From a bacterium (lineage in GTDB: Bacteria; Elusimicrobiota; Elusimicrobia; UBA1565; UBA9628), in the NCBI GenBank assembly GCA_021782205.1, contig JAJXVH010000003.1, forward strand, positions 31,931 to 95,930: 64,000 bases of DNA. Direction: 5' to 3'. A program made the position numbers and the translations under genes. Each line of letters starts with the position of its first letter. The first letter of the stretch is position 1. Below are positions 1-64,000 of this stretch, piece after piece. The notes beneath the pieces were generated by a model, which had not been told where the DNA came from, made no database searches, and saw only the letters and a list, made by a program, of their open reading frames with translations.

Positions 1-103
1 TTCGCCAAGAGTCCCGCAGTCAAGTCGAACTGACCTTCCAGCGCGCGCCCCGCCCCTGGCGGCGGGGCGCGCGTCCTGGTATCCTGCGGGAAGAGTTCCT
101 CCA

Positions 104-1243
104 ATGAGCCGAATCGTCGTCGACCGCCGACTCCGCTGGGATCTTCTGCGCGGGCAGGGTGCCGCGCCGTTGCTGATCTCGGCGTTGTTCGTGGTCGCGC
201 TCTCCTACGGCTTGGGCTATCACCTGGACTGGTCCGAGGAGTCCGGCCGCGTCGAAGACGAAGGGGAGGTGGCGGAGATACCCGCTCCGGCCGCTTCGGC
301 CCTCCCCGCTCCGGAAGCTGCCCCGCCGGCGGCGCCGCCGACGCAGACGGCGGCCGCGTCCATCGCTCCGATGCCCGCGCCGATCATGGCCGCCGACCCT
401 CGCGATGCGGCCTGGGACAAGATGACCGCCCAACTAGGCTCCTTGGCGGCGCATTATCCGGGCCGCGTGTCGATCTATATAAAAGACCTGCACAGCGGCC
501 GCATCTGGATGTATCATCCCGATGACCTTTTCCCCGCTGCAAGCCTGATCAAGGTGCCGGTGCTGATCTCCGCGTTTTACAAGATCAAGGAAGGGCACCT
601 CTCGCTTGATGAAAGCCTGGAACTGACGCGCCGCAACCGCGTGGGCGGCTCCGGATCGCTCAAGTGGCGGCCCGACGGCACGCGCCTGACGGTGCGCCAG
701 ATCATGATCCACATGATCAACGAGTCGGACAATACCGCCACGCGCATGCTGCTGGACCGCCTGGGCCTGGGCTACGTCCAGCAGCAGTTTCCGCGCATGG
801 GGCTTCTCTACACGGGCATCTACGCCGACGGCATGAGCATCAAGGGCGGACGCGTGGCGCACGAGAACTACACCACCGCCCGCGAGATGTCCATGCTGAT
901 GGAAAAGATCTACCGCGGCGAAGCCGTCGATCCCGAGTCCAGCGCGCTGATGCTGGCGATCTTGAAGAAGCCGAAAGCGGTCGCGTCGCGCCTTCAAAAG
1001 GGAATGCCGGCCGGCTGGGAGATCGGCCACAAGACCGGACTCCTGCGCCAGGCCTGCCACGACTCCGCGCTGTTCTTCACGCCCAACGGCGACTACCAGA
1101 TCACCGTGCTGACCGGCGACAACCGAACCTATGCGCAGGCCAAGGACTTCATCACGAAGCTGGCGCACGTGACTTTCGCCAATTACGCAGGCCCCAGCTA
1201 CCTGGCCCAGGCGGCGCGTCGCCATCGCCGCCTGCGCCGCTGA
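104..1243 (+). CDS. class A beta-lactamase-like serine hydrolase with N-terminal membrane anchor
   Basis: 379-aa ORF. SxxK (AASLIKVPV), SDN (NESDNTATR) and KTG (GHKTGLL) motifs occur in class A order. Hydrophobic helix near the N-terminus. Confidence 0.75.
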   Translation: MSRIVVDRRLRWDLLRGQGAAPLLISALFVVALSYGLGYHLDWSEESGRVEDEGEVAEIPAPAASALPAPEAAPPAAPPTQTAAASIAPMPAPIMAADPRDAAWDKMTAQLGSLAAHYPGRVSIYIKDLHSGRIWMYHPDDLFPAASLIKVPVLISAFYKIKEGHLSLDESLELTRRNRVGGSGSLKWRPDGTRLTVRQIMIHMINESDNTATRMLLDRLGLGYVQQQFPRMGLLYTGIYADGMSIKGGRVAHENYTTAREMSMLMEKIYRGEAVDPESSALMLAILKKPKAVASRLQKGMPAGWEIGHKTGLLRQACHDSALFFTPNGDYQITVLTGDNRTYAQAKDFITKLAHVTFANYAGPSYLAQAARRHRRLRR

Positions 1244-1244
1244 C

Positions 1245-1805
1245 ATGCGCGCCTTCCTGCTCGCCGTGCTGCTCCTGCCCGCCGCGCCTTTACGCGCGCA
1301 GGAGGGCGACGCAACCGCGATCCAGCCGCATCTGTTCGACCTCCACCTAGACGACAGCCTCCGCGAAGTCCGCCGCCATTTCCCGCCCTTGAAGAAATGG
1401 CTCTCGACGGTGGACAAGCGGCTGGGCGTGACCCGCTACCGCGTGGAGTCCGGCGACGCAAAAGGATTCCCGCCTCACCTGCGCACGCTGTATCTGGGCT
1501 TTCACCACGGCGACCTCGTGGAAATCGAGGGGGTCTACGACGACGACTACTCCCGCCGGGAAACCTACGAGCGCCTGGCCAGCGAATACGAATTGCTCTA
1601 CGGCCGCCCGCGCCGCTCCGGCGATCGCTTCTGGTGGGACGACGGCAGCACCGTCCTGCGCGTATTCCCCGCGGAACTGCCGGCCGCCGCCGACGGGGCC
1701 ATCCTGTCCTCGATGACCGCCCCCTCCACAAAGGAGGGACCCACCGTCGTCGCCTGGCGCACCGGCGTGCAGATTTTCCGCCGCGCCGTCTTCTCCCGCG
1801 ACTAA
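1245..1805 (+). CDS. hypothetical secreted protein
   Basis: 186-aa ORF starting 1 nt after the upstream stop. Signal-peptide-like [20 protein letters not shown]. No motif recognised. Confidence 0.5.
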
Positions 1806-1891
1806 GCACCAAGGACGGGACGTCCGGCATGGAACTTTTTAGGGGGTCGGCGCGTATACTCCTTAGCCCCGGAAGGCGTTCGAACAAAAAT

Positions 1892-1905
1892 CGAACTTGT
1901 GTTCG
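1892..1905. promoter_or_regulatory. LexA (Cheo-type) SOS box CGAACTTGTGTTCG upstream of recA
   Basis: Perfect CGAAC-N4-GTTCG palindrome 74 nt upstream of the recA ATG. A TATACT -10-like hexamer lies at 1920-1925. Confidence 0.55.
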
Positions 1906-1978
1906 AGAACGACTTCTGTTATACTCACACCCTTGGGCGCCGGGCAAAAAGGCGCGCCGAGGAGGGAGAAATCACTCA

Positions 1979-3070
<1,092 letters not shown>

Positions 3071-3087
3071 GCTTCCCGCAAAACAGC

Positions 3088-3130
3088 GCGCCGCCGGGCT
3101 TCTTAATAGCCCGGCGGCGTCGCTTTTTTC
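3088..3130 (+). terminator. rho-independent terminator after recA
   Basis: GC stem GCGCCGCCGGGC / GCCCGGCGGCG with a 9-nt loop, followed by TCGCTTTTTTC. Confidence 0.6.
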
Positions 3131-3152
3131 GGGCCGCGAGAGGTAGAATCCC

Positions 3153-4058
3153 GTGATGAGTCCCGAGGATCGTCTCGCCGCGCCCGACCCGTTGGCGGAG
3201 TTCGCACGCTACCTCAGCCTGGAGCGCGGGCTTTCGCCGCGCACCGTGGAGGCCTACTCGGCCGACGCCGGCCGATTCCTGGCCTGGGCGCGCGCGCGGG
3301 GGGTCGACGCGCGCGCCACCCCGCGCGGAGCGCTCGATGATTTTCTCTGGGACGAGCGGCGCCGCGGCCTGGGCGCGGCGTCCTTGCGTCGCCTGGTCGG
3401 CGCTCTGCGCGCCTATTTCGCCTATCAGGCCCTGGAGGGGCGCCTGCCGGAAAGCCCCGCCGAAAGCCTGCGCGGACCGCGCCGCGCGCGGCGCCTGCCG
3501 CGCCACCTGACCCCGGCCGAGACCGCGCGCCTGCTGGCCGCGCCGAACACCGACTCCTACGACGACGTGCGCGACCGCGCCGCGCTGGAGCTGCTCTACG
3601 CGGCAGGGCTGCGCGTCTCGGAATTGCTGTCCCTGACGCCGGAGGCCGCGAATCTGCAGGAGGGCTGGGTGCGCGTGCTGGGCAAGGGCGGCAAGGAGCG
3701 CCTGGTGCCCGTGCACGCGCGCGCGATCGCTGCCGTACGCGTCTATCTTCAAGCACGCGAGCGCCGCTTTAAAACGACCGCCCCGGAACTTCTGTTGGGG
3801 CGCTCGGGCCGCCGCCTGTCGCGCGGGCAATTCTGGCGCCGCCTGCGCGCGCTCGGCCGACGCGCGGGAATCGAACAGCCGCTGCATCCGCACCTGCTAC
3901 GCCACACCTTCGCCACCCACCTGCTGGCGGGCGGCGCGGACCTGCGCTCCGTGCAGGAGATGCTAGGCCACGCCGACCTGTCGACCACGCAGATCTACAC
4001 CCACCTGGACGCCGCGGCGCTGAAGGCCGCGCACGCGAAGCATCACCCCCGCGGATGA
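3153..4058 (+). CDS. tyrosine site-specific recombinase, XerC/XerD family
   Basis: 301 aa. N-terminal SAM-like YLSLERGLSPRTVEAYSAD. C-terminal catalytic HPHLLRHTFATHLL...LGHADLSTTQIYTH (R-H-R-Y signature). Confidence 0.9.
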   Translation: MMSPEDRLAAPDPLAEFARYLSLERGLSPRTVEAYSADAGRFLAWARARGVDARATPRGALDDFLWDERRRGLGAASLRRLVGALRAYFAYQALEGRLPESPAESLRGPRRARRLPRHLTPAETARLLAAPNTDSYDDVRDRAALELLYAAGLRVSELLSLTPEAANLQEGWVRVLGKGGKERLVPVHARAIAAVRVYLQARERRFKTTAPELLLGRSGRRLSRGQFWRRLRALGRRAGIEQPLHPHLLRHTFATHLLAGGADLRSVQEMLGHADLSTTQIYTHLDAAALKAAHAKHHPRG

Positions 4059-4645
4059 ATTACAATATCGTCGCCATGCGAACCCTGCTCGCGCTGCTTC
4101 TGCTCCTCGCCGCTGCGCCGTCGCGCGCCGCGGACCCGGTCGCGGCGGACTCGTCGACGGTGCGTCTTGCCGACTACTTCGTCCAGACGCCGATCAACGA
4201 AGCCGACCCCAAGCTGGTCTCGCCGTTCCTGGCGCTCGACGCGCAGACGCTTCCCAAGCGTCTGCGCGAAAAAGCCCGGGCCAAGCAGTTGGCGATTCAA
4301 GCCCTGCTCAAGCTGCACGACACGAAAAAGAAGGGCAACTGGCTTCAGCCCGTCGGCGGCTGCACCGCGGAAAGCTTCGTCAAACCACTCAAGGACATCC
4401 CGGCCTACGCGATGGCCGGCTACGTGCCCATCACGGAAGAAGAGCTCAAGTACATCATGCACAAAACCAACTGCACGGAATTGGACCTGGGCTGCCAGTT
4501 CACCTTCACGATCTTCTACGATAAGAAAAAACCGCGCAAGCTGATGCTTCACCAAAACGACCCGATCGACGCCCTGGCGGCCGAATCCCACGGCCCGCAT
4601 GGTCAGACGAATTTCTTCGGCGTAGGCCTGACGTGCCAGCATTGA
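4055..4645 (+). CDS. hypothetical secreted protein
   Basis: 196 aa. ATGA overlap with the upstream stop. Signal peptide MRTLLALLLLLAAAPSRA. Four Cys in the mature part. Confidence 0.55.
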   Translation: MNYNIVAMRTLLALLLLLAAAPSRAADPVAADSSTVRLADYFVQTPINEADPKLVSPFLALDAQTLPKRLREKARAKQLAIQALLKLHDTKKKGNWLQPVGGCTAESFVKPLKDIPAYAMAGYVPITEEELKYIMHKTNCTELDLGCQFTFTIFYDKKKPRKLMLHQNDPIDALAAESHGPHGQTNFFGVGLTCQH

Positions 4646-4649
4646 CCCG

Positions 4650-6227
4650 GTGAGGGCTCTGCGCGCGCCCGCCCGCGCCTCCGTGTACGCGCCCACGACG
4701 CGGGCGCTGATTTTCGGCCTGATCGCCGCGGCCTTCGCGCTCTACGCGCGAACGTTCGCCTATCCGCCGCTGTGGGACGATCATTTCTACGTCGAGGGGC
4801 AGACGTTCCTGCGCGACCCGCGCGCGCTGGCCGCGGTTCTTAATCCGCGCCAGTTCCTCCGCATCCTGCCGACGGCGAACGCCGCGAGGCCGGTCTGGCT
4901 TTTCTCGGTCCTGCTGGACCGCGCTCTCCTCGGCTGGTCGTTCTGGGCCCTGCGCGCCTCCAGCACGCTGTGGTATGGCGTCGGCGCCGCGCTATTGGCG
5001 GCGCTGGTTTGGGAACTGACGACGGACGCCGCTGCCGCCGCGGCGGCGGGATTTCTTTTCGTCGCTCATCCGCTGCACGCTGAAGTCGTCGAAATCGTCT
5101 CATTTCGCGCCGACACCCTCGCCTTCCTTTTCGGCGTTCTCGCGCTTCTGCTGCACCTGCGCGCCTGGCGCTCGGAACATCCGAAGCCGCTTCGACTCGC
5201 GGCGCTGGCCGCGTTCGGTTTGGCGCTGCTGTCCAAGGAATCCGCAGCCGCCGTCGTGGTCCTGCTTCCGGTGGTCGATTCCGTCGCCTGCCCCGCGCCT
5301 CCCTGGCGGACGCGCGCGCGCGTTTACGCCGCGTTCGTTCTGCTCCTGGCGGCGTATCTGTACTACCGCACGCCGCGCGCGGGCTACGAGTCCAGCGCCG
5401 GGCCGGACGTCTTCACCGAACTGGCCCAGCGTGAACCCGCTCTGTTCGGTCCGGTCTCCCAGCCGAGCGACGACTGGGCGCGCGCTCCCGTCGGCCTCGG
5501 TAGCGGTCGGCACCGCGACCCGCGTCCGTGGGACCAAGATTTTTCGGCGCCACGGACGCACCTGCGCACGCTCGTGGTCGTACAAGGTTCTAATCTCCTC
5601 CGCTTGTTCTGGCCCTGGCCGCTTCAGGGCGACTACGCTCCCAAAACCGTGCGCCGCTGGCTCGATCCACGCCTGGCGGCGACGCTGGCCGGTTGGATGG
5701 TCCTGCTGGGGCTCGCGGCGGCGATGCGGCGACGAGCTCCTTTGTTGTCGGCGGGCCTGCTGTGGATTCCCGCCGCGCTCCTGCCCGTCAGCGGGATCGT
5801 CGCCATGCGCAACCTAACGGCGGACCGCTATCTCTATTTCGCTTCGGCCGGAGTCTGCCTCGCTCTGTCCGCGCTCGTCACCGCGCCTTTCGGTCGAGGT
5901 ACGCGCGCGCGCCGCGCGGCGTTTATTCTCTGCGGCGTCGTCGCCGCGTTTTGGATCGAACTCGGCCAAATGCGCCTGCCGGACTTCCGCAGCGACGCGG
6001 CCTATTTCGCGGCGACGATCGCCGTGGATCCCGACGTCCCTCGCGCGCGCTGCAACCTGGGCTTGGCGGAGTGGCGCGAAGGTCGCCTCGACGCCGCCGA
6101 AACCGACCTGCGCGCCGCGCTGACGCTCTGGCCTCAATCGCGCCAAGTGCGCGCCAATCTGGCCGACCTTCTGCAAAGTCGCGGCCGCGCGGACGAAGCC
6201 CGCGCGTTGCTGAACGCCGTCCCATGA
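4650..6227 (+). CDS. polytopic membrane protein, TMTC/PMT-like GT-C glycosyltransferase with C-terminal TPR repeats
   Basis: 525 aa with many hydrophobic helices. AHPLHAEVVEIVSFRADTLAF resembles the DUF1736/TMTC motif. C-terminal TPR-like NLGLAEWREGRLDAAETDLRAAL. Confidence 0.6.
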   Translation: MRALRAPARASVYAPTTRALIFGLIAAAFALYARTFAYPPLWDDHFYVEGQTFLRDPRALAAVLNPRQFLRILPTANAARPVWLFSVLLDRALLGWSFWALRASSTLWYGVGAALLAALVWELTTDAAAAAAAGFLFVAHPLHAEVVEIVSFRADTLAFLFGVLALLLHLRAWRSEHPKPLRLAALAAFGLALLSKESAAAVVVLLPVVDSVACPAPPWRTRARVYAAFVLLLAAYLYYRTPRAGYESSAGPDVFTELAQREPALFGPVSQPSDDWARAPVGLGSGRHRDPRPWDQDFSAPRTHLRTLVVVQGSNLLRLFWPWPLQGDYAPKTVRRWLDPRLAATLAGWMVLLGLAAAMRRRAPLLSAGLLWIPAALLPVSGIVAMRNLTADRYLYFASAGVCLALSALVTAPFGRGTRARRAAFILCGVVAAFWIELGQMRLPDFRSDAAYFAATIAVDPDVPRARCNLGLAEWREGRLDAAETDLRAALTLWPQSRQVRANLADLLQSRGRADEARALLNAVP

Positions 6228-7282
6228 ACGCGACCCTGTCGGTCGCCATCCTGACCCGCGCTCGTCCCGGTCTTCTGCGCGCGTGCCTGGACAGCGTCTT
6301 GCGCGCGGACCTTGGCAAAGTCCGGGAAGTGCTTGTCGTCGTCAACGGCCACGACCCGGAGGCGTGCGCCGTCGCCGCGGCCGCCGCGGAACGCGAGCCA
6401 CGCGTGCGCGCTCTCGAAATTCCGTTGTCGTCGCGCGGCCGCGCGCGCAACCTCGCCGCCGCGGCCGCGACGGGGCTGCTCCTGCATTTCCTCGACGACG
6501 ACGTGGTCGTTCCACTCGGTCTCTTCGCGGCGACCGTCGCGCGCTTCGCCGACGATCCCTCTCTCGCGGCCGTCGGCGGGCCCAACACGACGCCGCCGGA
6601 CAGTTCCGCGTTCGAGACCGCCGTCGGGCACCTGCTCTCCTCGCGGCTGGGCGCCTGGAGCATGCGCGCGCGCTACCGCCCCGTCGGCGCCGCGCGCGCG
6701 GCCGGCGAGGAGAGCCTGATGCTGTGCAGCCTCGCCTTTCGCGCCGGCGCCGACGGGCCAGGGGGCCTGCGTTTCGACGAGAGCCTGGCCTCGGCGGAGG
6801 AGAATCTTCTGCTGGAGCGCATTCGCCGCAAGGGCGGACGTGCGCTGTACGATCCCGACCTGTTCGTTTATCATCGCCGCCGCTCCGGCTGGAGAGGATT
6901 TTTAGCGCAGACGTTCCGGTCGGGCGCGGGCCGCAGCCAAACGGCCAGCCGCCTGCCTTCGATCCTGCGGCCGATACACCTGGCGCCGCCGCTCTTCGCG
7001 CTGTATCTGGCCGCGCTTGTCCTCCGCCCCAGCGCCGCCGCGGCACTGCCGCTGGCGGCGTACGCGGCGTGGCTTGGGCTGGAGACCGCCGCGGCCGCGC
7101 GCGCTCATGGCCCGCACGTGGCCGCGCTCTGCGCGGGGCTGACCCCTCTGCACCACCTCGCCTACGCGGCGGGCTTCCTGCTGGGACCTTTCTTTTGGGT
7201 CGAGCCCGAGCCCGGTCAGCGCCGCTCGACGACCAGCGCGCCGCCCATGCCGCCGCCCGCGCAGGCCGCGAGCAAGCCGTAG
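6224..7282 (+). CDS. glycosyltransferase family 2
   Basis: Internal ATG of ORF 5693..7282 (ATGA overlap with the upstream stop). SVAILTRARPGLLRACLDSV..., a DDD motif (HFLDDDVVV), and C-terminal TM helices. Confidence 0.8.
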   Translation: MNATLSVAILTRARPGLLRACLDSVLRADLGKVREVLVVVNGHDPEACAVAAAAAEREPRVRALEIPLSSRGRARNLAAAAATGLLLHFLDDDVVVPLGLFAATVARFADDPSLAAVGGPNTTPPDSSAFETAVGHLLSSRLGAWSMRARYRPVGAARAAGEESLMLCSLAFRAGADGPGGLRFDESLASAEENLLLERIRRKGGRALYDPDLFVYHRRRSGWRGFLAQTFRSGAGRSQTASRLPSILRPIHLAPPLFALYLAALVLRPSAAAALPLAAYAAWLGLETAAAARAHGPHVAALCAGLTPLHHLAYAAGFLLGPFFWVEPEPGQRRSTTSAPPMPPPAQAASKP

Positions 7283-8562
7283 CGGCCCTTCGGGTTCTTC
7301 TTCAGCGCGTGAACTAGGTTCAGCATCAAGCGCGCGCCCGTGGCCCCCAGCGGATGGCCGACGGCGATCGAGCCGCCGTTGGGATTCAGCGCGCCGGACG
7401 CGTTCTTGGCCGCCCAATCGTGGCCGAATTTATCCTTGCCCAGCTTGAAGATCGACAGCACCGTGGCCGCGAACGGCTCGTGCAGCTCGATCTGGTCGAG
7501 CGCGTCGAAGGAGACGCCCGCGCGCTGGAGCGCGACCGGAGCGGCGAGCGCGGGGGCCACGCCCATGTGCGCGGGATTATTCCCGACGAACCCCCAGCCC
7601 TTGATCTCGGCCAGGACCTCAAGGCCGAGGGCTTTCGCCTTTTCCGCCGTGGTCACGATCACGGCGGCCGCACCGTCGGAGCGGCCACAGGAGTTGAACA
7701 AGGTCACGCTGCCCTTCATTCCTTCCTGGTAGGACTTGCCCTCGACGTGGCGGCCGTAGTCCCGGTAGAAATCCTTCAGCGAATAGGCCGAGTTGTCGAA
7801 CAGCACGGGCGCCTTGGCGAACATCTGAGGCTTCTCGACCAGGTCCTCGCGCAGGAACGGGTACTCGTCCTTGTCGAGCACGGCCTGGCCGCCGCGCGTC
7901 ACCGGGACCACGTGCGTGTCGTAGAAGCCGGACTTCCAGCCGGCGAGGCTGCGGCGGAAGCTCTCGCGCGCGTAGGCGTCCTGCTCATCGCGGCCGATGC
8001 CGTACATCTGCGCGCAGACCTCGGCGGTGCCGGCCATGTTGATCTTCTCGACGGGGTCGGTCAGACCGGCCTCCATCGCGTCGACGACGGACACATCGGG
8101 CGTGGTCAGCAGCTCCCCCCACTTCGCCTTCACCGTGTCGAGGCTGCGCAGGGCCTTGGCCGCGCGCGAACCGTCGATGGTGTAGGGCAGGCGCGACATG
8201 ACCTCGGTGCCGCCGGCCAGGTAGAGCTCGCCTTCGCCCGCCAGGATGAAGCGCGCGGCCGCCGCGATCGACTCGATGGAGGACACGCAATTGTTCTGCA
8301 CGGTCACCGACTGCACCCTCTCCGGCAGGCCCGCGCGCAGCGCGGCCACGCGCGCGATGTTGGGCGCTTGAAAGCCTTGCCCGACCCAGCCGGCGATCAC
8401 GCCGTCGACGGCGTCCTTGGGCAGGCGAGAGCGCTCCAAAGTCGCGACCAAGGCGTCCACCAGCAAAGCGTCGGCGGTCAGACCCGCCAAGGAGCGCGAC
8501 AGATGCCCGATGGGCGTACGCGCGCCGCCGGCCACGACGATCGTCTTTGAAGATGCGTTCAT
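7216..8562 (-). CDS. thiolase-family acetyl-CoA acetyltransferase (long form)
   Basis: 448 aa. N-terminal IVVAGGARTPIG, NNCVSSIESI (active-site Cys region), and C-terminal GGSIAVGHPLGATGARL...CAGGGMGGALVVE. Confidence 0.85.
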   Translation of the reverse strand: MNASSKTIVVAGGARTPIGHLSRSLAGLTADALLVDALVATLERSRLPKDAVDGVIAGWVGQGFQAPNIARVAALRAGLPERVQSVTVQNNCVSSIESIAAAARFILAGEGELYLAGGTEVMSRLPYTIDGSRAAKALRSLDTVKAKWGELLTTPDVSVVDAMEAGLTDPVEKINMAGTAEVCAQMYGIGRDEQDAYARESFRRSLAGWKSGFYDTHVVPVTRGGQAVLDKDEYPFLREDLVEKPQMFAKAPVLFDNSAYSLKDFYRDYGRHVEGKSYQEGMKGSVTLFNSCGRSDGAAAVIVTTAEKAKALGLEVLAEIKGWGFVGNNPAHMGVAPALAAPVALQRAGVSFDALDQIELHEPFAATVLSIFKLGKDKFGHDWAAKNASGALNPNGGSIAVGHPLGATGARLMLNLVHALKKNPKGRYGLLAACAGGGMGGALVVERR

Positions 8563-8617
8563 GTGAGCCTCCGGTGCGCCGGGCGCGGCGACCGGCGTAA
8601 TTATATAATTCGAGGGC

Positions 8618-9940
8618 TTGAAGAATCTCGTTTTCGTCGCCAGCCATCTGGGCTATCCGATGGACCGCACGCCTCTGGGCGGCGGCGCCATGGTGGGGCT
8701 GCAGCTCGTGCGCCACTGGAAGCCCGACGAGAACTGGAGCCTGAGGGTGCTCGGATCGGGCCCGGAGTCCCCGGCGGAAGGCGTCGACTACACGCGCCTG
8801 GCCGCGCGAGCCGAAAGCCTCGTCGAGCTCGGAGAACTGGCCTACGCGCGCTTCTGCCGCGATTTCGAGCGCGAGACGACCGATTGGATTCTGTCGCGGC
8901 AAGAGGAACTGCCGCCGTCTCAGACCGCGATCGTCGTCAACGACATCTCCGAGGGCCCCACGCTCGCGCCGCTGGCCCAGGCCGGCTACGCGATCACGTC
9001 GATCTGGCACGTCGACGTCGTCGACTATTTCAACAAGCTCTATCTGCGCCGCTTCTTCGCGCCGGAGAACCTCACGCGCGTGCACGAACGCCTTCGCTCG
9101 GCGGGCGTCGATCGGGTCATGCCCGACGTGCTCAAGCTCGTCTTCGACAAGCAGCGCGAGACGGTCGCGCACTCGCGGCGCATCATCGTGCCCTCGACGG
9201 CGATGGCCGAGACGATTCGCCGCTGCTATTCGGAACTCGTCCCGGACGAGGAACTGCGCCGCCGCATCGCCGTGGTGCCGTGGGGCGTCTGGGCTTCGGA
9301 GCCGACGCCGGCCGAAAAGAACCGCGCCGAGGAACTGCGCGACTACCACGAGATCGGGCCGGACACGTTCGTGCTGATGACGCTCTCGCGCATCTCGCCG
9401 GAAAAAGGGATACACATTCTGCTTGAGGCCCTGCGCCTTTTGGAGACCGACGGCCGCTTGGCCGGGCGCGACGTGCGCCTGTTCGTCTGCGGCGAGCCCG
9501 CCTTCATGATGGGGCAGGCCTACCACAAGAAGGTGCGCGCGGCCGCGGCCCGGCTCAAGCAGGTCAAGGTCGTCTTCCCCGGCTACCTGGACGCGTCGGC
9601 CAAGCGCGTGCACCTCCAATTGGCGAACCTGTTCGTCTCGCCGTCGGTGCACGAGAGCTACGGCCTCAACGTCGTCGAGGCCATGCACGCGGGCCTGCCG
9701 GTGCTCGCCAGCGATCACTACGGCGTGCGCGACGTCCTGCCGCCGGACGCGGGCCGCCTGGTGCACTACCCGACACCGAAAAAAGCGCCGCCGCTGCTGG
9801 CCGACGCGCTTCTGACGTTGATGGCGGACCCCGCGGGCCTGCAGGCGATGGGCCGGGCCGCGCGCGGCGCCGCCGCGGCGATGCCGTTCGCGGCGGCCGC
9901 CGACGCGGTGCGCGCGGCGGCGCTCGGGGCGCTGTCGTGA
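8618..9940 (+). CDS. glycosyltransferase family 4 (GT-B)
   Basis: 440 aa. LSRISPEKGIHILLEA and PSVHESYGLNVVEAMHAGLPVLAS (EX7E region). Confidence 0.8.
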   Translation: MKNLVFVASHLGYPMDRTPLGGGAMVGLQLVRHWKPDENWSLRVLGSGPESPAEGVDYTRLAARAESLVELGELAYARFCRDFERETTDWILSRQEELPPSQTAIVVNDISEGPTLAPLAQAGYAITSIWHVDVVDYFNKLYLRRFFAPENLTRVHERLRSAGVDRVMPDVLKLVFDKQRETVAHSRRIIVPSTAMAETIRRCYSELVPDEELRRRIAVVPWGVWASEPTPAEKNRAEELRDYHEIGPDTFVLMTLSRISPEKGIHILLEALRLLETDGRLAGRDVRLFVCGEPAFMMGQAYHKKVRAAAARLKQVKVVFPGYLDASAKRVHLQLANLFVSPSVHESYGLNVVEAMHAGLPVLASDHYGVRDVLPPDAGRLVHYPTPKKAPPLLADALLTLMADPAGLQAMGRAARGAAAAMPFAAAADAVRAAALGALS

Positions 9941-10329
9941 GGCCGGGGCTTCGCGTCGGCTTGACCGTGGACATGCCCGCGCGAGTCGAGAAGCACATGC
10001 GGCCGCGCCTGGAAGGACTGGTGCGCCATCCGCTGTACGCGACGTGGGCGATGGTCTACCACATGGAGACCGTCTCCCGGATGCTGCTCGCGCCGTATTT
10101 GGAGCCGCACGAGGAAGCCGTCGGCGGCGGCGTGCTCGTCAAGCATCTGCGCCCCGCGCGCATCGGAGCGCCCCTGCACGTGGTCGCGCGGCTGGTCCGC
10201 GCGCGCGGCGCGCGCGTCTACACCCGCGCCGAGGTGCACACGCGCGGCCGCAAGATCGGCGAGGGCTCCGTGCTTCAGGTCGTGATGACGCGCGCCCGCT
10301 TCGCCAAGATTCTCCAGGAGGCCCGCTGA
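9937..10329 (+). CDS. hotdog-fold thioesterase-like protein
   Basis: 130 aa. 4-nt overlap with the GT4 stop. YATWAMVYHMETVSR resembles the FlK/thioesterase-superfamily N-terminal helix. Confidence 0.55.
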   Translation: MRPGLRVGLTVDMPARVEKHMRPRLEGLVRHPLYATWAMVYHMETVSRMLLAPYLEPHEEAVGGGVLVKHLRPARIGAPLHVVARLVRARGARVYTRAEVHTRGRKIGEGSVLQVVMTRARFAKILQEAR

Positions 10330-10728
10330 TGGAAGGCTACAAGATCGTCACCGACGTGCCGGTGCGTTTTTCGGACACGGACGCTCTGGGCCACGTCAAC
10401 AACGCGGTCTACCTGAGCTACCTGGAGAGCGCGCGGGTGGATTATCTGCGCGAGCTTCTGGGCGCCAAGAAGATCGAGGATCTCGGCGTGATCATCGCCC
10501 GCATCGAGATCGACTACAAGAGCCCCGCGTTCCATCACGAGATCTTGCGCGTCGGCTGCCGCGTGTCGGAAGTGGGCGGCTCCAGCATCCACATGGATTA
10601 CCGCATCGAGGACAAGGAGACCGGAAGGCTGGTCGCGCTGGCCAAATCCGTGCTGGTGTCCTACGATTACGCCGCCGCGCGCGTGGTGCGCGTGCGCGAG
10701 GACTGGCGCGAGAAAATGGAGGCGTTCG

Positions 10729-10742
<14 letters not shown>
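10329..10742 (+). CDS. acyl-CoA thioesterase, YbgC/4HBT family
   Basis: Internal ATG of ORF 10044..10742. [29 protein letters not shown] is the classic 4HBT catalytic-Asp region. Confidence 0.8.
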
Positions 10743-11934
<1,192 letters not shown>

Positions 11935-12589
11935 AGGTGCTGGTCATTTCGCGCGACGCGGCCTGGGTGACGCGGCTGGGCAAGGTCGCGGAGCGCGGCG
12001 GCTGGCCCATCGAGGCGCGCGGCGAACTGCCCGCGCGCGGCGCGGGAGCCTTCGAGCGCGTGCTTGTCGTTCTGGACCGCTCTCTGGCCGGTGCCGTCCC
12101 CGCGCGCACGGTGGCCGCCCTGCGCGAGCTTTGTCCAGGCGCGTCGGTCGCCCTGGCCTGCGCGGAGCGCGAGGCCGGGCCGAACGTCGTGAGCGAGGCC
12201 CTGACCTCCGGAGCCGACGAGACCGTGCTTAAGTCCTGGAGCGACGACCGTCTGACCGCGCGCCTTTCGACTCTGCGCGACCGCGCGCTGGCGACGGACG
12301 CGCGCGTCAGCGCCGACGGCGGCCTTAGCCTCGACCGACGCGCGCGACGCGCGTACGCGCGCTCGCGTGCGGGCTGGCTGGCGCTGGACGTGACCGCGCC
12401 GGGCTTCGAACTGCTGTGGCGCCTGCTCGAGCACGAAGGCCGGCCGGTCAGCCGCGCGGAACTCGCGGACGCGTTGGACGCCGCGTTCGGACGGGAGGCC
12501 GGACCGGAAACCGTCTCACGGCGCATCCTCGCTCTGCGCCGCGCGCTGGCGCCGTGGCCCGGGACGGTCGAATCGGCGCGCGACGGACG

Positions 12590-13546
12590 CTATCGGCTGG
12601 TGTCGGCGCGTCGCCGATCCAGCACGTAGGCCGAGCCCGGGCGGGCTTTCGCCGTTTTTTTCAATTCCGCGCCGAGAGCGGCGACCTGGGCGAAACTGGC
12701 CAACGCGCGATCCCTGTTATGGCAGATGCCGATCGCGACCGACAGGAGCGGGAATTCCCGAACCACGCCCTGGCGGTCCTTGGCCACGATCGTGCCGCGC
12801 GCCCGGTCGGCCGGTGTGTAAAAGGATGGAACCAAGGCATCGAACGCCGCACAGATGCGCCGCGCGGCCTCCTCCATGCGCTCGGGCGTGGAGAGCGCGA
12901 TGAAGTCGTCGCCGCCGATGTGACCGATGAAGTCCACGGGTCCGCCGCCCCGCACCTCGTCGACGAGCACGCGGGCGATGGCGCGGATCACGCGGTCGCC
13001 GGCATCGTAGCCGTAGGCGTCATTGTAGGCCTTGAATTGGTTCAAGTCGGCGTAGAGCACCGCCAGCGGACGGTTTTCTGAAAGCGCGCGGTCGATGCGG
13101 GATTCGATCGACAAGTTTCCGGGCAGACGCGTCAGCGGGTTGGCGTCGAGGCCCTGGCGGGTGCGCTTGAGGATCATGCGGATGCGGGCCAGGAGCTCGC
13201 GCACGTCAACGGGCTTGGTGATGAAGTCGTCGGCGCCCAGGTCCAGCCCCTCGATCTTGTTCTCCCGCGTGGCCGCCGCCGACAGGATCACGACCGGCAG
13301 ATTCTCAAGCAGGGGATCGTCGCGCAGCGCCCGGCAGACGTCGAAGCCGGTGAGCTTGGGCATCTTGAGATCGAGCACGGCGATGTCGGGGGGGTCACGG
13401 CGGATGGACTCCAGCGCCGCCGCGCCGTCGCCGACGGCCGTCACCGCGTAGCCGGCGCGCTCCAGCGCGTCCTGCAGAGCCATGAGCAGGTCGGCCACGT
13501 CGTCGGCGATCAGAATACGGGCCGGATTGCGGTTGACCTCGGTCAC
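12590..13546 (-). CDS. response regulator with GGDEF-family output domain (REC-GGDEF; A-site reads GGDDF)
   Basis: 318 aa. REC domain: ILIADDV...DIAVLDLKMP...ILSA...GADDFITKP. GGDEF fold: LTRLPGN, YADLNQFKAYNDAYGYDAGD, GHIGGDDFIAL. Confidence 0.85.
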   Translation of the reverse strand: MTEVNRNPARILIADDVADLLMALQDALERAGYAVTAVGDGAAALESIRRDPPDIAVLDLKMPKLTGFDVCRALRDDPLLENLPVVILSAAATRENKIEGLDLGADDFITKPVDVRELLARIRMILKRTRQGLDANPLTRLPGNLSIESRIDRALSENRPLAVLYADLNQFKAYNDAYGYDAGDRVIRAIARVLVDEVRGGGPVDFIGHIGGDDFIALSTPERMEEAARRICAAFDALVPSFYTPADRARGTIVAKDRQGVVREFPLLSVAIGICHNRDRALASFAQVAALGAELKKTAKARPGSAYVLDRRRADTSR

Positions 13547-13576
13547 GGCCCTGAGAATACCCCATTTTCCGAAGAA

Positions 13577-13606
13577 TTGACAGGCCGCGGGCGTAATTCA
13601 TACAAT
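13577..13606 (+). promoter_or_regulatory. sigma70-like promoter of the atp operon (TTGACA-N18-TACAAT)
   Basis: TTGACA at 13577-13582 and TACAAT at 13601-13606, about 18 nt upstream of the atpZ ATG. Confidence 0.5.
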
Positions 13607-13623
13607 TACGTTTCGGCGACGAA

Positions 13624-13866
13624 ATGTCCGACCAGAAGAAGCCCGCCGACCGCGAACGCAGTGGCCTTGCCGTTGCGTTCATGATCGGCTGGGACCTGGT
13701 GGCCATTACGGGGCTGGCGTTCTTTATCGGCTACTGGATCGACGGACATTTCCGCACCTCCCCGTGGGGCGTGCTCCTGGTGACGATCGCGGGAATCTGC
13801 GGGGCTCTCTATCGACTTGTTAAGACGTTCAGTCCTCCGTCGGACGATGATTCGGGCCGCGGCTGA
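13624..13866 (+). CDS. atpZ: AtpZ/AtpI-family small membrane protein of the F-ATPase operon
   Basis: 80 aa with two TM helices. FMIGWDLVAITGLAFFIGYWIDGHF resembles the AtpZ family. First gene of the atp operon. Confidence 0.7.
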   Translation: MSDQKKPADRERSGLAVAFMIGWDLVAITGLAFFIGYWIDGHFRTSPWGVLLVTIAGICGALYRLVKTFSPPSDDDSGRG

Positions 13867-14212
13867 AGGAGCGGTGCTAGGCGTCGCGTTCGCGGCGGCG
13901 GCGGGAATGATTTGGACGCAGCCGGCGCTGGTGGCCGGAGTGAGGTTCGGCGTGGCGGCCGCGTGGGCCGCCTCGACGGCGAGCGTGACGTGGCTTCTTT
14001 GGGCACGAGAGCGCTCGACGGGGACGTTCTGGGGGGCGTTCGGCGGCGGGATGCTGCTACGCGCAAGCGTTCTGGGGGGCTTGTTCCTCTGGGGATTGCG
14101 CCGCGCGGGCACGTCGATGGAAGCCCTCCTGATTTCGTATGGATTGGCGTTGTTAGGGCTGCTGTTGACGCTGGAAATCAGACACCTGAGGCTGAGAACG
14201 GATGGACTTTGA
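13817..14212 (+). CDS. atpI: ATP synthase protein I-like hydrophobic protein
   Basis: 131 aa, 3-4 TM helices, positioned directly before atpB. The start is uncertain (overlaps the atpZ end). Confidence 0.5.
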   Translation: MLRRSVLRRTMIRAAAEGAVLGVAFAAAAGMIWTQPALVAGVRFGVAAAWAASTASVTWLLWARERSTGTFWGAFGGGMLLRASVLGGLFLWGLRRAGTSMEALLISYGLALLGLLLTLEIRHLRLRTDGL

Positions 14213-14954
14213 ACACGAGCTCGCGCATCACCTGATCGACCGCAAGCTTTTCCATTTTATGGTCGGCCCCCTCGACCTCGGCCTCTCGCCGCTGATTCTG
14301 ACGATGTGGGCCGCGTGCGCGTTCCTGATCGTTTCGCTGAGCATCGGCGCCCGCGCCAATGGCTCGTTTGCGCGCAGCGCGATGGAGCCTCTGGTGCTCT
14401 ATGTGCGCGACGAGATGGTCGAACCCATTTTCGGCCATCACACCGACATTTATCTCCCCTATTTCCTGACCCTCTTCTTTTTTCTTCTGGCCTGCAACTT
14501 TTTCGGCCTCATTCCCGGCGCCTCCGGCGTGACCGCGAACATCGCGGTGACCGCCTCACTGGCGATCTGCACCTTTCTGCTCATGCAGTTCGCGGGCGTC
14601 AAGGAACAGGGCCTGAGCTCCTACCTGGCGCACATTGTTCCATCCGGCGTGCCGTGGTGGCTGTGGCCCCTGCTGTTCGTCATCGAGACGTTCGGCATGG
14701 CCGCCAAATGCATCTCGCTCTCCATTCGTCTCTTCGCGAACATGCTGGCCGGCCACGTGGTGGTGCTTTCGTTCATTTCCTTGATTTTTATCTTTGCGCA
14801 GATGAGCCATGTCGCCGGCTACGGCGTGTCGCCGGCGGCGGTGGGCCTGGCGCTGTTCATCATGCTGATGGACGTGCTGGTGTCGGTCCTGCAGGCTTAT
14901 ATTTTCACGTTCTTGACCATACTGTTCGTCGGTTCGTCCGTACACCCGCACTGA
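14202..14954 (+). CDS. atpB: F0 ATP synthase subunit a
   Basis: 250 aa, polytopic. LSIRLFANMLAGH contains the conserved Arg of subunit a. Confidence 0.9.
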   Translation: MDFEHELAHHLIDRKLFHFMVGPLDLGLSPLILTMWAACAFLIVSLSIGARANGSFARSAMEPLVLYVRDEMVEPIFGHHTDIYLPYFLTLFFFLLACNFFGLIPGASGVTANIAVTASLAICTFLLMQFAGVKEQGLSSYLAHIVPSGVPWWLWPLLFVIETFGMAAKCISLSIRLFANMLAGHVVVLSFISLIFIFAQMSHVAGYGVSPAAVGLALFIMLMDVLVSVLQAYIFTFLTILFVGSSVHPH

Positions 14955-15028
14955 GACCGTTCTCCGCGCGGAGGTCGCACCCCGGCCGCCTTTCGGCGAT
15001 CCGGAGAAAGCCGTCAGGAGCTAAAGAA

Positions 15029-15319
15029 ATGGGTGGAATCGGAATGTCTTACCTCGGAGTCTTCATCGGCGTGGGCCTGGTCGTCATCGGCGCCGCCGCC
15101 GGCATCGGCAAGCTCGCCGCCTCCGCGCTGGAAGGCGCGGCACGCCAGCCCGAAGCCCTGGACAAGCTGCAGATCATGATGATCATCCCGGCCGCCATGA
15201 TCGAAGGCCTGGGCCTGCTGGCGCTCATCGTCGCGCTGCTCGCCGCGCTGGCGATCAACAAGGGCGTGCCCACCGCAGGCGCGGCGCAGGGCACGGCAGC
15301 GGAAGCCCCCGCTCACTGA
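15029..15319 (+). CDS. atpE: F0 ATP synthase subunit c
   Basis: 96-aa internal ORF of 14306..15319. GAAAGIGKLAASALEGAARQPE loop and ion-binding Glu in AAMIEGLGL. An alternative start lies at 15044. Confidence 0.9.
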   Translation: MGGIGMSYLGVFIGVGLVVIGAAAGIGKLAASALEGAARQPEALDKLQIMMIIPAAMIEGLGLLALIVALLAALAINKGVPTAGAAQGTAAEAPAH

Positions 15320-15326
15320 GGCACAG

Positions 15327-15362
15327 GGCCTCCGGGCGGCGCGCACGCGCCGCCCGGAGGCC
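15327..15362 (+). promoter_or_regulatory. perfect 16-bp GC-rich hairpin between atpE and atpF
   Basis: GGCCTCCGGGCGGCGC / GCGCCGCCCGGAGGCC with a 4-nt loop and no T-tract. Likely an intra-operon mRNA stabiliser or attenuator. Confidence 0.5.
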
Positions 15363-15398
15363 GCAATTTGAAGTTCATGGACGCAGGAGCGCAAACGA

Positions 15399-15908
15399 AT
15401 GGATAAGCTGATCGTCCCCGACACCGGACTGATGTTCTGGACCGTCGTCACCTTCTTCTTGCTGATGGTGATCCTGAAGAAAGCGGCGTGGGGACCCCTG
15501 CTCGCGGCCATCGAGGTGCGCGAGGGGCGCATCAAGGCCGACCGCGAGGGCGCCGAAAAAGCGCGCGCTGAAGCCGAGCGTATTCAAAAGGAGCTTGAGG
15601 CCCGCATGTCCGACGCGCAGTCTAAGAGCAAGGAACTGCTCGCCGCGGCCGCCAAGGACGGCGAGGCCCTGCGCGCGCGCCTCAAGGCCGAGGCCGAGGC
15701 CGACGCCCAGGCGATCAAGGACAAGACCGCCGCGGAACTGGTCGCCGAGAAGAACCGACTGGTCGCCGATCTGCGCAAAGAAGTGGCTTCCCTCTCCGTG
15801 CTGGCCGCCGAGAAGCTGATGCATAAGAGCATCGACGACGGCGTGCAGAAGACCGTGCTCGACGGCTTCTTCAAGGACCTCGAGACGTCCAAGGCGAGCA
15901 AAAACTGA
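15399..15908 (+). CDS. atpF: F0 ATP synthase subunit b
   Basis: 169 aa. One N-terminal TM helix followed by a long charged A/E/K-rich helix. Position in the operon fits. Confidence 0.85.
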   Translation: MDKLIVPDTGLMFWTVVTFFLLMVILKKAAWGPLLAAIEVREGRIKADREGAEKARAEAERIQKELEARMSDAQSKSKELLAAAAKDGEALRARLKAEAEADAQAIKDKTAAELVAEKNRLVADLRKEVASLSVLAAEKLMHKSIDDGVQKTVLDGFFKDLETSKASKN

Positions 15909-16435
15909 TGCAGTCCTCCGATCGCGTGCTGGCCGGACGCTATGCCGCAGCACTTTTCCAGGCCGCGTCCGCGAAATCCGAAGATCAGGCGGTCCAGGCG
16001 GATCTGGGCGTGGCGCGTGAACGCCTGCTGAGCCGGGACGCCCTGCTGCGCCATCCGCGCGTGCCAATCGTCGACAAGAAAAATCTCGCGGGCGCGGAGC
16101 TGGGGAAGGTTGGGGCTACGACGGCTCGCTTCATCTCCCTGCTGATCGAAAAGAAGCGCTATGAGCTTTTCCCGATGATCGCCGCGATGTACGCGCGCCT
16201 GGCCGCGGAGAAGCGCGGAGTGGTCAAGGCCGTCGTGCGCAGCGCGCGGCCGCTGCCGGCCGACGCGCAGAAGACGCTGGCCGCGCGCCTGAAAGCTTTC
16301 GTCGGCAAAGACGTCGAGATCGAAGTCAAAGAGGACCCAGAGCTGATCGGCGGCGTCGCCGTGAAGATCGGCGACTGGGCCCTCGATTCCAGCCTGCGGG
16401 GCCAACTGCGCCGCATGAGAGAGAGCATCCAATAA
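15908..16435 (+). CDS. atpH: F1 ATP synthase subunit delta
   Basis: 175 aa. [10 protein letters not shown] start and [21 protein letters not shown] end are typical of OSCP/delta. Confidence 0.85.
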
Positions 16436-16436
16436 A

Positions 16437-17944
<1,508 letters not shown>

Positions 17945-17948
<4 letters not shown>

Positions 17949-18409
17949 TCGCGAGAACGTCGGCCGTTCTATTGATCCTGGCGACGTCCGCGACGCTGGC
18001 TGCGTCGCAATCGGCGACGGCGCCCGTCGCGACGCGTCCGCGCGCCATACCCAAGCCCGGAATGATCGATCGTTCGCTGATCGACGACGTCAACGCCATG
18101 GACGAGCCCAACCTCGTGGCGGTATTTGCCTACGTCCCGCTGGCGCACCAGCCCGCCGCTCTGGCCGAACTTCTGACGCGCGACCACCGCGGCCTCAAGC
18201 GCTACGCCGACAAGCTCAACCGCGACATGCAGGCAGCGGGCGGCGTCACGGATTGGGACCATGAGGTTTGCGCCGTACTCGTCGACCGCTTCGAGACCGT
18301 CTCCGACCGCAGCGGCCTGCCCGACAAGAAGCGCATGTCCATCATCAACGAGTGCATCCTGTCGCGCGTCGTCCCTTTCGCCGAGCTTATGATCAAGAGG
18401 AGCCGATGA
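17945..18409 (+). CDS. hypothetical secreted protein inserted in the atp operon
   Basis: 154-aa internal ORF of 17192..18409. ATGA overlap with the atpA stop. Signal peptide [24 protein letters not shown]. Confidence 0.55.
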
Positions 18410-19323
18410 GGGCGCTGGTCACCGGCGGCGCGGGCTTTGTCGGCTCCAACCTGTGCTGGGAGCTGTCCGCACGCGGGTGGGACGTCGTGGCGCTCGACGA
18501 CATGTCCAACGGCGTCTTTCAAAATCTTCAGGGCTTTCCCGGCGACGTCGTCGCCGCCGACGTGGGAGACACGGCTTATTGGGCGCCGCGCGTCGGCAAG
18601 GTGGACGCCGTTTTCCACCAGGCCGCGATCACCGACACGACGGTGACCGACCAGAAGCTCATGATGCGTGTCAACGTCGAGGCTTTCCGAGACCTCTTGG
18701 GTTGGGCGGCGAAGGCGAAGGTGAAGAAGGTCGTCTATGCCTCGTCGGCGGCGACCTACGGCGATCTGCCCGTCCCGCACCGGGAAGACGCCACTCCGAA
18801 GCCTTTGAACGTGTATGGATTTTCGAAGGCGGTCATGGAGACCGTCGCCGCCGAGGCCAAAGGCGTCAAGGCCGTCGGCCTGCGCTATTTCAATGTGTTC
18901 GGCCCGCGCGAGACGCATAAAGGCAAATACGCGAGCATGATTTGGCAGTTGTCCTTGCAAATGCGCGCAGGGCGCCGCCCGCGCATCTTCGAATTCGGCG
19001 AGCAGTACCGCGACCACATCTACGTGAAAGACGTCGTCGACGCGAACATCAAAGCCTTTGAGAAAGGCGCGCCCGGCGTCTACAACTGCTGCACCGGCCG
19101 CAAGACGGATTTCAACGCGATCGTCGCCGCGCTCAACGAGGCGCTGGGCGCGAAGTTGGCGCCGGACTATTTCAAGAATCCCTACTCGTTCTACCAGAAC
19201 GAAACGTTGGGCGACCCCGCGAAGGCGCGCAAGGCCTTCGGCTTCGCCGCGCAATGGACGCCGGAGCGCGGGATCGCGGATTATATCGGCGGCGGTCGAA
19301 AGGCCGCGGCCGTCGAGGTCTAA
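18406..19323 (+). CDS. hldD: NAD-dependent epimerase, ADP-L-glycero-D-manno-heptose 6-epimerase (HldD/RfaD)-like
   Basis: 305-aa internal ORF of 18268..19323 with ATGA overlap upstream. VTGGAGFVGSN, YASSAATYG, PLNVYGFSK and RYFNVFGPRETHKG match HldD landmarks. Confidence 0.8.
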   Translation: MRALVTGGAGFVGSNLCWELSARGWDVVALDDMSNGVFQNLQGFPGDVVAADVGDTAYWAPRVGKVDAVFHQAAITDTTVTDQKLMMRVNVEAFRDLLGWAAKAKVKKVVYASSAATYGDLPVPHREDATPKPLNVYGFSKAVMETVAAEAKGVKAVGLRYFNVFGPRETHKGKYASMIWQLSLQMRAGRRPRIFEFGEQYRDHIYVKDVVDANIKAFEKGAPGVYNCCTGRKTDFNAIVAALNEALGAKLAPDYFKNPYSFYQNETLGDPAKARKAFGFAAQWTPERGIADYIGGGRKAAAVEV

Positions 19324-19324
19324 C

Positions 19325-20224
19325 ATGGCTTCCCTCAGAGAGCTGCGCAGCAAGATCAAGTCAACGAAGTCCACCGAGCAGATCACCAAGGCCATGAAGA
19401 TGGTTGCGGCGGCGCGTATGCGCAAGTCCCAGCTCGCCATCCTGGCCGCACGGCCGTTCGCGACGAAGATGGAGCATCTGGTCCGCGAGTTGGCGCTTCT
19501 GCAGGAGCGCGCGGACATCGCCGCCGGCGGCGCTTCCACACTGCATCCTTTTTTCCACAAGAAGGTCGGCGGCGCGCCGTTGCTGGTGATCGTCGCCGGC
19601 GACAAGGGCCTGTGCGGCGCGTTCAACGGCAACGTCCTGCGCGCGGCGCTGGACTGGTTCCGAGAACGGCAGGGCCGCAAGACGTACTGCATCGTCGTCG
19701 GCCGCAAGGGCCGGGACATGGTCCACCGCCTGCGCGGCCACGACATTGAAGTCCTGAGCGAACTCGTCGGCATTTTCCCGAAAATCTCTTTCACGCACGC
19801 GGACCTGCTCGGCCAGGCCGTGATCGACGCCTACCTCAAGGGCGGCGCCTCGACGGTGACCGTTCTCTACAACGAGTTCAAGTCGGTCGCTCAACAGAAG
19901 CTGCTCCACGCGCGGCTCCTGCCCATTCCCGCGCCCGAAGTCGTTCCTGATTCCGTCGCGCTACCCGATTACGGCTTCGAGCCGGGGCGTCCGCAACTGA
20001 TGGCGGCGCTTCTGCCTCGCGTGATCAAGGCGCAGCTATACCGGATACTTCTGGAGTCGCAAGCGGCGGAGCTGGCCGCGCGCATGAACGCGATGGACTC
20101 GGCATCGAAGAACGCCAAGGAGCTGCGCGAGTCGTACGTGCTGGACGCCAACCGCACCCGCCAGGCGATGATCACCAAGGAAATCGCGGAACTGGTGGGC
20201 GGCGCGGAAGCCCTCGCGGGCTGA
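19325..20224 (+). CDS. atpG: F1 ATP synthase subunit gamma
   Basis: 299-aa internal ORF of 19058..20224. MASLRELRSKIKSTKSTEQITKAMKMVAAA... and C-terminal RQAMITKEIAELVGGAEAL. Confidence 0.93.
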   Translation: MASLRELRSKIKSTKSTEQITKAMKMVAAARMRKSQLAILAARPFATKMEHLVRELALLQERADIAAGGASTLHPFFHKKVGGAPLLVIVAGDKGLCGAFNGNVLRAALDWFRERQGRKTYCIVVGRKGRDMVHRLRGHDIEVLSELVGIFPKISFTHADLLGQAVIDAYLKGGASTVTVLYNEFKSVAQQKLLHARLLPIPAPEVVPDSVALPDYGFEPGRPQLMAALLPRVIKAQLYRILLESQAAELAARMNAMDSASKNAKELRESYVLDANRTRQAMITKEIAELVGGAEALAG

Positions 20225-20241
20225 GAATTTCAAGGAGACCC

Positions 20242-21985
<1,744 letters not shown>

Positions 21986-21998
21986 GCCGGAGAATTCC

Positions 21999-22433
21999 AT
22001 GCCCGACAAACGCCTGACGCTTGAGCTGATCACGCCGGAGAAGGTCGCCTGGTCCGCGTCCGCGGACTTCGTCGTCCTGCCGGCGTTCGAAGGGGAGATG
22101 GGCGTGCTTCCCGGACACCAGCCGTTCCTGGTGCAGCTAACGGCAGGAGAGGTGCGCGTCACCGATAACGGACAGGTTAAGAGCTTCGCTGTGTCCGGGG
22201 GGTTTGCCGAGGTCAAGGACGACGAGGTTTCTCTTTTCGCGGAAACGGCGGAAGCCGCCGAGCTCATCGACGCCGAACGCGCACACCAGGCGCTGGAGCG
22301 CGTCAAGCGCGCCTCCGCGCAGGTGGGAATCGATTCCCTGCAGTCGGCGGAGATGGAGGCGGCCATGCGCCGCGCTCGGACGCGCCTGCATGTGTCGCGC
22401 CGCGTCCGGACCGTGCCGCCGCACATCGGCTAG
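21999..22433 (+). CDS. atpC: F1 ATP synthase subunit epsilon
   Basis: 144 aa. LELITPEKV...GEMGVLPGHQPFL is typical of epsilon. Confidence 0.9.
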   Translation: MPDKRLTLELITPEKVAWSASADFVVLPAFEGEMGVLPGHQPFLVQLTAGEVRVTDNGQVKSFAVSGGFAEVKDDEVSLFAETAEAAELIDAERAHQALERVKRASAQVGIDSLQSAEMEAAMRRARTRLHVSRRVRTVPPHIG

Positions 22434-22493
22434 ACGTTATGCGCCCTTCCTCAACACGTCTGCGCCGCGTCCGAAGGATCGCGATGAGCGGTC

Positions 22494-22988
22494 ATGAGTC
22501 CATCTAAAGACCGCACGCGCGGGGGATTTAAGGCGCCGCCGCCCCCGCCAATCGACGGCAACCATTCGAAGGTGATCCGCAAGGCTGCGGGGGCGTTCGA
22601 GTGGAAGGACGTGCCACTGGAGCCGTACAAGACGGACACCGCGAACTACAAGGGCATATCACGCCGCGAACTCGTCGGCAAGCGCGGCGAGTCGGCGAAA
22701 TTTCACGTCCGCTATTTCGAAATCCAGCCCGGCGGTCACTCCACGCTGGAAAAGCACGAGCACGAGCACGTCGTCATCCCCATGCGGGGCGTGGGTGAGG
22801 CCCAGGCTGGTTGCTACGTCTGGACCGTCGGCGTCGGCGACGTCGTCTACGTCTCCCCCTCGGACCCGCATCAATTTCGCTGCCCCGAAGGCGCCACGGA
22901 GCCGTTCGGCTTCCTGTGCATCGTCAACTCCGAGCGCGACCGGCCGTCGCCGGTCGACGGACTGGGCGTCTGTCATATCTGCGAATAG
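22494..22988 (+). CDS. cupin-domain protein
   Basis: 164 aa. Cupin motif 1 PGGHSTLEKHEHEHVV and motif 2 GDVVYVSPSDPHQF. Cys-rich tail GLGVCHICE. Confidence 0.7.
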   Translation: MSPSKDRTRGGFKAPPPPPIDGNHSKVIRKAAGAFEWKDVPLEPYKTDTANYKGISRRELVGKRGESAKFHVRYFEIQPGGHSTLEKHEHEHVVIPMRGVGEAQAGCYVWTVGVGDVVYVSPSDPHQFRCPEGATEPFGFLCIVNSERDRPSPVDGLGVCHICE

Positions 22989-23003
22989 CGGCCTTCGGGC
23001 AAA

Positions 23004-24179
23004 GTGTATAATCGGCCCGTGAACCAACCCCGCCACCCGGAAGATCTCCGGCTTGTTCTCAAGCAGCTTTCGCAGTGGGTCGACGCGGGCGTCGGCCGCC
23101 TGAAAGGCCGGGAGAACGAGACGCCGATCCGCGAGTTCCACCTGGAGCTTACCCATCGTTGCGACCTGAAGTGCGTGATGTGCCATCACTGGGAGATGCC
23201 CGCCAATGATCCCGACTCCGTGGGCCGAGAGCTTTCCGTCGAGGATATCCGCCGCTTTGTCTCGCAGTCGAAACTATTGGACAGCGTCCGCTTCGTGGCC
23301 GTGACCGGGGGCGAGCCGCTGATGCGCCCGGAGGCCGTCGAAATCATCGCCTTTCTGCGCGGGCATTTCCGCGAAGCCTCCGTGGGCCTGCTGACCAATT
23401 TCTGGAACTCGGGACTGCTACGACGGCGGCTCACGGAATTAAAGGACCTCGGCGTCGAAGACCTCTGGCTGGGGTCTTCCCTGGACGGGCTTGGCGCCAC
23501 GCACGATGCCATCCGCGGACAGGCCGGAGCCTTCGCGGGCTTCGAGAGAACTTTGGACATGCTACGCCGGGATTTCCCGCAGCTCCGGCTGACCGTGAAT
23601 TTCACGATCATCCCGCGCAACAGCTCGGAAATATTCGCCGTCTATCGGTGGGCGCAGGAACGGGAACTGGGGTTCGGATGTCAGCTGGTCGTCAATCACG
23701 AAGGCTTTCAGGCGCCGAAGACTTTCCGTTGGTCCGACGCCGAACTGGATGTCGTCGAAAGCCAGGTGGACTTGATCCTCGAGGACATCTGCGTCTCTCA
23801 AAAGGCTCTGCAGCGGCTGGTGACCCAGCCGGGACGTGAATCCCAATGGCTCTGGAACCGGATCCTGTTCTGGTGGTACCTGCGCAAGCACGGCCGCGGC
23901 GGTCCGCGCTTCTTTGACGACTGCATGGCCGGACGTCGTTACGCGATGTTCGACCCCGAAGGCAACCTTTTCTTCTGCCCGGTCAATAAGCACAAACAGG
24001 TGGGCAACGTGCGCGACACCCCGTTCGACGAGCTTTGGACTGGGCCGCGCGCGCGCGCGCTGGCCGGCGAAATGGTGCCGTGCCAGTGCCGCTGCTGGCT
24101 AAACTGCATCGCCAACCCCGTTCTCGACCGCGTGATGGAAGCCGCGTTCGATGAGACCACGCCCACGTCCGCGAGCTGA
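23004..24179 (+). CDS. radical SAM enzyme with C-terminal SPASM/twitch-like Cys cluster
   Basis: 391 aa. CxxxCxxC (HRCDLKCVMCHHW), GGEPLMRP, and a C-terminal Cys-rich region (FFCPVNKH...CQCRCWLNC). Confidence 0.85.
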   Translation: MYNRPVNQPRHPEDLRLVLKQLSQWVDAGVGRLKGRENETPIREFHLELTHRCDLKCVMCHHWEMPANDPDSVGRELSVEDIRRFVSQSKLLDSVRFVAVTGGEPLMRPEAVEIIAFLRGHFREASVGLLTNFWNSGLLRRRLTELKDLGVEDLWLGSSLDGLGATHDAIRGQAGAFAGFERTLDMLRRDFPQLRLTVNFTIIPRNSSEIFAVYRWAQERELGFGCQLVVNHEGFQAPKTFRWSDAELDVVESQVDLILEDICVSQKALQRLVTQPGRESQWLWNRILFWWYLRKHGRGGPRFFDDCMAGRRYAMFDPEGNLFFCPVNKHKQVGNVRDTPFDELWTGPRARALAGEMVPCQCRCWLNCIANPVLDRVMEAAFDETTPTSAS

Positions 24180-24200
24180 CAAAGATCGACACCCGCGCCG

Positions 24201-25439
24201 CTAGCGCGCCGGGGCTCCCGCCGGCCGAAGCAGTTCGTCGTAGAGATCGCCCAGGCGCGCGGCCAGCGTCCGCCAGTCGTAGCTTCTCAGCGCGGCGCGC
24301 CTTCCATTTTCCCCTAACTCAAGGCGCAGGGTCTCCGACTGGACCAAGCGGAGAACGGCATCGGCAAAGCGCGCCGCTCCGTCGGCGACCAGCAGATCCC
24401 TGCCGGCCTCGGCGTCCAGCCCGGATGCCGCGCGCGAACTGGCCACGACGGGAACCCCCATCGCGAACGCCTCCAGGATCTTCCCTTTGATCCCGCGCCC
24501 AAGCCTCACGGGAGCAACGAAGACCGTCGCGTCCGAAAGATAAGGACGCACGTCGGGAACCGTGCCGGTGACGCGCACGCCCGCGACGTTTTCCGCGGCG
24601 GCCTTCAAGACTTCCGTCGGATCAGAGCCCGCCAAAATGAGTTCGGCGCGCGGCTCCCGCTTCCGCACGCGCGGAAAGATGTCGCGCAGAAGGTGCAGCG
24701 CCGCGTCTTCGTTCGGGAAATGAGGATAGTGCCCGAGAAAAACGAGGCGCACGCCCGGCCCCGGCGGCTCGATGCGACGAAAATAATCAAGATCGACGCC
24801 GGTCGCGATCGCCGAGACGGTCGCGCGCGCAGAGAGCCGGCGCAGCGCCCGGCGGTCGGGCTCCGTCGTCACGACCACGCGGTCGTAGTCGGCGCCCGTC
24901 GCCGCAGCAAAGCGCACGCGTCGCCTCCACTCCGGCACGCGGGCCAGCTTTCCCCACCCCGACATCTCTCGGAAATACGAACCAAAGAAGGACGCGCCAC
25001 CCATGTCGTGCTGGGTGAGCACCTTCGCGGCACCGGAGAATCCTCGACCGTAGGCGGCCATCAGCTCGAACTCTGCGTGCACAATGTCCGCCTCGCCGGC
25101 ATCCACGAGAGCGCGCAGTTTTTCAGCCATCGCGGCGCTGTAGAAGCGCCGCGCGTCGTCGGGCAGTTCCAAACCGTCGAAAACGGCCGGCCCCGGTCCG
25201 GCGGGGCGCTCGACCCAATGAATGTTCTCGAACACCGGCCGCAACTCGGCGTGCTCGCGCCGCAAATCTTCCGCGATCTCCGCGATGCCGGAGGCTTTGC
25301 TTTGAAACGTCAGCAGCGAGAAACGGAAGCGGTCTCCCAGCATGCGGCAGAGGGAATGGATGCGCTTGGAGCCGCCGTCGTAGGGATAGGGGGCCCAGGG
25401 CGTCAGCATCAATACGCGGGGGCGCGCGGGCGTGCTCAT
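24201..25439 (-). CDS. glycosyltransferase family 4 (GT-B)
   Basis: 412 aa. VLMLTPWAPYPYDGGSKR N-terminus; VFVAPVRLGRGIKGKILEAFAMGVPVVAS (E-X7-E region). Confidence 0.85.
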   Translation of the reverse strand: MSTPARPRVLMLTPWAPYPYDGGSKRIHSLCRMLGDRFRFSLLTFQSKASGIAEIAEDLRREHAELRPVFENIHWVERPAGPGPAVFDGLELPDDARRFYSAAMAEKLRALVDAGEADIVHAEFELMAAYGRGFSGAAKVLTQHDMGGASFFGSYFREMSGWGKLARVPEWRRRVRFAAATGADYDRVVVTTEPDRRALRRLSARATVSAIATGVDLDYFRRIEPPGPGVRLVFLGHYPHFPNEDAALHLLRDIFPRVRKREPRAELILAGSDPTEVLKAAAENVAGVRVTGTVPDVRPYLSDATVFVAPVRLGRGIKGKILEAFAMGVPVVASSRAASGLDAEAGRDLLVADGAARFADAVLRLVQSETLRLELGENGRRAALRSYDWRTLAARLGDLYDELLRPAGAPAR

Positions 25440-25475
25440 GGAGTCTCGACGAAAGAATTATAATCATTCCCAACG

Positions 25476-26090
25476 ATGGAGCGAGAACCCTTTCCGGAAA
25501 AGCTAATTTTTGACGAGGGCGACCTTCCGCCGAACAGCGGCTGGAACATGCGCCGCATACTCGCCGATCTTGAAACCGGAATCATCCCCGAGGATTTCCG
25601 CCGCTTTTTCGACCGCGACCCGGAACGGACGACACCTTCGGAAGCGGGCCTGGTCGTGGCCCCCGCCGACGGCCTCCTGGAATTGCGGCGTCGCGAAGGA
25701 CACGCCGCCGAATTCGTCGTGCACCTGCGCCTGACGGACGTCCACGTCCAGCGTGTGCCGCTGGCCGGCACGGTGGTGTCCGTGCGTAGCGAAGGCAGCG
25801 GTTTTTTTTATCCCGATCAGGAAGGCTATTGGGGCGGCGTGCAGACGGCGACGACCATCGATTCGGCGGCGGGCGTCTACGTCGTCCGGCAGATCACGAC
25901 CTTATTGACCCGGCGCATCGAAAGCTATCTGACGCCCGGAACGTCGGCGACGACGGGACAACGCCTCGGCCGCATACGCCTGGGAAGCACGGTCGTGCTG
26001 GAGCTTCCCGGACGCTGGGAGCCGCTCTGCCGCGACGGGCAGAAAACGGTCGCGGGGGAGACACCATTGGCGCGTCTCGTTTCCGCATGA
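25476..26090 (+). CDS. phosphatidylserine decarboxylase-family (short, archaetidylserine-decarboxylase-like) protein
   Basis: 204 aa. VAPADGLL and the self-cleavage-type LGSTVVL motif near the C-terminus. Confidence 0.65.
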   Translation: MEREPFPEKLIFDEGDLPPNSGWNMRRILADLETGIIPEDFRRFFDRDPERTTPSEAGLVVAPADGLLELRRREGHAAEFVVHLRLTDVHVQRVPLAGTVVSVRSEGSGFFYPDQEGYWGGVQTATTIDSAAGVYVVRQITTLLTRRIESYLTPGTSATTGQRLGRIRLGSTVVLELPGRWEPLCRDGQKTVAGETPLARLVSA

Positions 26091-26115
26091 CTCGCGGCCG
26101 CGGTTTCAGACCGAT

Positions 26116-29100
26116 TTAGTCGCCGCGCAGTTCGGCATCGACCCACGCGTAAAACTCGGTCCACGGCGCGGGCCCCTCGCGAAGGACCAATCTCCTCCAG
26201 AGACGCTCGAGTTCCTCGGCGCGCTCCGGGAATTCCTGGACATAGAGCGAGCGCAGAAGATCGAGATTGAAGAAAGGGGCGCCGATGCCTCGCCCAAGCA
26301 AAAGCCGTAGCCCCATCGCGCGCCCGAGCAGGTAGTGCTGGATATAACCTCGCGACAGAGACGAACCCTCGCACGCCTGCCAGCGCCAGACGCAACGCAA
26401 GGTCGCGCGGCTTTCTCGGGCAAGATCAAGCACAAGCGCGTCCGGGGCTTCGACGGCGGACAAGCGTTCGCGGCCCCATGCGTACTGCCAAGCGCCCGGG
26501 AGCGGCACGCCAGCGCTCGTCAAGAAGTCCCCGGACCCGGCCCCGGGCTCAAGAAACCGAGTCGGAGACTCCAGATAGGCCAGCCGAGACCAGACCTTCC
26601 AGGACGAGGCCGTCAGAACGATCGGCAGCGTTGCGGGCTCGCCGCGCAGGGCGATCATGCGGGACAAAGACTCAAAAATACGGGCCAGCGATTGAGGAGC
26701 AACGGCGGCGTCGTCGAGAACGAGATAGGTGCGATACAGGTCGTCGGCACAACCCGCGACGAGTGCGCCCTCGCAAGCGCGCGCGTATTCCTCCACGAGG
26801 CCGCGCCGACGGCGCAGCTCAACGGCCACCAAGGGCGACGACTCCGACGCCGCGTAAACCCAGCGCAGGCTCGACTTGCCGGCCGCGGGCCAGGAGGCAA
26901 GCGCCCGATATGCGCCGTCGTGCAACCGAGAGAGGCTCTCAGCGCACAGCTGAGCGCGAGCGGGGGGAGACTCCGCCGCGGCCAACGCCTCGAAAGATAT
27001 TCTGAGCTCGGAGTCCGCCGCGTCCAGCGCGGTCTCCCGCGGCGCCAGATCCGAAGGCCCCGCCTCCGCGCCCGCCGCTCTCAGACGAATGACGTCGAGC
27101 GCGGCGTTGCGCGCCGATGAACGCCCGGCCTGCGACGGCTCCGGCCGCCACAGCGCGGACGCCATGAGCCGCGTGTACGCGTGGGCAAGCTCGCCCAACG
27201 GCTCGAGCGCGGTCTTCGCCGACGCGGGCCGCGCCTGCGTCCGAGGCAAACGCCCGTGCAAGGGCACCAACTGCTCCGCGAACTCGCGCGCGCGAAAGCC
27301 GCCCCACTGCGCGTAGCCGGAAAGCTCCGCGGGCTCGGCGACCAGACACTCGCCAAGAAACGGAAATGCGCCCTTGAGCAGGCCGTAGCGGGACCAGAAA
27401 CGTTCAAGCCAGCGCCGGCCGGTCTCTCCGGAGAGGTCTCGCGCGGCAACAAGCAGGTCCACGTCGCTGAGCCCCGGATCCCAATCGCGCCGTGTCCAGC
27501 TCCGGTGCGCGTACAGGGCGGACGCGTTGCCGTCCAGTAGCGCCCACAGCTGGAGCGCGCGCACTGGCAGGCCGTAGACCGCCCGGTAGGCCGCGCCGAA
27601 CAGCGGCAGTCGGCGCGTACGCAGAACGCCCTCGCGCAGCGCGCGCTTGAACTTCGCGACGGCCCCCCGTCCGGCGGGAAGATCTTCGCTGAGCTCGACT
27701 CGCGCGCCGCCCGCCGCATGCACGCGGTCGGCGCAACCGTGGAAGACGACGCGCGTCAGTCGATGAGAGCCGGACTCGGCGGTGAATCCCACTTCGGAAG
27801 CCTCGAGGATGCGCACGTCTTCAAGACTCGTATCGCCGTCGACCACGCCGACGCCGTAGCGCAAGCGACGCAGCGCGCAGTCCGTCAACGAGGCCGCCCC
27901 CCCGCCCGTCACGAACACCCCAGCCTCCGCCATATCGGAGAAACGGCAGTGCGAGGCGACCATTCGTCCGCCCGCAAGCGCCACGCCGTGGCCAGAAACG
28001 TCTTCAATAGCCACGCCTTCAAGCCGGATCTCGGCTCCGGACCCGATCGACAGCCCGCCCCCCGCCAATCTCCCCGAACTCCAGACCAGACGGCCGCGAG
28101 GAAGTTCGACGCCGCGCGAGCCCGAGAGCTCCACACCCGACAGCTCAAACGACGTTCCTTCAAAACGAGCGCCGCCCGCTCCTCCTTCAAGAGCCACGCT
28201 CTTAAGAACCGCCGAGCCGTCACACTCGATGCTTAGGCGCGGCCCCTTGAGCCGCATGCCCTCGAGCCGCAACCGTCCCGCCGTGACCCGCACGCCGCTC
28301 CCAAGACCCTCCACCGCGCCGCCCGCTATTTCAAGCGCGCCTCCGTTTTGAAAAACCGCCGGTCCGGCTTGGCCGCGCAAGACGCAGCCATCAAGCATCG
28401 TGCGCCCCTTCTCCGCCAAGACCCCGGCTTCGCCGCCGTCGAAGCGCGCGCGGCGCAGTTCGAGAAGGGCGTCGTCGGCCCGCACCGCCGTCCCCGCGTG
28501 TCCGGCCACGCCGAAGTCGTCGACGCGGAGTTCCGCGCCGCGCGCCACGAAGCCATCGACGCCGCCGACGACGACCACGCGTTCAGCGCGCACGACGGAC
28601 TGCGAATGGGCGCCGAGGGCCCGCTCGGCGCAATCCTCAAAATTCAGGCCGCGCAGGACCGCGGAGCCTCCGGAAATTTCCAATCCGAAGCGCGTACGCA
28701 CGAAAGCGCAGGCCTCAAGCTCCAATCGACGCGGACGCAGCGCAAGCATTCCTCCTTCCGGCCAGCCGGTCACGCGCAAGCCGCGCCCCCAGAGTTCCGC
28801 GTCCTCCAGATAAAGAGGGTTGCCGGCCCCCTCTTCGAGTGTGACGTCCTCCATGTGCGCCGCGACCCCAGAAAAAATACGCAAACCGCCGCCTCCACGC
28901 AGGAAGCCTCCGCGCCAGGAGAGCGCTCCCGAGAAAACCTCGACGCCGCGCGCGCAATTCTCGAGGCCGAGATCCTCGGCGTCAAGGCCGCCGCCCGCGC
29001 TGACGCCAAGCGCCGCCCGTAAGCCGCGCACCCCACGCAGAAAGAGAATGCCCCCCTCCATCCGGCACGCCGCGATCGACTGATCCTGAAAGGCGACGTT

Positions 29101-32100
29101 TTCGACCTGAGCACGCTCTCCCCCGCTCTCCAGGCCGAAACGTCCTCCCGCGACCCGGCCACCCGACCAGCGTAGCTCCCCGGCGCGTTGAGCGACGCCC
29201 GACGCGCAGCCGGACGCCTGGAAGCCTTCAAGAAGCAATCTGCCTCCCCCAAAGCTAAGCGCCGAACCGCAGTCCGTCACGGCGGCGTCGCGCAATTCAT
29301 ATTCGCCCCGGTCAAGCTCGAAAGCCGCCTTAACGGCGCGCTCGACGCGCACGCGCGTCAGACGCGCGCTTTTTCCGGTTTGTCCCAAGCCCACGGGCGA
29401 GCCCAACAACGCGCAGTCCTCGAGCTCAAGCTCGGCCGACTCGGCGAATATGCCGATTTCCCCGCAGTCCGACACGCCCAAACGCCGAGCCCTCAGCCCT
29501 CCCCCCGTGCTCGACAGGCCGCGGCGGCAGCGCTCGATCCGGCTGTCCTCGAACTCAAGCTTGGCCGCCTCGGCGAATATGCCGATCTCCGCGTCCGACA
29601 CGACGACGCGTCGCGCCCTCAGACCTCCCCCCGTGCTCGACAGGCCGCGGCGGCAGCGTTCGATCCGGCAGTCCTCGATCTCAGCACTCGCGTCGCGCCC
29701 CAGCAGGACGACGCCGCTTTCGCAACCGGAGAAACTCGAGAACTTTAGCGCCGCCCGCGCCGCATCGTGGAGCGTCACGGCCGCGCACAGGCTGCCCCCG
29801 GCAAGAACGTGGCTCAAGACGGATTCCCCGGAATCGCCGAAGACGTGGATTCCCGCCCAAGGCGCGCCCCCGAATTGAATCGGCTCCTGCTCCGTTGCCT
29901 CGGCGCGCAATTTCCCCCCGATCAGCAGGCAACACCTTCCGGAAAGCACTCGCGGCGGGTCTTTCCAGGTTAGACGCTCCTTGAGGCATTCCCATTGCGA
30001 ATCGGCCCGGAAGACGATCTCCGTACCGGGCTCGACGTTCAGCGTAGCGCCGGAAGGGACGAAAACATCGCCCTCCACTTGAATACGCCCCGACCAATTC
30101 TGGTCGCCGTCAAGAACGCCGAAGATCCCGGACGCGTCCTTAAAAGACACTTCCGCGATGTGCGCCGCGACTCCGGGAAAGACCGCCAGCGCGCCGCCGC
30201 GCAAAAAGCCGCCGCGCCAGGACAGCGGCCCCGCGGAAACCTCAACGCCTCGTGCGCAACCCTCGACGCCAAGGTCCTCGGCGTCCAGCGGCCCCGCCGC
30301 GCTAATTCCCAGCGCCCCGTGAGAAACGCGCACTTCGCGAAGAGAAAGACCGCCGGCGTCCATGAGGCACCCCGCGATCGATTGGGCCTGAAACGCCACG
30401 TTTTCGATCCGCGCGCGCGTGCCCGCGCTTTCCAAGCCGAAACGCCCGCCCCGAATCCACCCGCCCGACCAGCTCAGTTCCCCAGTGCGCTGGACGACAC
30501 CCGACCCGCAGCTGGACGCTTCGAAGCCTTCGAGCCGCAGGCGCTCCCCTGCGAAGTGGAGCGCCGCCCCGCAGTCCGTCGCCGCGGAGCCGCGCAGTTC
30601 ATACGCGCCGCCGCCGAGCTCGAAGGCCGCCTTGGTCGCCCGCTCCACGCGCACGCGCGTCAGGCGCGCGCCGCCTCCGTTTTGGGCCAGCCCCACCGGT
30701 GAGCCGGAGAGCGCGCAGTCCTCGAGTTCGAGCTCAGATTCCGAGGCGAACACGCCGAACTCGCCGGCGTCCGATGCGGAGACGCGGCGCAACGTCAGCC
30801 CGCCGCCCGCCACACGCAACCCCGCGATCGACTGAGCCTGAAACACGACGTCTTCGACTCGGGCGCTCGCGCCCGCGCTCTCCAGGCCAAAACGCCCGCC
30901 CGAGACCCGCCCTCCCGACCAGCTCAACTCACCGGCGCGCAGGACGATGCCCGAGCCGCAACCGGACGCCTCGAAGCCTTCAAGCCGCAGATTTTCTCCC
31001 GCGAAGTTGAGCGCCTTCCCGCAATCCGTCGCCGAGGAGCCGCGCAGTTCGTAGGAGCCGCCGTCGAGTTCGAAGGCCGCCGTAGACGCGCGCTCCACGC
31101 GCACGCCCGTCAATCGCCCTGCGCCCCCGATTTGCGCCAGCCCCACCGGCGAACCGGAAAACGCACAGTCTTCGAGCTCCAATTCCGCATCCTGAGCGAA
31201 CACACCGATCTCGCCGCAGTCAGAGATCACGACGCGTTTGCCCGTGAGCCCGCCGCCCGCGCTCGAAAGACCGCGCCGGAGGCTCCGTTCGATCCGGCAA
31301 TCCTCCAGCGCGGCGCTCGCGCCGCGGCCGACCAAGGACACGCCTCCCTCGCAGTCCGAGAAGCGCGAGAATTTAAGCGTCGCTTGCGCGGAGTCGTGCA
31401 GCGTCACTGCCGCGCACAGGCTTCCGCCGGCAAATACGTGGCTCAGGGAGGAGCCCCAGGAGTCGGTCACGAAGTGGATCCCTGCCCAATCCGCGCCGCC
31501 GAACCGAATCGGGGACTGCGACGTTGCCTCGGCGAGAAGACGCCCGCCGATGAGCAGCCGGCACTTGCCCTCGAGGTTCTGCGGCCAGCCTTTCCAGATA
31601 CGGCACTCCTTCAGGCAGTCCCACTGCGAATCGGCCCGGAACACGATCTCCGTGCCGGGCTCGACGCGCAGCGTGGCCCCCGGAGGCACGAACACGTCGC
31701 CTTCGACCAATATGCGTCCCGACCACCGCTGGTCCCCATCAAGAATACCGAATACCGAGCGCGCGGATTCGGAATCGGGCGGCGCCGCGATCTCAGCGCC
31801 GCAGGTCAGCCTCGCGCCGAGCGACTGCAGGCGTGCGTAGGCGCCAGCGGTCGCGCGCTCGCGCCAGGCGAGCAAGCCTAGAAGCGTGCCTCGGGTCGAC
31901 CGCGGCAAAGGCAGGCGCGTCCAGCCCAGGCGCAACGCGGCCTCGCACAAGCGGTCGGCCGCCGCAAGGCCGCGATAGACCGGCGCGCCCAGCGCGGCAA
32001 GCGCGAGCCCCCACACACGTCCCTGAGGCCCGACCGAACGCCACACGCCCGCAACACGCGCCGCCTCAACGACGCCGACGACGGCCGGCTCCGGCGACAA

Positions 32101-32361
32101 CGGGTCGGGTAGCAGGTTCGCGTCCCCCTTGGTGACCGCGCAGAGAACACCCGCACGTCGTCGCCGCCCAAGAAAGCGATGCACGACATACTCCGGGGGC
32201 CCGCCCCGCCAGTCGAGCACGACGGCAAGGTCGCCCGGGCGCAATTCGGAGAGCAGCGCGCGCCGCACCAGAATGCGATCTCCCGCCTTAAGCAGGAAGC
32301 GCATAGAATCACCGCGAACGGCCAATGTCCAGGTCCGCGCGGGCTCCGGCATAGGGCTCAC
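26116..32361 (-). CDS. giant 2081-aa multidomain protein: S26B/SipW-like peptidase signature, tandem parallel beta-helix modules, nucleotidyltransferase-like C-terminal region
   Basis: Single uninterrupted ORF. GTG start overlaps the stop of the upstream GT2 gene (GTGA); an alternative ATG lies at 32352. Domain evidence is in the findings. Confidence 0.85.
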   Translation of the reverse strand: MSPMPEPARTWTLAVRGDSMRFLLKAGDRILVRRALLSELRPGDLAVVLDWRGGPPEYVVHRFLGRRRRAGVLCAVTKGDANLLPDPLSPEPAVVGVVEAARVAGVWRSVGPQGRVWGLALAALGAPVYRGLAAADRLCEAALRLGWTRLPLPRSTRGTLLGLLAWRERATAGAYARLQSLGARLTCGAEIAAPPDSESARSVFGILDGDQRWSGRILVEGDVFVPPGATLRVEPGTEIVFRADSQWDCLKECRIWKGWPQNLEGKCRLLIGGRLLAEATSQSPIRFGGADWAGIHFVTDSWGSSLSHVFAGGSLCAAVTLHDSAQATLKFSRFSDCEGGVSLVGRGASAALEDCRIERSLRRGLSSAGGGLTGKRVVISDCGEIGVFAQDAELELEDCAFSGSPVGLAQIGGAGRLTGVRVERASTAAFELDGGSYELRGSSATDCGKALNFAGENLRLEGFEASGCGSGIVLRAGELSWSGGRVSGGRFGLESAGASARVEDVVFQAQSIAGLRVAGGGLTLRRVSASDAGEFGVFASESELELEDCALSGSPVGLAQNGGGARLTRVRVERATKAAFELGGGAYELRGSAATDCGAALHFAGERLRLEGFEASSCGSGVVQRTGELSWSGGWIRGGRFGLESAGTRARIENVAFQAQSIAGCLMDAGGLSLREVRVSHGALGISAAGPLDAEDLGVEGCARGVEVSAGPLSWRGGFLRGGALAVFPGVAAHIAEVSFKDASGIFGVLDGDQNWSGRIQVEGDVFVPSGATLNVEPGTEIVFRADSQWECLKERLTWKDPPRVLSGRCCLLIGGKLRAEATEQEPIQFGGAPWAGIHVFGDSGESVLSHVLAGGSLCAAVTLHDAARAALKFSSFSGCESGVVLLGRDASAEIEDCRIERCRRGLSSTGGGLRARRVVVSDAEIGIFAEAAKLEFEDSRIERCRRGLSSTGGGLRARRLGVSDCGEIGIFAESAELELEDCALLGSPVGLGQTGKSARLTRVRVERAVKAAFELDRGEYELRDAAVTDCGSALSFGGGRLLLEGFQASGCASGVAQRAGELRWSGGRVAGGRFGLESGGERAQVENVAFQDQSIAACRMEGGILFLRGVRGLRAALGVSAGGGLDAEDLGLENCARGVEVFSGALSWRGGFLRGGGGLRIFSGVAAHMEDVTLEEGAGNPLYLEDAELWGRGLRVTGWPEGGMLALRPRRLELEACAFVRTRFGLEISGGSAVLRGLNFEDCAERALGAHSQSVVRAERVVVVGGVDGFVARGAELRVDDFGVAGHAGTAVRADDALLELRRARFDGGEAGVLAEKGRTMLDGCVLRGQAGPAVFQNGGALEIAGGAVEGLGSGVRVTAGRLRLEGMRLKGPRLSIECDGSAVLKSVALEGGAGGARFEGTSFELSGVELSGSRGVELPRGRLVWSSGRLAGGGLSIGSGAEIRLEGVAIEDVSGHGVALAGGRMVASHCRFSDMAEAGVFVTGGGAASLTDCALRRLRYGVGVVDGDTSLEDVRILEASEVGFTAESGSHRLTRVVFHGCADRVHAAGGARVELSEDLPAGRGAVAKFKRALREGVLRTRRLPLFGAAYRAVYGLPVRALQLWALLDGNASALYAHRSWTRRDWDPGLSDVDLLVAARDLSGETGRRWLERFWSRYGLLKGAFPFLGECLVAEPAELSGYAQWGGFRAREFAEQLVPLHGRLPRTQARPASAKTALEPLGELAHAYTRLMASALWRPEPSQAGRSSARNAALDVIRLRAAGAEAGPSDLAPRETALDAADSELRISFEALAAAESPPARAQLCAESLSRLHDGAYRALASWPAAGKSSLRWVYAASESSPLVAVELRRRRGLVEEYARACEGALVAGCADDLYRTYLVLDDAAVAPQSLARIFESLSRMIALRGEPATLPIVLTASSWKVWSRLAYLESPTRFLEPGAGSGDFLTSAGVPLPGAWQYAWGRERLSAVEAPDALVLDLARESRATLRCVWRWQACEGSSLSRGYIQHYLLGRAMGLRLLLGRGIGAPFFNLDLLRSLYVQEFPERAEELERLWRRLVLREGPAPWTEFYAWVDAELRGD
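26119..27650 (-). other. C-terminal approx. 510-aa region of the giant ORF, nucleotidyltransferase-like (NTP_transf_5-like) start
   Basis: ALYAHRSWTRRDWDPGLSDVDLLVAARDL resembles the G/S-x-D-x-D-LLV core of the uncharacterised NTase family. The remainder is helical and Arg/Leu/Ala-rich. Confidence 0.35.
28822..31758 (-). repeat. two paralogous in-frame beta-helix modules (543 aa and 436 aa) inside the giant ORF
   Basis: Module 1 (30130-31758) and module 2 (28822-30129) both start (S/G)xFG(I/V)LDGDQxWSGRIxVEGDVFVPxGATLxVEPGTEIVFRADSQW and end AAH(I/M)xxV. A 450-nt sub-repeat starts at about 31224, 30774 and 29472. Confidence 0.85.
29410..29664 (-). repeat. in-frame 126/129-nt tandem duplication (IERCRRGLSSTGGGLRARR...) within module 2
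   Basis: A 49-nt stretch at 29490-29538 matches 29616-29664 with 2 mismatches. CTCGGCGAATATGCCGAT is also duplicated, at 29440 and 29569. Confidence 0.85.
32062..32334 (-). other. S26B (SipW/Sec11/archaeal-type signal peptidase)-like segment of the giant ORF
   Basis: Ordered motifs VRGDSM ... GDRILV ... GDLAVV ... YVVHRF ... VTKGDANLLPD. Confidence 0.6.
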
Positions 32362-33647
32362 CCCGCGCCGGAGGCCGCGGGATTAACGTCGTCGAGAAAT
32401 GCCAAAGACTGCCGGCACCACTTGTCCAGGAAAAGTTCGCGATTCAGCCGCGCCTGCTCGGCCATCGCCGCGAAACTGCGGAAACTTTTGTGGCCGTGGT
32501 GGCGGACGAATACGTCCCTCGCCACCGCGAGATCGTAGCCGGCCTGACGCAGACGCAGGCAGTAGTCGAATTCTTCATAAGTGCCGATGCCGAAACGCTC
32601 GTCGAGCAGGCCCACCAGCCGCACGGCCTCGCGCTTAATGAGCACGCAGAAACCCGTGAGTCGGGGCACTCCTTCGGCCTGGCCCGCATAGCGCAGGGCC
32701 CAGGCCTCGGAGAACATGGCGAGATCGCGCGCGGTTTTGAACGGCGGCGCGGCGACACGCTGGGAGCCCACGGTGACGTCGGTGCAGGGACCGACCGCCG
32801 CGATCCATGGCGCCCGCTCGGCGCAGTCGATCAAGCGCTCGAGCCAACCCGGAGTGACGACCACATCGTTGTTGAGCCAGACGAGCCAGCGTCCGCGCGC
32901 CGCGGTCATGCCTTGATTGATCGCCTTCGCGAAGCCGAGATTTGTCTTATTGCGGATCACCCGGGCACCCGCGCGCCGCGCCCAGGCACCGGTACCGTCC
33001 GCCGATGCGTTATCGACGACGATTATCTCGTAGGGACTCTGGGTGTGCTGCTTGACGGCTTCAAGACACTCGCGCGTCCAGCGCAAGCCGTCGACGCAAG
33101 GAACGATGATGCTCGTCAGCGCGCGCGGGCCGCGCGGGCGGCCGAGGGCACGCAGGCGGCTTGCCATCCACGCCGCTTCAGGGCGCGCGCGGCGGGCAAA
33201 TCCCCCCTCGGCATCAGCGGTCCCCGCGCCGAACGCCCAAATCTCGTCGGCCGCGCAGGACTGGCGCTCAAGGCGCTCGCGCTCGCGGCGCGGAGCATGG
33301 AACGCGTCCCTAAATAAGCGCGCAGACGGCCGCTCGTCTCCGGCCGCTCGTCCCAAAATCGCAAGCACCAGCGGCATGCGGGTGAACTCCCGCAAAGAGG
33401 GCAGGCAGGCACGCGACTCGGGACCGTCAACGATCACCACCGCCTCATACGAGCGCGCCGTTATCGCCTCGCGGCAGCGCTGGGCCAGCGCGTCAGAGAC
33501 CGCGTGCTCCGCGCCGGAGGATTCAAGCCGATCGACGGCCCATCGGCGTTCAAGTTCCCGGCCGAGACTCCGTGCCGCGCGCACCGCGCCGCGGGGAAGA
33601 ACGAGCAATATCCGGGAATGGGCGCTTCGGTGAGCGGCGGCCTTCAT
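32358..33647 (-). CDS. glycosyltransferase family 2 with approx. 175-aa N-terminal extension
   Basis: 429 aa. SIIVPCVDGLRWTRECLEAV...YEIIVVDNASADGT...WLNNDVVV (DxD-like). Confidence 0.85.
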   Translation of the reverse strand: MKAAAHRSAHSRILLVLPRGAVRAARSLGRELERRWAVDRLESSGAEHAVSDALAQRCREAITARSYEAVVIVDGPESRACLPSLREFTRMPLVLAILGRAAGDERPSARLFRDAFHAPRRERERLERQSCAADEIWAFGAGTADAEGGFARRARPEAAWMASRLRALGRPRGPRALTSIIVPCVDGLRWTRECLEAVKQHTQSPYEIIVVDNASADGTGAWARRAGARVIRNKTNLGFAKAINQGMTAARGRWLVWLNNDVVVTPGWLERLIDCAERAPWIAAVGPCTDVTVGSQRVAAPPFKTARDLAMFSEAWALRYAGQAEGVPRLTGFCVLIKREAVRLVGLLDERFGIGTYEEFDYCLRLRQAGYDLAVARDVFVRHHGHKSFRSFAAMAEQARLNRELFLDKWCRQSLAFLDDVNPAASGAG

Positions 33648-33853
33648 CGACGACCGCTCTCATGACCCGACCAGGGGAGCGCGGCCCCGGTTCCACACAC
33701 CGCAAGTTCGCGCATGGGCAAGAGCCGACTGTATAAAATAAAATCTATTCTCGCCAGATTTTCATCGGTCTCGTCGCCCGAGGGAAACCTCCGTCATTGC
33801 GTCTTTGGCGGCTTCCCCCGCCGGAAAGTCCCTCAGGCGAGTCCGGGATAAAA

Positions 33854-33928
33854 TGGTGGGCAGTACAGGATTCGAACCTGTGACCCCTGTCGTGTGAGGA
33901 CAGTGCTCTACCGCTGAGCTAACTGCCC
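33854..33928 (-). tRNA. tRNA-Val (anticodon CAC), CCA encoded
   Basis: Reverse complement folds as a cloverleaf: acceptor GGGCAGT/ACTGCCC, anticodon loop CTCACAC, T-loop GGTTCGAATCC. Confidence 0.9.
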
Positions 33929-33968
33929 GTGGGTGGGAACGGGCGAATGGATTATACCATGTCGGCGG

Positions 33969-35012
33969 CTAGGCCAGCAGGTAGCGACGCAACTGCTCGT
34001 AATAGTCAAGGACGGCGCGCACGTAGCCCTGCGTCTCGAGATACGGCGGCACGCCATGATATTTCTGGACCGCGCCGGGCCCGGCGTTATAGGCCGCGAC
34101 CACGTTCTTGACGCCGCGGCTGTAGAACGGATCGACGTTCTGCAAATTGCTCATGCTGAAATCCGCGAAGTCCCCCCAAAGCCCGCGCAGGTAGCGCACG
34201 CCCGCCGCGATGTTCGTTTCCACGTCGTAGAGCATTCCCGCGTTATTCACGCCCAGGTCTCGGCCGGTGCCGGGCATGATCTGCATCAGGCCGCGCGCGC
34301 CCACGGCGCTACGCGCGTACGGATTGAAGCCGGACTCCGCGTTGATGACGGAGAGCACGAGGAGGGGATCAGCATGCTGGCGCAGGGCCTCGCGAATGGC
34401 CGCGTCGACGATGCGCGGGTTAGCCCCCTCGGAGACCAGTATCTGGCGGACCTTGCTGTAGCGGGCGAGGTCGTCGGGCCCGGCGGACGCGGGAGCGAAA
34501 AAAGCCGAGGAATTGGAGAAATCATAGGACGCGTGCCCGTAGGCACGGGCGCCGTCGAATGGGGACTGGGCCGCCGCGAAGCTGGCCAGCCGCGCGCGCG
34601 TCGTCTCCTCGATCTGCACCTGCACCGTCAGCGCGCGCGCAAAGTCCGCGATCGACCGGGCCTTGCGCGTCTCGCCGTTGACGTAGGCGCAGAAGCCCGG
34701 CCCGGACGAGTCGCCGTATTTCGCCTGGAAAACAGCCAACTTCCAATCATGAAGAGCCCGGCGCAAGGAGGGAACGTCTTCATGCGGATCATTCAGACGC
34801 GATTTCAGGCGATCCAGGCTCGGGCCAAACTTCACGTCGGCCGGGTCTCCCGGAGGCAGCTCCAGGCTTCGCCAGGCATCCACGTCCGAGAGCATCTGCG
34901 CCCGAGATTCCGGCGCCGGAGTCGCGCCGCACTCGTCCTGAGCCTGGGCGCGCGCGAGCGTGAACACCGCCGCCAAAACCACCGTCGACAGAAGAACCTT
35001 CATCTTCCGCAT
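33969..35012 (-). CDS. lytic murein transglycosylase (SLT domain), secreted
   Basis: Internal ATG (MRKMKVLLSTVVLAAVFTLARAQA) of ORF 33969..35087. SLT motif VINAESGFNPYARSAVGARGLMQIMPGTG. Confidence 0.85.
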   Translation of the reverse strand: MRKMKVLLSTVVLAAVFTLARAQAQDECGATPAPESRAQMLSDVDAWRSLELPPGDPADVKFGPSLDRLKSRLNDPHEDVPSLRRALHDWKLAVFQAKYGDSSGPGFCAYVNGETRKARSIADFARALTVQVQIEETTRARLASFAAAQSPFDGARAYGHASYDFSNSSAFFAPASAGPDDLARYSKVRQILVSEGANPRIVDAAIREALRQHADPLLVLSVINAESGFNPYARSAVGARGLMQIMPGTGRDLGVNNAGMLYDVETNIAAGVRYLRGLWGDFADFSMSNLQNVDPFYSRGVKNVVAAYNAGPGAVQKYHGVPPYLETQGYVRAVLDYYEQLRRYLLA

Positions 35013-35074
35013 TGTAGCGCCGCCGCCGCGTCCGGCCGAGGACCCAAGGGCCCACTGGCGCGCGGTCTTTGGCC

Positions 35075-35590
35075 CTACTCCGCCCAAGGCAGGCGGCGCA
35101 CGATCCCCTGTAGGGCCTGCTTCGAGACGAAATAGACGCGCGCCCCCGAAGAGGCCCGCCAGACCGAGGAATCATCCGATTCGTCGCGATTGTCTCCCAG
35201 CATGAAGTAGGAGTCGGCCGGGACCGTCATGGGCCCAAGGTCGTCGCCTTCCAGTGTTTCGTTCTCGCGCCGATGTACCGCATAATCCTCATCCTGCGCC
35301 GCGCCGTTGAGTACGACCTTCTTGCCGCGCAGTTCGATCTGGTCCCCGGGAACCGCGATCACGCGCTTGACCATGTCCTCATCGCCCACCGGACTACGGA
35401 AGGAGACAACCTCTCCCCGACGCGGCGGCCGGGCGCGTAAAGTCCACTTATCAAGGATCAGAAGCGTGCCGATAGACAAAGTCGGCTCCATGGACCCGCT
35501 CGCGATCACGATAGGCTCCGCGATCCAGCTCCTCACGGGCAGGACCACGGCCGCGGCGATCGCCGTCAAACGCAGTAGGCGCAGAAACAT
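35075..35590 (-). CDS. lepB: signal peptidase I
   Basis: 171 aa. N-terminal TM, SGSMEPTL, RGEVVSF, VKRVIAVPGD, and YFMLGDNRDESDDS boxes. Confidence 0.9.
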   Translation of the reverse strand: MFLRLLRLTAIAAAVVLPVRSWIAEPIVIASGSMEPTLSIGTLLILDKWTLRARPPRRGEVVSFRSPVGDEDMVKRVIAVPGDQIELRGKKVVLNGAAQDEDYAVHRRENETLEGDDLGPMTVPADSYFMLGDNRDESDDSSVWRASSGARVYFVSKQALQGIVRRLPWAE

Positions 35591-35649
35591 GGGTGGTTCC
35601 GCCTAGGATAGCCCGCGCGCGGCCGCCCGTCCAGACCCGGGAGCGGTCG

Positions 35650-35679
35650 TTGACATGGGCTTTCGTGTTTGGCTAGAAT
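35650..35679 (+). promoter_or_regulatory. sigma70-like promoter (TTGACA-N18-TAGAAT) upstream of the tRNA-tuf cluster
   Basis: Hexamers at 35650-35655 and 35674-35679, about 90 nt upstream of tRNA-Gly. Confidence 0.45.
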
Positions 35680-35768
35680 AGGGTTCCCGCAGTCCGTTGG
35701 TTCTCCTCCGGCGACTCTCGCGAGTCCCGGGGGCGTCGTTTCCGGCGGCCGCGGTCGGGCGGGAAGAT

Positions 35769-35839
35769 GCGGGCGTAGTTCAATGGTAGAACACGAGTTT
35801 TCCAAACTCGTTACGTGGGTTCGATTCCCATCGCCCGCT
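35769..35839 (+). tRNA. tRNA-Gly (anticodon TCC)
   Basis: Acceptor GCGGGCG/CGCCCGC, anticodon loop TTTCCAA, T-loop GGTTCGATTCC. Confidence 0.9.
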
Positions 35840-35853
35840 CCGATCGCACAGGC

Positions 35854-35926
35854 GCTGGGATAGCTCAGTTGGTAGAGCATCTCCATGGTAAGGAGAAGGT
35901 CGTGGGTTCAAATCCCATTCCCAGCT
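35854..35926 (+). tRNA. tRNA-Thr (anticodon GGT)
   Basis: Acceptor GCTGGGA/TCCCAGC, D-arm GCTCAGTTGGTAGAGC, anticodon loop ATGGTAA, T-loop GGTTCAAATCC. Confidence 0.9.
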
Positions 35927-35979
35927 TTTTTGAGTCGTCGACGTGGAGACGCGCCAGCTAAAATTAAGGAGACCGCATC

Positions 35980-37167
<1,188 letters not shown>

Positions 37168-37170
37168 ACC

Positions 37171-37323
37171 ATGGGCGACAGACATATCGTCATTCTCGGC
37201 TGCACCGTCTGCAAGAACAAGAACTACTATTACCAGCGCGGAAAGAAGAAGGAGTTCAAGCTGGAGCTCAAGAAGTTCTGCCGCGCGTGCGGAAAGCAGG
37301 CCCCGCACAAAGAGGTCAAGTAA
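37171..37323 (+). CDS. rpmG: 50S ribosomal protein L33 (Zn-ribbon form)
   Basis: 50-aa ORF, below the track cutoff: MGDRHIVILGCTVCKNKNYYYQRGKKKEFKLELKKFCRACGKQAPHKEVK. Canonical position between tuf and tRNA-Trp/secE. Confidence 0.9.
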   Translation: MGDRHIVILGCTVCKNKNYYYQRGKKKEFKLELKKFCRACGKQAPHKEVK

Positions 37324-37341
37324 ACCCGTTCGGATCCGGTT

Positions 37342-37412
37342 GGGGGTAAAGTGTTACGGTAGCACAACGGTCTCCAAAACCGTTCGCCTAGGTTCGACTC
37401 CTAGTGCCCCCG
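37342..37412 (+). tRNA. tRNA-Trp (anticodon CCA)
   Basis: Acceptor GGGGGTA/TGCCCCC, anticodon loop CTCCAAA, T-loop GGTTCGACTCC. Confidence 0.9.
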
Positions 37413-37434
37413 CCGGATCCGAGGATTCCCAATT

Positions 37435-37617
37435 ATGAACCCAACGCAGTTCCTGAAAGAAGCCGTTGCCGAGCTCAAGCAGTCGACCTGGCTCACGCGT
37501 GAGCAGGCCATCGACTCCACGAAAGCCGTGCTGATTCTCGTGGCGCTGATGTCCCTGTACGTCGCCGGCGTCGACTACGTGCTCTCCATCTTCGTCGGGG
37601 CTTTCCTGGGTCACTAA
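37435..37617 (+). CDS. secE: preprotein translocase subunit SecE
   Basis: 60 aa. ELKQSTWLTREQ followed by a single TM helix. Canonical position before nusG. Confidence 0.85.
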   Translation: MNPTQFLKEAVAELKQSTWLTREQAIDSTKAVLILVALMSLYVAGVDYVLSIFVGAFLGH

Positions 37618-37626
37618 AGAGGCGCC

Positions 37627-38193
37627 ATGACCAACACCGCCGCCGCCGCTTCCACCTCCGCCCGTCCGCGCGGCTGGTACATCGTCCACGTGCAGTCCGG
37701 CTACGAGGACCGCGTGCGCAAGACCCTGGCGCAGAAGATCGACGTGGAAAAACTGCAGGACCGCATTTTCAACGTCTTGATTCCGACCGAGGACGTCGTC
37801 GAGGTCAAGAAGAACAAGAAGAAGATCTCCAAGCGGATGTTCTTTCCCGGCTACGTGCTGATGGACATGGTCATCGACGAGACCACCTACTGGCTGATCA
37901 AGAGCGTCAAGGGCGTCTCCGGCTTCCTCGGCGACACCGACCCGACCCCGCTCGCCCAGGAGGAAGTCGACAAGATCCTGGGCCTGATGAACACCGCCGC
38001 CGAGGGCAAGCCCCGTCCGGCCGTGCAGTTCGAGCGCGGCGAGAACATCCGCATCGTCGACGGCCCGTTCCGCCACTTTGTCGGCGTCGTCGAGGACGTC
38101 AGCGAGGCGAAGGCGAAGATCAAGGCGATGGTCACCATCTTCGGCCGCCCGACGCCCGTCGAGCTGGACTTCCTGCAGGTGGAGAAGATTTGA
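37627..38193 (+). CDS. nusG: transcription termination/antitermination factor NusG
   Basis: 188 aa. WYIVHVQSGYEDRV (NGN) and C-terminal KOW GENIRIVDGPFRHFVGVV. Confidence 0.95.
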   Translation: MTNTAAAASTSARPRGWYIVHVQSGYEDRVRKTLAQKIDVEKLQDRIFNVLIPTEDVVEVKKNKKKISKRMFFPGYVLMDMVIDETTYWLIKSVKGVSGFLGDTDPTPLAQEEVDKILGLMNTAAEGKPRPAVQFERGENIRIVDGPFRHFVGVVEDVSEAKAKIKAMVTIFGRPTPVELDFLQVEKI

Positions 38194-38540
38194 TCGTGGC
38201 CGAGCCGGAGATCCTGCCGCCCGGCGGCGACGCCGAGGACGCCGGCTTCTCCGGCGTGCGCGTGCGCCTGGCGCACGTGAAGTCGCTGGGCGTCGCCGGG
38301 GCGGTGCTGGCGCTGCTGACGATGGCCGCGGCGCTGAGCTTCGGCCTGCTGATGCTGTTCGGCCGCTCCTTGCTGGCGGCCGCCGCCGTCTACGTCTTCT
38401 GGCCGTATCTGTTCAGCCCGACGTTCACGCAGTGGGTGTTCGGCGCGGACCGCGCGCCGTTTTTAAAGCTGTTCGTACTGCTGGCTCTGGCCGGGACGCT
38501 GGCCAAGATGCTCCTGCCCCGGTCCTGGAGCCGCCGCTAG
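38190..38540 (+). CDS. hypothetical small membrane protein between nusG and rplK
   Basis: 116 aa, about 3 predicted TM helices. Non-ATG start overlaps the nusG stop. GC3-rich like its neighbours. No motif recognised. Confidence 0.45.
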   Translation: MIVAEPEILPPGGDAEDAGFSGVRVRLAHVKSLGVAGAVLALLTMAAALSFGLLMLFGRSLLAAAAVYVFWPYLFSPTFTQWVFGADRAPFLKLFVLLALAGTLAKMLLPRSWSRR

Positions 38541-38570
38541 AATTTCACGCCGCACCACGAGGTCATCACC

Positions 38571-38999
38571 ATGGCGAAAAAGATTAAAACCCAAATCAAG
38601 CTGCAGATTCCCGCGGGAGCGGCGAACCCGGCGCCGCCCGTCGGCCCCGCGCTGGGCCAGCACGGACTCAACATCATGGACTTCTGCAAGCAGTTCAACG
38701 AGAAGACCCGCACCCAGGACGCGGGCATGCTGATTCCCGTGGTCATCACGGTTTTCGAGGACCGCTCCTTCACCTTCATCACGAAGATGCCCCCGGTCTC
38801 CTCTCTGCTCAAGAAGGCCGCGGGCCTGGCGAAGGGCTCCGGCGAGCCGAACCGCAACAAGGTCGGCAAGATCAGCCAGAAGCAGGCCGAGGACGTCGCG
38901 AAGGCGAAGCTTCCGGACCTGAACACCAAGGACTTGGCCGCCGCCGTCGAGATGGTCAAGGGCACCGCCCGCTCGATGGGCATCGAAGTCACGAAATAA
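38571..38999 (+). CDS. rplK: 50S ribosomal protein L11
   Basis: 142 aa. [43 protein letters not shown]. Confidence 0.97.
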
Positions 39000-39048
39000 T
39001 TTTATTAGACCGAGCTCCGCATAAGGGGCGCCAACAGGTCAGGAGAAA

Positions 39049-39747
39049 ATGCACATGGGCAAGAGATACGAAGCGCTGGTCAAGGACCTCGACCGCGCGA
39101 AGCTGAACACGCTGGAAGACGCCGCCGCGACCGTCAAGAAGTGCGCGACCGCCAAGTTCGACGAGACCGTCGAACTGCACGTCCGACTCGGCGTGGATCC
39201 CAAGCAGGCGGACCAGCAGGTCCGCGGCACCGTGGGCCTGCCTCACGGCCTGGGCAAGACCAAGAAGGTCGCGGTCGTGGTGCGCGGCGACAAGCAGAAG
39301 GACGCGACGGCCGCCGGAGCCGACATGGTCGGCGCCGAGGACCTCATCGACCAAATCGCCAAGGGCTTCACGGACTTCGACGTCCTGGTCGCGACCCCGG
39401 ACATGATGAAGGACCTCTCCAAGTTGGGTAAGGTGCTCGGCCCCAAGGGCCTGATGCCAAACCCCAAGTCCGGCACCGTGACCATGAACGTGGCGCAAAC
39501 CATCAAGGAATTGAAGGCCGGCCGCGTCGAGTACAAGGTCGACGACTACGGCATCATCCACGTCCCCGTGGGCAAGGCGTCCTTTCCGGCCGACAAGATC
39601 GCGGGCAACGCGCGCGCCATCCTGGAAGCTCTGACCAAGGCCAAGCCCGCCGCGTCGAAAGGCGTCTACATGCTGAGCATCACGCTCTCCTCGACGATGG
39701 GTCCCGGCTTGAAGGTCGACCACAACGTGAAATACGCCGCCGTCTAA
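39049..39747 (+). CDS. rplA: 50S ribosomal protein L1
   Basis: 232 aa. GKRYEAL...FDETVELHVRLGVDPKQADQQVRGTV..., with AGGAG 7 nt upstream. Confidence 0.95.
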   Translation: MHMGKRYEALVKDLDRAKLNTLEDAAATVKKCATAKFDETVELHVRLGVDPKQADQQVRGTVGLPHGLGKTKKVAVVVRGDKQKDATAAGADMVGAEDLIDQIAKGFTDFDVLVATPDMMKDLSKLGKVLGPKGLMPNPKSGTVTMNVAQTIKELKAGRVEYKVDDYGIIHVPVGKASFPADKIAGNARAILEALTKAKPAASKGVYMLSITLSSTMGPGLKVDHNVKYAAV

Positions 39748-39765
39748 CCGCACGCCTCTCGACGC

Positions 39766-39797
39766 AAAGGCCTCCGCGCGAGCGGAGGCCTTTTTAT
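39766..39797 (+). terminator. rho-independent terminator after rplA
   Basis: AAAGGCCTCCGC-GCGA-GCGGAGGCCTTT followed by TTATT. Confidence 0.7.
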
Positions 39798-39981
39798 TGC
39801 GGCCGCGCATAGGAGATCATTCCCGAGAGCCCCGGCAAAGGCGTACTCCAGCTCTGGCTCAACCCGGCCGAGGCTCAATACAAGGCCGCCGCCTTGCGGA
39901 GCCCGGCCGACGCCGAGCTTCACCCGATGGAGATGAGCACCTTCCGCAAGATGTTCCGCTGACGCGCCCGATCGTCCTCGC

Positions 39982-40701
39982 TCAGTAGGCCGGAACCGGC
40001 TGGGAGCGCAACATCCAGTCCGCGCGCGTCAGCGCGCCGGCCGCGGCGTCCAACGCCAGGCTCTGGCGCCAGTAAAACTCAGCGCGTGGATTGGGATCCT
40101 CGGTCGTCGGCGCGGCCGCGGCAGCGCGGCACTCGCCACCGATGCGTAGGGCGCGCGCGCGTGCGACCGCCGCGGCGGCTTCGTCCAACGGCTTGCGTCC
40201 CGCGTCCAACGCGGCCTTGTCGGCGATCGCGTCGGGATCGGAGACCGCCTCGGCCTCGTAGGAGCGCCACGTCGACTGCTCGGACGCCGCCTGCTCGCTG
40301 AGCTCGGCGGTGCGGAGGGCGAAATCGTCGGGCGCTTCGCGCTTGCCGCGCGCGCGCAGTTCGTCGACCAGCCCCTCGATGACGGCAACGCAGGCGTCGT
40401 CGGCGTAGCGGCAGGAAGAGGCCGCCACATACGGCTGGTCGCGGCGGATATATTCGGTCGGGGTGAATTCACGCACATCTTGGACGATGCCGCTCCAACC
40501 ATCCACGCGCTCGAAGGTCCGCAGTTCCGACGCCTTGATCAGGTAGAAGCCCTTGCGCCCCTCGTAAGCCACGGCGTCCGGATTTTTAGCCCCGTCGACC
40601 GTGAAAGCGGTCAGACGCATTTTGAGCGCCGGGTGATCGTAGACGACGCCGGCGGCGCGGGCCGAAGACGTCAACAGCAAAGCGGCAAGGGCGATTTTCA
40701 T
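39982..40701 (-). CDS. hypothetical secreted protein
   Basis: 239 aa. Signal peptide MKIALAALLLTSSARA. No motif recognised. Confidence 0.55.
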   Translation of the reverse strand: MKIALAALLLTSSARAAGVVYDHPALKMRLTAFTVDGAKNPDAVAYEGRKGFYLIKASELRTFERVDGWSGIVQDVREFTPTEYIRRDQPYVAASSCRYADDACVAVIEGLVDELRARGKREAPDDFALRTAELSEQAASEQSTWRSYEAEAVSDPDAIADKAALDAGRKPLDEAAAAVARARALRIGGECRAAAAAPTTEDPNPRAEFYWRQSLALDAAAGALTRADWMLRSQPVPAY

Positions 40702-40862
40702 CGTATTCTCCTAGGAACAGAAGATACCAACACGCGCGCCGCCACGCATCGGTCTTTGGGCTCAGCGGCGGCTCGGGAAATAGACCCGCGGATTTAGGAC
40801 CAAAGGCCGGGGAGCACCCTGCGAGATGCCCGCCGGCCCCGGCGGTCGGGCGCGATAGACCG

Positions 40863-41384
40863 CTACTTGGGCGGCTGATTATTCCTGAATTTCTTCAGGT
40901 AATCGTCCATCCAGGGCATGGCGGGCAGGGGGAGAAGCTTGAGTTTTGCCGGCGGCTTGGAATTGACGGGCGCCGGACGACCGGCGGCGACTCTTGACGC
41001 TTTTCGCAGTCGCGCCTGAATAGCCGGCTTCTTCAAGTACGATTCAAAAACGAGTTGGGAGACGATGTAATCCGGATTCGCGGCGATCTGCTGCCGCTCG
41101 ACGACGAGAGGCGTCAACGCGTCGACGGCCTCCTGCTCAGTAATGTTGTCCGCGGCGAGGTTGCCGGAGATCTTTCTTATCTCTCCTTCGATTTCCGTCA
41201 TTCGCTGCCAATACCGCGCGTAATCCGGAGCGATGTCCTGCGCCAACGTCAACAACTCCCGTTCTTCATTTTCGGCCCGCGTCCGATCAACGCCGCTCGG
41301 CAGTCCCTCCTGCCCCACGGCGAATCCTCCAATTGGTCGGATCCAAAGAAATCCCATGACGGCTGCGATCAGCGCCCGTTTCAT
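40863..41384 (-). CDS. hypothetical secreted protein, translationally coupled to the upstream surface-protein gene
   Basis: Internal ATG (MKRALIAAVMGFLW...) overlaps the upstream stop as ATGA. Helical, charged. No motif recognised. Confidence 0.5.
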   Translation of the reverse strand: MKRALIAAVMGFLWIRPIGGFAVGQEGLPSGVDRTRAENEERELLTLAQDIAPDYARYWQRMTEIEGEIRKISGNLAADNITEQEAVDALTPLVVERQQIAANPDYIVSQLVFESYLKKPAIQARLRKASRVAAGRPAPVNSKPPAKLKLLPLPAMPWMDDYLKKFRNNQPPK

Positions 41385-42230
41385 GGATGGTCCCACACAC
41401 AAAGCTGCATCCACCCACTATCAATCGTCGCACCCATTCCGGCATACGGCGGGATACCCGCGCCGCCGTACCCGGCTCCCGTCATCTGTCCACCGTTGCA
41501 CGGCGGCGTGCCGACGTGCCACGCGCCCCCGCTAGAATAATTCGGCGGGCAAAAATATGCCGTGCCGGAACAATCGTCATACGACGCCGCCACAAAAAAA
41601 AGCGGCCCTCCTCCGGGCACCCCGGTTATGGCGTGAGGTGCGCCAAGGAACTGGCTTATGCCGTCGGCTTGAAACGAACCGCCAACCTCCAACTGCGCGG
41701 CCGGCGGAAAGGATGGCAAGTCGCCGATGCCGACATTGCCCGGGGTCACGCCCGGCGGCGCGCCGTTCAGGCTAAGGAAGCCGCCCGTGACCGAGCCGAG
41801 GTACGCGGCACCAAAAACATCCATAGCGAAAATGGGGGGGGGTAGCTCCCGAGTTGATCCCGACAGCCATGGAGACTCCATTGGCCTGGTCGCGGAACCA
41901 GGCCATGTTTGGAGCACCTCCGTTCCCTGGCGCATCAACATCAAGCTGCGCTATGGGACTAGTCGTCCCGATGCCGACATACCCGCCCATGACGGACATT
42001 TTCGCGTACGCCGGCAACGGGACGTTGGTTCCGACGTCCAGGTAGCCGGCATCACGCGCCGCAAAAGTGTTGCTGGTGGCGATCAGCTGAGTGTAGACCC
42101 CAGACGGAGCTGGATAGTATGTGGTCAAGGCGACATTTTCGGAGGCCAATTCTCCGGCACACGCCCCGATGGCTGCGCCAATCAATATGGCTCGGCAAGC
42201 TCCGCGCGAGAAGGAAATCTCAATCTTCAT
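41381..42230 (-). pseudogene. secreted tail-fibre-like surface protein split by a frameshift at a C9 (plus-strand G9) homopolymer
   Basis: ORFs 41772..42287 and 41381..41944 overlap in adjacent frames at G9 (41834-41842). Removing one C joins ...GINSGATPP to IFAMDVFGAAYLG.... Motifs YVGIGTTSPIAQLDV and PGNVGIG... recur. Confidence 0.6.
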
Positions 42231-42493
42231 GCCTGCATTATGCGACGAGCCGAATTCACTGTAAATCCTTTTGCGCCCAGCGGCCACAAGTAAAAAGCTC
42301 TATACGTGTTAGTTATCAGCACCACTCCAGTAATAACTCTTTGAAAAACCCTCGTCGACAAACGTCGCACATGCCTGGAAACTTTCGCGCAAGCGCGGCA
42401 CGCGATCCTGTGACGCGGACGCCGAAACGGTGCGCGCCGGTTCATGCGGCGCTATAATCCCTAACATAGTCCAATTGAGAGGTAACTAGGGAC

Positions 42494-43330
42494 ATGGAAT
42501 TCGGCAAGGCGCTCAGACGCCTCCGCGCTGAGCGCGGGTTCAGAACCGCGTACCAGTTTTACCACGCCAACGGAGGGCGTCGCACCTTTCCATTCACGTA
42601 CGCTTACTATAAGAAGATCGAAAACGGCACCAGCCTCCCCCGCGCTTCATGGCTGCTCATCATCGTCCAGGGCTTCAGGATTCCACATGGACACCCCGAC
42701 GTGCGAAAACTGGCGCGGATGTTTTTTATTGATCTCTGCGGAGACGCCGCGGCTTTCGATTTTCTTGTTACTGCGGCTTTGAACTCGGGTTCCGACAACG
42801 CAGAAGGCTCGGATGCGAAGCTCGTGCGCGGATTCACCGCACGAGCCTCGTTCAATCTCGATGCGAAGCGTTCCACGATGATCATGTCCTCAAAAATCGT
42901 CTGCGACTGCTACGTGTACCTCATCGCCCGCGGACGCGCATGCAATCTCCGCGAAATATCCGCGGCTGTCGATGCAGACGAGCGCTCTTGCCGCGCCGCC
43001 CTCGAGCGGCTCTGCCAAGAGCGCCTGGCAAGAAGGTTGCGCGATGGAACTTATGCTCCGCTGGATTCCGACAAGGCGCACATTCTTTCTTATCTGCCCA
43101 CGATGTCCCCCAACATGCAGGCGTTTTTTCGACAACGCGCAGACGCGGCGGCAGTGCATCTGCTCAACACCACGATCGTCGCCAGGCTCAACTCATCCGG
43201 AGCCAATGACATCGCCGGAAAAATAAGCCGCGCAGCCGAGATGGCCCTGGCCTACGAGGTGCCCGTCGAAGCCTCGCCGGAAGCGCACATCTATTCGTTC
43301 GAAACGAGGGTCACGAAAATATTCCACTGA
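42494..43330 (+). CDS. HTH (XRE-like) domain regulator with long C-terminal domain
   Basis: 278 aa. N-terminal FGKALRRLRAERGFRTAYQF...YYKKIENGTSLP resembles a Cro/C1-type HTH. Confidence 0.65.
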   Translation: MEFGKALRRLRAERGFRTAYQFYHANGGRRTFPFTYAYYKKIENGTSLPRASWLLIIVQGFRIPHGHPDVRKLARMFFIDLCGDAAAFDFLVTAALNSGSDNAEGSDAKLVRGFTARASFNLDAKRSTMIMSSKIVCDCYVYLIARGRACNLREISAAVDADERSCRAALERLCQERLARRLRDGTYAPLDSDKAHILSYLPTMSPNMQAFFRQRADAAAVHLLNTTIVARLNSSGANDIAGKISRAAEMALAYEVPVEASPEAHIYSFETRVTKIFH

Positions 43331-43346
43331 CCCCGTCAGAGGATCG

Positions 43347-44597
43347 TCAGCGTCCGAGCAACGCCGACAGACGCAGAAGTCCCTCGCGCACCGCGGCCTC
43401 GGGTGGGCCAAAGGAGAAGCGGGCGTGGGATCGGAAGCGAGAGGCGCGGGCGGCGCGCCGCTTGCCGGGGTTGACGTCGAAGAACTCCCCCGGCACGACG
43501 ATGACCTTGGCCTCCAGCGCCTTGCGAAAGAAGCCCATGCCGGTGTTGAACGGCGCGGGCAGGCCATCGAGGGCGCCCCAGGCATAGAACGTGCCGTCGG
43601 TGGGCGCGTCGAAAGTCACGCCCATGTTTTCCAGGCCCAAGCGCATCAGATCGCGCTTGGCGCGAAAGGCCCCTTGCAAGGACGCGGCTTCCGCCTCGGC
43701 ACGCTGCGGCGACAGCAGGTCGATCGCCGCGCGCTGAAGCGGGCGCGCGCCGCCGCCGTCCAAGAACGAACCCGCCGAGGACGCGGCCTCGATCACGGCT
43801 TTGGGACCGACGATCCAGCTCACGCGCCAACCAGGATAGCGCCAGTTTTTCGTCAGGCCGTCTAAAATGATCACCGGGTCGCGGTCCACGTCCTCCACAT
43901 GGCGCGCGGCGCTGACCGCGGCCGCCGCACCGGGTTGATTCCAGACGTAATGCGAGTAGAACTCATCAAGGATGAGCGCGCAGTCGAACTTGCGGCCCAG
44001 CGCGACCCATTGCGCCAGCTCCTCGTCCGCGATGACTTTACCCGTCGGATTCGAAGGGTTGGAGGCGAGCAGCGCGCCCAGGCCTCGGCCCTGGATCTCG
44101 CGGCGCAGGGCGTCGGGCGAGAACGCGTAGCCGGACTCCGGCTCCAGAAGGATCGGGATCGCGGCAAAGGAGTGGAAGACGTCGAGCAACTCCTCGTAGG
44201 CCGTGTAGTCAGGAAGGAAGTGGCCCAGGTTCACGCCGCCGAGCGCGGCGACCACGCGCGTGAGCGCCGCGCGCCCGCCGCCGGCGATGGCCACGTTCTC
44301 GGCCGAATAGTGGCTCGGCATGCCGCGCCGGTAGCGATGGTTGTAGAGGCCCGCGACGGCCTCGCGCAGTTCCCACAGGCCCGCGACCGGCGCGTATTCC
44401 TGATCGGCGGGGTCAATGGCGACCGTCGCACGGCGCGCGGGCCCGCCGGGAAGGCGTCCGGTCTCCGGCATGCCCTGGCCCAGGTTGATCCAAGATGGGT
44501 CGCCGGGCGTGTAGCCGAGCTTGGCCGCCTCCGCCATCACGTAGATGACGCCGGTGCGCGGCACGGCGCGAAACGACGGAAACTGAGGCTCGCTCAA
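43347..44597 (-). CDS. PLP-dependent aminotransferase, class I/II
   Basis: 416 aa. INLGQGMPE, NPSNPTG, and the LTKNWRYPGWR (PLP-Lys region) pattern. Confidence 0.9.
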   Translation of the reverse strand: MSEPQFPSFRAVPRTGVIYVMAEAAKLGYTPGDPSWINLGQGMPETGRLPGGPARRATVAIDPADQEYAPVAGLWELREAVAGLYNHRYRRGMPSHYSAENVAIAGGGRAALTRVVAALGGVNLGHFLPDYTAYEELLDVFHSFAAIPILLEPESGYAFSPDALRREIQGRGLGALLASNPSNPTGKVIADEELAQWVALGRKFDCALILDEFYSHYVWNQPGAAAAVSAARHVEDVDRDPVIILDGLTKNWRYPGWRVSWIVGPKAVIEAASSAGSFLDGGGARPLQRAAIDLLSPQRAEAEAASLQGAFRAKRDLMRLGLENMGVTFDAPTDGTFYAWGALDGLPAPFNTGMGFFRKALEAKVIVVPGEFFDVNPGKRRAARASRFRSHARFSFGPPEAAVREGLLRLSALLGR

Positions 44598-44657
44598 GCC
44601 GCTAGGCCTCGACCCTTCGGGCTCGGCACAGCCGCGCGGAGGAAGGGCTCATAGCGG

Positions 44658-45794
44658 CTAGTCGTCTTCCGCGCCGGCCTTGACGCGCGGCGGCTTGCCG
44701 GCCGCCAGCCAGCCCAGGTAGGCCTCGATGAACGAATCCAAATCCCCGTCCATGACGTTCTGGATCTGCGAGGTCTGCTCGCCTGTACGCAGGTCCTTAA
44801 CCATCTGATAGGGCATGAACACATAGGATCGGATCTGGTGGCCCCAGGCGATGTCGCCCATCTCGCCGTAGTGCTTCTCCATGCCGGAGCGCTTTTTATC
44901 CAGCTCGATCTGATAGAGCTTGGCCTTCAGCATGCGCAGGGCGTTCATCCGGTTCTGCAACTGGGAGCGCTCGGTCTGGCAGGCGACCACAAGCCCGGAG
45001 GGCTTATGACGTATGCGCACCGCGGTCTCCACCTTGTTGACGTTCTGGCCGCCGGCGCCGCCGGAGCGGAACGTCTCCAGCTCCAGGTCGGAATCCTTGA
45101 CCTCGATTTCGATGTCGTCCTCGATGTCCGGCAGGACGTCGAGCGAGGCGAAGCTGGTGTGACGGCGCTTGTTGGCGTCGAAAGGAGAAATCCGCACCAG
45201 GCGGTGCACGCCCATCTCGCCCTTGAGCAGGCCGTAAGCGTTGGGCCCGCGCACGAACGCCTCGACGGTCTTGAGCCCCGCGCCGTCGCCTTTCTGCACC
45301 TCGGTGACCGCCAACTCGAAGCCGTGCGCCTCCGCCCAGCGCCCGTACATGCGCCACAGCATCTCCGCCCAGTCGCAGGCCTCAAGACCGCCCGCGCCCG
45401 CGTGCAGGGAGATGATCGCGTCGTCCTTGTCGAATTCCGCGGAGAGCTTCAGGCGCAGGTCCATCGCGCGCAGAATCTTCTCGACACCGGCCAGGCCCGC
45501 GTTGATCTCCGCCGTCTCTCGTTCGTCCTTCATCTCCGCGGCCAACTCGCAGTGCGCCTTCAGGTCGTCGAGGCCGCGCTCGGCCTTTTCGTATTCGGCC
45601 AGCGCTTTCTTCAGATCGTTGAGTTCCTTGGATTTCTTCTTGGCCTTCGCCGAGTCCGTCCAAAACGCGGGGTCTCCCGCCTCGGCCTCGCGCGCTTCCG
45701 CCTCCCGCCGCATCTTGGGCAGGTCCATCAGCTTGGCGACCTTGGCCAGCAGGCCGCGCATCTCTTCTATCTTTCGGTCGGCATCCTCGAACAT
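44658..45794 (-). CDS. prfB: peptide chain release factor 2 (continuous ORF, no programmed frameshift)
   Basis: 378 aa. [14 protein letters not shown] (SPF) and [18 protein letters not shown] (GGQ). The N-terminus aligns across the usual frameshift site. Confidence 0.95.
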
Positions 45795-45803
45795 CGTTCT
45801 ATT

Positions 45804-46169
45804 TTAGGACATTCGGCGCGTCTGCTCCCGTTCCGGTCGAAAGGCATTCCCTTTGTCCGCTTGTCCGCAACACGGCTGACGGCGCCGGCTGTCGCCGGAA
45901 CAGGACCGATGAAGCTGCCCGACGATTTCACGGATTTCGGCGAATTCGTGCCAATTCTTCCGACGCCGAGCGAGCTTCGCCCCGGTCCCAAGCGCCTGCT
46001 CCATCTCATCGATTCGCCCGGCAACGCCCAGCGCCAGACCGAGGTGAACGTACGCGTTGTAATAGCGGTCGCGTCTCAAGAACCGCCCCCACGCCGCCTG
46101 CGCGATGCGCGCCCAATGCCGCGCGCGCGACCACCGCCCATTTTTAGCGGTAAACGTAATATGAGTCAT
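45804..46169 (-). CDS. hypothetical protein (weak call)
   Basis: 121-aa ORF between the HDAC-like gene and prfB. TPR-like YYNAYVHLGLALGVAGRIDEMEQAL. Locally lower GC. No other support. Confidence 0.3.
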   Translation of the reverse strand: MTHITFTAKNGRWSRARHWARIAQAAWGRFLRRDRYYNAYVHLGLALGVAGRIDEMEQALGTGAKLARRRKNWHEFAEIREIVGQLHRSCSGDSRRRQPCCGQADKGNAFRPEREQTRRMS

Positions 46170-46289
46170 GCGGGTGGCCGCGCCGATAGCCCTCGGCCAA
46201 GATCAGGGCCTCGCGGTAGCGCGCCCTCCTCACCAACGTGAATAATTTCGCGCCGTCGCGTTCCCGCGCTCGGCGCGCTTCGTCGTTGA

Positions 46290-47183
46290 TCACGCGCGCG
46301 GCGTTCCAAGACCGCCGAAAACACGCAGCGTGTTCGCGTGCAGACGCGCGGTGCCCTCCGGCGTCGGGCCGTAGCCGCCGCCCAGAGTGACGGCGACGGG
46401 GACGCCGTGCAGGCGGCAGGTTTCAAAAACCGCGGCGTCGCGGTCCAAAATTCCGCGCTCGGTCAGCTTTAGACCGCCCAGCTTATCGTGCTCCCAGACG
46501 TCGACGCCGCCTTGATAGATCGCCAGGTCGGGCTTGAAGTCCATCACCGCGCGCAGGTGGCGGCGCAGGAGATCGTAGTATTCGGCGTCGGCGGTCCCGG
46601 CCGCCAGCTCCACGTCGAGCGAGCTTCTTTCTTTCATTTCGGGGTACAGATCGGCCTGGTGCATCGAGAACGTGAAGACGTCGGGGTCGCCGGCGAAGAT
46701 CGCGGCGGTGCCGTTGCCTTGATGGACATCCAAGTCGATCACCGCGGCGCGCTGGATCGCATTCTCGACGCGCAGTTTATAAATCGCGACGGCGATATCG
46801 TTCAAGGCGCAGTAGCCCTCGCCGTGATCGCGGAAGGCGTGATGTCCACCGCCTCCGGCGTGCAGACCGACGCCGGCTTCCAGCGCGTGGCGCGCGGCCA
46901 AGATCGTGCCCCCGATGGCCAGCCGGTGCGCCAATGAGATCTCCGGCGAAAACGGCAATTCCAACCGACGCAAATCCGCCGCGCTCAAAGACGCCGAGAC
47001 CACCGTGTCGACCCAGACCGCGTCGTGCGCGAGAAGGAGATCCTCGCGCGACGGCTCGGGCGGCTCGACCAAATCAACGAACGGCGCCAGGGCCTGAGCG
47101 GTTAACGCGAACTTGCGGGCCGCGAAATTGTGGCCGCCGTAGTCCACGTCGTATCGCGGCGAGAAGACGACGCGGGGCTTCAC
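46290..47183 (-). CDS. histone deacetylase-family (Zn-dependent acetyl-lysine/acetylpolyamine) amidohydrolase
   Basis: GTG start inside ORF 46290..48503 overlaps the lnt stop (GTGA). HAGGGGHHAFRDHGEGYCALND, DLDVHQGNG, GGGY. Confidence 0.85.
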   Translation of the reverse strand: MKPRVVFSPRYDVDYGGHNFAARKFALTAQALAPFVDLVEPPEPSREDLLLAHDAVWVDTVVSASLSAADLRRLELPFSPEISLAHRLAIGGTILAARHALEAGVGLHAGGGGHHAFRDHGEGYCALNDIAVAIYKLRVENAIQRAAVIDLDVHQGNGTAAIFAGDPDVFTFSMHQADLYPEMKERSSLDVELAAGTADAEYYDLLRRHLRAVMDFKPDLAIYQGGVDVWEHDKLGGLKLTERGILDRDAAVFETCRLHGVPVAVTLGGGYGPTPEGTARLHANTLRVFGGLGTPRA

Positions 47184-48736
47184 GGCCGGATCAGCGCGCG
47201 GTGCGCGCACAGAAGAACGGTCAGCGCCAGGCACAGCGCGCCCAGCCAGTCGCCGCGGCGCGCGTAGAGCGAGCGCGCCGGGAATGGATCGCCCAGCGGC
47301 ACGTCGGCGTCCAGGCGGCCGCGCGCGTTCAAATCCAGCTTCGCTGTGACCACGCCCCATGGGTCGATCACCGCGGAGATGCCGGTGTTGCCGGAGCGGA
47401 TCACCGGGATGCGGTTCTCGATGGCGCGAAACACGTTGGCCTCGAAATGCTGATAGGGCCCCCAAGTATCCTTGTACCACCCGTCGTTGGTCATGTTGAT
47501 GAGCATGCGCGCTCCGCGCGCCGCGTCGCGTCGCGCCCAGCGCGGAAACATGGCCTCGTAGCAGATTGTGACCGCGGTCGGCCCAAACGCCGTTTCGAAT
47601 AAAGCCTGATCTGCCGTGCCCGAGCTCAGATCGCCCATCTCGTCGAGAATCTTCAGCCAGCGCTCGATGACGAAGCGCGGCACCAGCGCGCGCAAAGGCA
47701 CGTACTCGCCGAAGGGGACCAGCTCGCGCTTGACGTAGATCCCGCCCACCGTCCCGTCGGGAAGAACCAGCTGCGCCGCGTTGGCCGGACCTACGCCCGG
47801 CTCGGCCGCGGCGACGATGCCCACCAGATGCGCGGCTTTTTGACGCCGCGCCCACTTCGCCGCGATGGGCGCGGCCAGCCCGCGCGCCTGATAAAACGGA
47901 ATCGCGGTCTCCGGCCAGACCACGAGCGCCGGCGCGCGTGTCTCCGGCCGCGCCAGAAGCTCGTCGAAGCCGCCCAGAATCTCCTCGACCGCGCCGCCGT
48001 CCCATTTCCGATATTCGTCGATCGCGGGCTGAAGGATCTCCACGCGCGCCGTCGGGCCTGGGTCCGCCGGGCGACGCGCCAACTCGGCTACGCCGAAAAT
48101 CCACGTCCCGGCGGCCAGCGCCAAGCCCAAGGACAGCGGCGCCGCCGCCTGAGGCGCGCGCCCGCGCGAGTCGAGCCAGGCCTCGGCAAGCGAAGCGTTG
48201 ATGAGAACAAGCAGGAAGCCAAGAAGATACGGTCCACCCCAGGAGCCGGCCTGAATGAGCGCCAGGTTGTTCCACTGAGTATAGGCCAGCGTGTCGACGG
48301 CCAGCCGCGGCGTCCACCAGCCCGTCGCCGCCGCAATCGCCGTCCAAACCGCGGCCCACGTCCAGGGTCTCAGGAAGCGCGCGCCCGTCGTGGTCAGCCA
48401 GCGTCCCGCAAATGCCGCCAACGCCCAGTTCAGCGCCAGAGCGGCGGAAAGCGCCGCCCATACCAACGCCGCGGCCGGTGCTGGAATCCGCGCGAAGCGG
48501 CACGTCGAGTAGATCCAGTGCAGCACGACCGCGTGATAGGCAAAGCCCGCCCAGAAGCCCGCCGCGGCCGCGCCGCGCCGCGTGTCGGCCTCATCGGCCG
48601 CGAGAAACAGCGGGGCCAGACCGACCCAACCGAAAAACCAGAAGCCCGCGCGCGGCAGGGCCAGCCCCGCGAGCGCCGCCCCGGCGGCGGCGGCGACCGC
48701 GCGAGACCGCGCGGAAGTGCCGCTTCCGGACGTCAT
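47180..48736 (-). CDS. lnt: apolipoprotein N-acyltransferase
   Basis: Internal ATG (residue 126 of ORF 47180..49111). N-terminal polytopic region plus a CN-hydrolase domain with WPETAIP, KRELVPFGEYVP and VTICYE (E-K-C triad). Confidence 0.85.
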   Translation of the reverse strand: MTSGSGTSARSRAVAAAAGAALAGLALPRAGFWFFGWVGLAPLFLAADEADTRRGAAAAGFWAGFAYHAVVLHWIYSTCRFARIPAPAAALVWAALSAALALNWALAAFAGRWLTTTGARFLRPWTWAAVWTAIAAATGWWTPRLAVDTLAYTQWNNLALIQAGSWGGPYLLGFLLVLINASLAEAWLDSRGRAPQAAAPLSLGLALAAGTWIFGVAELARRPADPGPTARVEILQPAIDEYRKWDGGAVEEILGGFDELLARPETRAPALVVWPETAIPFYQARGLAAPIAAKWARRQKAAHLVGIVAAAEPGVGPANAAQLVLPDGTVGGIYVKRELVPFGEYVPLRALVPRFVIERWLKILDEMGDLSSGTADQALFETAFGPTAVTICYEAMFPRWARRDAARGARMLINMTNDGWYKDTWGPYQHFEANVFRAIENRIPVIRSGNTGISAVIDPWGVVTAKLDLNARGRLDADVPLGDPFPARSLYARRGDWLGALCLALTVLLCAHRALIRP

Positions 48737-48749
48737 GGAAAGCGGCCCG

Positions 48750-51512
48750 CTAGGCGGGCGCGTCCGCCCCGTGGCATTTTTTGTATTTCTTGCCGGAGCC
48801 GCAGAAGCAGGGATCGTTGCGGCCGATCTTTTGGATGTCGCGCGGCGCGGCGGCGACGCCGCCGCCCGACAGCACGCCGCGTCCCAGCGCGGGGCGCTTG
48901 GCCGTCGGGGCGGCGGGTCGCGCCGCGTCCGGATCAAGCATGCCGTCCGGCGGCGGTTCTCCCGCGGCCGGCGTCTCCGGAATGGGCGGCGGCGGCGGCG
49001 CCTTGGGCGCCTCGATCTTGAAGAGATACTCGACGGTCTGCTCGCGGACCCGGTCCAACATCTCCCCGAAGAGCTTGTGCGACTCCTTCTGATACTCGAT
49101 CTTCGGATCAAGCTGGCCGTACGCGCGCAGGCCGATCGACTTCTTGAGCTGGTCCAGGTCCGTCAGATGGCCCTTCCAGGACTTGTCGATCATCTGGAGC
49201 AGGATCATCTTCTCGATCTCGCGGAAATCGTAGCCCTTGAAGTCCTCGGCGCGGCGCGCGTAGTGCTCCAGCGCGTCGGCCGTCAGCTTCTCCTTGAGCG
49301 CCGCGTCGGAAAGGCCGATGAAGTCCTCGGGCGGATAGCGCAGGCCGAACGTGCGCTCAAGGTAGGCGCCCAGCATCACGAAGTCCCACTCCGCGGGATC
49401 TTCCTTGCCCGCGACCGCCGCGTCCACCTCGGCGGCGACGTCTTCCTTGATCATCGCATGGATCTGCGCGGTGACCGACTCCCCGAAAAGCACCACGTCG
49501 CGCAGCTTGTAGGCGACCTCGCGCTGCTTGTTCATCACGTTGTCGTAGTCGAGCAGCTGCTTTCGAATGTCGAAGTTGTGCGTCTCGACGCGGCGCTGGG
49601 CGTTCTCGATCTGGTAGGTGACCAGCGGCGACTCGATGACCTCGCCTTCCTTCATGCCCAATTTTTCCATCAGCGGCGCGATCCGGTCGGAACCGAACAG
49701 GCGCATCAGCTCGTCGTCGAGGCCCAGGTAGAACTGCGTGGAGCCCGGGTCGCCCTGCCGCGCGCAGCGGCCGCGCAGCTGGTTGTCGATGCGGCGCGAC
49801 TCATGGCGCTCGGTGCCCAGCACGTGCAGTCCGCCCAAGGACTTGACCAGCTCGTATTCGGCCGGGTCCTGAGGGTTGCCGCCCAGCAGAATGTCCGTGC
49901 CGCGGCCGGCCATGTTCGTGGCGATCGTGACCGCGCCCTTGCGTCCGGCCTGAGCGATGATCGACGCTTCCATCTCGTGGTATTTGGCGTTGAGCACCTG
50001 GTGCGGGATGCCCGCGCCGCGCAGCATGGCCGCCAGCTTCTCGGATTTCTCGATGGAGCGCGTGCCCACCAGCACCGGCCGCCCCTTCATCCAGAACTCC
50101 TTGATCGACTCCACGATCGCGCCGAACTTCTCGCGCTCGGACTTGTAGACCAGGTCGGGCATGTCGTCGCGGGCGATGATCCGGTTGGTGGGGATCTCGC
50201 GCACGTCCATCTGGTAGATCTCCAGGAACTCGTCTTCCTCGGTCATCGCCGTTCCGGTCATGCCGGAGCGCTTCTTATAGATCTTGAAGAAGTTCTGGAA
50301 CGTGATCGTGGCCAGCGTCTGGTTTTCCTCGCGCGGCGGCAGGTTCTCCTTGGCCTCCACGGCCTGGTGCAGGCCGTCGGACCAGCGCCGCCCCGGCATC
50401 AGGCGGCCGGTGAACTCGTCGACGATGACGACCTCGGGACCGTTCTCTCCACCCTTGACGACATACTCCACATCGCGCTTATACAGGAAGTGCGCGCGCA
50501 GGGCCTGGGTGATGTGATGCACCCATTCGCCTTCCAGGTCGTCGTAAAGATTGGCCAGGCCCAGGAGCTTCTCGGATTTCTGGATTCCGTCCTCGGTCAG
50601 GACCGCGGTGTGGTTCTTCTCGTCGACGATGGCGTCCCAGCCCTTGTCCAGGTCGGTGCCGTCGTATTTGGCCTGGATCTCGTCTTCTTCGGTGATGAGG
50701 CGGACCTTCAGATGCGGGATCAGGCCGTTGACGATGGCGTAGCGCTCCGTGGACTTCTCGGCGGCACCCGAGATGATCAGCGGCGTGCGTGCCTCGTCGA
50801 CCAAGATCGAGTCGACCTCGTCGATGATCGCGTAGTAGAGCGGGCGCAGGACGCGGTCTTCCTTGCGCACCACCATGTTGTCGCGCAGATAGTCGAAGCC
50901 GATCTCGTTGTTGGTGATGTAGGTGATGTCGCAGCGGTAGGCGGCCTGGCGCTCGGCGTTGGGGATGTCGTGCTGGACGCAGCCCACGGTCAAGCCCAGG
51001 AACTTGAACACCGGGCCCATCCACTCGCTGTCGCGCTTGGCCAGGTAGTCGTTGACCGTGACCACGTGCACGCCCTTGCCCGCCAAGGCGTTGAGGTAGG
51101 CGGGCGCGGTTGCGACCAAGGTCTTGCCCTCGCCTGTGCGCATCTCCGCGATGGAGCCGTTGTGCAAGGTCATGCCGCCCAAAAGCTGCACGTCGAAATG
51201 GCGCAGGCCGATCGAGCGGCGCGCGGCCTCGCGGCACAGCGCGAACGCCTCCGGCAGGAGCGTGTCCAGCGCCTCGGTCTCGGCCTTCTTGCGCTCCTCG
51301 CGGTGATCCTCATCCTCCGCGTCGAACTCGATGGCCGAAAACAAATCCTTGACGCGCGCCTTCAGGGCCTCGGTGCGTTGGGGGAAATCCGCGTCGGCCA
51401 GCGCCTTAATCTCCGGCTCCAGCGCGTTGGTCTGGTCCAGCAACGGCCGATAGCGCTTGAGCGTGCGCTCGCTGGCCGTCCCGAACATCATCTCGAAAAC
51501 TTTCTTGATCAT
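48750..51512 (-). CDS. secA: preprotein translocase ATPase SecA
   Basis: Internal ATG (residue 313 of ORF 48750..52448). [21 protein letters not shown]..., MRTGEGKTL, and C-terminal Zn finger [14 protein letters not shown]. Confidence 0.97.
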
Positions 51513-51611
51513 CGAACGCGGCAGTTTAGCAATTTCGGCGCCCGGGCGACACCGCCGGAATACCGCCGGAACCGCCCCCCGGGATGACCAGCGGCGCGCC
51601 GATGATATATC

Positions 51612-52730
51612 ATGATGCGCATGAGAAGGCTCGCCCTGCCCCTGCTCTTGGCCGCCGCCGCCGGCGCGTGCGTCAGCGTCGCACCCCCGCCGGATCCGCA
51701 CGGCGTCTACAAGCCGGGGCAGCGTCTGGTGGTGTTCGTTTATCAGGCGCCGGGGCCGTGGATCGTGTCGGGCACGGACTCGAAGCTGGAGTCGGCGGCG
51801 CAGATCTCGCCGCTGGGGTTCGCGGTGCAGGGGATGGAGGACTCGCACACCTTGTCGGTGTCCAAGGCCATCCAGCAATATCTGCCCCGGCCGCGCTACG
51901 ACGACGAGTTCCAGGACGCGCTGATGAAGGAACTGAGGCTGCACATTTCCTCGGCGCCGCTGCAGTCCGGGTTGCAGGCCGGCGTCCCCGCCGACCAGAT
52001 CCAGCGCTGGAACCGCGCGCGCAACCAGTCGGATTGGCGCTCGCGCTATTTCGAGATCGACCCCGACCTTCCCGCCCCGCGCAACTACGCGCGCGGCTTC
52101 GGCCTGGACGACGCGTTGGTGCTGGACGTCAACCTCTCCTTCGGCACCACCGCCGACGACGCCGGGAACCTCCTGCCCGACCTGGCCGCGTCGTGGCGCG
52201 TCTACCGAGGACTGAACTCCCAGCAGATCTGGGACCATCTCAACGAGGACGTCGATCAGGCCTCCACGATGACCTTGGTCGACATCGAGACCACGCCGCC
52301 GCTGTTGACCGGCCGCCTGGAAGCCCTCGCTCCAAAGCTGGGCCAGGAGGTAGGCCACGAGTTCGCGCGCGCGTTCGGCCTCCTGGCGTCGACGGCGCCC
52401 GCACGCGGCGGACTTCCGCCGCCGCCGAAATCCGCGCCCGCCGGTCAAGGGATTCTGCCGCTGTCCTACCTCCTGAGCCTGTCGTCGGCCCCGGCCGACG
52501 CGCCTCCGCCGCGACCGACGCCCGCCGCCGTTCCCGGCGCGGCGCCCGCGCCCGCCGCCGTCTCCGTTCCCGCCGTGCCGGCGCCGGCCGCGCCCGTCGC
52601 CCCCGCCGCCGTGGCGGTCTCCACCTCGTCGGCCGCCGCGCCCGTCTCGGTCTCCACGGCAGCCCCGGCCCCGCCGCCTCCCGCGCCGACCGCCGTTCCC
52701 GTTTCCAGCACCCCCGCCGCCTCGCCGTGA
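51612..52730 (+). CDS. hypothetical lipoprotein with Pro/Ala-rich C-terminal tail
   Basis: 372 aa. Signal/lipobox-like [10 protein letters not shown]. The last ~100 aa are a low-complexity PA/VS repeat. Its stop overlaps the hom start. Confidence 0.6.
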
Positions 52731-54025
52731 GGACCGTGAGCGTCGCCGTCGCGGGGCTGGGAACCGTCGGCCGGGAAACCGTGCGCCTTCTGCGCGAGCG
52801 CCGCGCGCAACTGCGCGAGCGCCTGGGCGCGCAACTCGTCTTGGTCGCGGTCGCCGACCGCGCCGCCGCGCGCGAAAGCCGCGCGCTGGGGCTGCCCGCG
52901 TCGGTCGCGCGCTTCACCGATCCGCTGGAGATGGAGCGCCGCGCCCGGGCCGACGTCACCGTCGAACTGCTGGGCGGCACGGACGCCGCGCGGCGGCTGG
53001 CGCTCTCCGTGCTGGGCCGCGGCGGCGCGCTGGTCACCGCCAACAAGCGCCTGCTCGCACTCTCCTGGCCCGCGCTGACGCGCGCGGCCGCGCGCTCCAG
53101 CGCGCGCCTGGCCTTCGAGGGCGCGGTCGCGGGCGGCGTGCCGGTGCTGCGCGCGCTGGAGTTGTCATTGGCCGGAGATCGCGTGCTGGGCCTTGACGGC
53201 ATCCTCAACGGCACGACCAATTATATTTTGACGCGCTGCGAAGACGGTCTCTCCGCCGAAGCCGCGCTCAAAGAAGCCCAGGAGCTGGGGTTCGCCGAAA
53301 AAGATCCGCGTCTGGACTTGTCCGGCCAGGACGCCGCGCAGAAGCTGTCCGTCTTGGCGGGCGTGGTCACGGGCGGCTGGCTCAAGCCGGGTTCGTTTCC
53401 CGTGACCGGCATACAGTCGGTGACGGCGCGCGACGCGGCCTACGCGCGCGAGCGCCTGGGCAGCGCCGTGCGCCTGATCGCGTCGCTGCGCTTTTCCGGA
53501 ACGGCCCGCGCCCCGCGCGTGGAGGCGGGGGTGTTTCCCACGCTCGTGCCGTTGGGCCATCCGCTGGCCGCCGTGCGCCGGCAATACAACGCGATCTTGG
53601 TGCGCGCGAAGTCGGCCGGCGACCTGATGTTCTACGGACGGGGCGCGGGCGCGGGCCCCACCGCGTCGGCGGTGCTGGCCGACGTCTTCGGCGCCGCGCG
53701 CGACGTGCTGGGCGGCCGGAGTTCGGCGCGCCCGGGCCCGCGCGCGTTGGCGCTGGCCTCGCCGGACGAGACGCTCTCCGGTTTTTATTTGCGCCTGGAG
53801 GTCCGCGACCGGCCCGGGGCGCTGTCGCGCATCGCGGGCGCGCTGGGCCGCGAGCGCGTCTCCATCGCCGCCATCCACCAGGACCGCGCGCGCGGCGCGG
53901 CCGCGGTGCCGGTGGTGATCACCACGCACCCAGCGAAGCTGGGCGCGTTTAACATGGCGCGCCGCCGCATTCTCGCGCTCGAAGACGTCGCACCCCGTCA
54001 CTGCGCCATGCGCACGCTGGCATGA
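52727..54025 (+). CDS. hom: homoserine dehydrogenase
   Basis: GTG start inside ORF 51584..54025 (alternative at 52736). [12 protein letters not shown] (NAD site), [11 protein letters not shown], and a C-terminal ACT-like domain. Confidence 0.9.
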
Positions 54026-55041
54026 AGACCGGGCTCATCGAGCGCTGGCGCGCGCGCCTGCCGGTGACGGCGAAGACGCCCGTCATCACGCTGGGCGAGG
54101 GCGGCACGCCGCTGCTGCGCGCCGACCGCGCGGCCAAGGCCGCGGGCCTGCCGCCGGGATCCGTCTATTTAAAGCTCGAAGGCCTGAACCCCACCGGCTC
54201 ATTCAAGGACCGCGGGATGACCGTGGCGGTGTCCAAGGCCGTGGAGGCCGGCGCCGTCGGCGTGCTGTGCGCGTCCACGGGCAACACCTCCGCGTCGGCG
54301 GCCGCGTACGCGGCGCGCGCGGGCCTGCGCTGCGTGGTGTTCCTGCCCAAAGGCAAGGTCGCGGCGGGCAAGCTGGCGCAGGCCGTGATGCACGGCGCGG
54401 AGATCGTGGAGGTGTCCGGCAACTTCGACCAGGCCCTGGCGCTGGCGACCGAGGCCGCGAAGGCGAAAGGCTTCGCCCTGGTGAACTCCTCCAATCCGTT
54501 TCGCCTGGAGGGACAAAAAACGGCCGCCTTCGAGATCGTCGAGCAGTTGGGCCGCGCGCCGGACAATCATTTCCTACCGGTGGGCAACGCGGGCAACATC
54601 ACCGCGTACTGGAAAGGCTACCGCGAGCTGGGCCACGCGCCGCGGATGTTCGGCTGGCAGGCCGCGGGGGCGGCCCCGCTGGTGCTGGGCCGCCCGGTTA
54701 AAAATCCGCGCACGCTGGCCACCGCCATCCGCATCGGCAACCCCGTGTCCTGGAAAGGCGCGATCGCCGCGCGCGATGAGTCCGGCGGCGCGATCGGCAA
54801 GGTCACCGACGCGGAGATTTTGGCGGCCTACCGCTTCCTCTCCCGCGAGGAAGGCGTTTTCTGCGAGCCGTGCTCCGCCGCCCCGGTCGCGGGGCTTTTC
54901 CAATTGGCGCGCGCGCATCGCGCGCCGGAAGGCCTGAGCGTGTGCGTGCTGACCGGCCACGGCCTCAAGGATCCGGGCATCACGGCGCGTTTCAAGCCGC
55001 GCGTGCGCCGCGTGTCGGCGGGCGGGAGAATCCGGCTGTGA
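54022..55041 (+). CDS. thrC: threonine synthase
   Basis: 339 aa. LGEGGTPLL and [11 protein letters not shown] (PLP Lys). Confidence 0.93.
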
Positions 55042-55949
55042 GCAAGATTCTCGCGCGCGTGGCGGTGTCCGCGCCCGCCAGCACCAGCAACCTGGGCCCG
55101 GGCTTCGACTGCCTGGGTCTGGCGCTGGACCTGCGCAACGAGCTGACGCTGGAGCTGCGCGACGAGGCGGGCCCCGCCGTGGTCGAGGCGCGGGGCGAGG
55201 GCGAGAAAACCCTGCCGCGCGGCGAAACCAACCTGCTGGTCCGGGCCGCGCGCCTGGTCCTGCCGCGCGCCGCGCCGGGCCGCCTCTATTTCCGCGCGAC
55301 CAACCGCGTGCCGCTGGCGCGCGGGCTGGGCTCCTCGGCCGCCGCCGCGGTGACGGGGCTGTGGGCGGCGGCGCACCTGTTCGGCACCTTGCGCCGCTCC
55401 GAAGATGAGCTCGAAAAATTGGCCGTTTCATTGGAAGGCCATCCCGACAACGTGGCGCCTTGCGTACACGGGGGACTCACCGCCAGCCTGGCGGGCTTCG
55501 GACCCCAGCGCCTCAACCTTCACCCGTCTCTTTCGGCCGTGGTCTGCGTGCCGGCCTTCGAGTTGGCCACGAAGAAGGCGCGCGCGGTCCTGCCCAAGAA
55601 GGTCCCGCTGGCCGACGCGGTGTTCAACGCCTCGCGCGCGCTTCTGCTGGCGCGGGCGCTGGAGACCGGCCGGACCGCCCAACTCGCCGAACTGATGAAC
55701 GACCGCCTGCACCAGCCCTACCGCGCGCGGCTGGTGCCAGGGCTGGCCGACGCGCTGGCCTCCGCGGTCAAGGCCGGCGCGGCCGGCGCGGCGCTGTCCG
55801 GCTCCGGGCCCAGCGTGTTCGCCTTCGTGGAAGACGGCCGCGGCCCGCGCGCGGGTGCCGCGATGGTGCGCGCCTTCGCGCGACGGCGCGTGGCCGCGCA
55901 GTGGCTGGCCCTGGCCGTGGACCGCCAGGGCGTGCGCGTGGAAGGCTGA
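55038..55949 (+). CDS. thrB: homoserine kinase
   Basis: GTG start inside ORF 54870..55949, overlapping the thrC stop. [16 protein letters not shown] and GHMP motif [12 protein letters not shown]. Confidence 0.9.
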
Positions 55950-57178
55950 TGAAGATCGCGGTCATGAAGTTCGGCGGCACGTCGGTGGCTGATCCAGAGA
56001 AGATCGCGCGCGCGGCCGAGCGCGCCATCGCCGCGCGCCGCCGCGGCGACGCGGTGGTCGTCGTGGTGTCCGCGCCCGGCGAGATGACCGACGAGCTGAT
56101 CGCGTTGGCCGAGCGCGTGACCTCGACGCCCGACGAACGCGAGCTCGACCAGTTGATCGCGACGGGCGAGCAGGTGGGCATCGCGTTGTTCGCGCTGGCG
56201 TGCAAGGCGCGCGGCGCCGACGCGGTCTCGCTGACCGGGCCTCAGGCCGGCATCGACGCGGTCGGCGGGGCGGGGCGCGCGCAGATCCGCCGCATACGGA
56301 CGCGCGCCGTCCTCAAGCATCTGAAGGCCGGGCGCATCGTCGCGGTGGCCGGCTTCCAAGGCCTGGCGCCGAACGGCGACACGGCCACGCTGGGCCGCGG
56401 CGGCTCGGACCTGACGGCGGTGGCCCTCGCCTCCGCGCTGAAGACCGGCCGCTGCGAGATCTTCTCCGACGTCAAGGGCGTCTACACCGCCGACCCGCGC
56501 ATCGTCCACGACGCGCGCAAGCTCAAGACGATCTCGTTCGAGGAGATGCTGGAGCTGGCCGGCGCCGGCGCGCAGGTCATGCAGGCGCGGTCCATGGAGG
56601 TCGCCGAGCGCTTCGGCGTGGAGCTGCACGTGCGCTCCGCTTTTCACAATCAGTCCGGCACGCGCGTGGTCGCTCAGGAGGGTTCCATGCTGGAAAAAGC
56701 GTTCGTCTCAAGCCTCGCCCTCGACAAGAGCGAGGTCCGCCTGACCATCGTCGGCGTGCCCGACCAGCCCGGCGTGGCCGCGACCGTGCTCGGGGCGCTC
56801 GCCGCCGACGGCATCCCCGTCGACATGATCATCCAGTCCGCCGCCAGCCAGTCCGGGGTCAACGACATGTCCTTCATGACACCGAGAAACTTCGCGGTGA
56901 AGGCCAAGAAATCCCTGGAGGCCGCCGCGCGGCGACTGCGCGCGGAGCGCGTGGACCTCAATGATCAAGTCGCCAAGGTTTCCGCCGTGGGCACGGGCTT
57001 CCGCCACAGCCCGCGCATCGCCGCGACCATGTTCGAGGCGCTGGCCCGGTCCAAGATCAACATCCACATGATCTCGGGCTCCGATCTGCGCGTGTCCTGC
57101 GTGGTCGACCTCAAGGACGGCGAGTCGGCCCTGCGCGCCGTGCACAAGGCCTACGGCTTGGCGCGCGGGAGGCGTTAA
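55949..57178 (+). CDS. lysC: aspartate kinase
   Basis: Internal ATG of ORF 55460..57178. [26 protein letters not shown], and tandem ACT domains. Confidence 0.93.
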   Translation: MKIAVMKFGGTSVADPEKIARAAERAIAARRRGDAVVVVVSAPGEMTDELIALAERVTSTPDERELDQLIATGEQVGIALFALACKARGADAVSLTGPQAGIDAVGGAGRAQIRRIRTRAVLKHLKAGRIVAVAGFQGLAPNGDTATLGRGGSDLTAVALASALKTGRCEIFSDVKGVYTADPRIVHDARKLKTISFEEMLELAGAGAQVMQARSMEVAERFGVELHVRSAFHNQSGTRVVAQEGSMLEKAFVSSLALDKSEVRLTIVGVPDQPGVAATVLGALAADGIPVDMIIQSAASQSGVNDMSFMTPRNFAVKAKKSLEAAARRLRAERVDLNDQVAKVSAVGTGFRHSPRIAATMFEALARSKINIHMISGSDLRVSCVVDLKDGESALRAVHKAYGLARGRR

Positions 57179-57712
57179 GTGTCCGTCTTCGTCGCCATCG
57201 ACTTCGAGACCGCCGACAAGGGTCAAGATTCCGCCTGCTCCGTGGGGCTGGTGCGCGTCGAAAACGGCACGATCGCCCGCAAGGTCGTGCAGTTGATCCG
57301 CCCGCCGCGCTTGGATGAGGGCGACCTGTTCACGCCTCCGCCCAGCGAGTTCCAGTTCACCTACATCCACGGCATCAAGCCGCACATGGTGCTGGACCAG
57401 CCCACGTTCGCCGAGGCCTGGCCCCGGCTTGAGCCCATCCTCGCCGGCGCGGACTTCATGGCCGCGCACAACGCGCCGTTCGACTCCGGCGTGCTGACCG
57501 CCTGCTGCGCCGCCGCGCGCCTGCCCAAGCCCCCGCACCGCTTCGTCGACACCGTGCGCCTGGCGCGCGAGACCTGGAAGATTTATCCCACGAAACTGCC
57601 CGACGTCTGCCGCCACCTCGACATTCAGCTCAACCACCATGAAGCCCTCTCCGACGCCGAGGCCTGCGCGCGCATCGTCATCGCCGCCGAGAAGCGGGGC
57701 GTGCGACTGTAG
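57179..57712 (+). CDS. DEDDh 3'-5' exonuclease (DnaQ/epsilon-like)
   Basis: 177 aa. Exo I FVAIDFETAD, Exo II AHNAPFDSGVL, Exo III HHEALSDAEA. Confidence 0.85.
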   Translation: MSVFVAIDFETADKGQDSACSVGLVRVENGTIARKVVQLIRPPRLDEGDLFTPPPSEFQFTYIHGIKPHMVLDQPTFAEAWPRLEPILAGADFMAAHNAPFDSGVLTACCAAARLPKPPHRFVDTVRLARETWKIYPTKLPDVCRHLDIQLNHHEALSDAEACARIVIAAEKRGVRL

Positions 57713-57788
57713 CGGATAGCCGCGGCGTTCGGGGAAAAACGAAGCGCCCGAAGCTTGGCTCGCTCCGGGCGCCTGTCTCAGGGGGACG

Positions 57789-57935
57789 TCAGTGCTTGCG
57801 CGCTTTGCGAACGATCTCGTCCTTACGGGCGCGGCGCAGGTTGTCGGCGATGATGTGGGCCGCGTCGTGCGTCCAGCGGTTCTCCAGAATCCGCTTCGGA
57901 TCGCACGTCACGCGGGCCGCCAGCGCAAGCTTCAT
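57789..57935 (-). CDS. hypothetical 48-aa basic protein (weak call)
   Basis: ATG...TGA ORF below the track cutoff: MKLALAARVTCDPKRILENRWTHDAAHIIADNLRRARKDEIVRKARKH. Lies in a 369-nt gap. No motif recognised. Confidence 0.3.
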   Translation of the reverse strand: MKLALAARVTCDPKRILENRWTHDAAHIIADNLRRARKDEIVRKARKH

Positions 57936-58081
57936 GTTTTGAGTATACCCCCGCCGCGCCTCCGGCGCATTGCAGGAGTGTTACGAAATGGCGAAGTCTG
58001 AAACGCCAAAAGCGACACGCGGCGGCGGGGCACCCCTCGATATCGTCTATAATACCCGCGCGCCGCCGCACGGAGGACGCC

Positions 58082-58285
58082 ATGGATGACAATCTGAAAA
58101 ATAAATTCGACACGCTGCAGAAGGAGCTGGGCCGCGCGCCTAAGGCGGACGCGCGCGCGCGCCAACAGCTGGCCGACGCCGTCGCCGGCCTGCGCGCCGC
58201 GGGCGCGCAGTTCGAGGCCACGCACCCGGCGCTGACCGCGCTGGTCGACCAGATCTGCCGCGAACTCGCGGAGCTGGGAATTTAG
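58082..58285 (+). CDS. DUF4404-like small protein
   Basis: 67 aa. The ending ...FEATHPALTALVDQICRELAELGI matches the characteristic DUF4404 C-terminus. Confidence 0.6.
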   Translation: MDDNLKNKFDTLQKELGRAPKADARARQQLADAVAGLRAAGAQFEATHPALTALVDQICRELAELGI

Positions 58286-58305
58286 CGCCGGCCAGGAGCG
58301 CCCGA

Positions 58306-59127
58306 ATGAAGAACCAGACGATCGCCGTGGTCGGGGCCGGACACATGGCCGGAGCGCTGATCGGCGGGATGGTCCGCTCCAAGCTGGTGCCCGCCCGGTC
58401 GATCGTCGCCGCGCGCCGCTCCGCCGACGCGTTGGCCGAGCTGCAGAAGAAGTGGGGCGTGCGCACGACCACGGACAACCGCAAGGCCGTCGCCGAGGCC
58501 GACATCGTGATGCTCGCCGTCAAGCCGCAGATGGCCAAGAAAGTCATGGAGGATCTGGCCGGCGCCGTGCGCACCGATCAGCTGGTGATCTCGGTGATGG
58601 CGGGCGTGACCACGGCCGCCATCAACAAGGCCCTGCGCGTCGACTGCCCCGTGGTGCGCGCCATGCCCAACACGCCGTGCCTGGTGGACGCGGGGGCCAC
58701 CGCCATCGCCGCCGGCGCTCACGCGGGCGACAAGGACCTGGCCCGCGCCGAAGCGGTGTTCGCCTCCGTCGGCCTGGTCGCGACCTTGCCCGAGTCCGCG
58801 CTGGACGCCGTCACCGGCCTGTCCGGCTCCGGCCCCGTCTACATCTACATGGTCATCGAGGCGATGATCGACGGCGGAGTCAAGATGGGCATCCCACGCG
58901 CGATCGCGGCGAAACTCGCCGCGCAGACCGTCTACGGCGCGGCCAAGCTGGTGCTGGAGACCGGCAAGCACCCGGCCATCCTCAAGGACGAGGTCACCAC
59001 CCCCGGCGGCACCGCGATCAGCGCCATCCACGTCCTGGAAAGCCGCGGTCTGCGCTCCGTGCTGATCGACGGCGTGGTCGCCGCGACCAACCGCTCCTCG
59101 GAACTTTCGAAGCTTCTCGCGGAATAA
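58306..59127 (+). CDS. proC: pyrroline-5-carboxylate reductase
   Basis: 273 aa. IAVVGAGHMAGAL, RAMPNTP, and GLSGSGPVYIYMVIEAM...VTTPGGTAI. Confidence 0.93.
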   Translation: MKNQTIAVVGAGHMAGALIGGMVRSKLVPARSIVAARRSADALAELQKKWGVRTTTDNRKAVAEADIVMLAVKPQMAKKVMEDLAGAVRTDQLVISVMAGVTTAAINKALRVDCPVVRAMPNTPCLVDAGATAIAAGAHAGDKDLARAEAVFASVGLVATLPESALDAVTGLSGSGPVYIYMVIEAMIDGGVKMGIPRAIAAKLAAQTVYGAAKLVLETGKHPAILKDEVTTPGGTAISAIHVLESRGLRSVLIDGVVAATNRSSELSKLLAE

Positions 59128-59185
59128 CGTCCTTGACGCGCGCGCGTCAAGCTGTTATAACCTCCGAAGACGAGACACGTCCGAC

Positions 59186-59224
59186 CCGGAACGCCGAGCC
59201 TGGGGCGCTCCGGTTTTTATTTTT
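59186..59224 (+). terminator. rho-independent terminator downstream of proC
   Basis: CCGGAACGCC / GGCGCTCCGG stem (9 of 10 bp) followed by TTTTTATTTTT. Confidence 0.6.
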
Positions 59225-59229
59225 ACGGC

Positions 59230-60384
59230 TTGCCACAAGAACATATCGACGCCACCTTGATCACCGCCCGCGAGCACCTGGAAGAGGTGTGCGCGGAGCT
59301 GGCGAAATGCCCGCGTCTGGCCTTCGACACCGAGTCGAACGGCTTCTACGCCTACAAGGAGCGCGTCTGCCTGGTGCAGATCTCCTCGCCGACCGAGGAC
59401 TTCATCGTCGATCCCATCGCGATCCCCGATCTGGCGGCGCTGGGGCCCCTGTTCGCCGACCCCAAGATCGAGAAGCTGTTCCACGCCGGCGAATACGACG
59501 TGCTCTGCCTCAAGCGCGACTACGGCTTCCGGTTCGCCAATCTCTACGACACGATGATCGCGGCGCGCGTGCTGGGCATCAAGGAGTTGGGGCTGGCCGC
59601 CGCCATCGAGCGCCAGTTCGGCCTCGTGATCTCCAAGAAGCTCCAGCGCGCGGACTGGGGGCGCCGTCCGCTGACTCAGGAGATGCTGCGCTACGCCCAG
59701 GGCGACACGCACTACCTGATGCGCGTGGCCGACGAGCAGAAGAAGGCTCTCATCGAAAAAGGCCGCTGGGGCGACGCGTCGGAGGCCTTCCGCGAGCTGG
59801 AGCGCCTGGAGCCCAACGTCAAGACCTTCGACCCCGAGGGCTTCTGGAAGCTGGTCGGCCGCCAGGAGCTGGGCGGCGCGGCCATGGCCGCGCTCAAGGA
59901 AATCTGGCTGTACCGCGAACAGCAGGCCGCGGCGCGCGACCGCGCGCCGTTCCGGGTGATGCCCGAGGACTTGATGACGCGCATCGCCCAGGCCTTGCCC
60001 GAGACGAAGGAGGCGCTGGCCGCGGTCAAGGGAATGTCGCCCTACATTTTGGAACGCTTCGGCCCGGGGCTTCTGGCCTGCGTGGAGCGCGGCCGCGCGG
60101 CCGCGCCGCTGACGCGCCCGGCCGCCGCGCCGCGCCAGCGGATGCCCGAGGATGAATGGAAGCTGTTCGAGGCCTTGCGCGCCTGGCGCAAGGAGCGCGC
60201 GGAAAAAGACGGCGTCGAGCCCGTCGTCGTGATGTCGAGCGAATCCTTGCGCCAGATCGCGGCGCACGGCTCGCGCCCCGGCGGCGACCCCCTGGCCCCG
60301 CTCTCCGAGCTCAAGAAGACGCGCTACGGCGACGACGTCCGCCGCGTCGTCGCGGCGACCTTGCCCGCCAAGCCCGCCGTTTAA
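59230..60384 (+). CDS. rnd: ribonuclease D (DEDDy exonuclease plus HRDC domain)
   Basis: 384 aa with TTG start. LAFDTESNGFYAYKERVCLVQIS, HAGEYD, YAQGDTHYL, and C-terminal HRDC-like WRKERAEKDGVEPVVVMS. Confidence 0.85.
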   Translation: MPQEHIDATLITAREHLEEVCAELAKCPRLAFDTESNGFYAYKERVCLVQISSPTEDFIVDPIAIPDLAALGPLFADPKIEKLFHAGEYDVLCLKRDYGFRFANLYDTMIAARVLGIKELGLAAAIERQFGLVISKKLQRADWGRRPLTQEMLRYAQGDTHYLMRVADEQKKALIEKGRWGDASEAFRELERLEPNVKTFDPEGFWKLVGRQELGGAAMAALKEIWLYREQQAAARDRAPFRVMPEDLMTRIAQALPETKEALAAVKGMSPYILERFGPGLLACVERGRAAAPLTRPAAAPRQRMPEDEWKLFEALRAWRKERAEKDGVEPVVVMSSESLRQIAAHGSRPGGDPLAPLSELKKTRYGDDVRRVVAATLPAKPAV

Positions 60385-60391
60385 GCGGCGT

Positions 60392-60592
60392 TCAGCCGTC
60401 CAAAGCGCGGCGCAGGCGTTCCTTCGCCGCGTCGCTAAGGCCCGGCCCCGACTCCGGCAACCTGCTGACCGCCGCGCCCAGCACGGCGAACTGCGCCCGG
60501 GCCCGGCGGCAGACGTCGCAGAGCCAAAGGTGAACGTGAGCGCGCCAATCCAGGCGCCGCCCATCGCGCTCCGCCGACAGCCGGCGCGACAT
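60392..60592 (-). CDS. small zinc-binding anti-sigma factor (ZAS, HxxxCxxC), no TM segment
   Basis: 66-aa internal ATG of ORF 60392..60730, 23 nt downstream of the ECF sigma stop. Motif HLWLCDVC. Confidence 0.6.
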   Translation of the reverse strand: MSRRLSAERDGRRLDWRAHVHLWLCDVCRRARAQFAVLGAAVSRLPESGPGLSDAAKERLRRALDG

Positions 60593-60615
60593 GTCGCGGC
60601 AGTCGGGCAGAACGC

Positions 60616-61206
60616 TCACGCGGCCTCCGGCGCGAAATAGCCTTTTTCCAGGCACCGGCGCAGACGCATGCGCGCGCGGTAGAGGAGAACCGCCAGATGG
60701 CCCGGAGGCACGCCCAGCGTCTGGGCGCACTCTCCGTGCTCCACGCCCTCCATCTCGCGCAGCACGAAAGCCCGCGCGACGTTCGGCGTCAGCGCGTCCA
60801 GGCAGCCGCGCAGAGCCGCGGCAAATTCGTCGCTCTCCGCCCGGGCGTGCGGCTCGCCGCCCCAGTCGGCCGGGGCGTCGGAGCCGCGCCAGTGGCCGTC
60901 GGCCTCGAACCAGGCGTTTTCCCGCTCGTCCTCGCCGTCGCCGCCGAGGGACAGGGTCGACTCGCGCGCCTGGCGGCGCAGATGCTCGAAGATCTTGTTG
61001 CGCAGGATGCCGATCAACCAGGTCAGCTCCGTGGAACGTCCTTCGAATCGCGCGCGCGCGCCCAGCGCCGCGACCAGCGCGTCCTGCACCAAGTCCTCGG
61101 CCGCGCGCTCATCGCGGATGCGCGAGAGCGCGTAGCGGAACAGCCGGTCGCCGTAGGCCGTCACCCAGCCGGCCGGGTCCGACGCACTCTTTTCAGCGGG
61201 AGCCAT
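60616..61206 (-). CDS. ECF-family RNA polymerase sigma factor
   Basis: 196 aa. Region 2 DRLFRYALSRIRDERAAEDLVQDALV...WLIGILRNKI. Region 4 FVLREMEGVEHGECAQTLGVPPGHLAVLLYRARMRLR. Confidence 0.9.
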   Translation of the reverse strand: MAPAEKSASDPAGWVTAYGDRLFRYALSRIRDERAAEDLVQDALVAALGARARFEGRSTELTWLIGILRNKIFEHLRRQARESTLSLGGDGEDERENAWFEADGHWRGSDAPADWGGEPHARAESDEFAAALRGCLDALTPNVARAFVLREMEGVEHGECAQTLGVPPGHLAVLLYRARMRLRRCLEKGYFAPEAA

Positions 61207-61975
61207 GTCCCTCCGGGACGACCTCGGCGACCAGGCGCGCGTCAGCGACGAAGGCGAATAAGCCGCGCGCGCCCTCTTCGTCCAAACCGGAGTATTCCAG
61301 CGCGGCCCCCAACGGGCGGCCCGCCGCCAACGCCGTCAAAGCGGCGTACTCCGGGACGCTCAGCTCGCGTGTGAAAATCTCGTTGGTCCCGCGTTTATAA
61401 AGGACCAGGCGCTGCGCGCCTTCCCAGTCCCCGGACTCAAGCGGGGTATCGTCGGCGCGGTCGCGCTTCCATATCCCATAAATGGAATGCTTGAACGACA
61501 GCAAAACACAGGCCGCGCCCAAGCGCAGAATGGATTGCGGGCCGGCCGCCGCGGCCAGCGCCGCGGGCTCAAGCCCTTCCTGCGCGCGCGCGTGGAACAA
61601 GCGCAGGAACGCCCACTCAAGCCGCGCCAGATCGCCGAGAAACGGCGCGCCCTGGGCCTGGGGACGCGCCTCCAAAAACTCGGGAAAGCTCTCCCCGTAA
61701 TCCGATAAATTATAGGACCGCGACGGGGCGCGCGCGATGAAGTCCCGCGCGGCGGCGAAGAATTCCTCGTCGCCCATGACGCGCCAGCAGGCCTCGTAGG
61801 TTTCGCCCAACGCCTCGGTCAGGCGCGCCGGGTAGGCGTCTCGGTAGACGCCGATCGCCTCGGCGGCCGACAGCCGCCCGCCGCCGGTCACCGCCGCGAT
61901 CAGGTCCGCGTCGGCCGCGAACGTGACCGAGCGCACGAAGCGCCTCTGCAGGCGCTCAAGCGGGCTTGAGCTCAT
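61193..61975 (-). CDS. DUF2063-family partner protein (BufC-like)
   Basis: 260 aa. N-terminal LERLQRRFVRSV... The start overlaps the DUF692 stop by 20 nt. This is the canonical position after DUF692. Confidence 0.75.
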   Translation of the reverse strand: MSSSPLERLQRRFVRSVTFAADADLIAAVTGGGRLSAAEAIGVYRDAYPARLTEALGETYEACWRVMGDEEFFAAARDFIARAPSRSYNLSDYGESFPEFLEARPQAQGAPFLGDLARLEWAFLRLFHARAQEGLEPAALAAAAGPQSILRLGAACVLLSFKHSIYGIWKRDRADDTPLESGDWEGAQRLVLYKRGTNEIFTRELSVPEYAALTALAAGRPLGAALEYSGLDEEGARGLFAFVADARLVAEVVPEGHGSR

Positions 61976-62804
61976 GCTCCTCCCGGCGGATCTCGCGCGC
62001 CTTCACCGCCTGCGCCTCAAGACCCGCCCAGTCCGGGATGTCCGCGTCCCACTCGATGAGCGTCGGCGCGTCCGGCAGGCGCCGGATCGCGCGGCGATAG
62101 AGCTCCCAGACCGGAGGCGTGGGCGCGCGCGAGTGCGTGTCGAACAGGAACGCGCCCATGTCCGAGTAGCCGCCCAAATGAATCTGCGCGACCAGCTCCG
62201 CCGGCACCGCGTCAATATAATCTTCCGCGGCGAAGCCGTGGTTTTGGGCGCTGACGTAGGCGTTGTTGACGTCCAGCAAAATGCGGCAGTCCGCGCGCCG
62301 CGCCACCGCGATCAAGAACTCCCACTCCGTCATCACGGACTCGCGATAGGACAGGTAGCTGGACACGTTTTCAAGCGCCAGGCGCCGCCCCAATGCGTCC
62401 TGCGCGACGGCCACGTTGCGCGCGACCGTGGCGATCGCCTCTTCGGTGTAGGGCAGGGGCAGGAGGTCGTGCACGTTCGACGCGTGCGCGCCGGTGAAGC
62501 ACAGGTGGTCGCTGACCACGAAAGGATCCACGCGGTCGGCCAGCTGGCGCAAGCGCCGGAAATACTCCGGGCGCGGGCCCTCGACGCCGCCGACGGACAG
62601 CGACACGCCGTGCAGGGCGACCGGATAGTCCTCGCGTATTTTAAGCAGGATCTCCAGAGGGCGGCCCTCGGAATCCATGTAGTTTTCAGAGATGGCCTCG
62701 AACCAATCCACCGCCGTGCGCGGACGTCCGAGCAGGTAGGGGTAGTGGACCGAACGCAGGCCCACGCCCGTCATTCCCGCCCGGACGCCCGGCGCCGACT
62801 TCAT
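61956..62804 (-). CDS. DUF692/UPF0276 MNIO-family enzyme (MbnB/BufB-like)
   Basis: Internal ATG overlapping the precursor stop (ATGA). GVGLRSVHYPYLL, WFEAISENYM, HGVSLSVGG, SDHLCFTG, LENVSSYL, LLDVNNAYVSAQNHGF, QIHLGGYS, TLIEWD. Confidence 0.9.
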   Translation of the reverse strand: MKSAPGVRAGMTGVGLRSVHYPYLLGRPRTAVDWFEAISENYMDSEGRPLEILLKIREDYPVALHGVSLSVGGVEGPRPEYFRRLRQLADRVDPFVVSDHLCFTGAHASNVHDLLPLPYTEEAIATVARNVAVAQDALGRRLALENVSSYLSYRESVMTEWEFLIAVARRADCRILLDVNNAYVSAQNHGFAAEDYIDAVPAELVAQIHLGGYSDMGAFLFDTHSRAPTPPVWELYRRAIRRLPDAPTLIEWDADIPDWAGLEAQAVKAREIRREEHELKPA

Positions 62805-63049
62805 TTCTTCGCGGTGAACGTGCCGCCGCGTCCCGTGCAGTCGGACGTCGTCAGACTGATCCAGCCCTGGCCCTTGCAGGAATTCTGGCCCGCGCACGCG
62901 TGACCGGGGCCGCCGCACTCGCTGGTGCCCTTGCAAGAATTGACGCCGTGGCATTCCACCTTAGCCACCGGCGCGCCGCCCATGTGCGCGCAGCCCGCCG
63001 ACATCACCGCCGCCAACGCCGCCGCCGTCAACGCCGCTTTTCGATCCAT
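62801..63049 (-). CDS. secreted Cys-rich RiPP precursor, bufferin (BufA, 6-Cys type)-like
   Basis: 82 aa. Signal peptide MDRKAALTAAALAAVMSAGCA. Core VECHGVNSCKGTSECGGPGHACAGQNSCKGQGWISLTTSDCTGRGGTF with six Cys in CxG/CKG contexts. AGGAGG 8 nt upstream. Confidence 0.8.
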   Translation of the reverse strand: MDRKAALTAAALAAVMSAGCAHMGGAPVAKVECHGVNSCKGTSECGGPGHACAGQNSCKGQGWISLTTSDCTGRGGTFTAKK

Positions 63050-63188
63050 CGGGTTTCCTCCTGGAATAGAACGTCTCCAAGTCAGTGCCGCCGGGGCGCC
63101 TGAAATGACAGGTCATTCAACAATTTCCTGACGCGGCCGTCATCCGCCGCAGACAGCTTTTCCGGCCGGAACGCGGCACAATCCCGAC

Positions 63189-63935
63189 ATGATCACGACC
63201 GACGCCGAACTCCACGCCGAAACGACCCGCGAGACCGAGTCCGTACTCGACGCTCAGCGCCTGCGCCGCCGGCTTTCGACCGCCTCCGCGGCCGGCCGCG
63301 GCGAAAGCCTCCTGCCCTACGACATCGACCGGCACGACCTCCATTGCGCGCACGTGCTGGTGCGCGAAGGCCGCCACGGGCGCGTCCTGGCCTGCGCGCG
63401 CCTGCTCGACGCCGGCGGCGCGATGTCGGCCGGCGGCTTCTGCTGCCAGCAGGCCTTCCTGATCACGCGCGCGCTGACCTTGCCCGGCCGCCTGCTGGAG
63501 GTCAGCGGCGTCTGCGTCATACCGGGCCGCCGTCGCGACACGGCGCTGGCGGCGCTATGGTCGATGGTCACGCGCGAGGCGGCCGCGCGCGGCGTCTCCC
63601 ATCTGATCGCCTGCGCGAGCGTCCCGTTCGATCCGGAGATCGAGTCGCTGGAACCCCTGCGGCGCGGGCTGACGCCATTTTGGTCGTCCGACGGCTGGCG
63701 CGTTCATCCCCGCCGACCCGTCCCGCGCGACCCCGCAGAGCCCTCGCGCGACGCGGCCCGGCCGGATCTGCTGACCGACTACCTGAGCTTGGGCGCGCGC
63801 ATCGGCGGGGAGCCGTCCTGGGACCCAGAGGGCGGCGTCGCGGATTTTTTCCTGATAATCCCCGTGGATGTCGCCCGAACGTCTTACCAGCTCACGTCCA
63901 AAGGAGGAAGCCCCTCCGACGAGGTGCGCGCGTAG
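63189..63935 (+). CDS. OlsB-like GNAT N-acyltransferase (lyso-ornithine-lipid synthase family)
   Basis: 248 aa. YDIDRHDLHCAHVLVRE (DxxDxxCxHLLV-type) and C-terminal LLTDYLSLGARIGGEPSWDPEGGVADFFLII. Confidence 0.7.
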   Translation: MITTDAELHAETTRETESVLDAQRLRRRLSTASAAGRGESLLPYDIDRHDLHCAHVLVREGRHGRVLACARLLDAGGAMSAGGFCCQQAFLITRALTLPGRLLEVSGVCVIPGRRRDTALAALWSMVTREAAARGVSHLIACASVPFDPEIESLEPLRRGLTPFWSSDGWRVHPRRPVPRDPAEPSRDAARPDLLTDYLSLGARIGGEPSWDPEGGVADFFLIIPVDVARTSYQLTSKGGSPSDEVRA

Positions 63936-64000
63936 ATCGGACCCACGCGCTCGTGGGCCTTGCGCACGCGCGCAACTCCTGTTATATACCGCGCAGATGG

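What the first reader, a model, noticed from the sequence alone, without database searches (positions are those of the whole stretch)
26116..32361. Giant 2081-aa fusion: SipW/S26B-like peptidase, double beta-helix and NTase-like domain
Seen in sequence: one uninterrupted 6.2-kb ORF. Residues ~10-100 carry, in order, VRGDSM, GDRILV, GDLAVV, YVVHRF and VTKGDANLLPD. This is the Ser/His signature and TKGDxNxxxD box of S26B signal peptidases (SipW, Sec11, archaeal type). However, no N-terminal TM helix precedes the segment; only a possible hydrophobic stretch (VWGLALAALGAPVY) follows it. Residues ~200-1560 are Gly/Ala/Val/Arg-rich short turns typical of right-handed parallel beta-helix (PbH1/NosD-like) proteins. 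From ~1600 the sequence YAHRSWTRRDWDPGLSDVDLLVAARD resembles the core of the uncharacterised nucleotidyltransferase family (NTP_transf_5-like). Established knowledge: S24/S26-like peptidases and that NTase family co-occur as separate genes in some peptide-tailoring neighbourhoods. SipW-type peptidases process matrix or fibre proteins. Inference: a single polypeptide combining all three, embedded among GT2/GT4/radical-SAM genes, matches no system I know. It could be a self-processing surface or matrix assembly or glycopolymer-modifying machine.
Basis: partly seen in the sequence, partly recalled or inferred. Interest (0 to 1): 0.85.

Follow-up and report, generated by a model that had tools for sequence, protein, structure and literature searches.

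The report
Elusimicrobial peptidase, beta-helix, nucleotidyltransferase-fold giant protein
The 6.2-kb gene is real and encodes a protein type seen so far only in Elusimicrobiota: an anchor-less Sec11/SipW-type serine peptidase, a duplicated beta-helix and an uncatalogued nucleotidyltransferase-fold domain that always travels with a GT2 glycosyltransferase, so it most likely helps build a strain-variable sugar conjugate, though its chemistry is unknown.

Summary
Window 26116..32361 (-) is one 2081-aa ORF with every quoted motif.

- **N-terminus (res 10-109):** a Sec11/SipW-type (S26B) fold with invariant Ser19/His61/Asp80/Asp86. It has no membrane anchor and is followed by a two-helix hairpin.
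- **Middle (res 198-1555):** two duplicated right-handed beta-helix cassettes.
- **C-terminus (521 aa):** no hit in Pfam, NCBIfam or PDB sequences, and it is not PF14907. A confident AlphaFold model matches ANT-type nucleotidyltransferases (AadA, LinB). GxSDxD plus a third Glu are invariant.

This C-terminal domain defines a family of 227 cluster representatives. Every named member is from an Elusimicrobiota MAG. Architectures vary:

- domain alone (75 of 150);
- peptidase + beta-helix + domain (25);
- peptidase + domain (7);
- beta-helix + domain with no signal peptide;
- GT2 + domain fusions (5);
- one locus with the domain and the peptidase as adjacent separate genes.

A GT2 gene sits directly upstream in five loci. 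Neighbours are GT4, radical-SAM, SGNH and GT-C genes. In a near relative (AtpD 99% identical) the giant is only 47% identical.

Best reading: a cytoplasmic or membrane-peripheral module of a fast-evolving glycoconjugate pathway. It is not a chimera, toxin or secreted fibre. Substrate and chemistry are unknown.

The parts
26116..32361 (-). Whole ORF: 2081 aa from the GTG, or 2078 aa from the more likely ATG at 32352. Stop codon at 26116-26118.
   Evidence: single-ORF homologues in L004, L006, L008, L011
32035..32334 (-). S26B (Sec11/SipW-type) Ser/His peptidase beta-barrel, res 10-109. Catalytic candidates: Ser19 (32305-32307), His61 (32179-32181), Asp80 and Asp86 (32104-32106).
   Evidence: Pfam S24 25.2 bits and TIGR02228 37.6 bits; AF2 pLDDT 92.8; Foldseek top hits SEC11C/A, SipA, SpsB; profile vs PDB SEC11C E 5e-10 with aligned SM/GD/HR/KGD..D boxes; invariance in 23-27 homologues
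31804..32028 (-). Two long helices (res 112-149 and 154-186) forming a hairpin after the peptidase. Amphipathic here; the first helix is strongly hydrophobic in more distant homologues.
   Evidence: AF2 secondary structure; hydropathy scan; alignment
30142..31770 (-). Beta-helix cassette A, res 198-740: a cap module (198-337, FGILDGDQRWSGRI...) followed by ~22-aa rungs, including a 150-aa tandem duplication (391-540 vs 541-689, 71% identity).
   Evidence: Pfam Beta_helix/NosD; self-comparison; 450-bp tandem repeat at 30369-31216
27697..30141 (-). Beta-helix cassette B, res 741-1555. Its cap (741-880) is 72% identical to the cassette A cap, and 921-1210 is 56% identical to 486-778. Homologues of 1322-1508 aa carry a single cassette.
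26119..27681 (-). C-terminal 521-aa domain (res 1561-2081), the defining module of an uncatalogued family. Order of parts: two N-terminal helices, NTase-fold core, helical bundle, second alpha/beta module, helical tail.
   Evidence: no Pfam/NCBIfam/PDB sequence hit; 227 homologues; AF2 pLDDT 86, pTM 0.89; Foldseek AadA/LinB/AAD(9)/MntA
27247..27534 (-). NTase-fold core, res 1610-1705. Motifs: HRSW..DWDPGLS-D1633-V-D1635-L and FPFLG-E1671, the putative metal-binding triad.
   Evidence: invariant S72/D73/D75/P107/G110 in A2; E111 (= E1671; D in some stand-alone A2 members) invariant in A1, A3 and A4; strand-helix pattern in the model
32358..33647 (-). GT2 glycosyltransferase (429 aa; GT-A domain 179-400; best NCBIfam resemblance MftF, below cut-off). 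Its stop overlaps the giant's GTG (GTGA). This is the conserved partner of the C-terminal domain.
   Evidence: GT2 directly upstream in L002/L003, L004, L007, L013; GT2-domain fusions P0051/52/73/77/89
23004..24179 (+). Radical SAM/SPASM enzyme. Conserved near the family: 94% identical in L008, 73% in L004, also present in L012.
24201..25439 (-). GT4 glycosyltransferase (best resemblance TIGR03087, PEP-CTERM/XrtA-system GT, below cut-off). Downstream of the giant on the same strand.
   Evidence: conserved in L008 and L006
25476..26090 (+). Small phosphatidylserine-decarboxylase-family gene, convergent with the giant. Conserved in this position in L006 and L008. Relatives L001 and L004 carry an HprK-like P-loop gene here instead.
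22494..22988 (+). Cupin_2 protein immediately upstream of the radical SAM gene. Conserved in L008.

Best explanation
The gene encodes one genuine polypeptide of a modular family known so far only from Elusimicrobiota.

**Core and accessory modules.** The core of the family is the ~500-aa C-terminal domain. It has a DNA-polymerase-beta-type nucleotidyltransferase fold with an intact GxSDxD...E metal site, and it works together with a GT2 glycosyltransferase. The GT2 is adjacent and translationally coupled here, and fused in other members. Two accessory modules have been added in this protein:
- an S26B (Sec11/SipW-type) Ser/His peptidase that has lost the membrane anchor;
- a right-handed beta-helix spacer, doubled here by tandem duplication.

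**Proposed mechanism.** On the cytoplasmic side, possibly held at the membrane by the helical hairpin, the GT2 and the NTase-fold domain jointly build or decorate a sugar-containing product. The NTase-fold domain would transfer a nucleotidyl or phospho-linked group from an NTP or NDP-activated donor onto a hydroxyl of the acceptor, as ANT enzymes, LicD/fukutin-type enzymes and PsmN do. The beta-helix would bind or space the glycan or acceptor. The peptidase would clip a protein or peptide component of the pathway, either a carrier or primer or the giant itself. The product is strain-variable.

**Shown:** gene integrity, folds, conserved catalytic residues, modular architectures, GT2 linkage, glycan-type neighbourhoods, rapid divergence.

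**Inferred:** cytoplasmic location, catalytic activity, donor and acceptor, role of the peptidase and of the beta-helix.
For: **Integrity and recurrence**
- Homologous single ORFs carry the same three parts on independent contigs: L004 (1508 aa), L006 (1409 aa), L008 (1322 aa), L011 (1350 aa).
- Among the 150 best representatives, 25 have peptidase + long insert + C-terminal domain and 7 have peptidase + C-terminal domain.

**Peptidase**
- Profile hits SEC11C/SEC11A at E 5e-10 and 3e-9, with Ser, His and Asp boxes aligned.
- Fold match to SEC11C/A (rmsd 3.7-3.8 Å, 23-24% identity), and to SipA and SpsB.
- M20, G27, H61, R62, D80 and D86 are invariant, and Ser19 is present wherever the N-terminus is complete.

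**NTase fold**
- AF2 pLDDT 86, pTM 0.89.
- Best PDB matches are consistently AadA, LinB, AAD(9), ANT(4') and MntA (probability 0.9-1.0).
- S/D/D and P..G motif residues are invariant, and the third acidic residue is Glu or Asp.

**GT2 coupling**
- A 4-nt GTGA overlap joins GT2 and the giant in the window.
- GT2 lies directly upstream in L002/L003, L004, L007 and L013.
- Five GT2 + domain fusion proteins were confirmed by Pfam.

**Rosetta-stone split**
- In L007 the order is GT2, then the 506-aa domain protein, then a separate 160-aa S26-like gene.

**Cytoplasmic side**
- No TM or signal segment in the giant.
- About 25 relatives begin directly with the beta-helix cap (M..DETWSG..) and have no signal peptide.

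**Glycan context**
- Neighbours are GT2, GT4, SGNH/AlgX, PMT_2 (GT-C), sulfatase-family, TPR and radical-SAM genes.

**Rapid divergence**
- Against L008: AtpD 99%, rSAM 94%, PSD 92%, GT4 85%, but the giant 47% and GT2 63%. The GT2 gene is also relocated.

**Phylum restriction**
- Every named member and every genome locus found is an Elusimicrobia/Elusimicrobiota MAG.
Against: - No activity, substrate or product is known for any member.
- The NTase assignment rests on a predicted structure with modest Foldseek E-values (0.03-0.1; target-normalised TM about 0.45). It covers only the first half of the domain.
- There is no polysaccharide export, polymerase or flippase gene next to the gene in the window.
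- S26 peptidases normally act on the trans side of membranes. More distant homologues have a strongly hydrophobic helix after the peptidase, and sometimes another before the C-terminal domain. An alternative topology with the beta-helix outside is therefore not excluded for them.
- Radical SAM/SPASM and HprK-like neighbours, and a 37-aa ORF with a lasso-like leader motif in L004, fit a peptide-maturation reading equally well.
- One stand-alone member (L012) has no S26-like gene within 10 kb.
Confidence: 0.5

Rival explanations
1. Peptide (RiPP-like) maturation enzyme. The S26B domain is a cytoplasmic leader peptidase, comparable to SodX for NiSOD. The NTase-fold domain is a tailoring enzyme like PsmN, which adds hexose to a phosphorylated lasso peptide. 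The radical SAM/SPASM, GT2/GT4 and, in relatives, HprK-like kinase genes modify a small precursor peptide.
For: - A radical SAM/SPASM gene is conserved near the gene.
- An HprK-like P-loop gene lies convergent to the giant in L001 and L004, with weak TIGR04352/04355 hits at E 3e-4.
- L004 has an operon of a 37-aa ORF (KYVKPRLTRHG..., resembling the lasso YxxPxLxxxG leader from my own knowledge), GT4, GT2 and the HprK-like gene, plus Asn-synthase and B12-rSAM genes.
- In lasso clusters, HprK-like kinases and an NTase-family protein act together (PMC6993621).
- The GT2's best NCBIfam resemblance is mycofactocin MftF.
Against: - No precursor-like small ORF with that motif exists in the window, and no HprK-like gene.
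- No PqqD/RRE, lasso cyclase or PF14907 match was found.
- The 1350-aa beta-helix has no role in this model.
- Several contexts (L011, L013) are purely glycan-type: GT2, GT4, SGNH, PMT_2, sulfatase.
- Direct GT2 fusions point to sugar chemistry as the core function.
Confidence: 0.2
2. One reading: a self-processing surface, matrix or fibre protein. The beta-helix is exported and forms or modifies an extracellular structure. The SipW-like domain cleaves the protein itself or a matrix protein outside the cell.
For: - SipW/Sec11-type peptidases process secreted proteins (established knowledge).
- Long, repeat-expanding, fast-evolving beta-helices are typical of surface proteins.
- Distant homologues have hydrophobic helices flanking the beta-helix, which could place it outside.
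- SLT and LepB genes lie just upstream.
Against: - No signal peptide or TM segment in this protein or its close relatives.
- Beta-helix + domain relatives start directly with the cap motif.
- An NTP-dependent fold at the C-terminus, stand-alone copies of that domain, and fusions to a soluble GT2 all argue for the cytoplasm.
- No secretion-system genes are adjacent.
Confidence: 0.1
3. Polymorphic toxin or anti-phage defence protein: repeats carrying a C-terminal enzymatic toxin or effector that is released by a peptidase.
For: The layout (peptidase, beta-helix repeats, C-terminal enzyme) and the strong divergence between close strains superficially resemble polymorphic toxins and defence islands.
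Against: - The C-terminal domain is the conserved part of the family, not the variable part.
- No PADLOC or PHROG hit for the protein.
- No secretion domain.
- The downstream gene is a conserved PSD-family gene, not an immunity-like ORF.
- The domain occurs alone and fused to GT2.
Confidence: 0.03
4. Artefact: an assembly chimera or a fusion of separate genes caused by frameshift.
For: The gene is repeat-rich, and in MAG GCA_040081745.1 it is broken over several contigs.
Against: The same architecture appears as one ORF in at least four independent assemblies and in 25 cluster representatives. Coding-type GC3 is 0.78 across the ORF.
Confidence: 0.01

Closest known systems
SEC11A/SEC11C, SipW and archaeal signal peptidase I (MEROPS S26B; TIGR02228)
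   Same: Same fold. Same ordered boxes: SM (Ser), GD, HR (His), KGDxNxxxD (Asp). Best sequence and structure matches in the PDB.
   Different: - No N-terminal TM anchor.
- Scores below the TIGR02228 cut-off.
- Followed by a helical hairpin and fused to about 1900 further residues.
- Probably cytoplasmic.
- The window has its own canonical LepB at 35075-35590.
SodX, the nickel-SOD maturation protease (TIGR02754): a soluble S26-type peptidase that removes a leader in the cytoplasm
   Same: Small, anchor-less S26-type domain. Weak HMM resemblance: E 0.015 for the window domain, and it is the best hit for the split 160-aa gene in L007.
   Different: Far below the cut-off. The family here has the Ser/His (S26B) signature, with His in the HR box. 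There is no NiSOD context.
ANT-type nucleotidyltransferases AadA / ANT(3'')(9), AAD(9), LinB
   Same: NTase core followed by a helical substrate-binding domain. These are the top Foldseek matches. The G.S..DxD + acidic triad is present.
   Different: 12-16% identity and no sequence-level hit. The domain here is twice as long, with an extra alpha/beta module and a helical tail. The context is glycosyltransferases, not antibiotic resistance.
PsmN / PF14907 (NTP_transf_5), the uncharacterised NTase family of lasso-peptide clusters
   Same: An NTase-fold protein that works with an HprK-like kinase and installs hexose on a phosphate (PMC6993621). HprK-like genes flank the giant in L001 and L004.
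   Different: No PF14907 HMM match in the window domain or in 55 relatives. No lasso machinery in the window.
NosD / PbH1 / CASH right-handed beta-helix proteins (e.g. AlgG-type polysaccharide modifiers)
   Same: Pfam Beta_helix in 31 of 38 and NosD in 14 of 38 long relatives. Rungs of about 22 aa.
   Different: No signal peptide. Sandwiched between two enzyme domains. Highly variable in length (0 to 2 or more cassettes). No catalytic motif identified.
MftF-type GT2 (mycofactocin glycosyltransferase) with an rSAM/SPASM maturase and a peptidase
   Same: The partner GT2's best NCBIfam resemblance is MftF. An rSAM/SPASM enzyme and a peptidase are in the same neighbourhood.
   Different: All scores are far below equivalog cut-offs (76.7 vs 280; 51 vs 265). 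No MftA/B/D/E equivalents.

Membership tests
S26B signal peptidase (SEC11/SipW/archaeal; TIGR02228) | S26 beta-barrel fold | tested here: met
   AF2 pLDDT 92.8. Top Foldseek hits 7p2q_A/7p2p_A (SEC11C/A), 4n31 (SipA), 4wvj (SpsB), all with probability 1.0.
S26B signal peptidase (SEC11/SipW/archaeal; TIGR02228) | Catalytic Ser, His (not Lys) and Asp in conserved boxes B, D and E | tested here: met
   S19, H61, D80 and D86 align with the SGSM / VHR / KGDNN..DD boxes of SEC11A/C. They are invariant in the family.
S26B signal peptidase (SEC11/SipW/archaeal; TIGR02228) | Score above the curated family cut-off | tested here: not met
   TIGR02228 scores 37.6 bits against a cut-off of 51.85. The generic Pfam Peptidase_S24 model is passed (25.2 vs 23.3).
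S26B signal peptidase (SEC11/SipW/archaeal; TIGR02228) | N-terminal TM anchor that places the catalytic domain on the trans side of the membrane | tested here: not met
   Only 7 in-frame codons lie upstream. No hydropathy peak >=1.5 anywhere in the protein. The HMM match starts at model position 34.
S26B signal peptidase (SEC11/SipW/archaeal; TIGR02228) | Cleaves signal peptides of exported proteins | not testable with these tools
   Needs biochemistry.
Right-handed parallel beta-helix (PF13229 / PbH1) | HMM match above the gathering score, with repeated rungs | tested here: met
   Beta_helix scores 89.2 bits in 3 stretches. Internal repeats confirmed.
PF14907 NTP_transf_5 (uncharacterised nucleotidyltransferase) | HMM match | tested here: not met
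   No hit at E<=1 in the window domain or in 17 stand-alone relatives. None at 1e-3 in 38 long relatives.
DNA polymerase beta-like nucleotidyltransferase fold superfamily | Alpha-beta-alpha-beta-alpha-beta core fold | tested here: met
   The best PDB matches are all NTases: AadA, LinB, AAD(9), ANT(4'), MntA, 2rff. Probability is up to 1.0 but E is only 0.03-1, and target-normalised TM is 0.38-0.53. The model is confident.
DNA polymerase beta-like nucleotidyltransferase fold superfamily | hG[GS]x9-13 Dh[DE]h motif plus a third carboxylate on a later strand | tested here: met
   HR(G/S)..x..PGxS-D-x-D-L and FPxLG-E. S, D and D are invariant in 38 + 17 sequences. The third acidic residue is Glu or Asp, and it is invariant Glu in A1, A3 and A4.
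DNA polymerase beta-like nucleotidyltransferase fold superfamily | Nucleotidyl or phospho-group transfer activity | not testable with these tools
   Needs an enzyme assay.
RiPP / lasso-type HprK + NTase tailoring cluster | Precursor peptide gene, RRE/PqqD and HprK-like kinase in the locus | tested here: not met
   No HprK-like gene or leader-motif ORF in the window. An HprK-like gene is present only in relatives L001 and L004, with weak TIGR04352/04355 hits. The 37-aa ORF in L004 is unverified.
Polymorphic toxin / defence system | Variable C-terminal effector, secretion or trigger domain, immunity partner; hit in a defence library | tested here: not met
   The C-terminal domain is the conserved part. 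PADLOC and PHROGs give nothing.

The most novel reading that the evidence does not exclude
Elusimicrobiota possess a phylum-specific, cytoplasmic 'protein- or peptide-primed' glycoconjugate assembly system. In it, a Sec11-type signal-peptidase catalytic domain has been taken off the membrane and hard-wired to a new class of nucleotidyltransferase-fold transferase and a GT2. The NTase-fold domain forges a phospho- or nucleotidyl linkage between a sugar chain and a polypeptide, possibly the giant's own beta-helix. The peptidase then releases the product. This would be a previously unknown route to a strain-variable surface polymer.
Probability: 0.15. Interest if true: 0.85.

Novelty: new variant of a known kind. 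Interest (0 to 1): 0.6.

Why it matters
- **A large uncatalogued family.** It defines an unannotated protein family (227 cluster representatives at 50% identity) whose core domain has no Pfam, NCBIfam or PDB sequence match. Databases call these proteins only 'beta-helix repeat protein', 'glycosyltransferase' or 'hypothetical'.
- **A peptidase out of its usual place.** It shows a Sec11/SipW-type Ser/His peptidase with intact catalytic residues outside its canonical membrane-anchored, trans-side setting.
- **Testable leads.** Domain fusion and split-gene evidence link the peptidase, a GT2 and an NTase-fold enzyme. This gives concrete hypotheses for envelope or glycoconjugate biology in Elusimicrobiota, a barely cultured phylum.
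- **A possible variable surface trait.** The locus diverges far faster than its housekeeping neighbours.

Tried and rejected
**Searches that found little or nothing**
- Word-indexed protein searches with the C-terminal domain, the N-terminal domain and a family profile found only 1, 2 and 2 proteins. The exhaustive HMMER search was needed.
- The genome-contig scan with the single domain found nothing. A 5-sequence alignment gave 3 loci.
- Exact look-up of the window protein found no record, with either start.
- PDB sequence searches with the C-terminal domain, alone and as a profile, and with beta-helix cassette A gave no meaningful hit.
- A PF14907 assignment was sought and not found.
- tblastn for an HprK-like gene, for L004's 37-aa ORF and for a YxxPxLxxxG small ORF in the window was negative.
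- PADLOC and PHROGs were negative.
- Literature searches found no description of this architecture.

**Readings rejected**
- Chimera: refuted by multiple independent single-ORF homologues.
- Polymorphic toxin: the C-terminal domain is the conserved part.

**Left open**
- Whether the post-peptidase helix is a TM anchor. It is not hydrophobic enough here, but it is in distant homologues.

Full report
**1. Observation**

The window is 61-75% G+C by 2-kb window. ORF 26116..32361 (-) is 2081 aa and translates without a stop. The stop-to-stop frame reaches only 7 codons upstream, so no N-terminal TM helix can be hidden there.

The GTG overlaps the stop of the upstream GT2 gene (GTGA). An ATG three codons later, preceded by GGGGTGA, matches the start of homologue P0002 (MEPARSW) and is the more likely start.

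Codon-position G+C is of the coding type (0.73/0.56/0.78). GC3 is lower than in the housekeeping neighbours, which reach 0.9 or more.

**2. N-terminal domain**

- Pfam Peptidase_S24 is passed: 25.2 bits against 23.3.
- NCBIfam's archaeal/SipW-type signal peptidase model TIGR02228 is the best hit but falls below its cut-off (37.6 vs 51.85). The match starts at model position 34, after the TM anchor of the model.
- Twenty-six family sequences (22 of them in the stored alignment A6) plus a separate gene in L007 were aligned with the window domain. M20, G27, H61, R62, D80 and D86 are invariant, and Ser19 is present wherever the N-terminus is complete.
- A profile of this alignment hits human SEC11C and SEC11A in the PDB at E 5e-10 and 3e-9. 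SGSM/GDSM, GD, VHR and KGDxN..D align box for box.
- AlphaFold (pLDDT 92.8) gives a beta-barrel at res 10-109 and two ~35-residue helices at 112-149 and 154-186.
- Foldseek's best PDB matches are SEC11C/A (rmsd 3.7-3.8 Å, 23-24% identity), then SipA, SpsB and E. coli SPase I.

The domain is therefore S26B-like and looks catalytically competent. It lacks the defining membrane anchor, and no segment of the giant reaches a Kyte-Doolittle 19-residue mean of 1.5. In more distant homologues the first post-barrel helix is strongly hydrophobic (up to 2.47). Membrane association by that helix is therefore possible in part of the family.

**3. Middle**

Pfam Beta_helix scores 89 bits, and NosD matches weakly. 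Self-comparison shows two cassettes:
- a cap module at 198-337, repeated at 741-880 (72% identity);
- a tandem 150-aa duplication, 391-540 vs 541-689 (71%);
- 486-778 repeated at 921-1210 (56%).

Tandem Repeats Finder sees the 450-bp and 126-bp repeats in the DNA. Relatives of 1322-1508 aa have one cassette. No solved structure matches by sequence.

**4. C-terminal domain**

There is no hit in Pfam, NCBIfam or PDB sequences, even with a 17-sequence profile. In particular there is no PF14907 hit.

The exhaustive HMMER search found 227 representatives at E<=1e-3, of which 30 score E<=1e-30.

Alignments show an invariant ..HR(G/S)..DW.PG.S-D-x-D-L.. motif, then FP.LG-E (Glu or Asp), then Y...GG.RA, and further conserved K, D, P and R residues.

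AlphaFold on that alignment is confident: pLDDT 86, pTM 0.89. The best PDB matches are uniformly nucleotidyltransferases with a helical second domain: AadA, LinB, AAD(9), ANT(4')-IIb, and the minimal NTases MntA and 2rff. Probabilities are up to 1.0, but E-values are only 0.03-1 and target-normalised TM is about 0.45.

I accept 'NTase fold with an intact metal triad'. I reject 'member of PF14907'. The second half of the domain, an extra alpha/beta module plus helices, is unassigned.

**5. Is the fusion real and recurrent?**

Yes. Searching the representatives with the window's N-terminal 200 aa shows the homologous peptidase at the N-terminus of more than 25 of them.

Classifying the 150 best hits with two HMMs gives:

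| Architecture | Count |
|---|---|
| C-terminal domain alone | 75 |
| Peptidase + long insert + domain | 25 |
| Peptidase + domain with a short linker | 7 |
| >300 aa before the domain, no peptidase | 31 |
| 100-300 aa before the domain, no peptidase | 13 |

Of the group of 31, most start directly with the beta-helix cap motif (M..DETWSG..) and have no signal peptide. Five start with a GT2 domain, confirmed by Pfam for P0051, P0052, P0073, P0077 and P0089. Beta_helix is found in 31 of 38 long members.

In L007 the order is GT2, then the 506-aa domain protein, then a separate overlapping 160-aa S26-like gene carrying GDSM...VVHRL...TRGDA..D.

The C-terminal domain is thus the constant element. 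GT2, peptidase and beta-helix are modules that are fused or adjacent in different combinations.

**6. Neighbourhood**

Window gene order:

| Coordinates | Strand | Gene |
|---|---|---|
| 14202-21985 | + | ATP synthase operon |
| 22494-22988 | + | cupin |
| 23004-24179 | + | rSAM/SPASM |
| 24201-25439 | - | GT4 |
| 25476-26090 | + | PSD-family gene |
| 26116-32361 | - | giant |
| 32358-33647 | - | GT2 |
| 33969-35087 | - | SLT |
| 35075-35590 | - | LepB |
| from 35980 | + | tuf, nusG, L1 |

Related loci:
- L004: rSAM/SPASM (73% identical), then GT2 (64%), then the giant. Convergent to it is an operon of a 37-aa ORF, GT4, GT2 and an HprK-like P-loop protein, plus B12-rSAM and Asn-synthase genes.
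- L001: an HprK-like gene is also downstream.
- L006 and L008: the PSD-family gene is downstream, as in the window.
- L011: GT4, TPR, giant, SGNH, two sulfatase-family genes, B12-rSAM, PMT_2, AlgX-like.
- L012: PMT_2-TPR, GT2, GT4, GT2, rSAM/SPASM, GT2, the domain protein, TPR, Sel1-rSAM/SPASM.
- L013: GT2, peptidase-domain protein, GT2, GT4, SGNH, GT2-methyltransferase, GT4.

A GT2 lies directly upstream and co-directional in the window, L002/L003, L004, L007 and L013.

**7. Evolution and taxonomy**

L008 (Elusimicrobia MAG 13) is a close relative. Protein identities to the window are:

| Protein | Identity |
|---|---|
| AtpD | 99% |
| rSAM | 94% |
| PSD | 92% |
| cupin | 90% |
| LepB | 88% |
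| GT4 | 85% |
| SLT | 79% |
| GT2 | 63% |
| giant (1322 aa there) | 47% |

The GT2 also sits after the rSAM gene there instead of before the giant. The giant/GT2 pair therefore evolves or is exchanged much faster than its surroundings.

Every member with a source name, and all three GTDB loci, are Elusimicrobia/Elusimicrobiota MAGs. Sources call them 'right-handed parallel beta-helix repeat-containing protein', 'glycosyltransferase', 'S24/S26 family peptidase' (for a fragment) or 'hypothetical'.

**8. Interpretation**

Five lines of evidence point the same way: GT2 fusions and adjacency, the absence of export signals, an NTP-type fold, glycan-type neighbourhoods, and fast strain-level divergence. 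Together they make a cytoplasmic or membrane-peripheral role in synthesis or decoration of a variable glycoconjugate the best-supported reading (confidence 0.5).

What the NTase-fold domain transfers is inferred, as is what the peptidase cuts. Candidates for the transfer are nucleotidyl groups, phospho-sugar or phospho-alcohol. The analogies are ANT enzymes, LicD/fukutin-type enzymes (my own knowledge) and PsmN (PMC6993621).

The main rival is a peptide-maturation system (0.2), supported by the rSAM/SPASM genes, the HprK-like genes and L004's small ORF. It lacks any precursor or kinase in the window.

Toxin or defence (0.03) and artefact (0.01) are essentially excluded.

**9. Novelty**

All three folds are known. 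The C-terminal family is uncatalogued, the anchor-less S26B domain is atypical, and I found no description of the architecture or of the GT2-linked module in the literature searched. I rate it a new variant of known kinds, with interest 0.6.

Noticed in passing
window 35075-35590 (-) and 33969-35087 (-): A canonical bacterial LepB-type signal peptidase I (SGSMEPTL...GDNRDESDDS, with an N-terminal hydrophobic helix) and an SLT lytic transglycosylase lie just upstream of the GT2-giant pair. Both are conserved in L008. The organism therefore has a normal SPase I in addition to the anchor-less S26B domain.
   Followed up: partly
window 18268-19323 (+): An NAD-dependent sugar epimerase/dehydratase gene sits inside the ATP synthase operon, between atpA (16437-17948) and atpG (Pfam match begins near 19330). 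This is an unusual insertion of a sugar-nucleotide gene in a housekeeping operon.
   Followed up: no
window 32358-33647 vs L008 7622-8992: The GT2 gene is in a different place and orientation in the close relative L008. There it follows the rSAM gene, as in L004. In the window it lies directly before the giant. This indicates a recent local rearrangement.
   Followed up: partly
L004 12175-12288 (-): A 37-aa ORF, MTKKSPTGKNDKKRRKYVKPRLTRHGELSQTALAKSY, heads a GT4-GT2-HprK-like operon that converges on the giant homologue. Its KYxxPxLxxxG stretch resembles lasso/RRE-recognised leader motifs (from memory). No counterpart exists in the window.
   Followed up: partly
L001 2259-3248 (-) and L004 9127-10116 (-): A 329-aa protein with a GGGKS(T/E) P-loop is weakly similar to HprK-related kinases A/B (E 3e-4). 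It overlaps the 3' end of the giant homologues convergently (4 nt in L001, 24 nt in L004). In the window, L006 and L008 that position is occupied by a PSD-family gene instead.
   Followed up: partly
window 48750-52448 (-): The SecA ORF is 1232 aa, and the SecA DEAD domain starts only at residue 320. Either SecA has a long N-terminal extension or the mechanical ORF list places the start too early.
   Followed up: no
window 1397-3070 (+): The RecA domain begins at residue 204 of a 557-aa ORF, and the ORF at 1245-1805 overlaps it. The start is probably over-extended, or a CinA-like gene lies upstream.
   Followed up: no
window 4650-9940: A second small glycan-type set lies far from the giant: a TPR protein (4650-6227), a GT2-like region (6236-7177, 44% identical to L004's second GT2) and a GT4 (8618-9940, which also matches the 'GT4-conflict' Pfam model). 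The set is interrupted by a thiolase gene.
   Followed up: no
window 22494-22988 (+): A Cupin_2 protein with an HEHEH metal motif and a Cys-rich C-terminus (VCHICE) lies directly upstream of the rSAM/SPASM gene and is conserved with it in L008. It could be a partner or a substrate of the rSAM enzyme.
   Followed up: no
P0009/P0010 and P0051/P0073/P0090 (NCBI accessions MBI56... and MBI35...): Accession series suggest that single Elusimicrobia MAGs carry several paralogues of the C-terminal-domain family: giant, GT2-fused and stand-alone forms. That would imply intragenomic diversification.
   Followed up: no

Follow-up and report, generated by a model that had tools for sequence, protein, structure and literature searches.

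A Buf2-type bufferin operon of an Elusimicrobiota bacterium that encodes its own ECF sigma factor and a putative mini-ZAS anti-sigma factor

Bufferins (captophorins) are recently recognised, very widespread copper-binding RiPPs for which knowledge of regulation comes from just a few Pseudomonadota. In Caulobacter, the central Cys residues of Buf1 and Buf2 become 5-thiooxazoles (-4 Da each), the products bind copper, and the bufferins are copper-induced and protective (PMC11626156). The Caulobacter vibrioides buf2 operon (bufA2-bufB2-bufC2, CCNA_03001-02999; PMC11626156, PMC12452194) is under the trans control of SigF and of NrsF, an anti-sigma protein with six transmembrane segments, both of which are encoded near buf1. 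Lipoproteins make up about 16% of Buf2 precursors (PMC12452194), and a 2025 survey reported sigma factor genes in Buf1 clusters but in none of the Buf2 clusters. Closer regulatory parallels have been described elsewhere. In Neisseria meningitidis, sigmaE (NMB2144/NGO1944) and MseR (NMB2145) were found experimentally to share one autoregulated transcript with a related RiPP cluster (operon NMB2140-2145), and oxidants gave no induction of this system (PMC2893595). The peptide of the Neisseria cluster is gonophorin (PMC13097082). In Haemophilus influenzae, RpoE2 and the 67-aa cytoplasmic ZAS protein HrsE control a homologous cluster in trans, and the cluster is induced by HOCl (PMC7907618).

Here we analysed a 64-kb stretch of DNA (64,000 nucleotides, referred to as the window) from an uncultured Elusimicrobiota bacterium represented by a metagenome-assembled genome. 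Five overlapping genes lie on the minus strand at 60392-63049 in the order bufA2-bufB-bufC-ECF sigma-mini-ZAS anti-sigma, and all neighbours are joined by overlaps of 4-20 nt. In public data on this genome (GCA_027401775.1, contig DAHZIF010000344.1), the genes are called with products of 82, 282, 260, 196 and 75 aa with overlaps of 4, 20, 14 and 4 nt. A preliminary description had placed these open reading frames correctly except for the start of the fifth, and had read them as a precursor, a DUF692/MNIO enzyme and a DUF2063 partner, which make up a RiPP cluster of the bufferin type, in physical linkage with an ECF sigma factor and an HxxxCxxC anti-sigma factor that is small and apparently cytoplasmic. 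Both parts of that reading held up, the former through the profile searches it had proposed, in which PF05114 (DUF692), PF09836 (DUF2063) and the BufA2 model were all matched. We conclude that the operon encodes a lipid-anchored, Cys-rich Buf2-type bufferin that probably binds copper, together with its own predicted stress-sensing sigma/anti-sigma switch.

On one side the operon meets a convergent RNase D gene (59230-60384, plus strand), on the other a divergent OlsB-like GNAT gene (63189-63935, plus strand). Because these two genes bound the unit, there is no space for a DoxX gene inside it, and tblastn with two DoxX queries found none in the whole 64-kb window, in agreement with the earlier claim. 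The missing DoxX had also been regarded as a departure from known systems, which it is not, since the Caulobacter buf2 operon likewise lacks DoxX (PMC11626156) and DoxX was detectable in just 12 of the 80 related loci. The lineage that had been taken for an apparently uncharacterised GC-rich one is Elusimicrobiota, in which this architecture is common. The identical five-gene order was present in 12 other Elusimicrobiota loci sampled via BufB (at least 12 related genomes) and was also met in loci sampled via the sigma or the anti-sigma factor.

The first gene, bufA2 (62801-63049, minus strand), encodes an 82-aa Buf2-type bufferin precursor that matched the BufA2 equivalog NF050166 (72.3 bits, cut-off 60) over profile positions 5-78 of 79. 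Its sequence contains a lipoprotein signal peptide with the lipobox VMSAG-C20 and six core Cys residues (C33, C39, C45, C52, C58 and C71), and the lipobox Cys is kept in those Elusimicrobiota BufA2 homologues that have a readable N-terminus. The start of bufB (61956-62804, minus strand) overlaps the bufA2 stop codon by 4 nt (ATGA); its product is a 282-aa MNIO (DUF692) maturase that matched both PF05114 (323.8 bits, E 9.3e-97) and NF050167 MNIO_BufB (335.1 bits, cut-off 310). The third gene, bufC (61193-61975, minus strand), overlaps bufB by 20 nt and encodes a 260-aa DUF2063/HvfC_N partner (PF09836, 73.8 bits, cut-off 27.2) with a winged-helix/RRE-like C-terminal half. The AF2 model of BufC (pLDDT 92) had full-length fold matches in the PDB, the best being chain A of the TglHI holoenzyme (TglI; 8hci_A, E 2.3e-6) and the Neisseria DUF2063 protein NGO1945 (3DEE, E 6.4e-3). 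BufC scored below the NCBIfam HvfC equivalog (42 vs cut-off 142), a model that describes the oxazolin branch. With a precursor, an adjacent BufB-type MNIO and an adjacent DUF2063 partner, as judged from profile and fold matches, the cluster can be assigned to the Buf2 (BUF_6/12Cys) type. It shares with Caulobacter buf2 the precursor family (six-Cys core and Sec-type signal), the BufB-type MNIO, the DUF2063 partner and the three-gene order, but its precursor, unlike that of Caulobacter Buf2, is a predicted lipoprotein.

From characterised relatives, BufB and BufC would be expected to turn the four central Cys residues of BufA2 into 5-thiooxazoles in the cytoplasm, and the outer two Cys residues would pair as a disulfide; the choice of modified residues follows Caulobacter Buf2 (PMC11626156). 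The product would then be exported by the Sec pathway, lipidated at Cys20 and held in the membrane facing the periplasm, and would chelate copper. It is fairly unlikely that production and modification follow this scheme while the peptide serves a role other than copper buffering, for example in handling another metal or oxidants (HOCl/chlorite), or as a membrane-anchored redox buffer. Copper binding is known for both characterised bufferins and for fontiphorin, oxazolin and gonophorin (PMC11626156, PMC13097082), and the window precursor passes a curated BufA2 equivalog that is named 'metallophore'. The case for such a role comes from the chlorite sensitivity of DUF692/DUF2063 mutants in several bacteria (bioRxiv 10.1101/072470), from the HOCl response of the Haemophilus cluster (PMC7907618) and from MerC-bufferin fusions, which suggest handling of other metals (PMC12452194). 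In addition, thiol or oxidant stress is a more obvious match than periplasmic copper for a ZAS sensor located in the cytoplasm.

The ECF sigma gene (60616-61206, minus strand) overlaps bufC by 14 nt and encodes a 196-aa protein with sigma2 and sigma4 regions (PF04542, 56.2 bits, E 3e-15; PF08281, 39.8 bits, E 3.5e-10) that also passed TIGR02937 (76.6 bits, cut-off 42.9). The presence of only these two domains and a length in the ~190-aa class place it among the ECF (group 4) sigma factors. TIGR02943 was the best-scoring subfamily (158.2 bits, just under the cut-off of 162.2), and several orthologues are labelled 'TIGR02943 family' by JGI. In contrast to the trans-acting SigF and NrsF of Caulobacter buf2, the window operon itself carries an ECF sigma factor of another subgroup and a soluble mini-ZAS protein. 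The membrane anti-sigma factor that marks control of the Caulobacter SigF/NrsF type is not encoded here, as the window anti-sigma factor had no match to NrsF (PF06532/DUF1109). A NrsF-type pair was seen only in a Leptospirales locus (L031).

A putative ECF-type promoter is located upstream of bufA2 (63082-63110, minus strand) and consists of TGTCAT (63110-63105), a 17-nt spacer and CACTGA (63087-63082). The short 5' leader (63050-63081, minus strand) contains a Shine-Dalgarno sequence, AGGAGG, read at 63062-63057. When both strands of the 64-kb window were searched, GWMAT-N17-MACTSA had this single match vs 0.11 expected, and a scan of 60250-63300 yielded no sigma-70-type promoter. The motif TG(A/T)(C/A)AT-N17-CACT(C/G)A was present at fixed spacing upstream of bufA2 in 13/13 sigma-carrying loci that were read. 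It occurred with equal spacing and position in 16 of the 20 Elusimicrobiota loci vs 4 scattered matches in the 60 other loci. We infer that the co-encoded sigma factor recognises TGTCAT-N17-CACTGA. Autoregulation would fit the conservation of this promoter-like motif, and the operon structure and its sigma dependence are likewise predictions from sequence.

The distribution of the motif also bears on whether the sigma/anti-sigma pair is a co-located passenger, with bufA2BC driven by another motif-reading sigma factor or by read-through, and with the pair mainly controlling distant genes, for which the methionine sulfoxide reductases of Neisseria and Haemophilus are a model. We consider this improbable. 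Besides the motif accompanying every sigma-carrying locus, it is missing from the two sigma-less loci that have no trace of a recent deletion (L008 and L014), and in L036 a second copy lies immediately before the sub-unit that contains the sigma gene. Colinear loci have no internal promoter motif ahead of the sigma gene, and in the window the 14-nt and 4-nt overlaps bind the regulators to bufC. However, two loci that have lost the sigma gene retain the motif, namely L006 and L001 (the BufB of the latter is 94% identical to that of the window), so that a sigma factor encoded elsewhere could read it. At several loci, an upstream gene on the same strand has a stop codon that overlaps the motif, and read-through is therefore possible there. 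The regulons of known mini-ZAS systems also exceed their own operons (PMC2893595, PMC7907618).

The fifth gene had been described as encoding 66 aa after a 23-nt gap. Its real start is a GTG codon at 60619 that overlaps the sigma stop codon (GTGA, 4 nt), so that the gene spans 60392-60619 (minus strand) and encodes 75 aa with no transmembrane segment; an exact 75-aa match exists among public protein calls. The added N-terminus (MSxxPDCRDMSRRLSE) is conserved in 17/17 database homologues, which are 75-80 aa long. As a result of the corrected start, the invariant Cys7 is included as a fourth predicted zinc ligand beside H30, C34 and C37. All four residues of the pattern C7-x22-H30-x3-C34-x2-C37 are invariant across the 17 homologues, and the Cys7-His30 spacing of 22 residues is one short of the X23-26 range quoted for ZAS (PMC7907618). 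An HxxxCxxC motif with an upstream Cys is the ligand arrangement expected of a ZAS protein, and MseR of Neisseria has its ligands at nearly the same positions (C4, H30, C34 and C37). RsrA/SigR of Streptomyces and ChrR/RpoE of Rhodobacter likewise involve a soluble anti-sigma factor in which a helical domain carries HxxxCxxC and an upstream Cys/His ligand, but the window protein is shorter and lacks the C-terminal cupin domain of ChrR.

Profile searches with the 75-aa protein gave no PF13490 (zf-HC2) match at E<=1 and a match to NF052368 'antisigmaE' (24.5 bits, E 1.8e-5) that was under the cut-off of 50. In hhalign comparisons, the ligands were in register with those of a zf-HC2 protein (E 6.5e-4) and with those of a mini-ZAS from Bdellovibrionota (E 1.5e-5). 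The AF2 model (pLDDT 81) is all-helical with four helices; a Foldseek search of the PDB returned only ChrR (E 2.4) and RslA (E 7.1), neither significant, and there was no significant PDB sequence match. Sequence homologues were limited to close relatives (17 matches), and among the related loci the gene was always lost jointly with the sigma gene. It is very hard to believe that this is an unrelated small zinc/redox protein, such as a factor that chaperones the precursor or the loading of BufB with iron, with the sigma factor controlled otherwise: no curated profile is passed, significant PDB matches are lacking and homologues are confined to close relatives, but the position and translational coupling straight after an ECF sigma gene are the canonical anti-sigma arrangement, the four invariant ligands have ZAS spacing and align with those of recognised ZAS proteins, the only two Foldseek matches, though weak, are both ZAS anti-sigma factors, and the protein always disappears along with the sigma factor.

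Taken as a whole, the locus is likely to be an operon for the biosynthesis of a Buf2-type bufferin (captophorin) with the regulator pair built in, and with modification, copper chelation and zinc-switch autoregulation as proposed here. In the resting state, the zinc-loaded anti-sigma factor (C7/H30/C34/C37) would sequester the sigma factor. Thiol-reactive stress in the cytoplasm, for which Cu(I), HOCl or peroxide, disulfide stress and electrophiles are candidates, would lead to zinc release or Cys oxidation in the anti-sigma factor. The freed sigma factor would then transcribe the whole operon from the TGTCAT-N17-CACTGA promoter, yielding bufferin, more sigma factor (a positive loop) and more anti-sigma factor (a reset).

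A bolder and more tentative extension of this proposal is that the operon is a self-contained 'sense-and-buffer' cassette, in which the mini-ZAS protein directly senses cytoplasmic Cu(I) or other thiol-reactive stress, positive and negative feedback within one operon set the bufferin output, and the regulator pair is a detachable module that is cleanly gained or lost. The detachability is suggested because the window and its 94%-identical relative L001 differ by exactly two genes, the sigma and anti-sigma genes lost from the latter. If true, it would mark the first Buf2 system with regulation in cis, the first description of bufferin regulatory logic beyond Pseudomonadota and, with TGWMAT-N17-CACTSA, a new ECF promoter specificity.

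By analogy, the window operon would work like the sigmaE-MseR/captophorin system of Neisseria, but it is not the same orthologous operon. In N. meningitidis/gonorrhoeae as in the window, a Cys-rich secreted precursor, an MNIO and a DUF2063 protein are followed by an ECF sigma factor and then a small soluble ZAS protein. Gonophorin, the Neisseria precursor, belongs to the EGKCG-repeat type, whereas that of the window is of the BufA2 type; the Neisseria operon contains a DoxX-family gene and the window operon does not; and the Neisseria promoter consensus (GTMAGBWTT / CGTCTAAH with a 12-13-nt spacer) differs from TGWMAT-N17-CACTSA. The hosts are Betaproteobacteria and Elusimicrobiota, respectively. 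Membership of the window in the Neisseria-type orthologous operon was excluded by the other motif, the lack of DoxX and the BufA2-type precursor. H. influenzae also combines a mini-ZAS protein and an ECF sigma factor with a homologous MNIO/DUF2063 RiPP cluster, with induction by HOCl and H2O2, but its regulators and its DoxX-COG3767-UPF0276-DUF2063 cluster are at separate loci, DoxX is present, and the RpoE2 regulon is broader (msrAB, mtsZ and dmt).

The preliminary description had presented the locus as a variant architecture. What stands is that in-operon regulators of the sigma and mini-ZAS type on a Buf2 cluster appear to be undescribed so far and were not reported for Buf2 clusters in the 2025 survey; the claim was otherwise overstated in view of the Neisseria precedent, the DoxX-less Caulobacter buf2 operon and the related neighbourhoods in other phyla described below. 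The window operon re-combines two known modules in a modest way and is no new kind of system, and what it adds is incremental, given that each module, like the logic of the whole, has a characterised precedent. Its interest is that in Elusimicrobiota a switch made of an ECF sigma factor and a mini-ZAS protein is wired into a Buf2-type cluster itself. The compact five-gene unit with its candidate promoter could be transferred to a model host as a way to learn which signal makes a cytoplasmic ZAS sensor call for a periplasmic metal buffer. Similar neighbourhoods occur in Bdellovibrionota and Acidobacteriota, and TIGR02943 is likewise the best match of the Bdellovibrionota sigma factors that adjoin related clusters.

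The five genes at 60392-63049 form one minus-strand unit, as the preliminary description had proposed and as the ORF list and junction sequences bore out: bufA2 (62801-63049), bufB (61956-62804), bufC (61193-61975), an ECF sigma gene (60616-61206) and an anti-sigma gene (60392-60619). In the window sequence, the bufA2 stop and the bufB start share ATGA, bufB and bufC overlap by 20 nt, and bufC and the sigma gene overlap by 14 nt. According to the ORF list and profiles, a convergent RNase D gene lies past the anti-sigma end and a divergent OlsB-like GNAT gene past the bufA2 end, and the unit therefore contains exactly five genes. No RNA family was found in 56000-64000 (Rfam), a terminator scan gave only coding-region matches at about chance level, and a hairpin at the operon 3′ end scored no better than shuffled versions (z −1.4).

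Curated profiles named four of the five genes, and we assign the identities in the operon with high confidence. BufA2 (82 aa) scored above the cut-off of the NCBIfam BufA2 equivalog NF050166 (72.3 versus 60 bits), and BufB (282 aa) above that of the BufB MNIO equivalog NF050167 (335.1 versus 310). The DUF692 and DUF2063 assignments made earlier from sequence both held: PF05114 matched BufB at 9e-97, and BufC (260 aa) exceeded the Pfam DUF2063/HvfC_N cut-off (73.8 versus 27.2). The 196-aa sigma carries sigma-70 regions 2 and 4, with TIGR02943 as its best subfamily (158.2 bits; cut-off 162.2). The best 120 of its 472 database relatives at E ≤ 1e-10 were all at least 64% identical, and the organism names carried by a few of these 120 entries were Elusimicrobia. 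ECF18/RpoT was dropped as the sigma group; the literature consulted (PMC3597554) gave no link of that group to DUF692 clusters.

The BufA2 precursor starts with MDRKAALTAAALAAVMSAGC. The Cys at this site, with small residues before it, is conserved in homologues with a readable N-terminus and fits a putative lipoprotein signal. Such a signal is predicted in about 16% of Buf2 precursors (PMC12452194). BufA2 contains six further Cys residues (C33, C39, C45, C52, C58 and C71). Caulobacter Buf2 has a disulfide between its first and last Cys and a −4 Da modification on each of the central four (PMC11626156); these modifications were later assigned class-wide as 5-thiooxazoles (PMC13097082). By analogy with characterised relatives, BufA2 would be exported and lipidated, thiooxazoles would form on it, and its product would chelate copper. 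A phmmer search of PDB sequences with BufC returned nothing, but the fold of its AF2 model (pLDDT 92) matched TglHI holoenzyme chain A and NGO1945 over the full length, which supports its probable role as the MNIO partner.

The preliminary description reported a real observation and identified the system correctly, but misplaced one gene boundary, the anti-sigma start. The 66-aa reading, from an ATG at 60592 after a 23-nt gap, is refuted; a GTG at 60619 overlaps the sigma stop (GTGA) and gives 75 aa. A public protein collection contains the identical 75-aa sequence, public gene calls on the source genome (GCA_027401775.1) match this start, and the homologues (17/17) are 75-80 aa long with the N-terminus MSxxPDCRDMSRRLSE. 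C7, H30, C34 and C37 are invariant in the 17-sequence alignment. These residues make up the predicted ligand set of a ZAS protein, in which a Cys precedes an H-x3-C-x2-C motif, and the start-codon error had hidden the fourth predicted zinc ligand. The corresponding ligands of N. meningitidis MseR are Cys4 and His30-x3-Cys34-x2-Cys37 (PMC2893595).

The 75-aa protein lacks a hydrophobic segment, in agreement with the cytoplasmic location suggested for it, and its AF2 model has four helices (pLDDT 81). Pfam zf-HC2 matched neither the 66-aa nor the 75-aa form, NF052368 ‘antisigmaE’ scored 24.5 bits, below its cut-off of 50 (E 1.8e-5), and hmmsearch of PDB sequences with the anti-sigma alignment gave chance matches only. 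Foldseek returned just two matches for the model, ChrR and RslA, both ZAS and neither significant. In hhalign comparisons, the ligands were in register with those of a zf-HC2 protein (E 6.5e-4) and of a Bdellovibrionota mini-ZAS (E 1.5e-5), both encoded beside related clusters. Because of its position, coupling, ligand conservation and weak profile and fold matches, we accepted the protein as a predicted mini-ZAS anti-sigma and candidate partner of the sigma.

A BufB scan with one genome per species returned 80 loci (L001 etc.), of which the closest 20 were all Elusimicrobiota MAGs with BufB identity of 67-94%. By tblastn mapping, the bufA2-bufB-bufC-sigma-anti-sigma order is also present in L002, L003, L004, L005, L007, L010, L011, L015, L016, L018 and L019, and is kept with an inserted gene pair in L036. 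Loci reached through the sigma instead of BufB (L081, L083) showed the same operon. When L001:3549-3931, from the closest relative (94% BufB identity), was compared with window 60200-61399, the missing segment was exactly window 60398-61216, corresponding to the sigma and anti-sigma; bufC adjoins RNase D in L001, and bufA2BC and the convergent RNase D gene are retained. All that remains of the pair in L006 is the C-terminus of the anti-sigma, about 29 codons. The exact two-gene difference in L001 and the remnant in L006 thus indicate that the pair is gained or lost as a clean module. An ABC-F gene comes next after bufC in L006, L008, L009 and L014; in L015 the same gene lies downstream of the anti-sigma. 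Two Elusimicrobiota loci (L009:1-1066 and L012:1-1179) contain bufB-bufC, with bufA2 undetected in the available 240-370 nt upstream.

The bufA2 upstream regions share a bipartite promoter-like motif, TG(A/T)(C/A)AT-N17-CACT(C/G)A, with constant geometry and variable spacer sequence, about 15-60 nt from the bufA2 start across loci. In the window, a pattern search placed it at 63110-63082 (minus strand), the sole match on both strands of the 64 kb (0.11 expected). It occurs upstream of bufA2, once each, in 16 of the 20 Elusimicrobiota loci and in all 13 sigma-carrying loci (window counted); the 60 loci of other phyla gave 4 scattered matches. In L036, a second copy directly follows bufC and precedes geneX-bufA2′-sigma-anti-sigma. 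A promoter scan predicted no sigma-70-type promoter in the operon region. If the ECF sigma of the operon autoregulated it, this motif distribution would be expected, but the evidence is correlative, the compared loci are phylogenetically related and two loci without the sigma retain the motif. Upstream region and downstream context can both be read in four sigma-less loci: L008 and L014 are without the motif; L001 and L006, which both look like recent deletions, retain it. In L013 and L017 the motif is present and the contigs end before the point where sigma would show. We consider an autoregulatory circuit fairly probable. Following ZAS precedents, zinc/thiol chemistry of the anti-sigma would release the sigma, and the operon would be autoregulated; Cu(I) and oxidants that react with thiols, HOCl among them, are candidate inducers. 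The locus offers a compact test system for cytoplasmic mini-ZAS control of a periplasmic metallophore.

The combination of such a RiPP cluster with ECF sigma and mini-ZAS genes, described earlier as a variant architecture, is already known from N. meningitidis NMB2140-2145. These genes are carried on a single sigmaE-dependent transcript, on which rpoE and the gene for the ZAS anti-sigma MseR come last (PMC2893595), and include a DoxX protein and the three cluster genes (PMC7907618); the peptide is gonophorin, of EGKCG type (PMC13097082). In H. influenzae, RpoE2 with the 67-aa HrsE exerts trans control over the homologous cluster upon HOCl exposure (PMC7907618). Among our loci, L032 (Bdellovibrionales; 3072-6618) has a divergent sigma, closest to TIGR02943, and a 79-aa ZAS beside a BufA2-type cluster (precursor 59.1 bits; cut-off 60). 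The Acidobacteriaceae loci L051 (4578-8152) and L056 encode a Buf2-like precursor (33 bits), BufB, BufC, DoxX, an ECF sigma from a different subgroup and an 89-aa zf-HC2 protein. L052 (Pseudobdellovibrio; 4732-7797) encodes a CKG-repeat precursor, BufB, BufC, DoxX, an ECF sigma and an 80-aa ZAS, and the regulator pair of L031 (Leptospirales) is of NrsF type. The L051, L052 and L032 clusters do not agree with the statement in print that sigma genes are missing from Buf2 clusters. To judge from the literature searched, the colinear Buf2, ECF and mini-ZAS operon has not been described before, and the supplementary table of a survey lists cultured Elusimicrobium minutum without bufferin genes. The operon is a recombination of known modules and would be no surprise to a specialist.

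The operon has no DoxX gene, as had been noted, and none was found in the window by tblastn with two queries (limited sensitivity); we rejected this absence as a meaningful departure because Buf2 clusters are normally without the gene. The Caulobacter buf2 operon is without DoxX, which for Buf1 is dispensable (PMC11626156). The same search detected DoxX in 12 of the 80 BufB loci, none of them from Elusimicrobiota.

Directly 5′ of the −35 box lies an A/T-rich element (63111-63130, minus strand) with a consensus near GGAAATTGTTTGAT, also present in L001-L006 and restricted to the window's subclade; it could be a UP element or an operator that also serves the divergent GNAT gene. In another subclade (L010, L011, L013, L015, L017-L019; about 4600-4720), an upstream gene on the same strand, with a product ending in ...RYGVPxDRSxDLKKP, has a stop codon that overlaps the −35 box, and read-through into bufA2 is therefore possible there. 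A conserved pair near the main operon (L036:6572-7739 and L015:9313-10481, minus strand) consists of a gene for an uncharacterised secreted protein (~290-305 aa, MKNLLALSVFL...QEVWKWQ, no Pfam match) and then another BufA2 gene, whose product scores 57 bits against NF050166; the L036 pair has its own motif copy and is placed between bufC and sigma. The divergent OlsB-like N-acyltransferase gene (63189-63935, plus strand) matched PF13444 and, weakly, NCBIfam ornithine-lipid OlsB models, and its synteny with the buf operon is kept in L002, L005, L007, L016, L036, L081 and L084. A PlsC-type acyltransferase gene comes next after it in L081, and the two may be ornithine-lipid genes using the common intergenic region. 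Just downstream of the anti-sigma in L081, a convergent gene (L081:6807-7493, minus strand) encodes a protein of 228 aa that contains a Cys-rich repeat (PF00839, E 5e-7).
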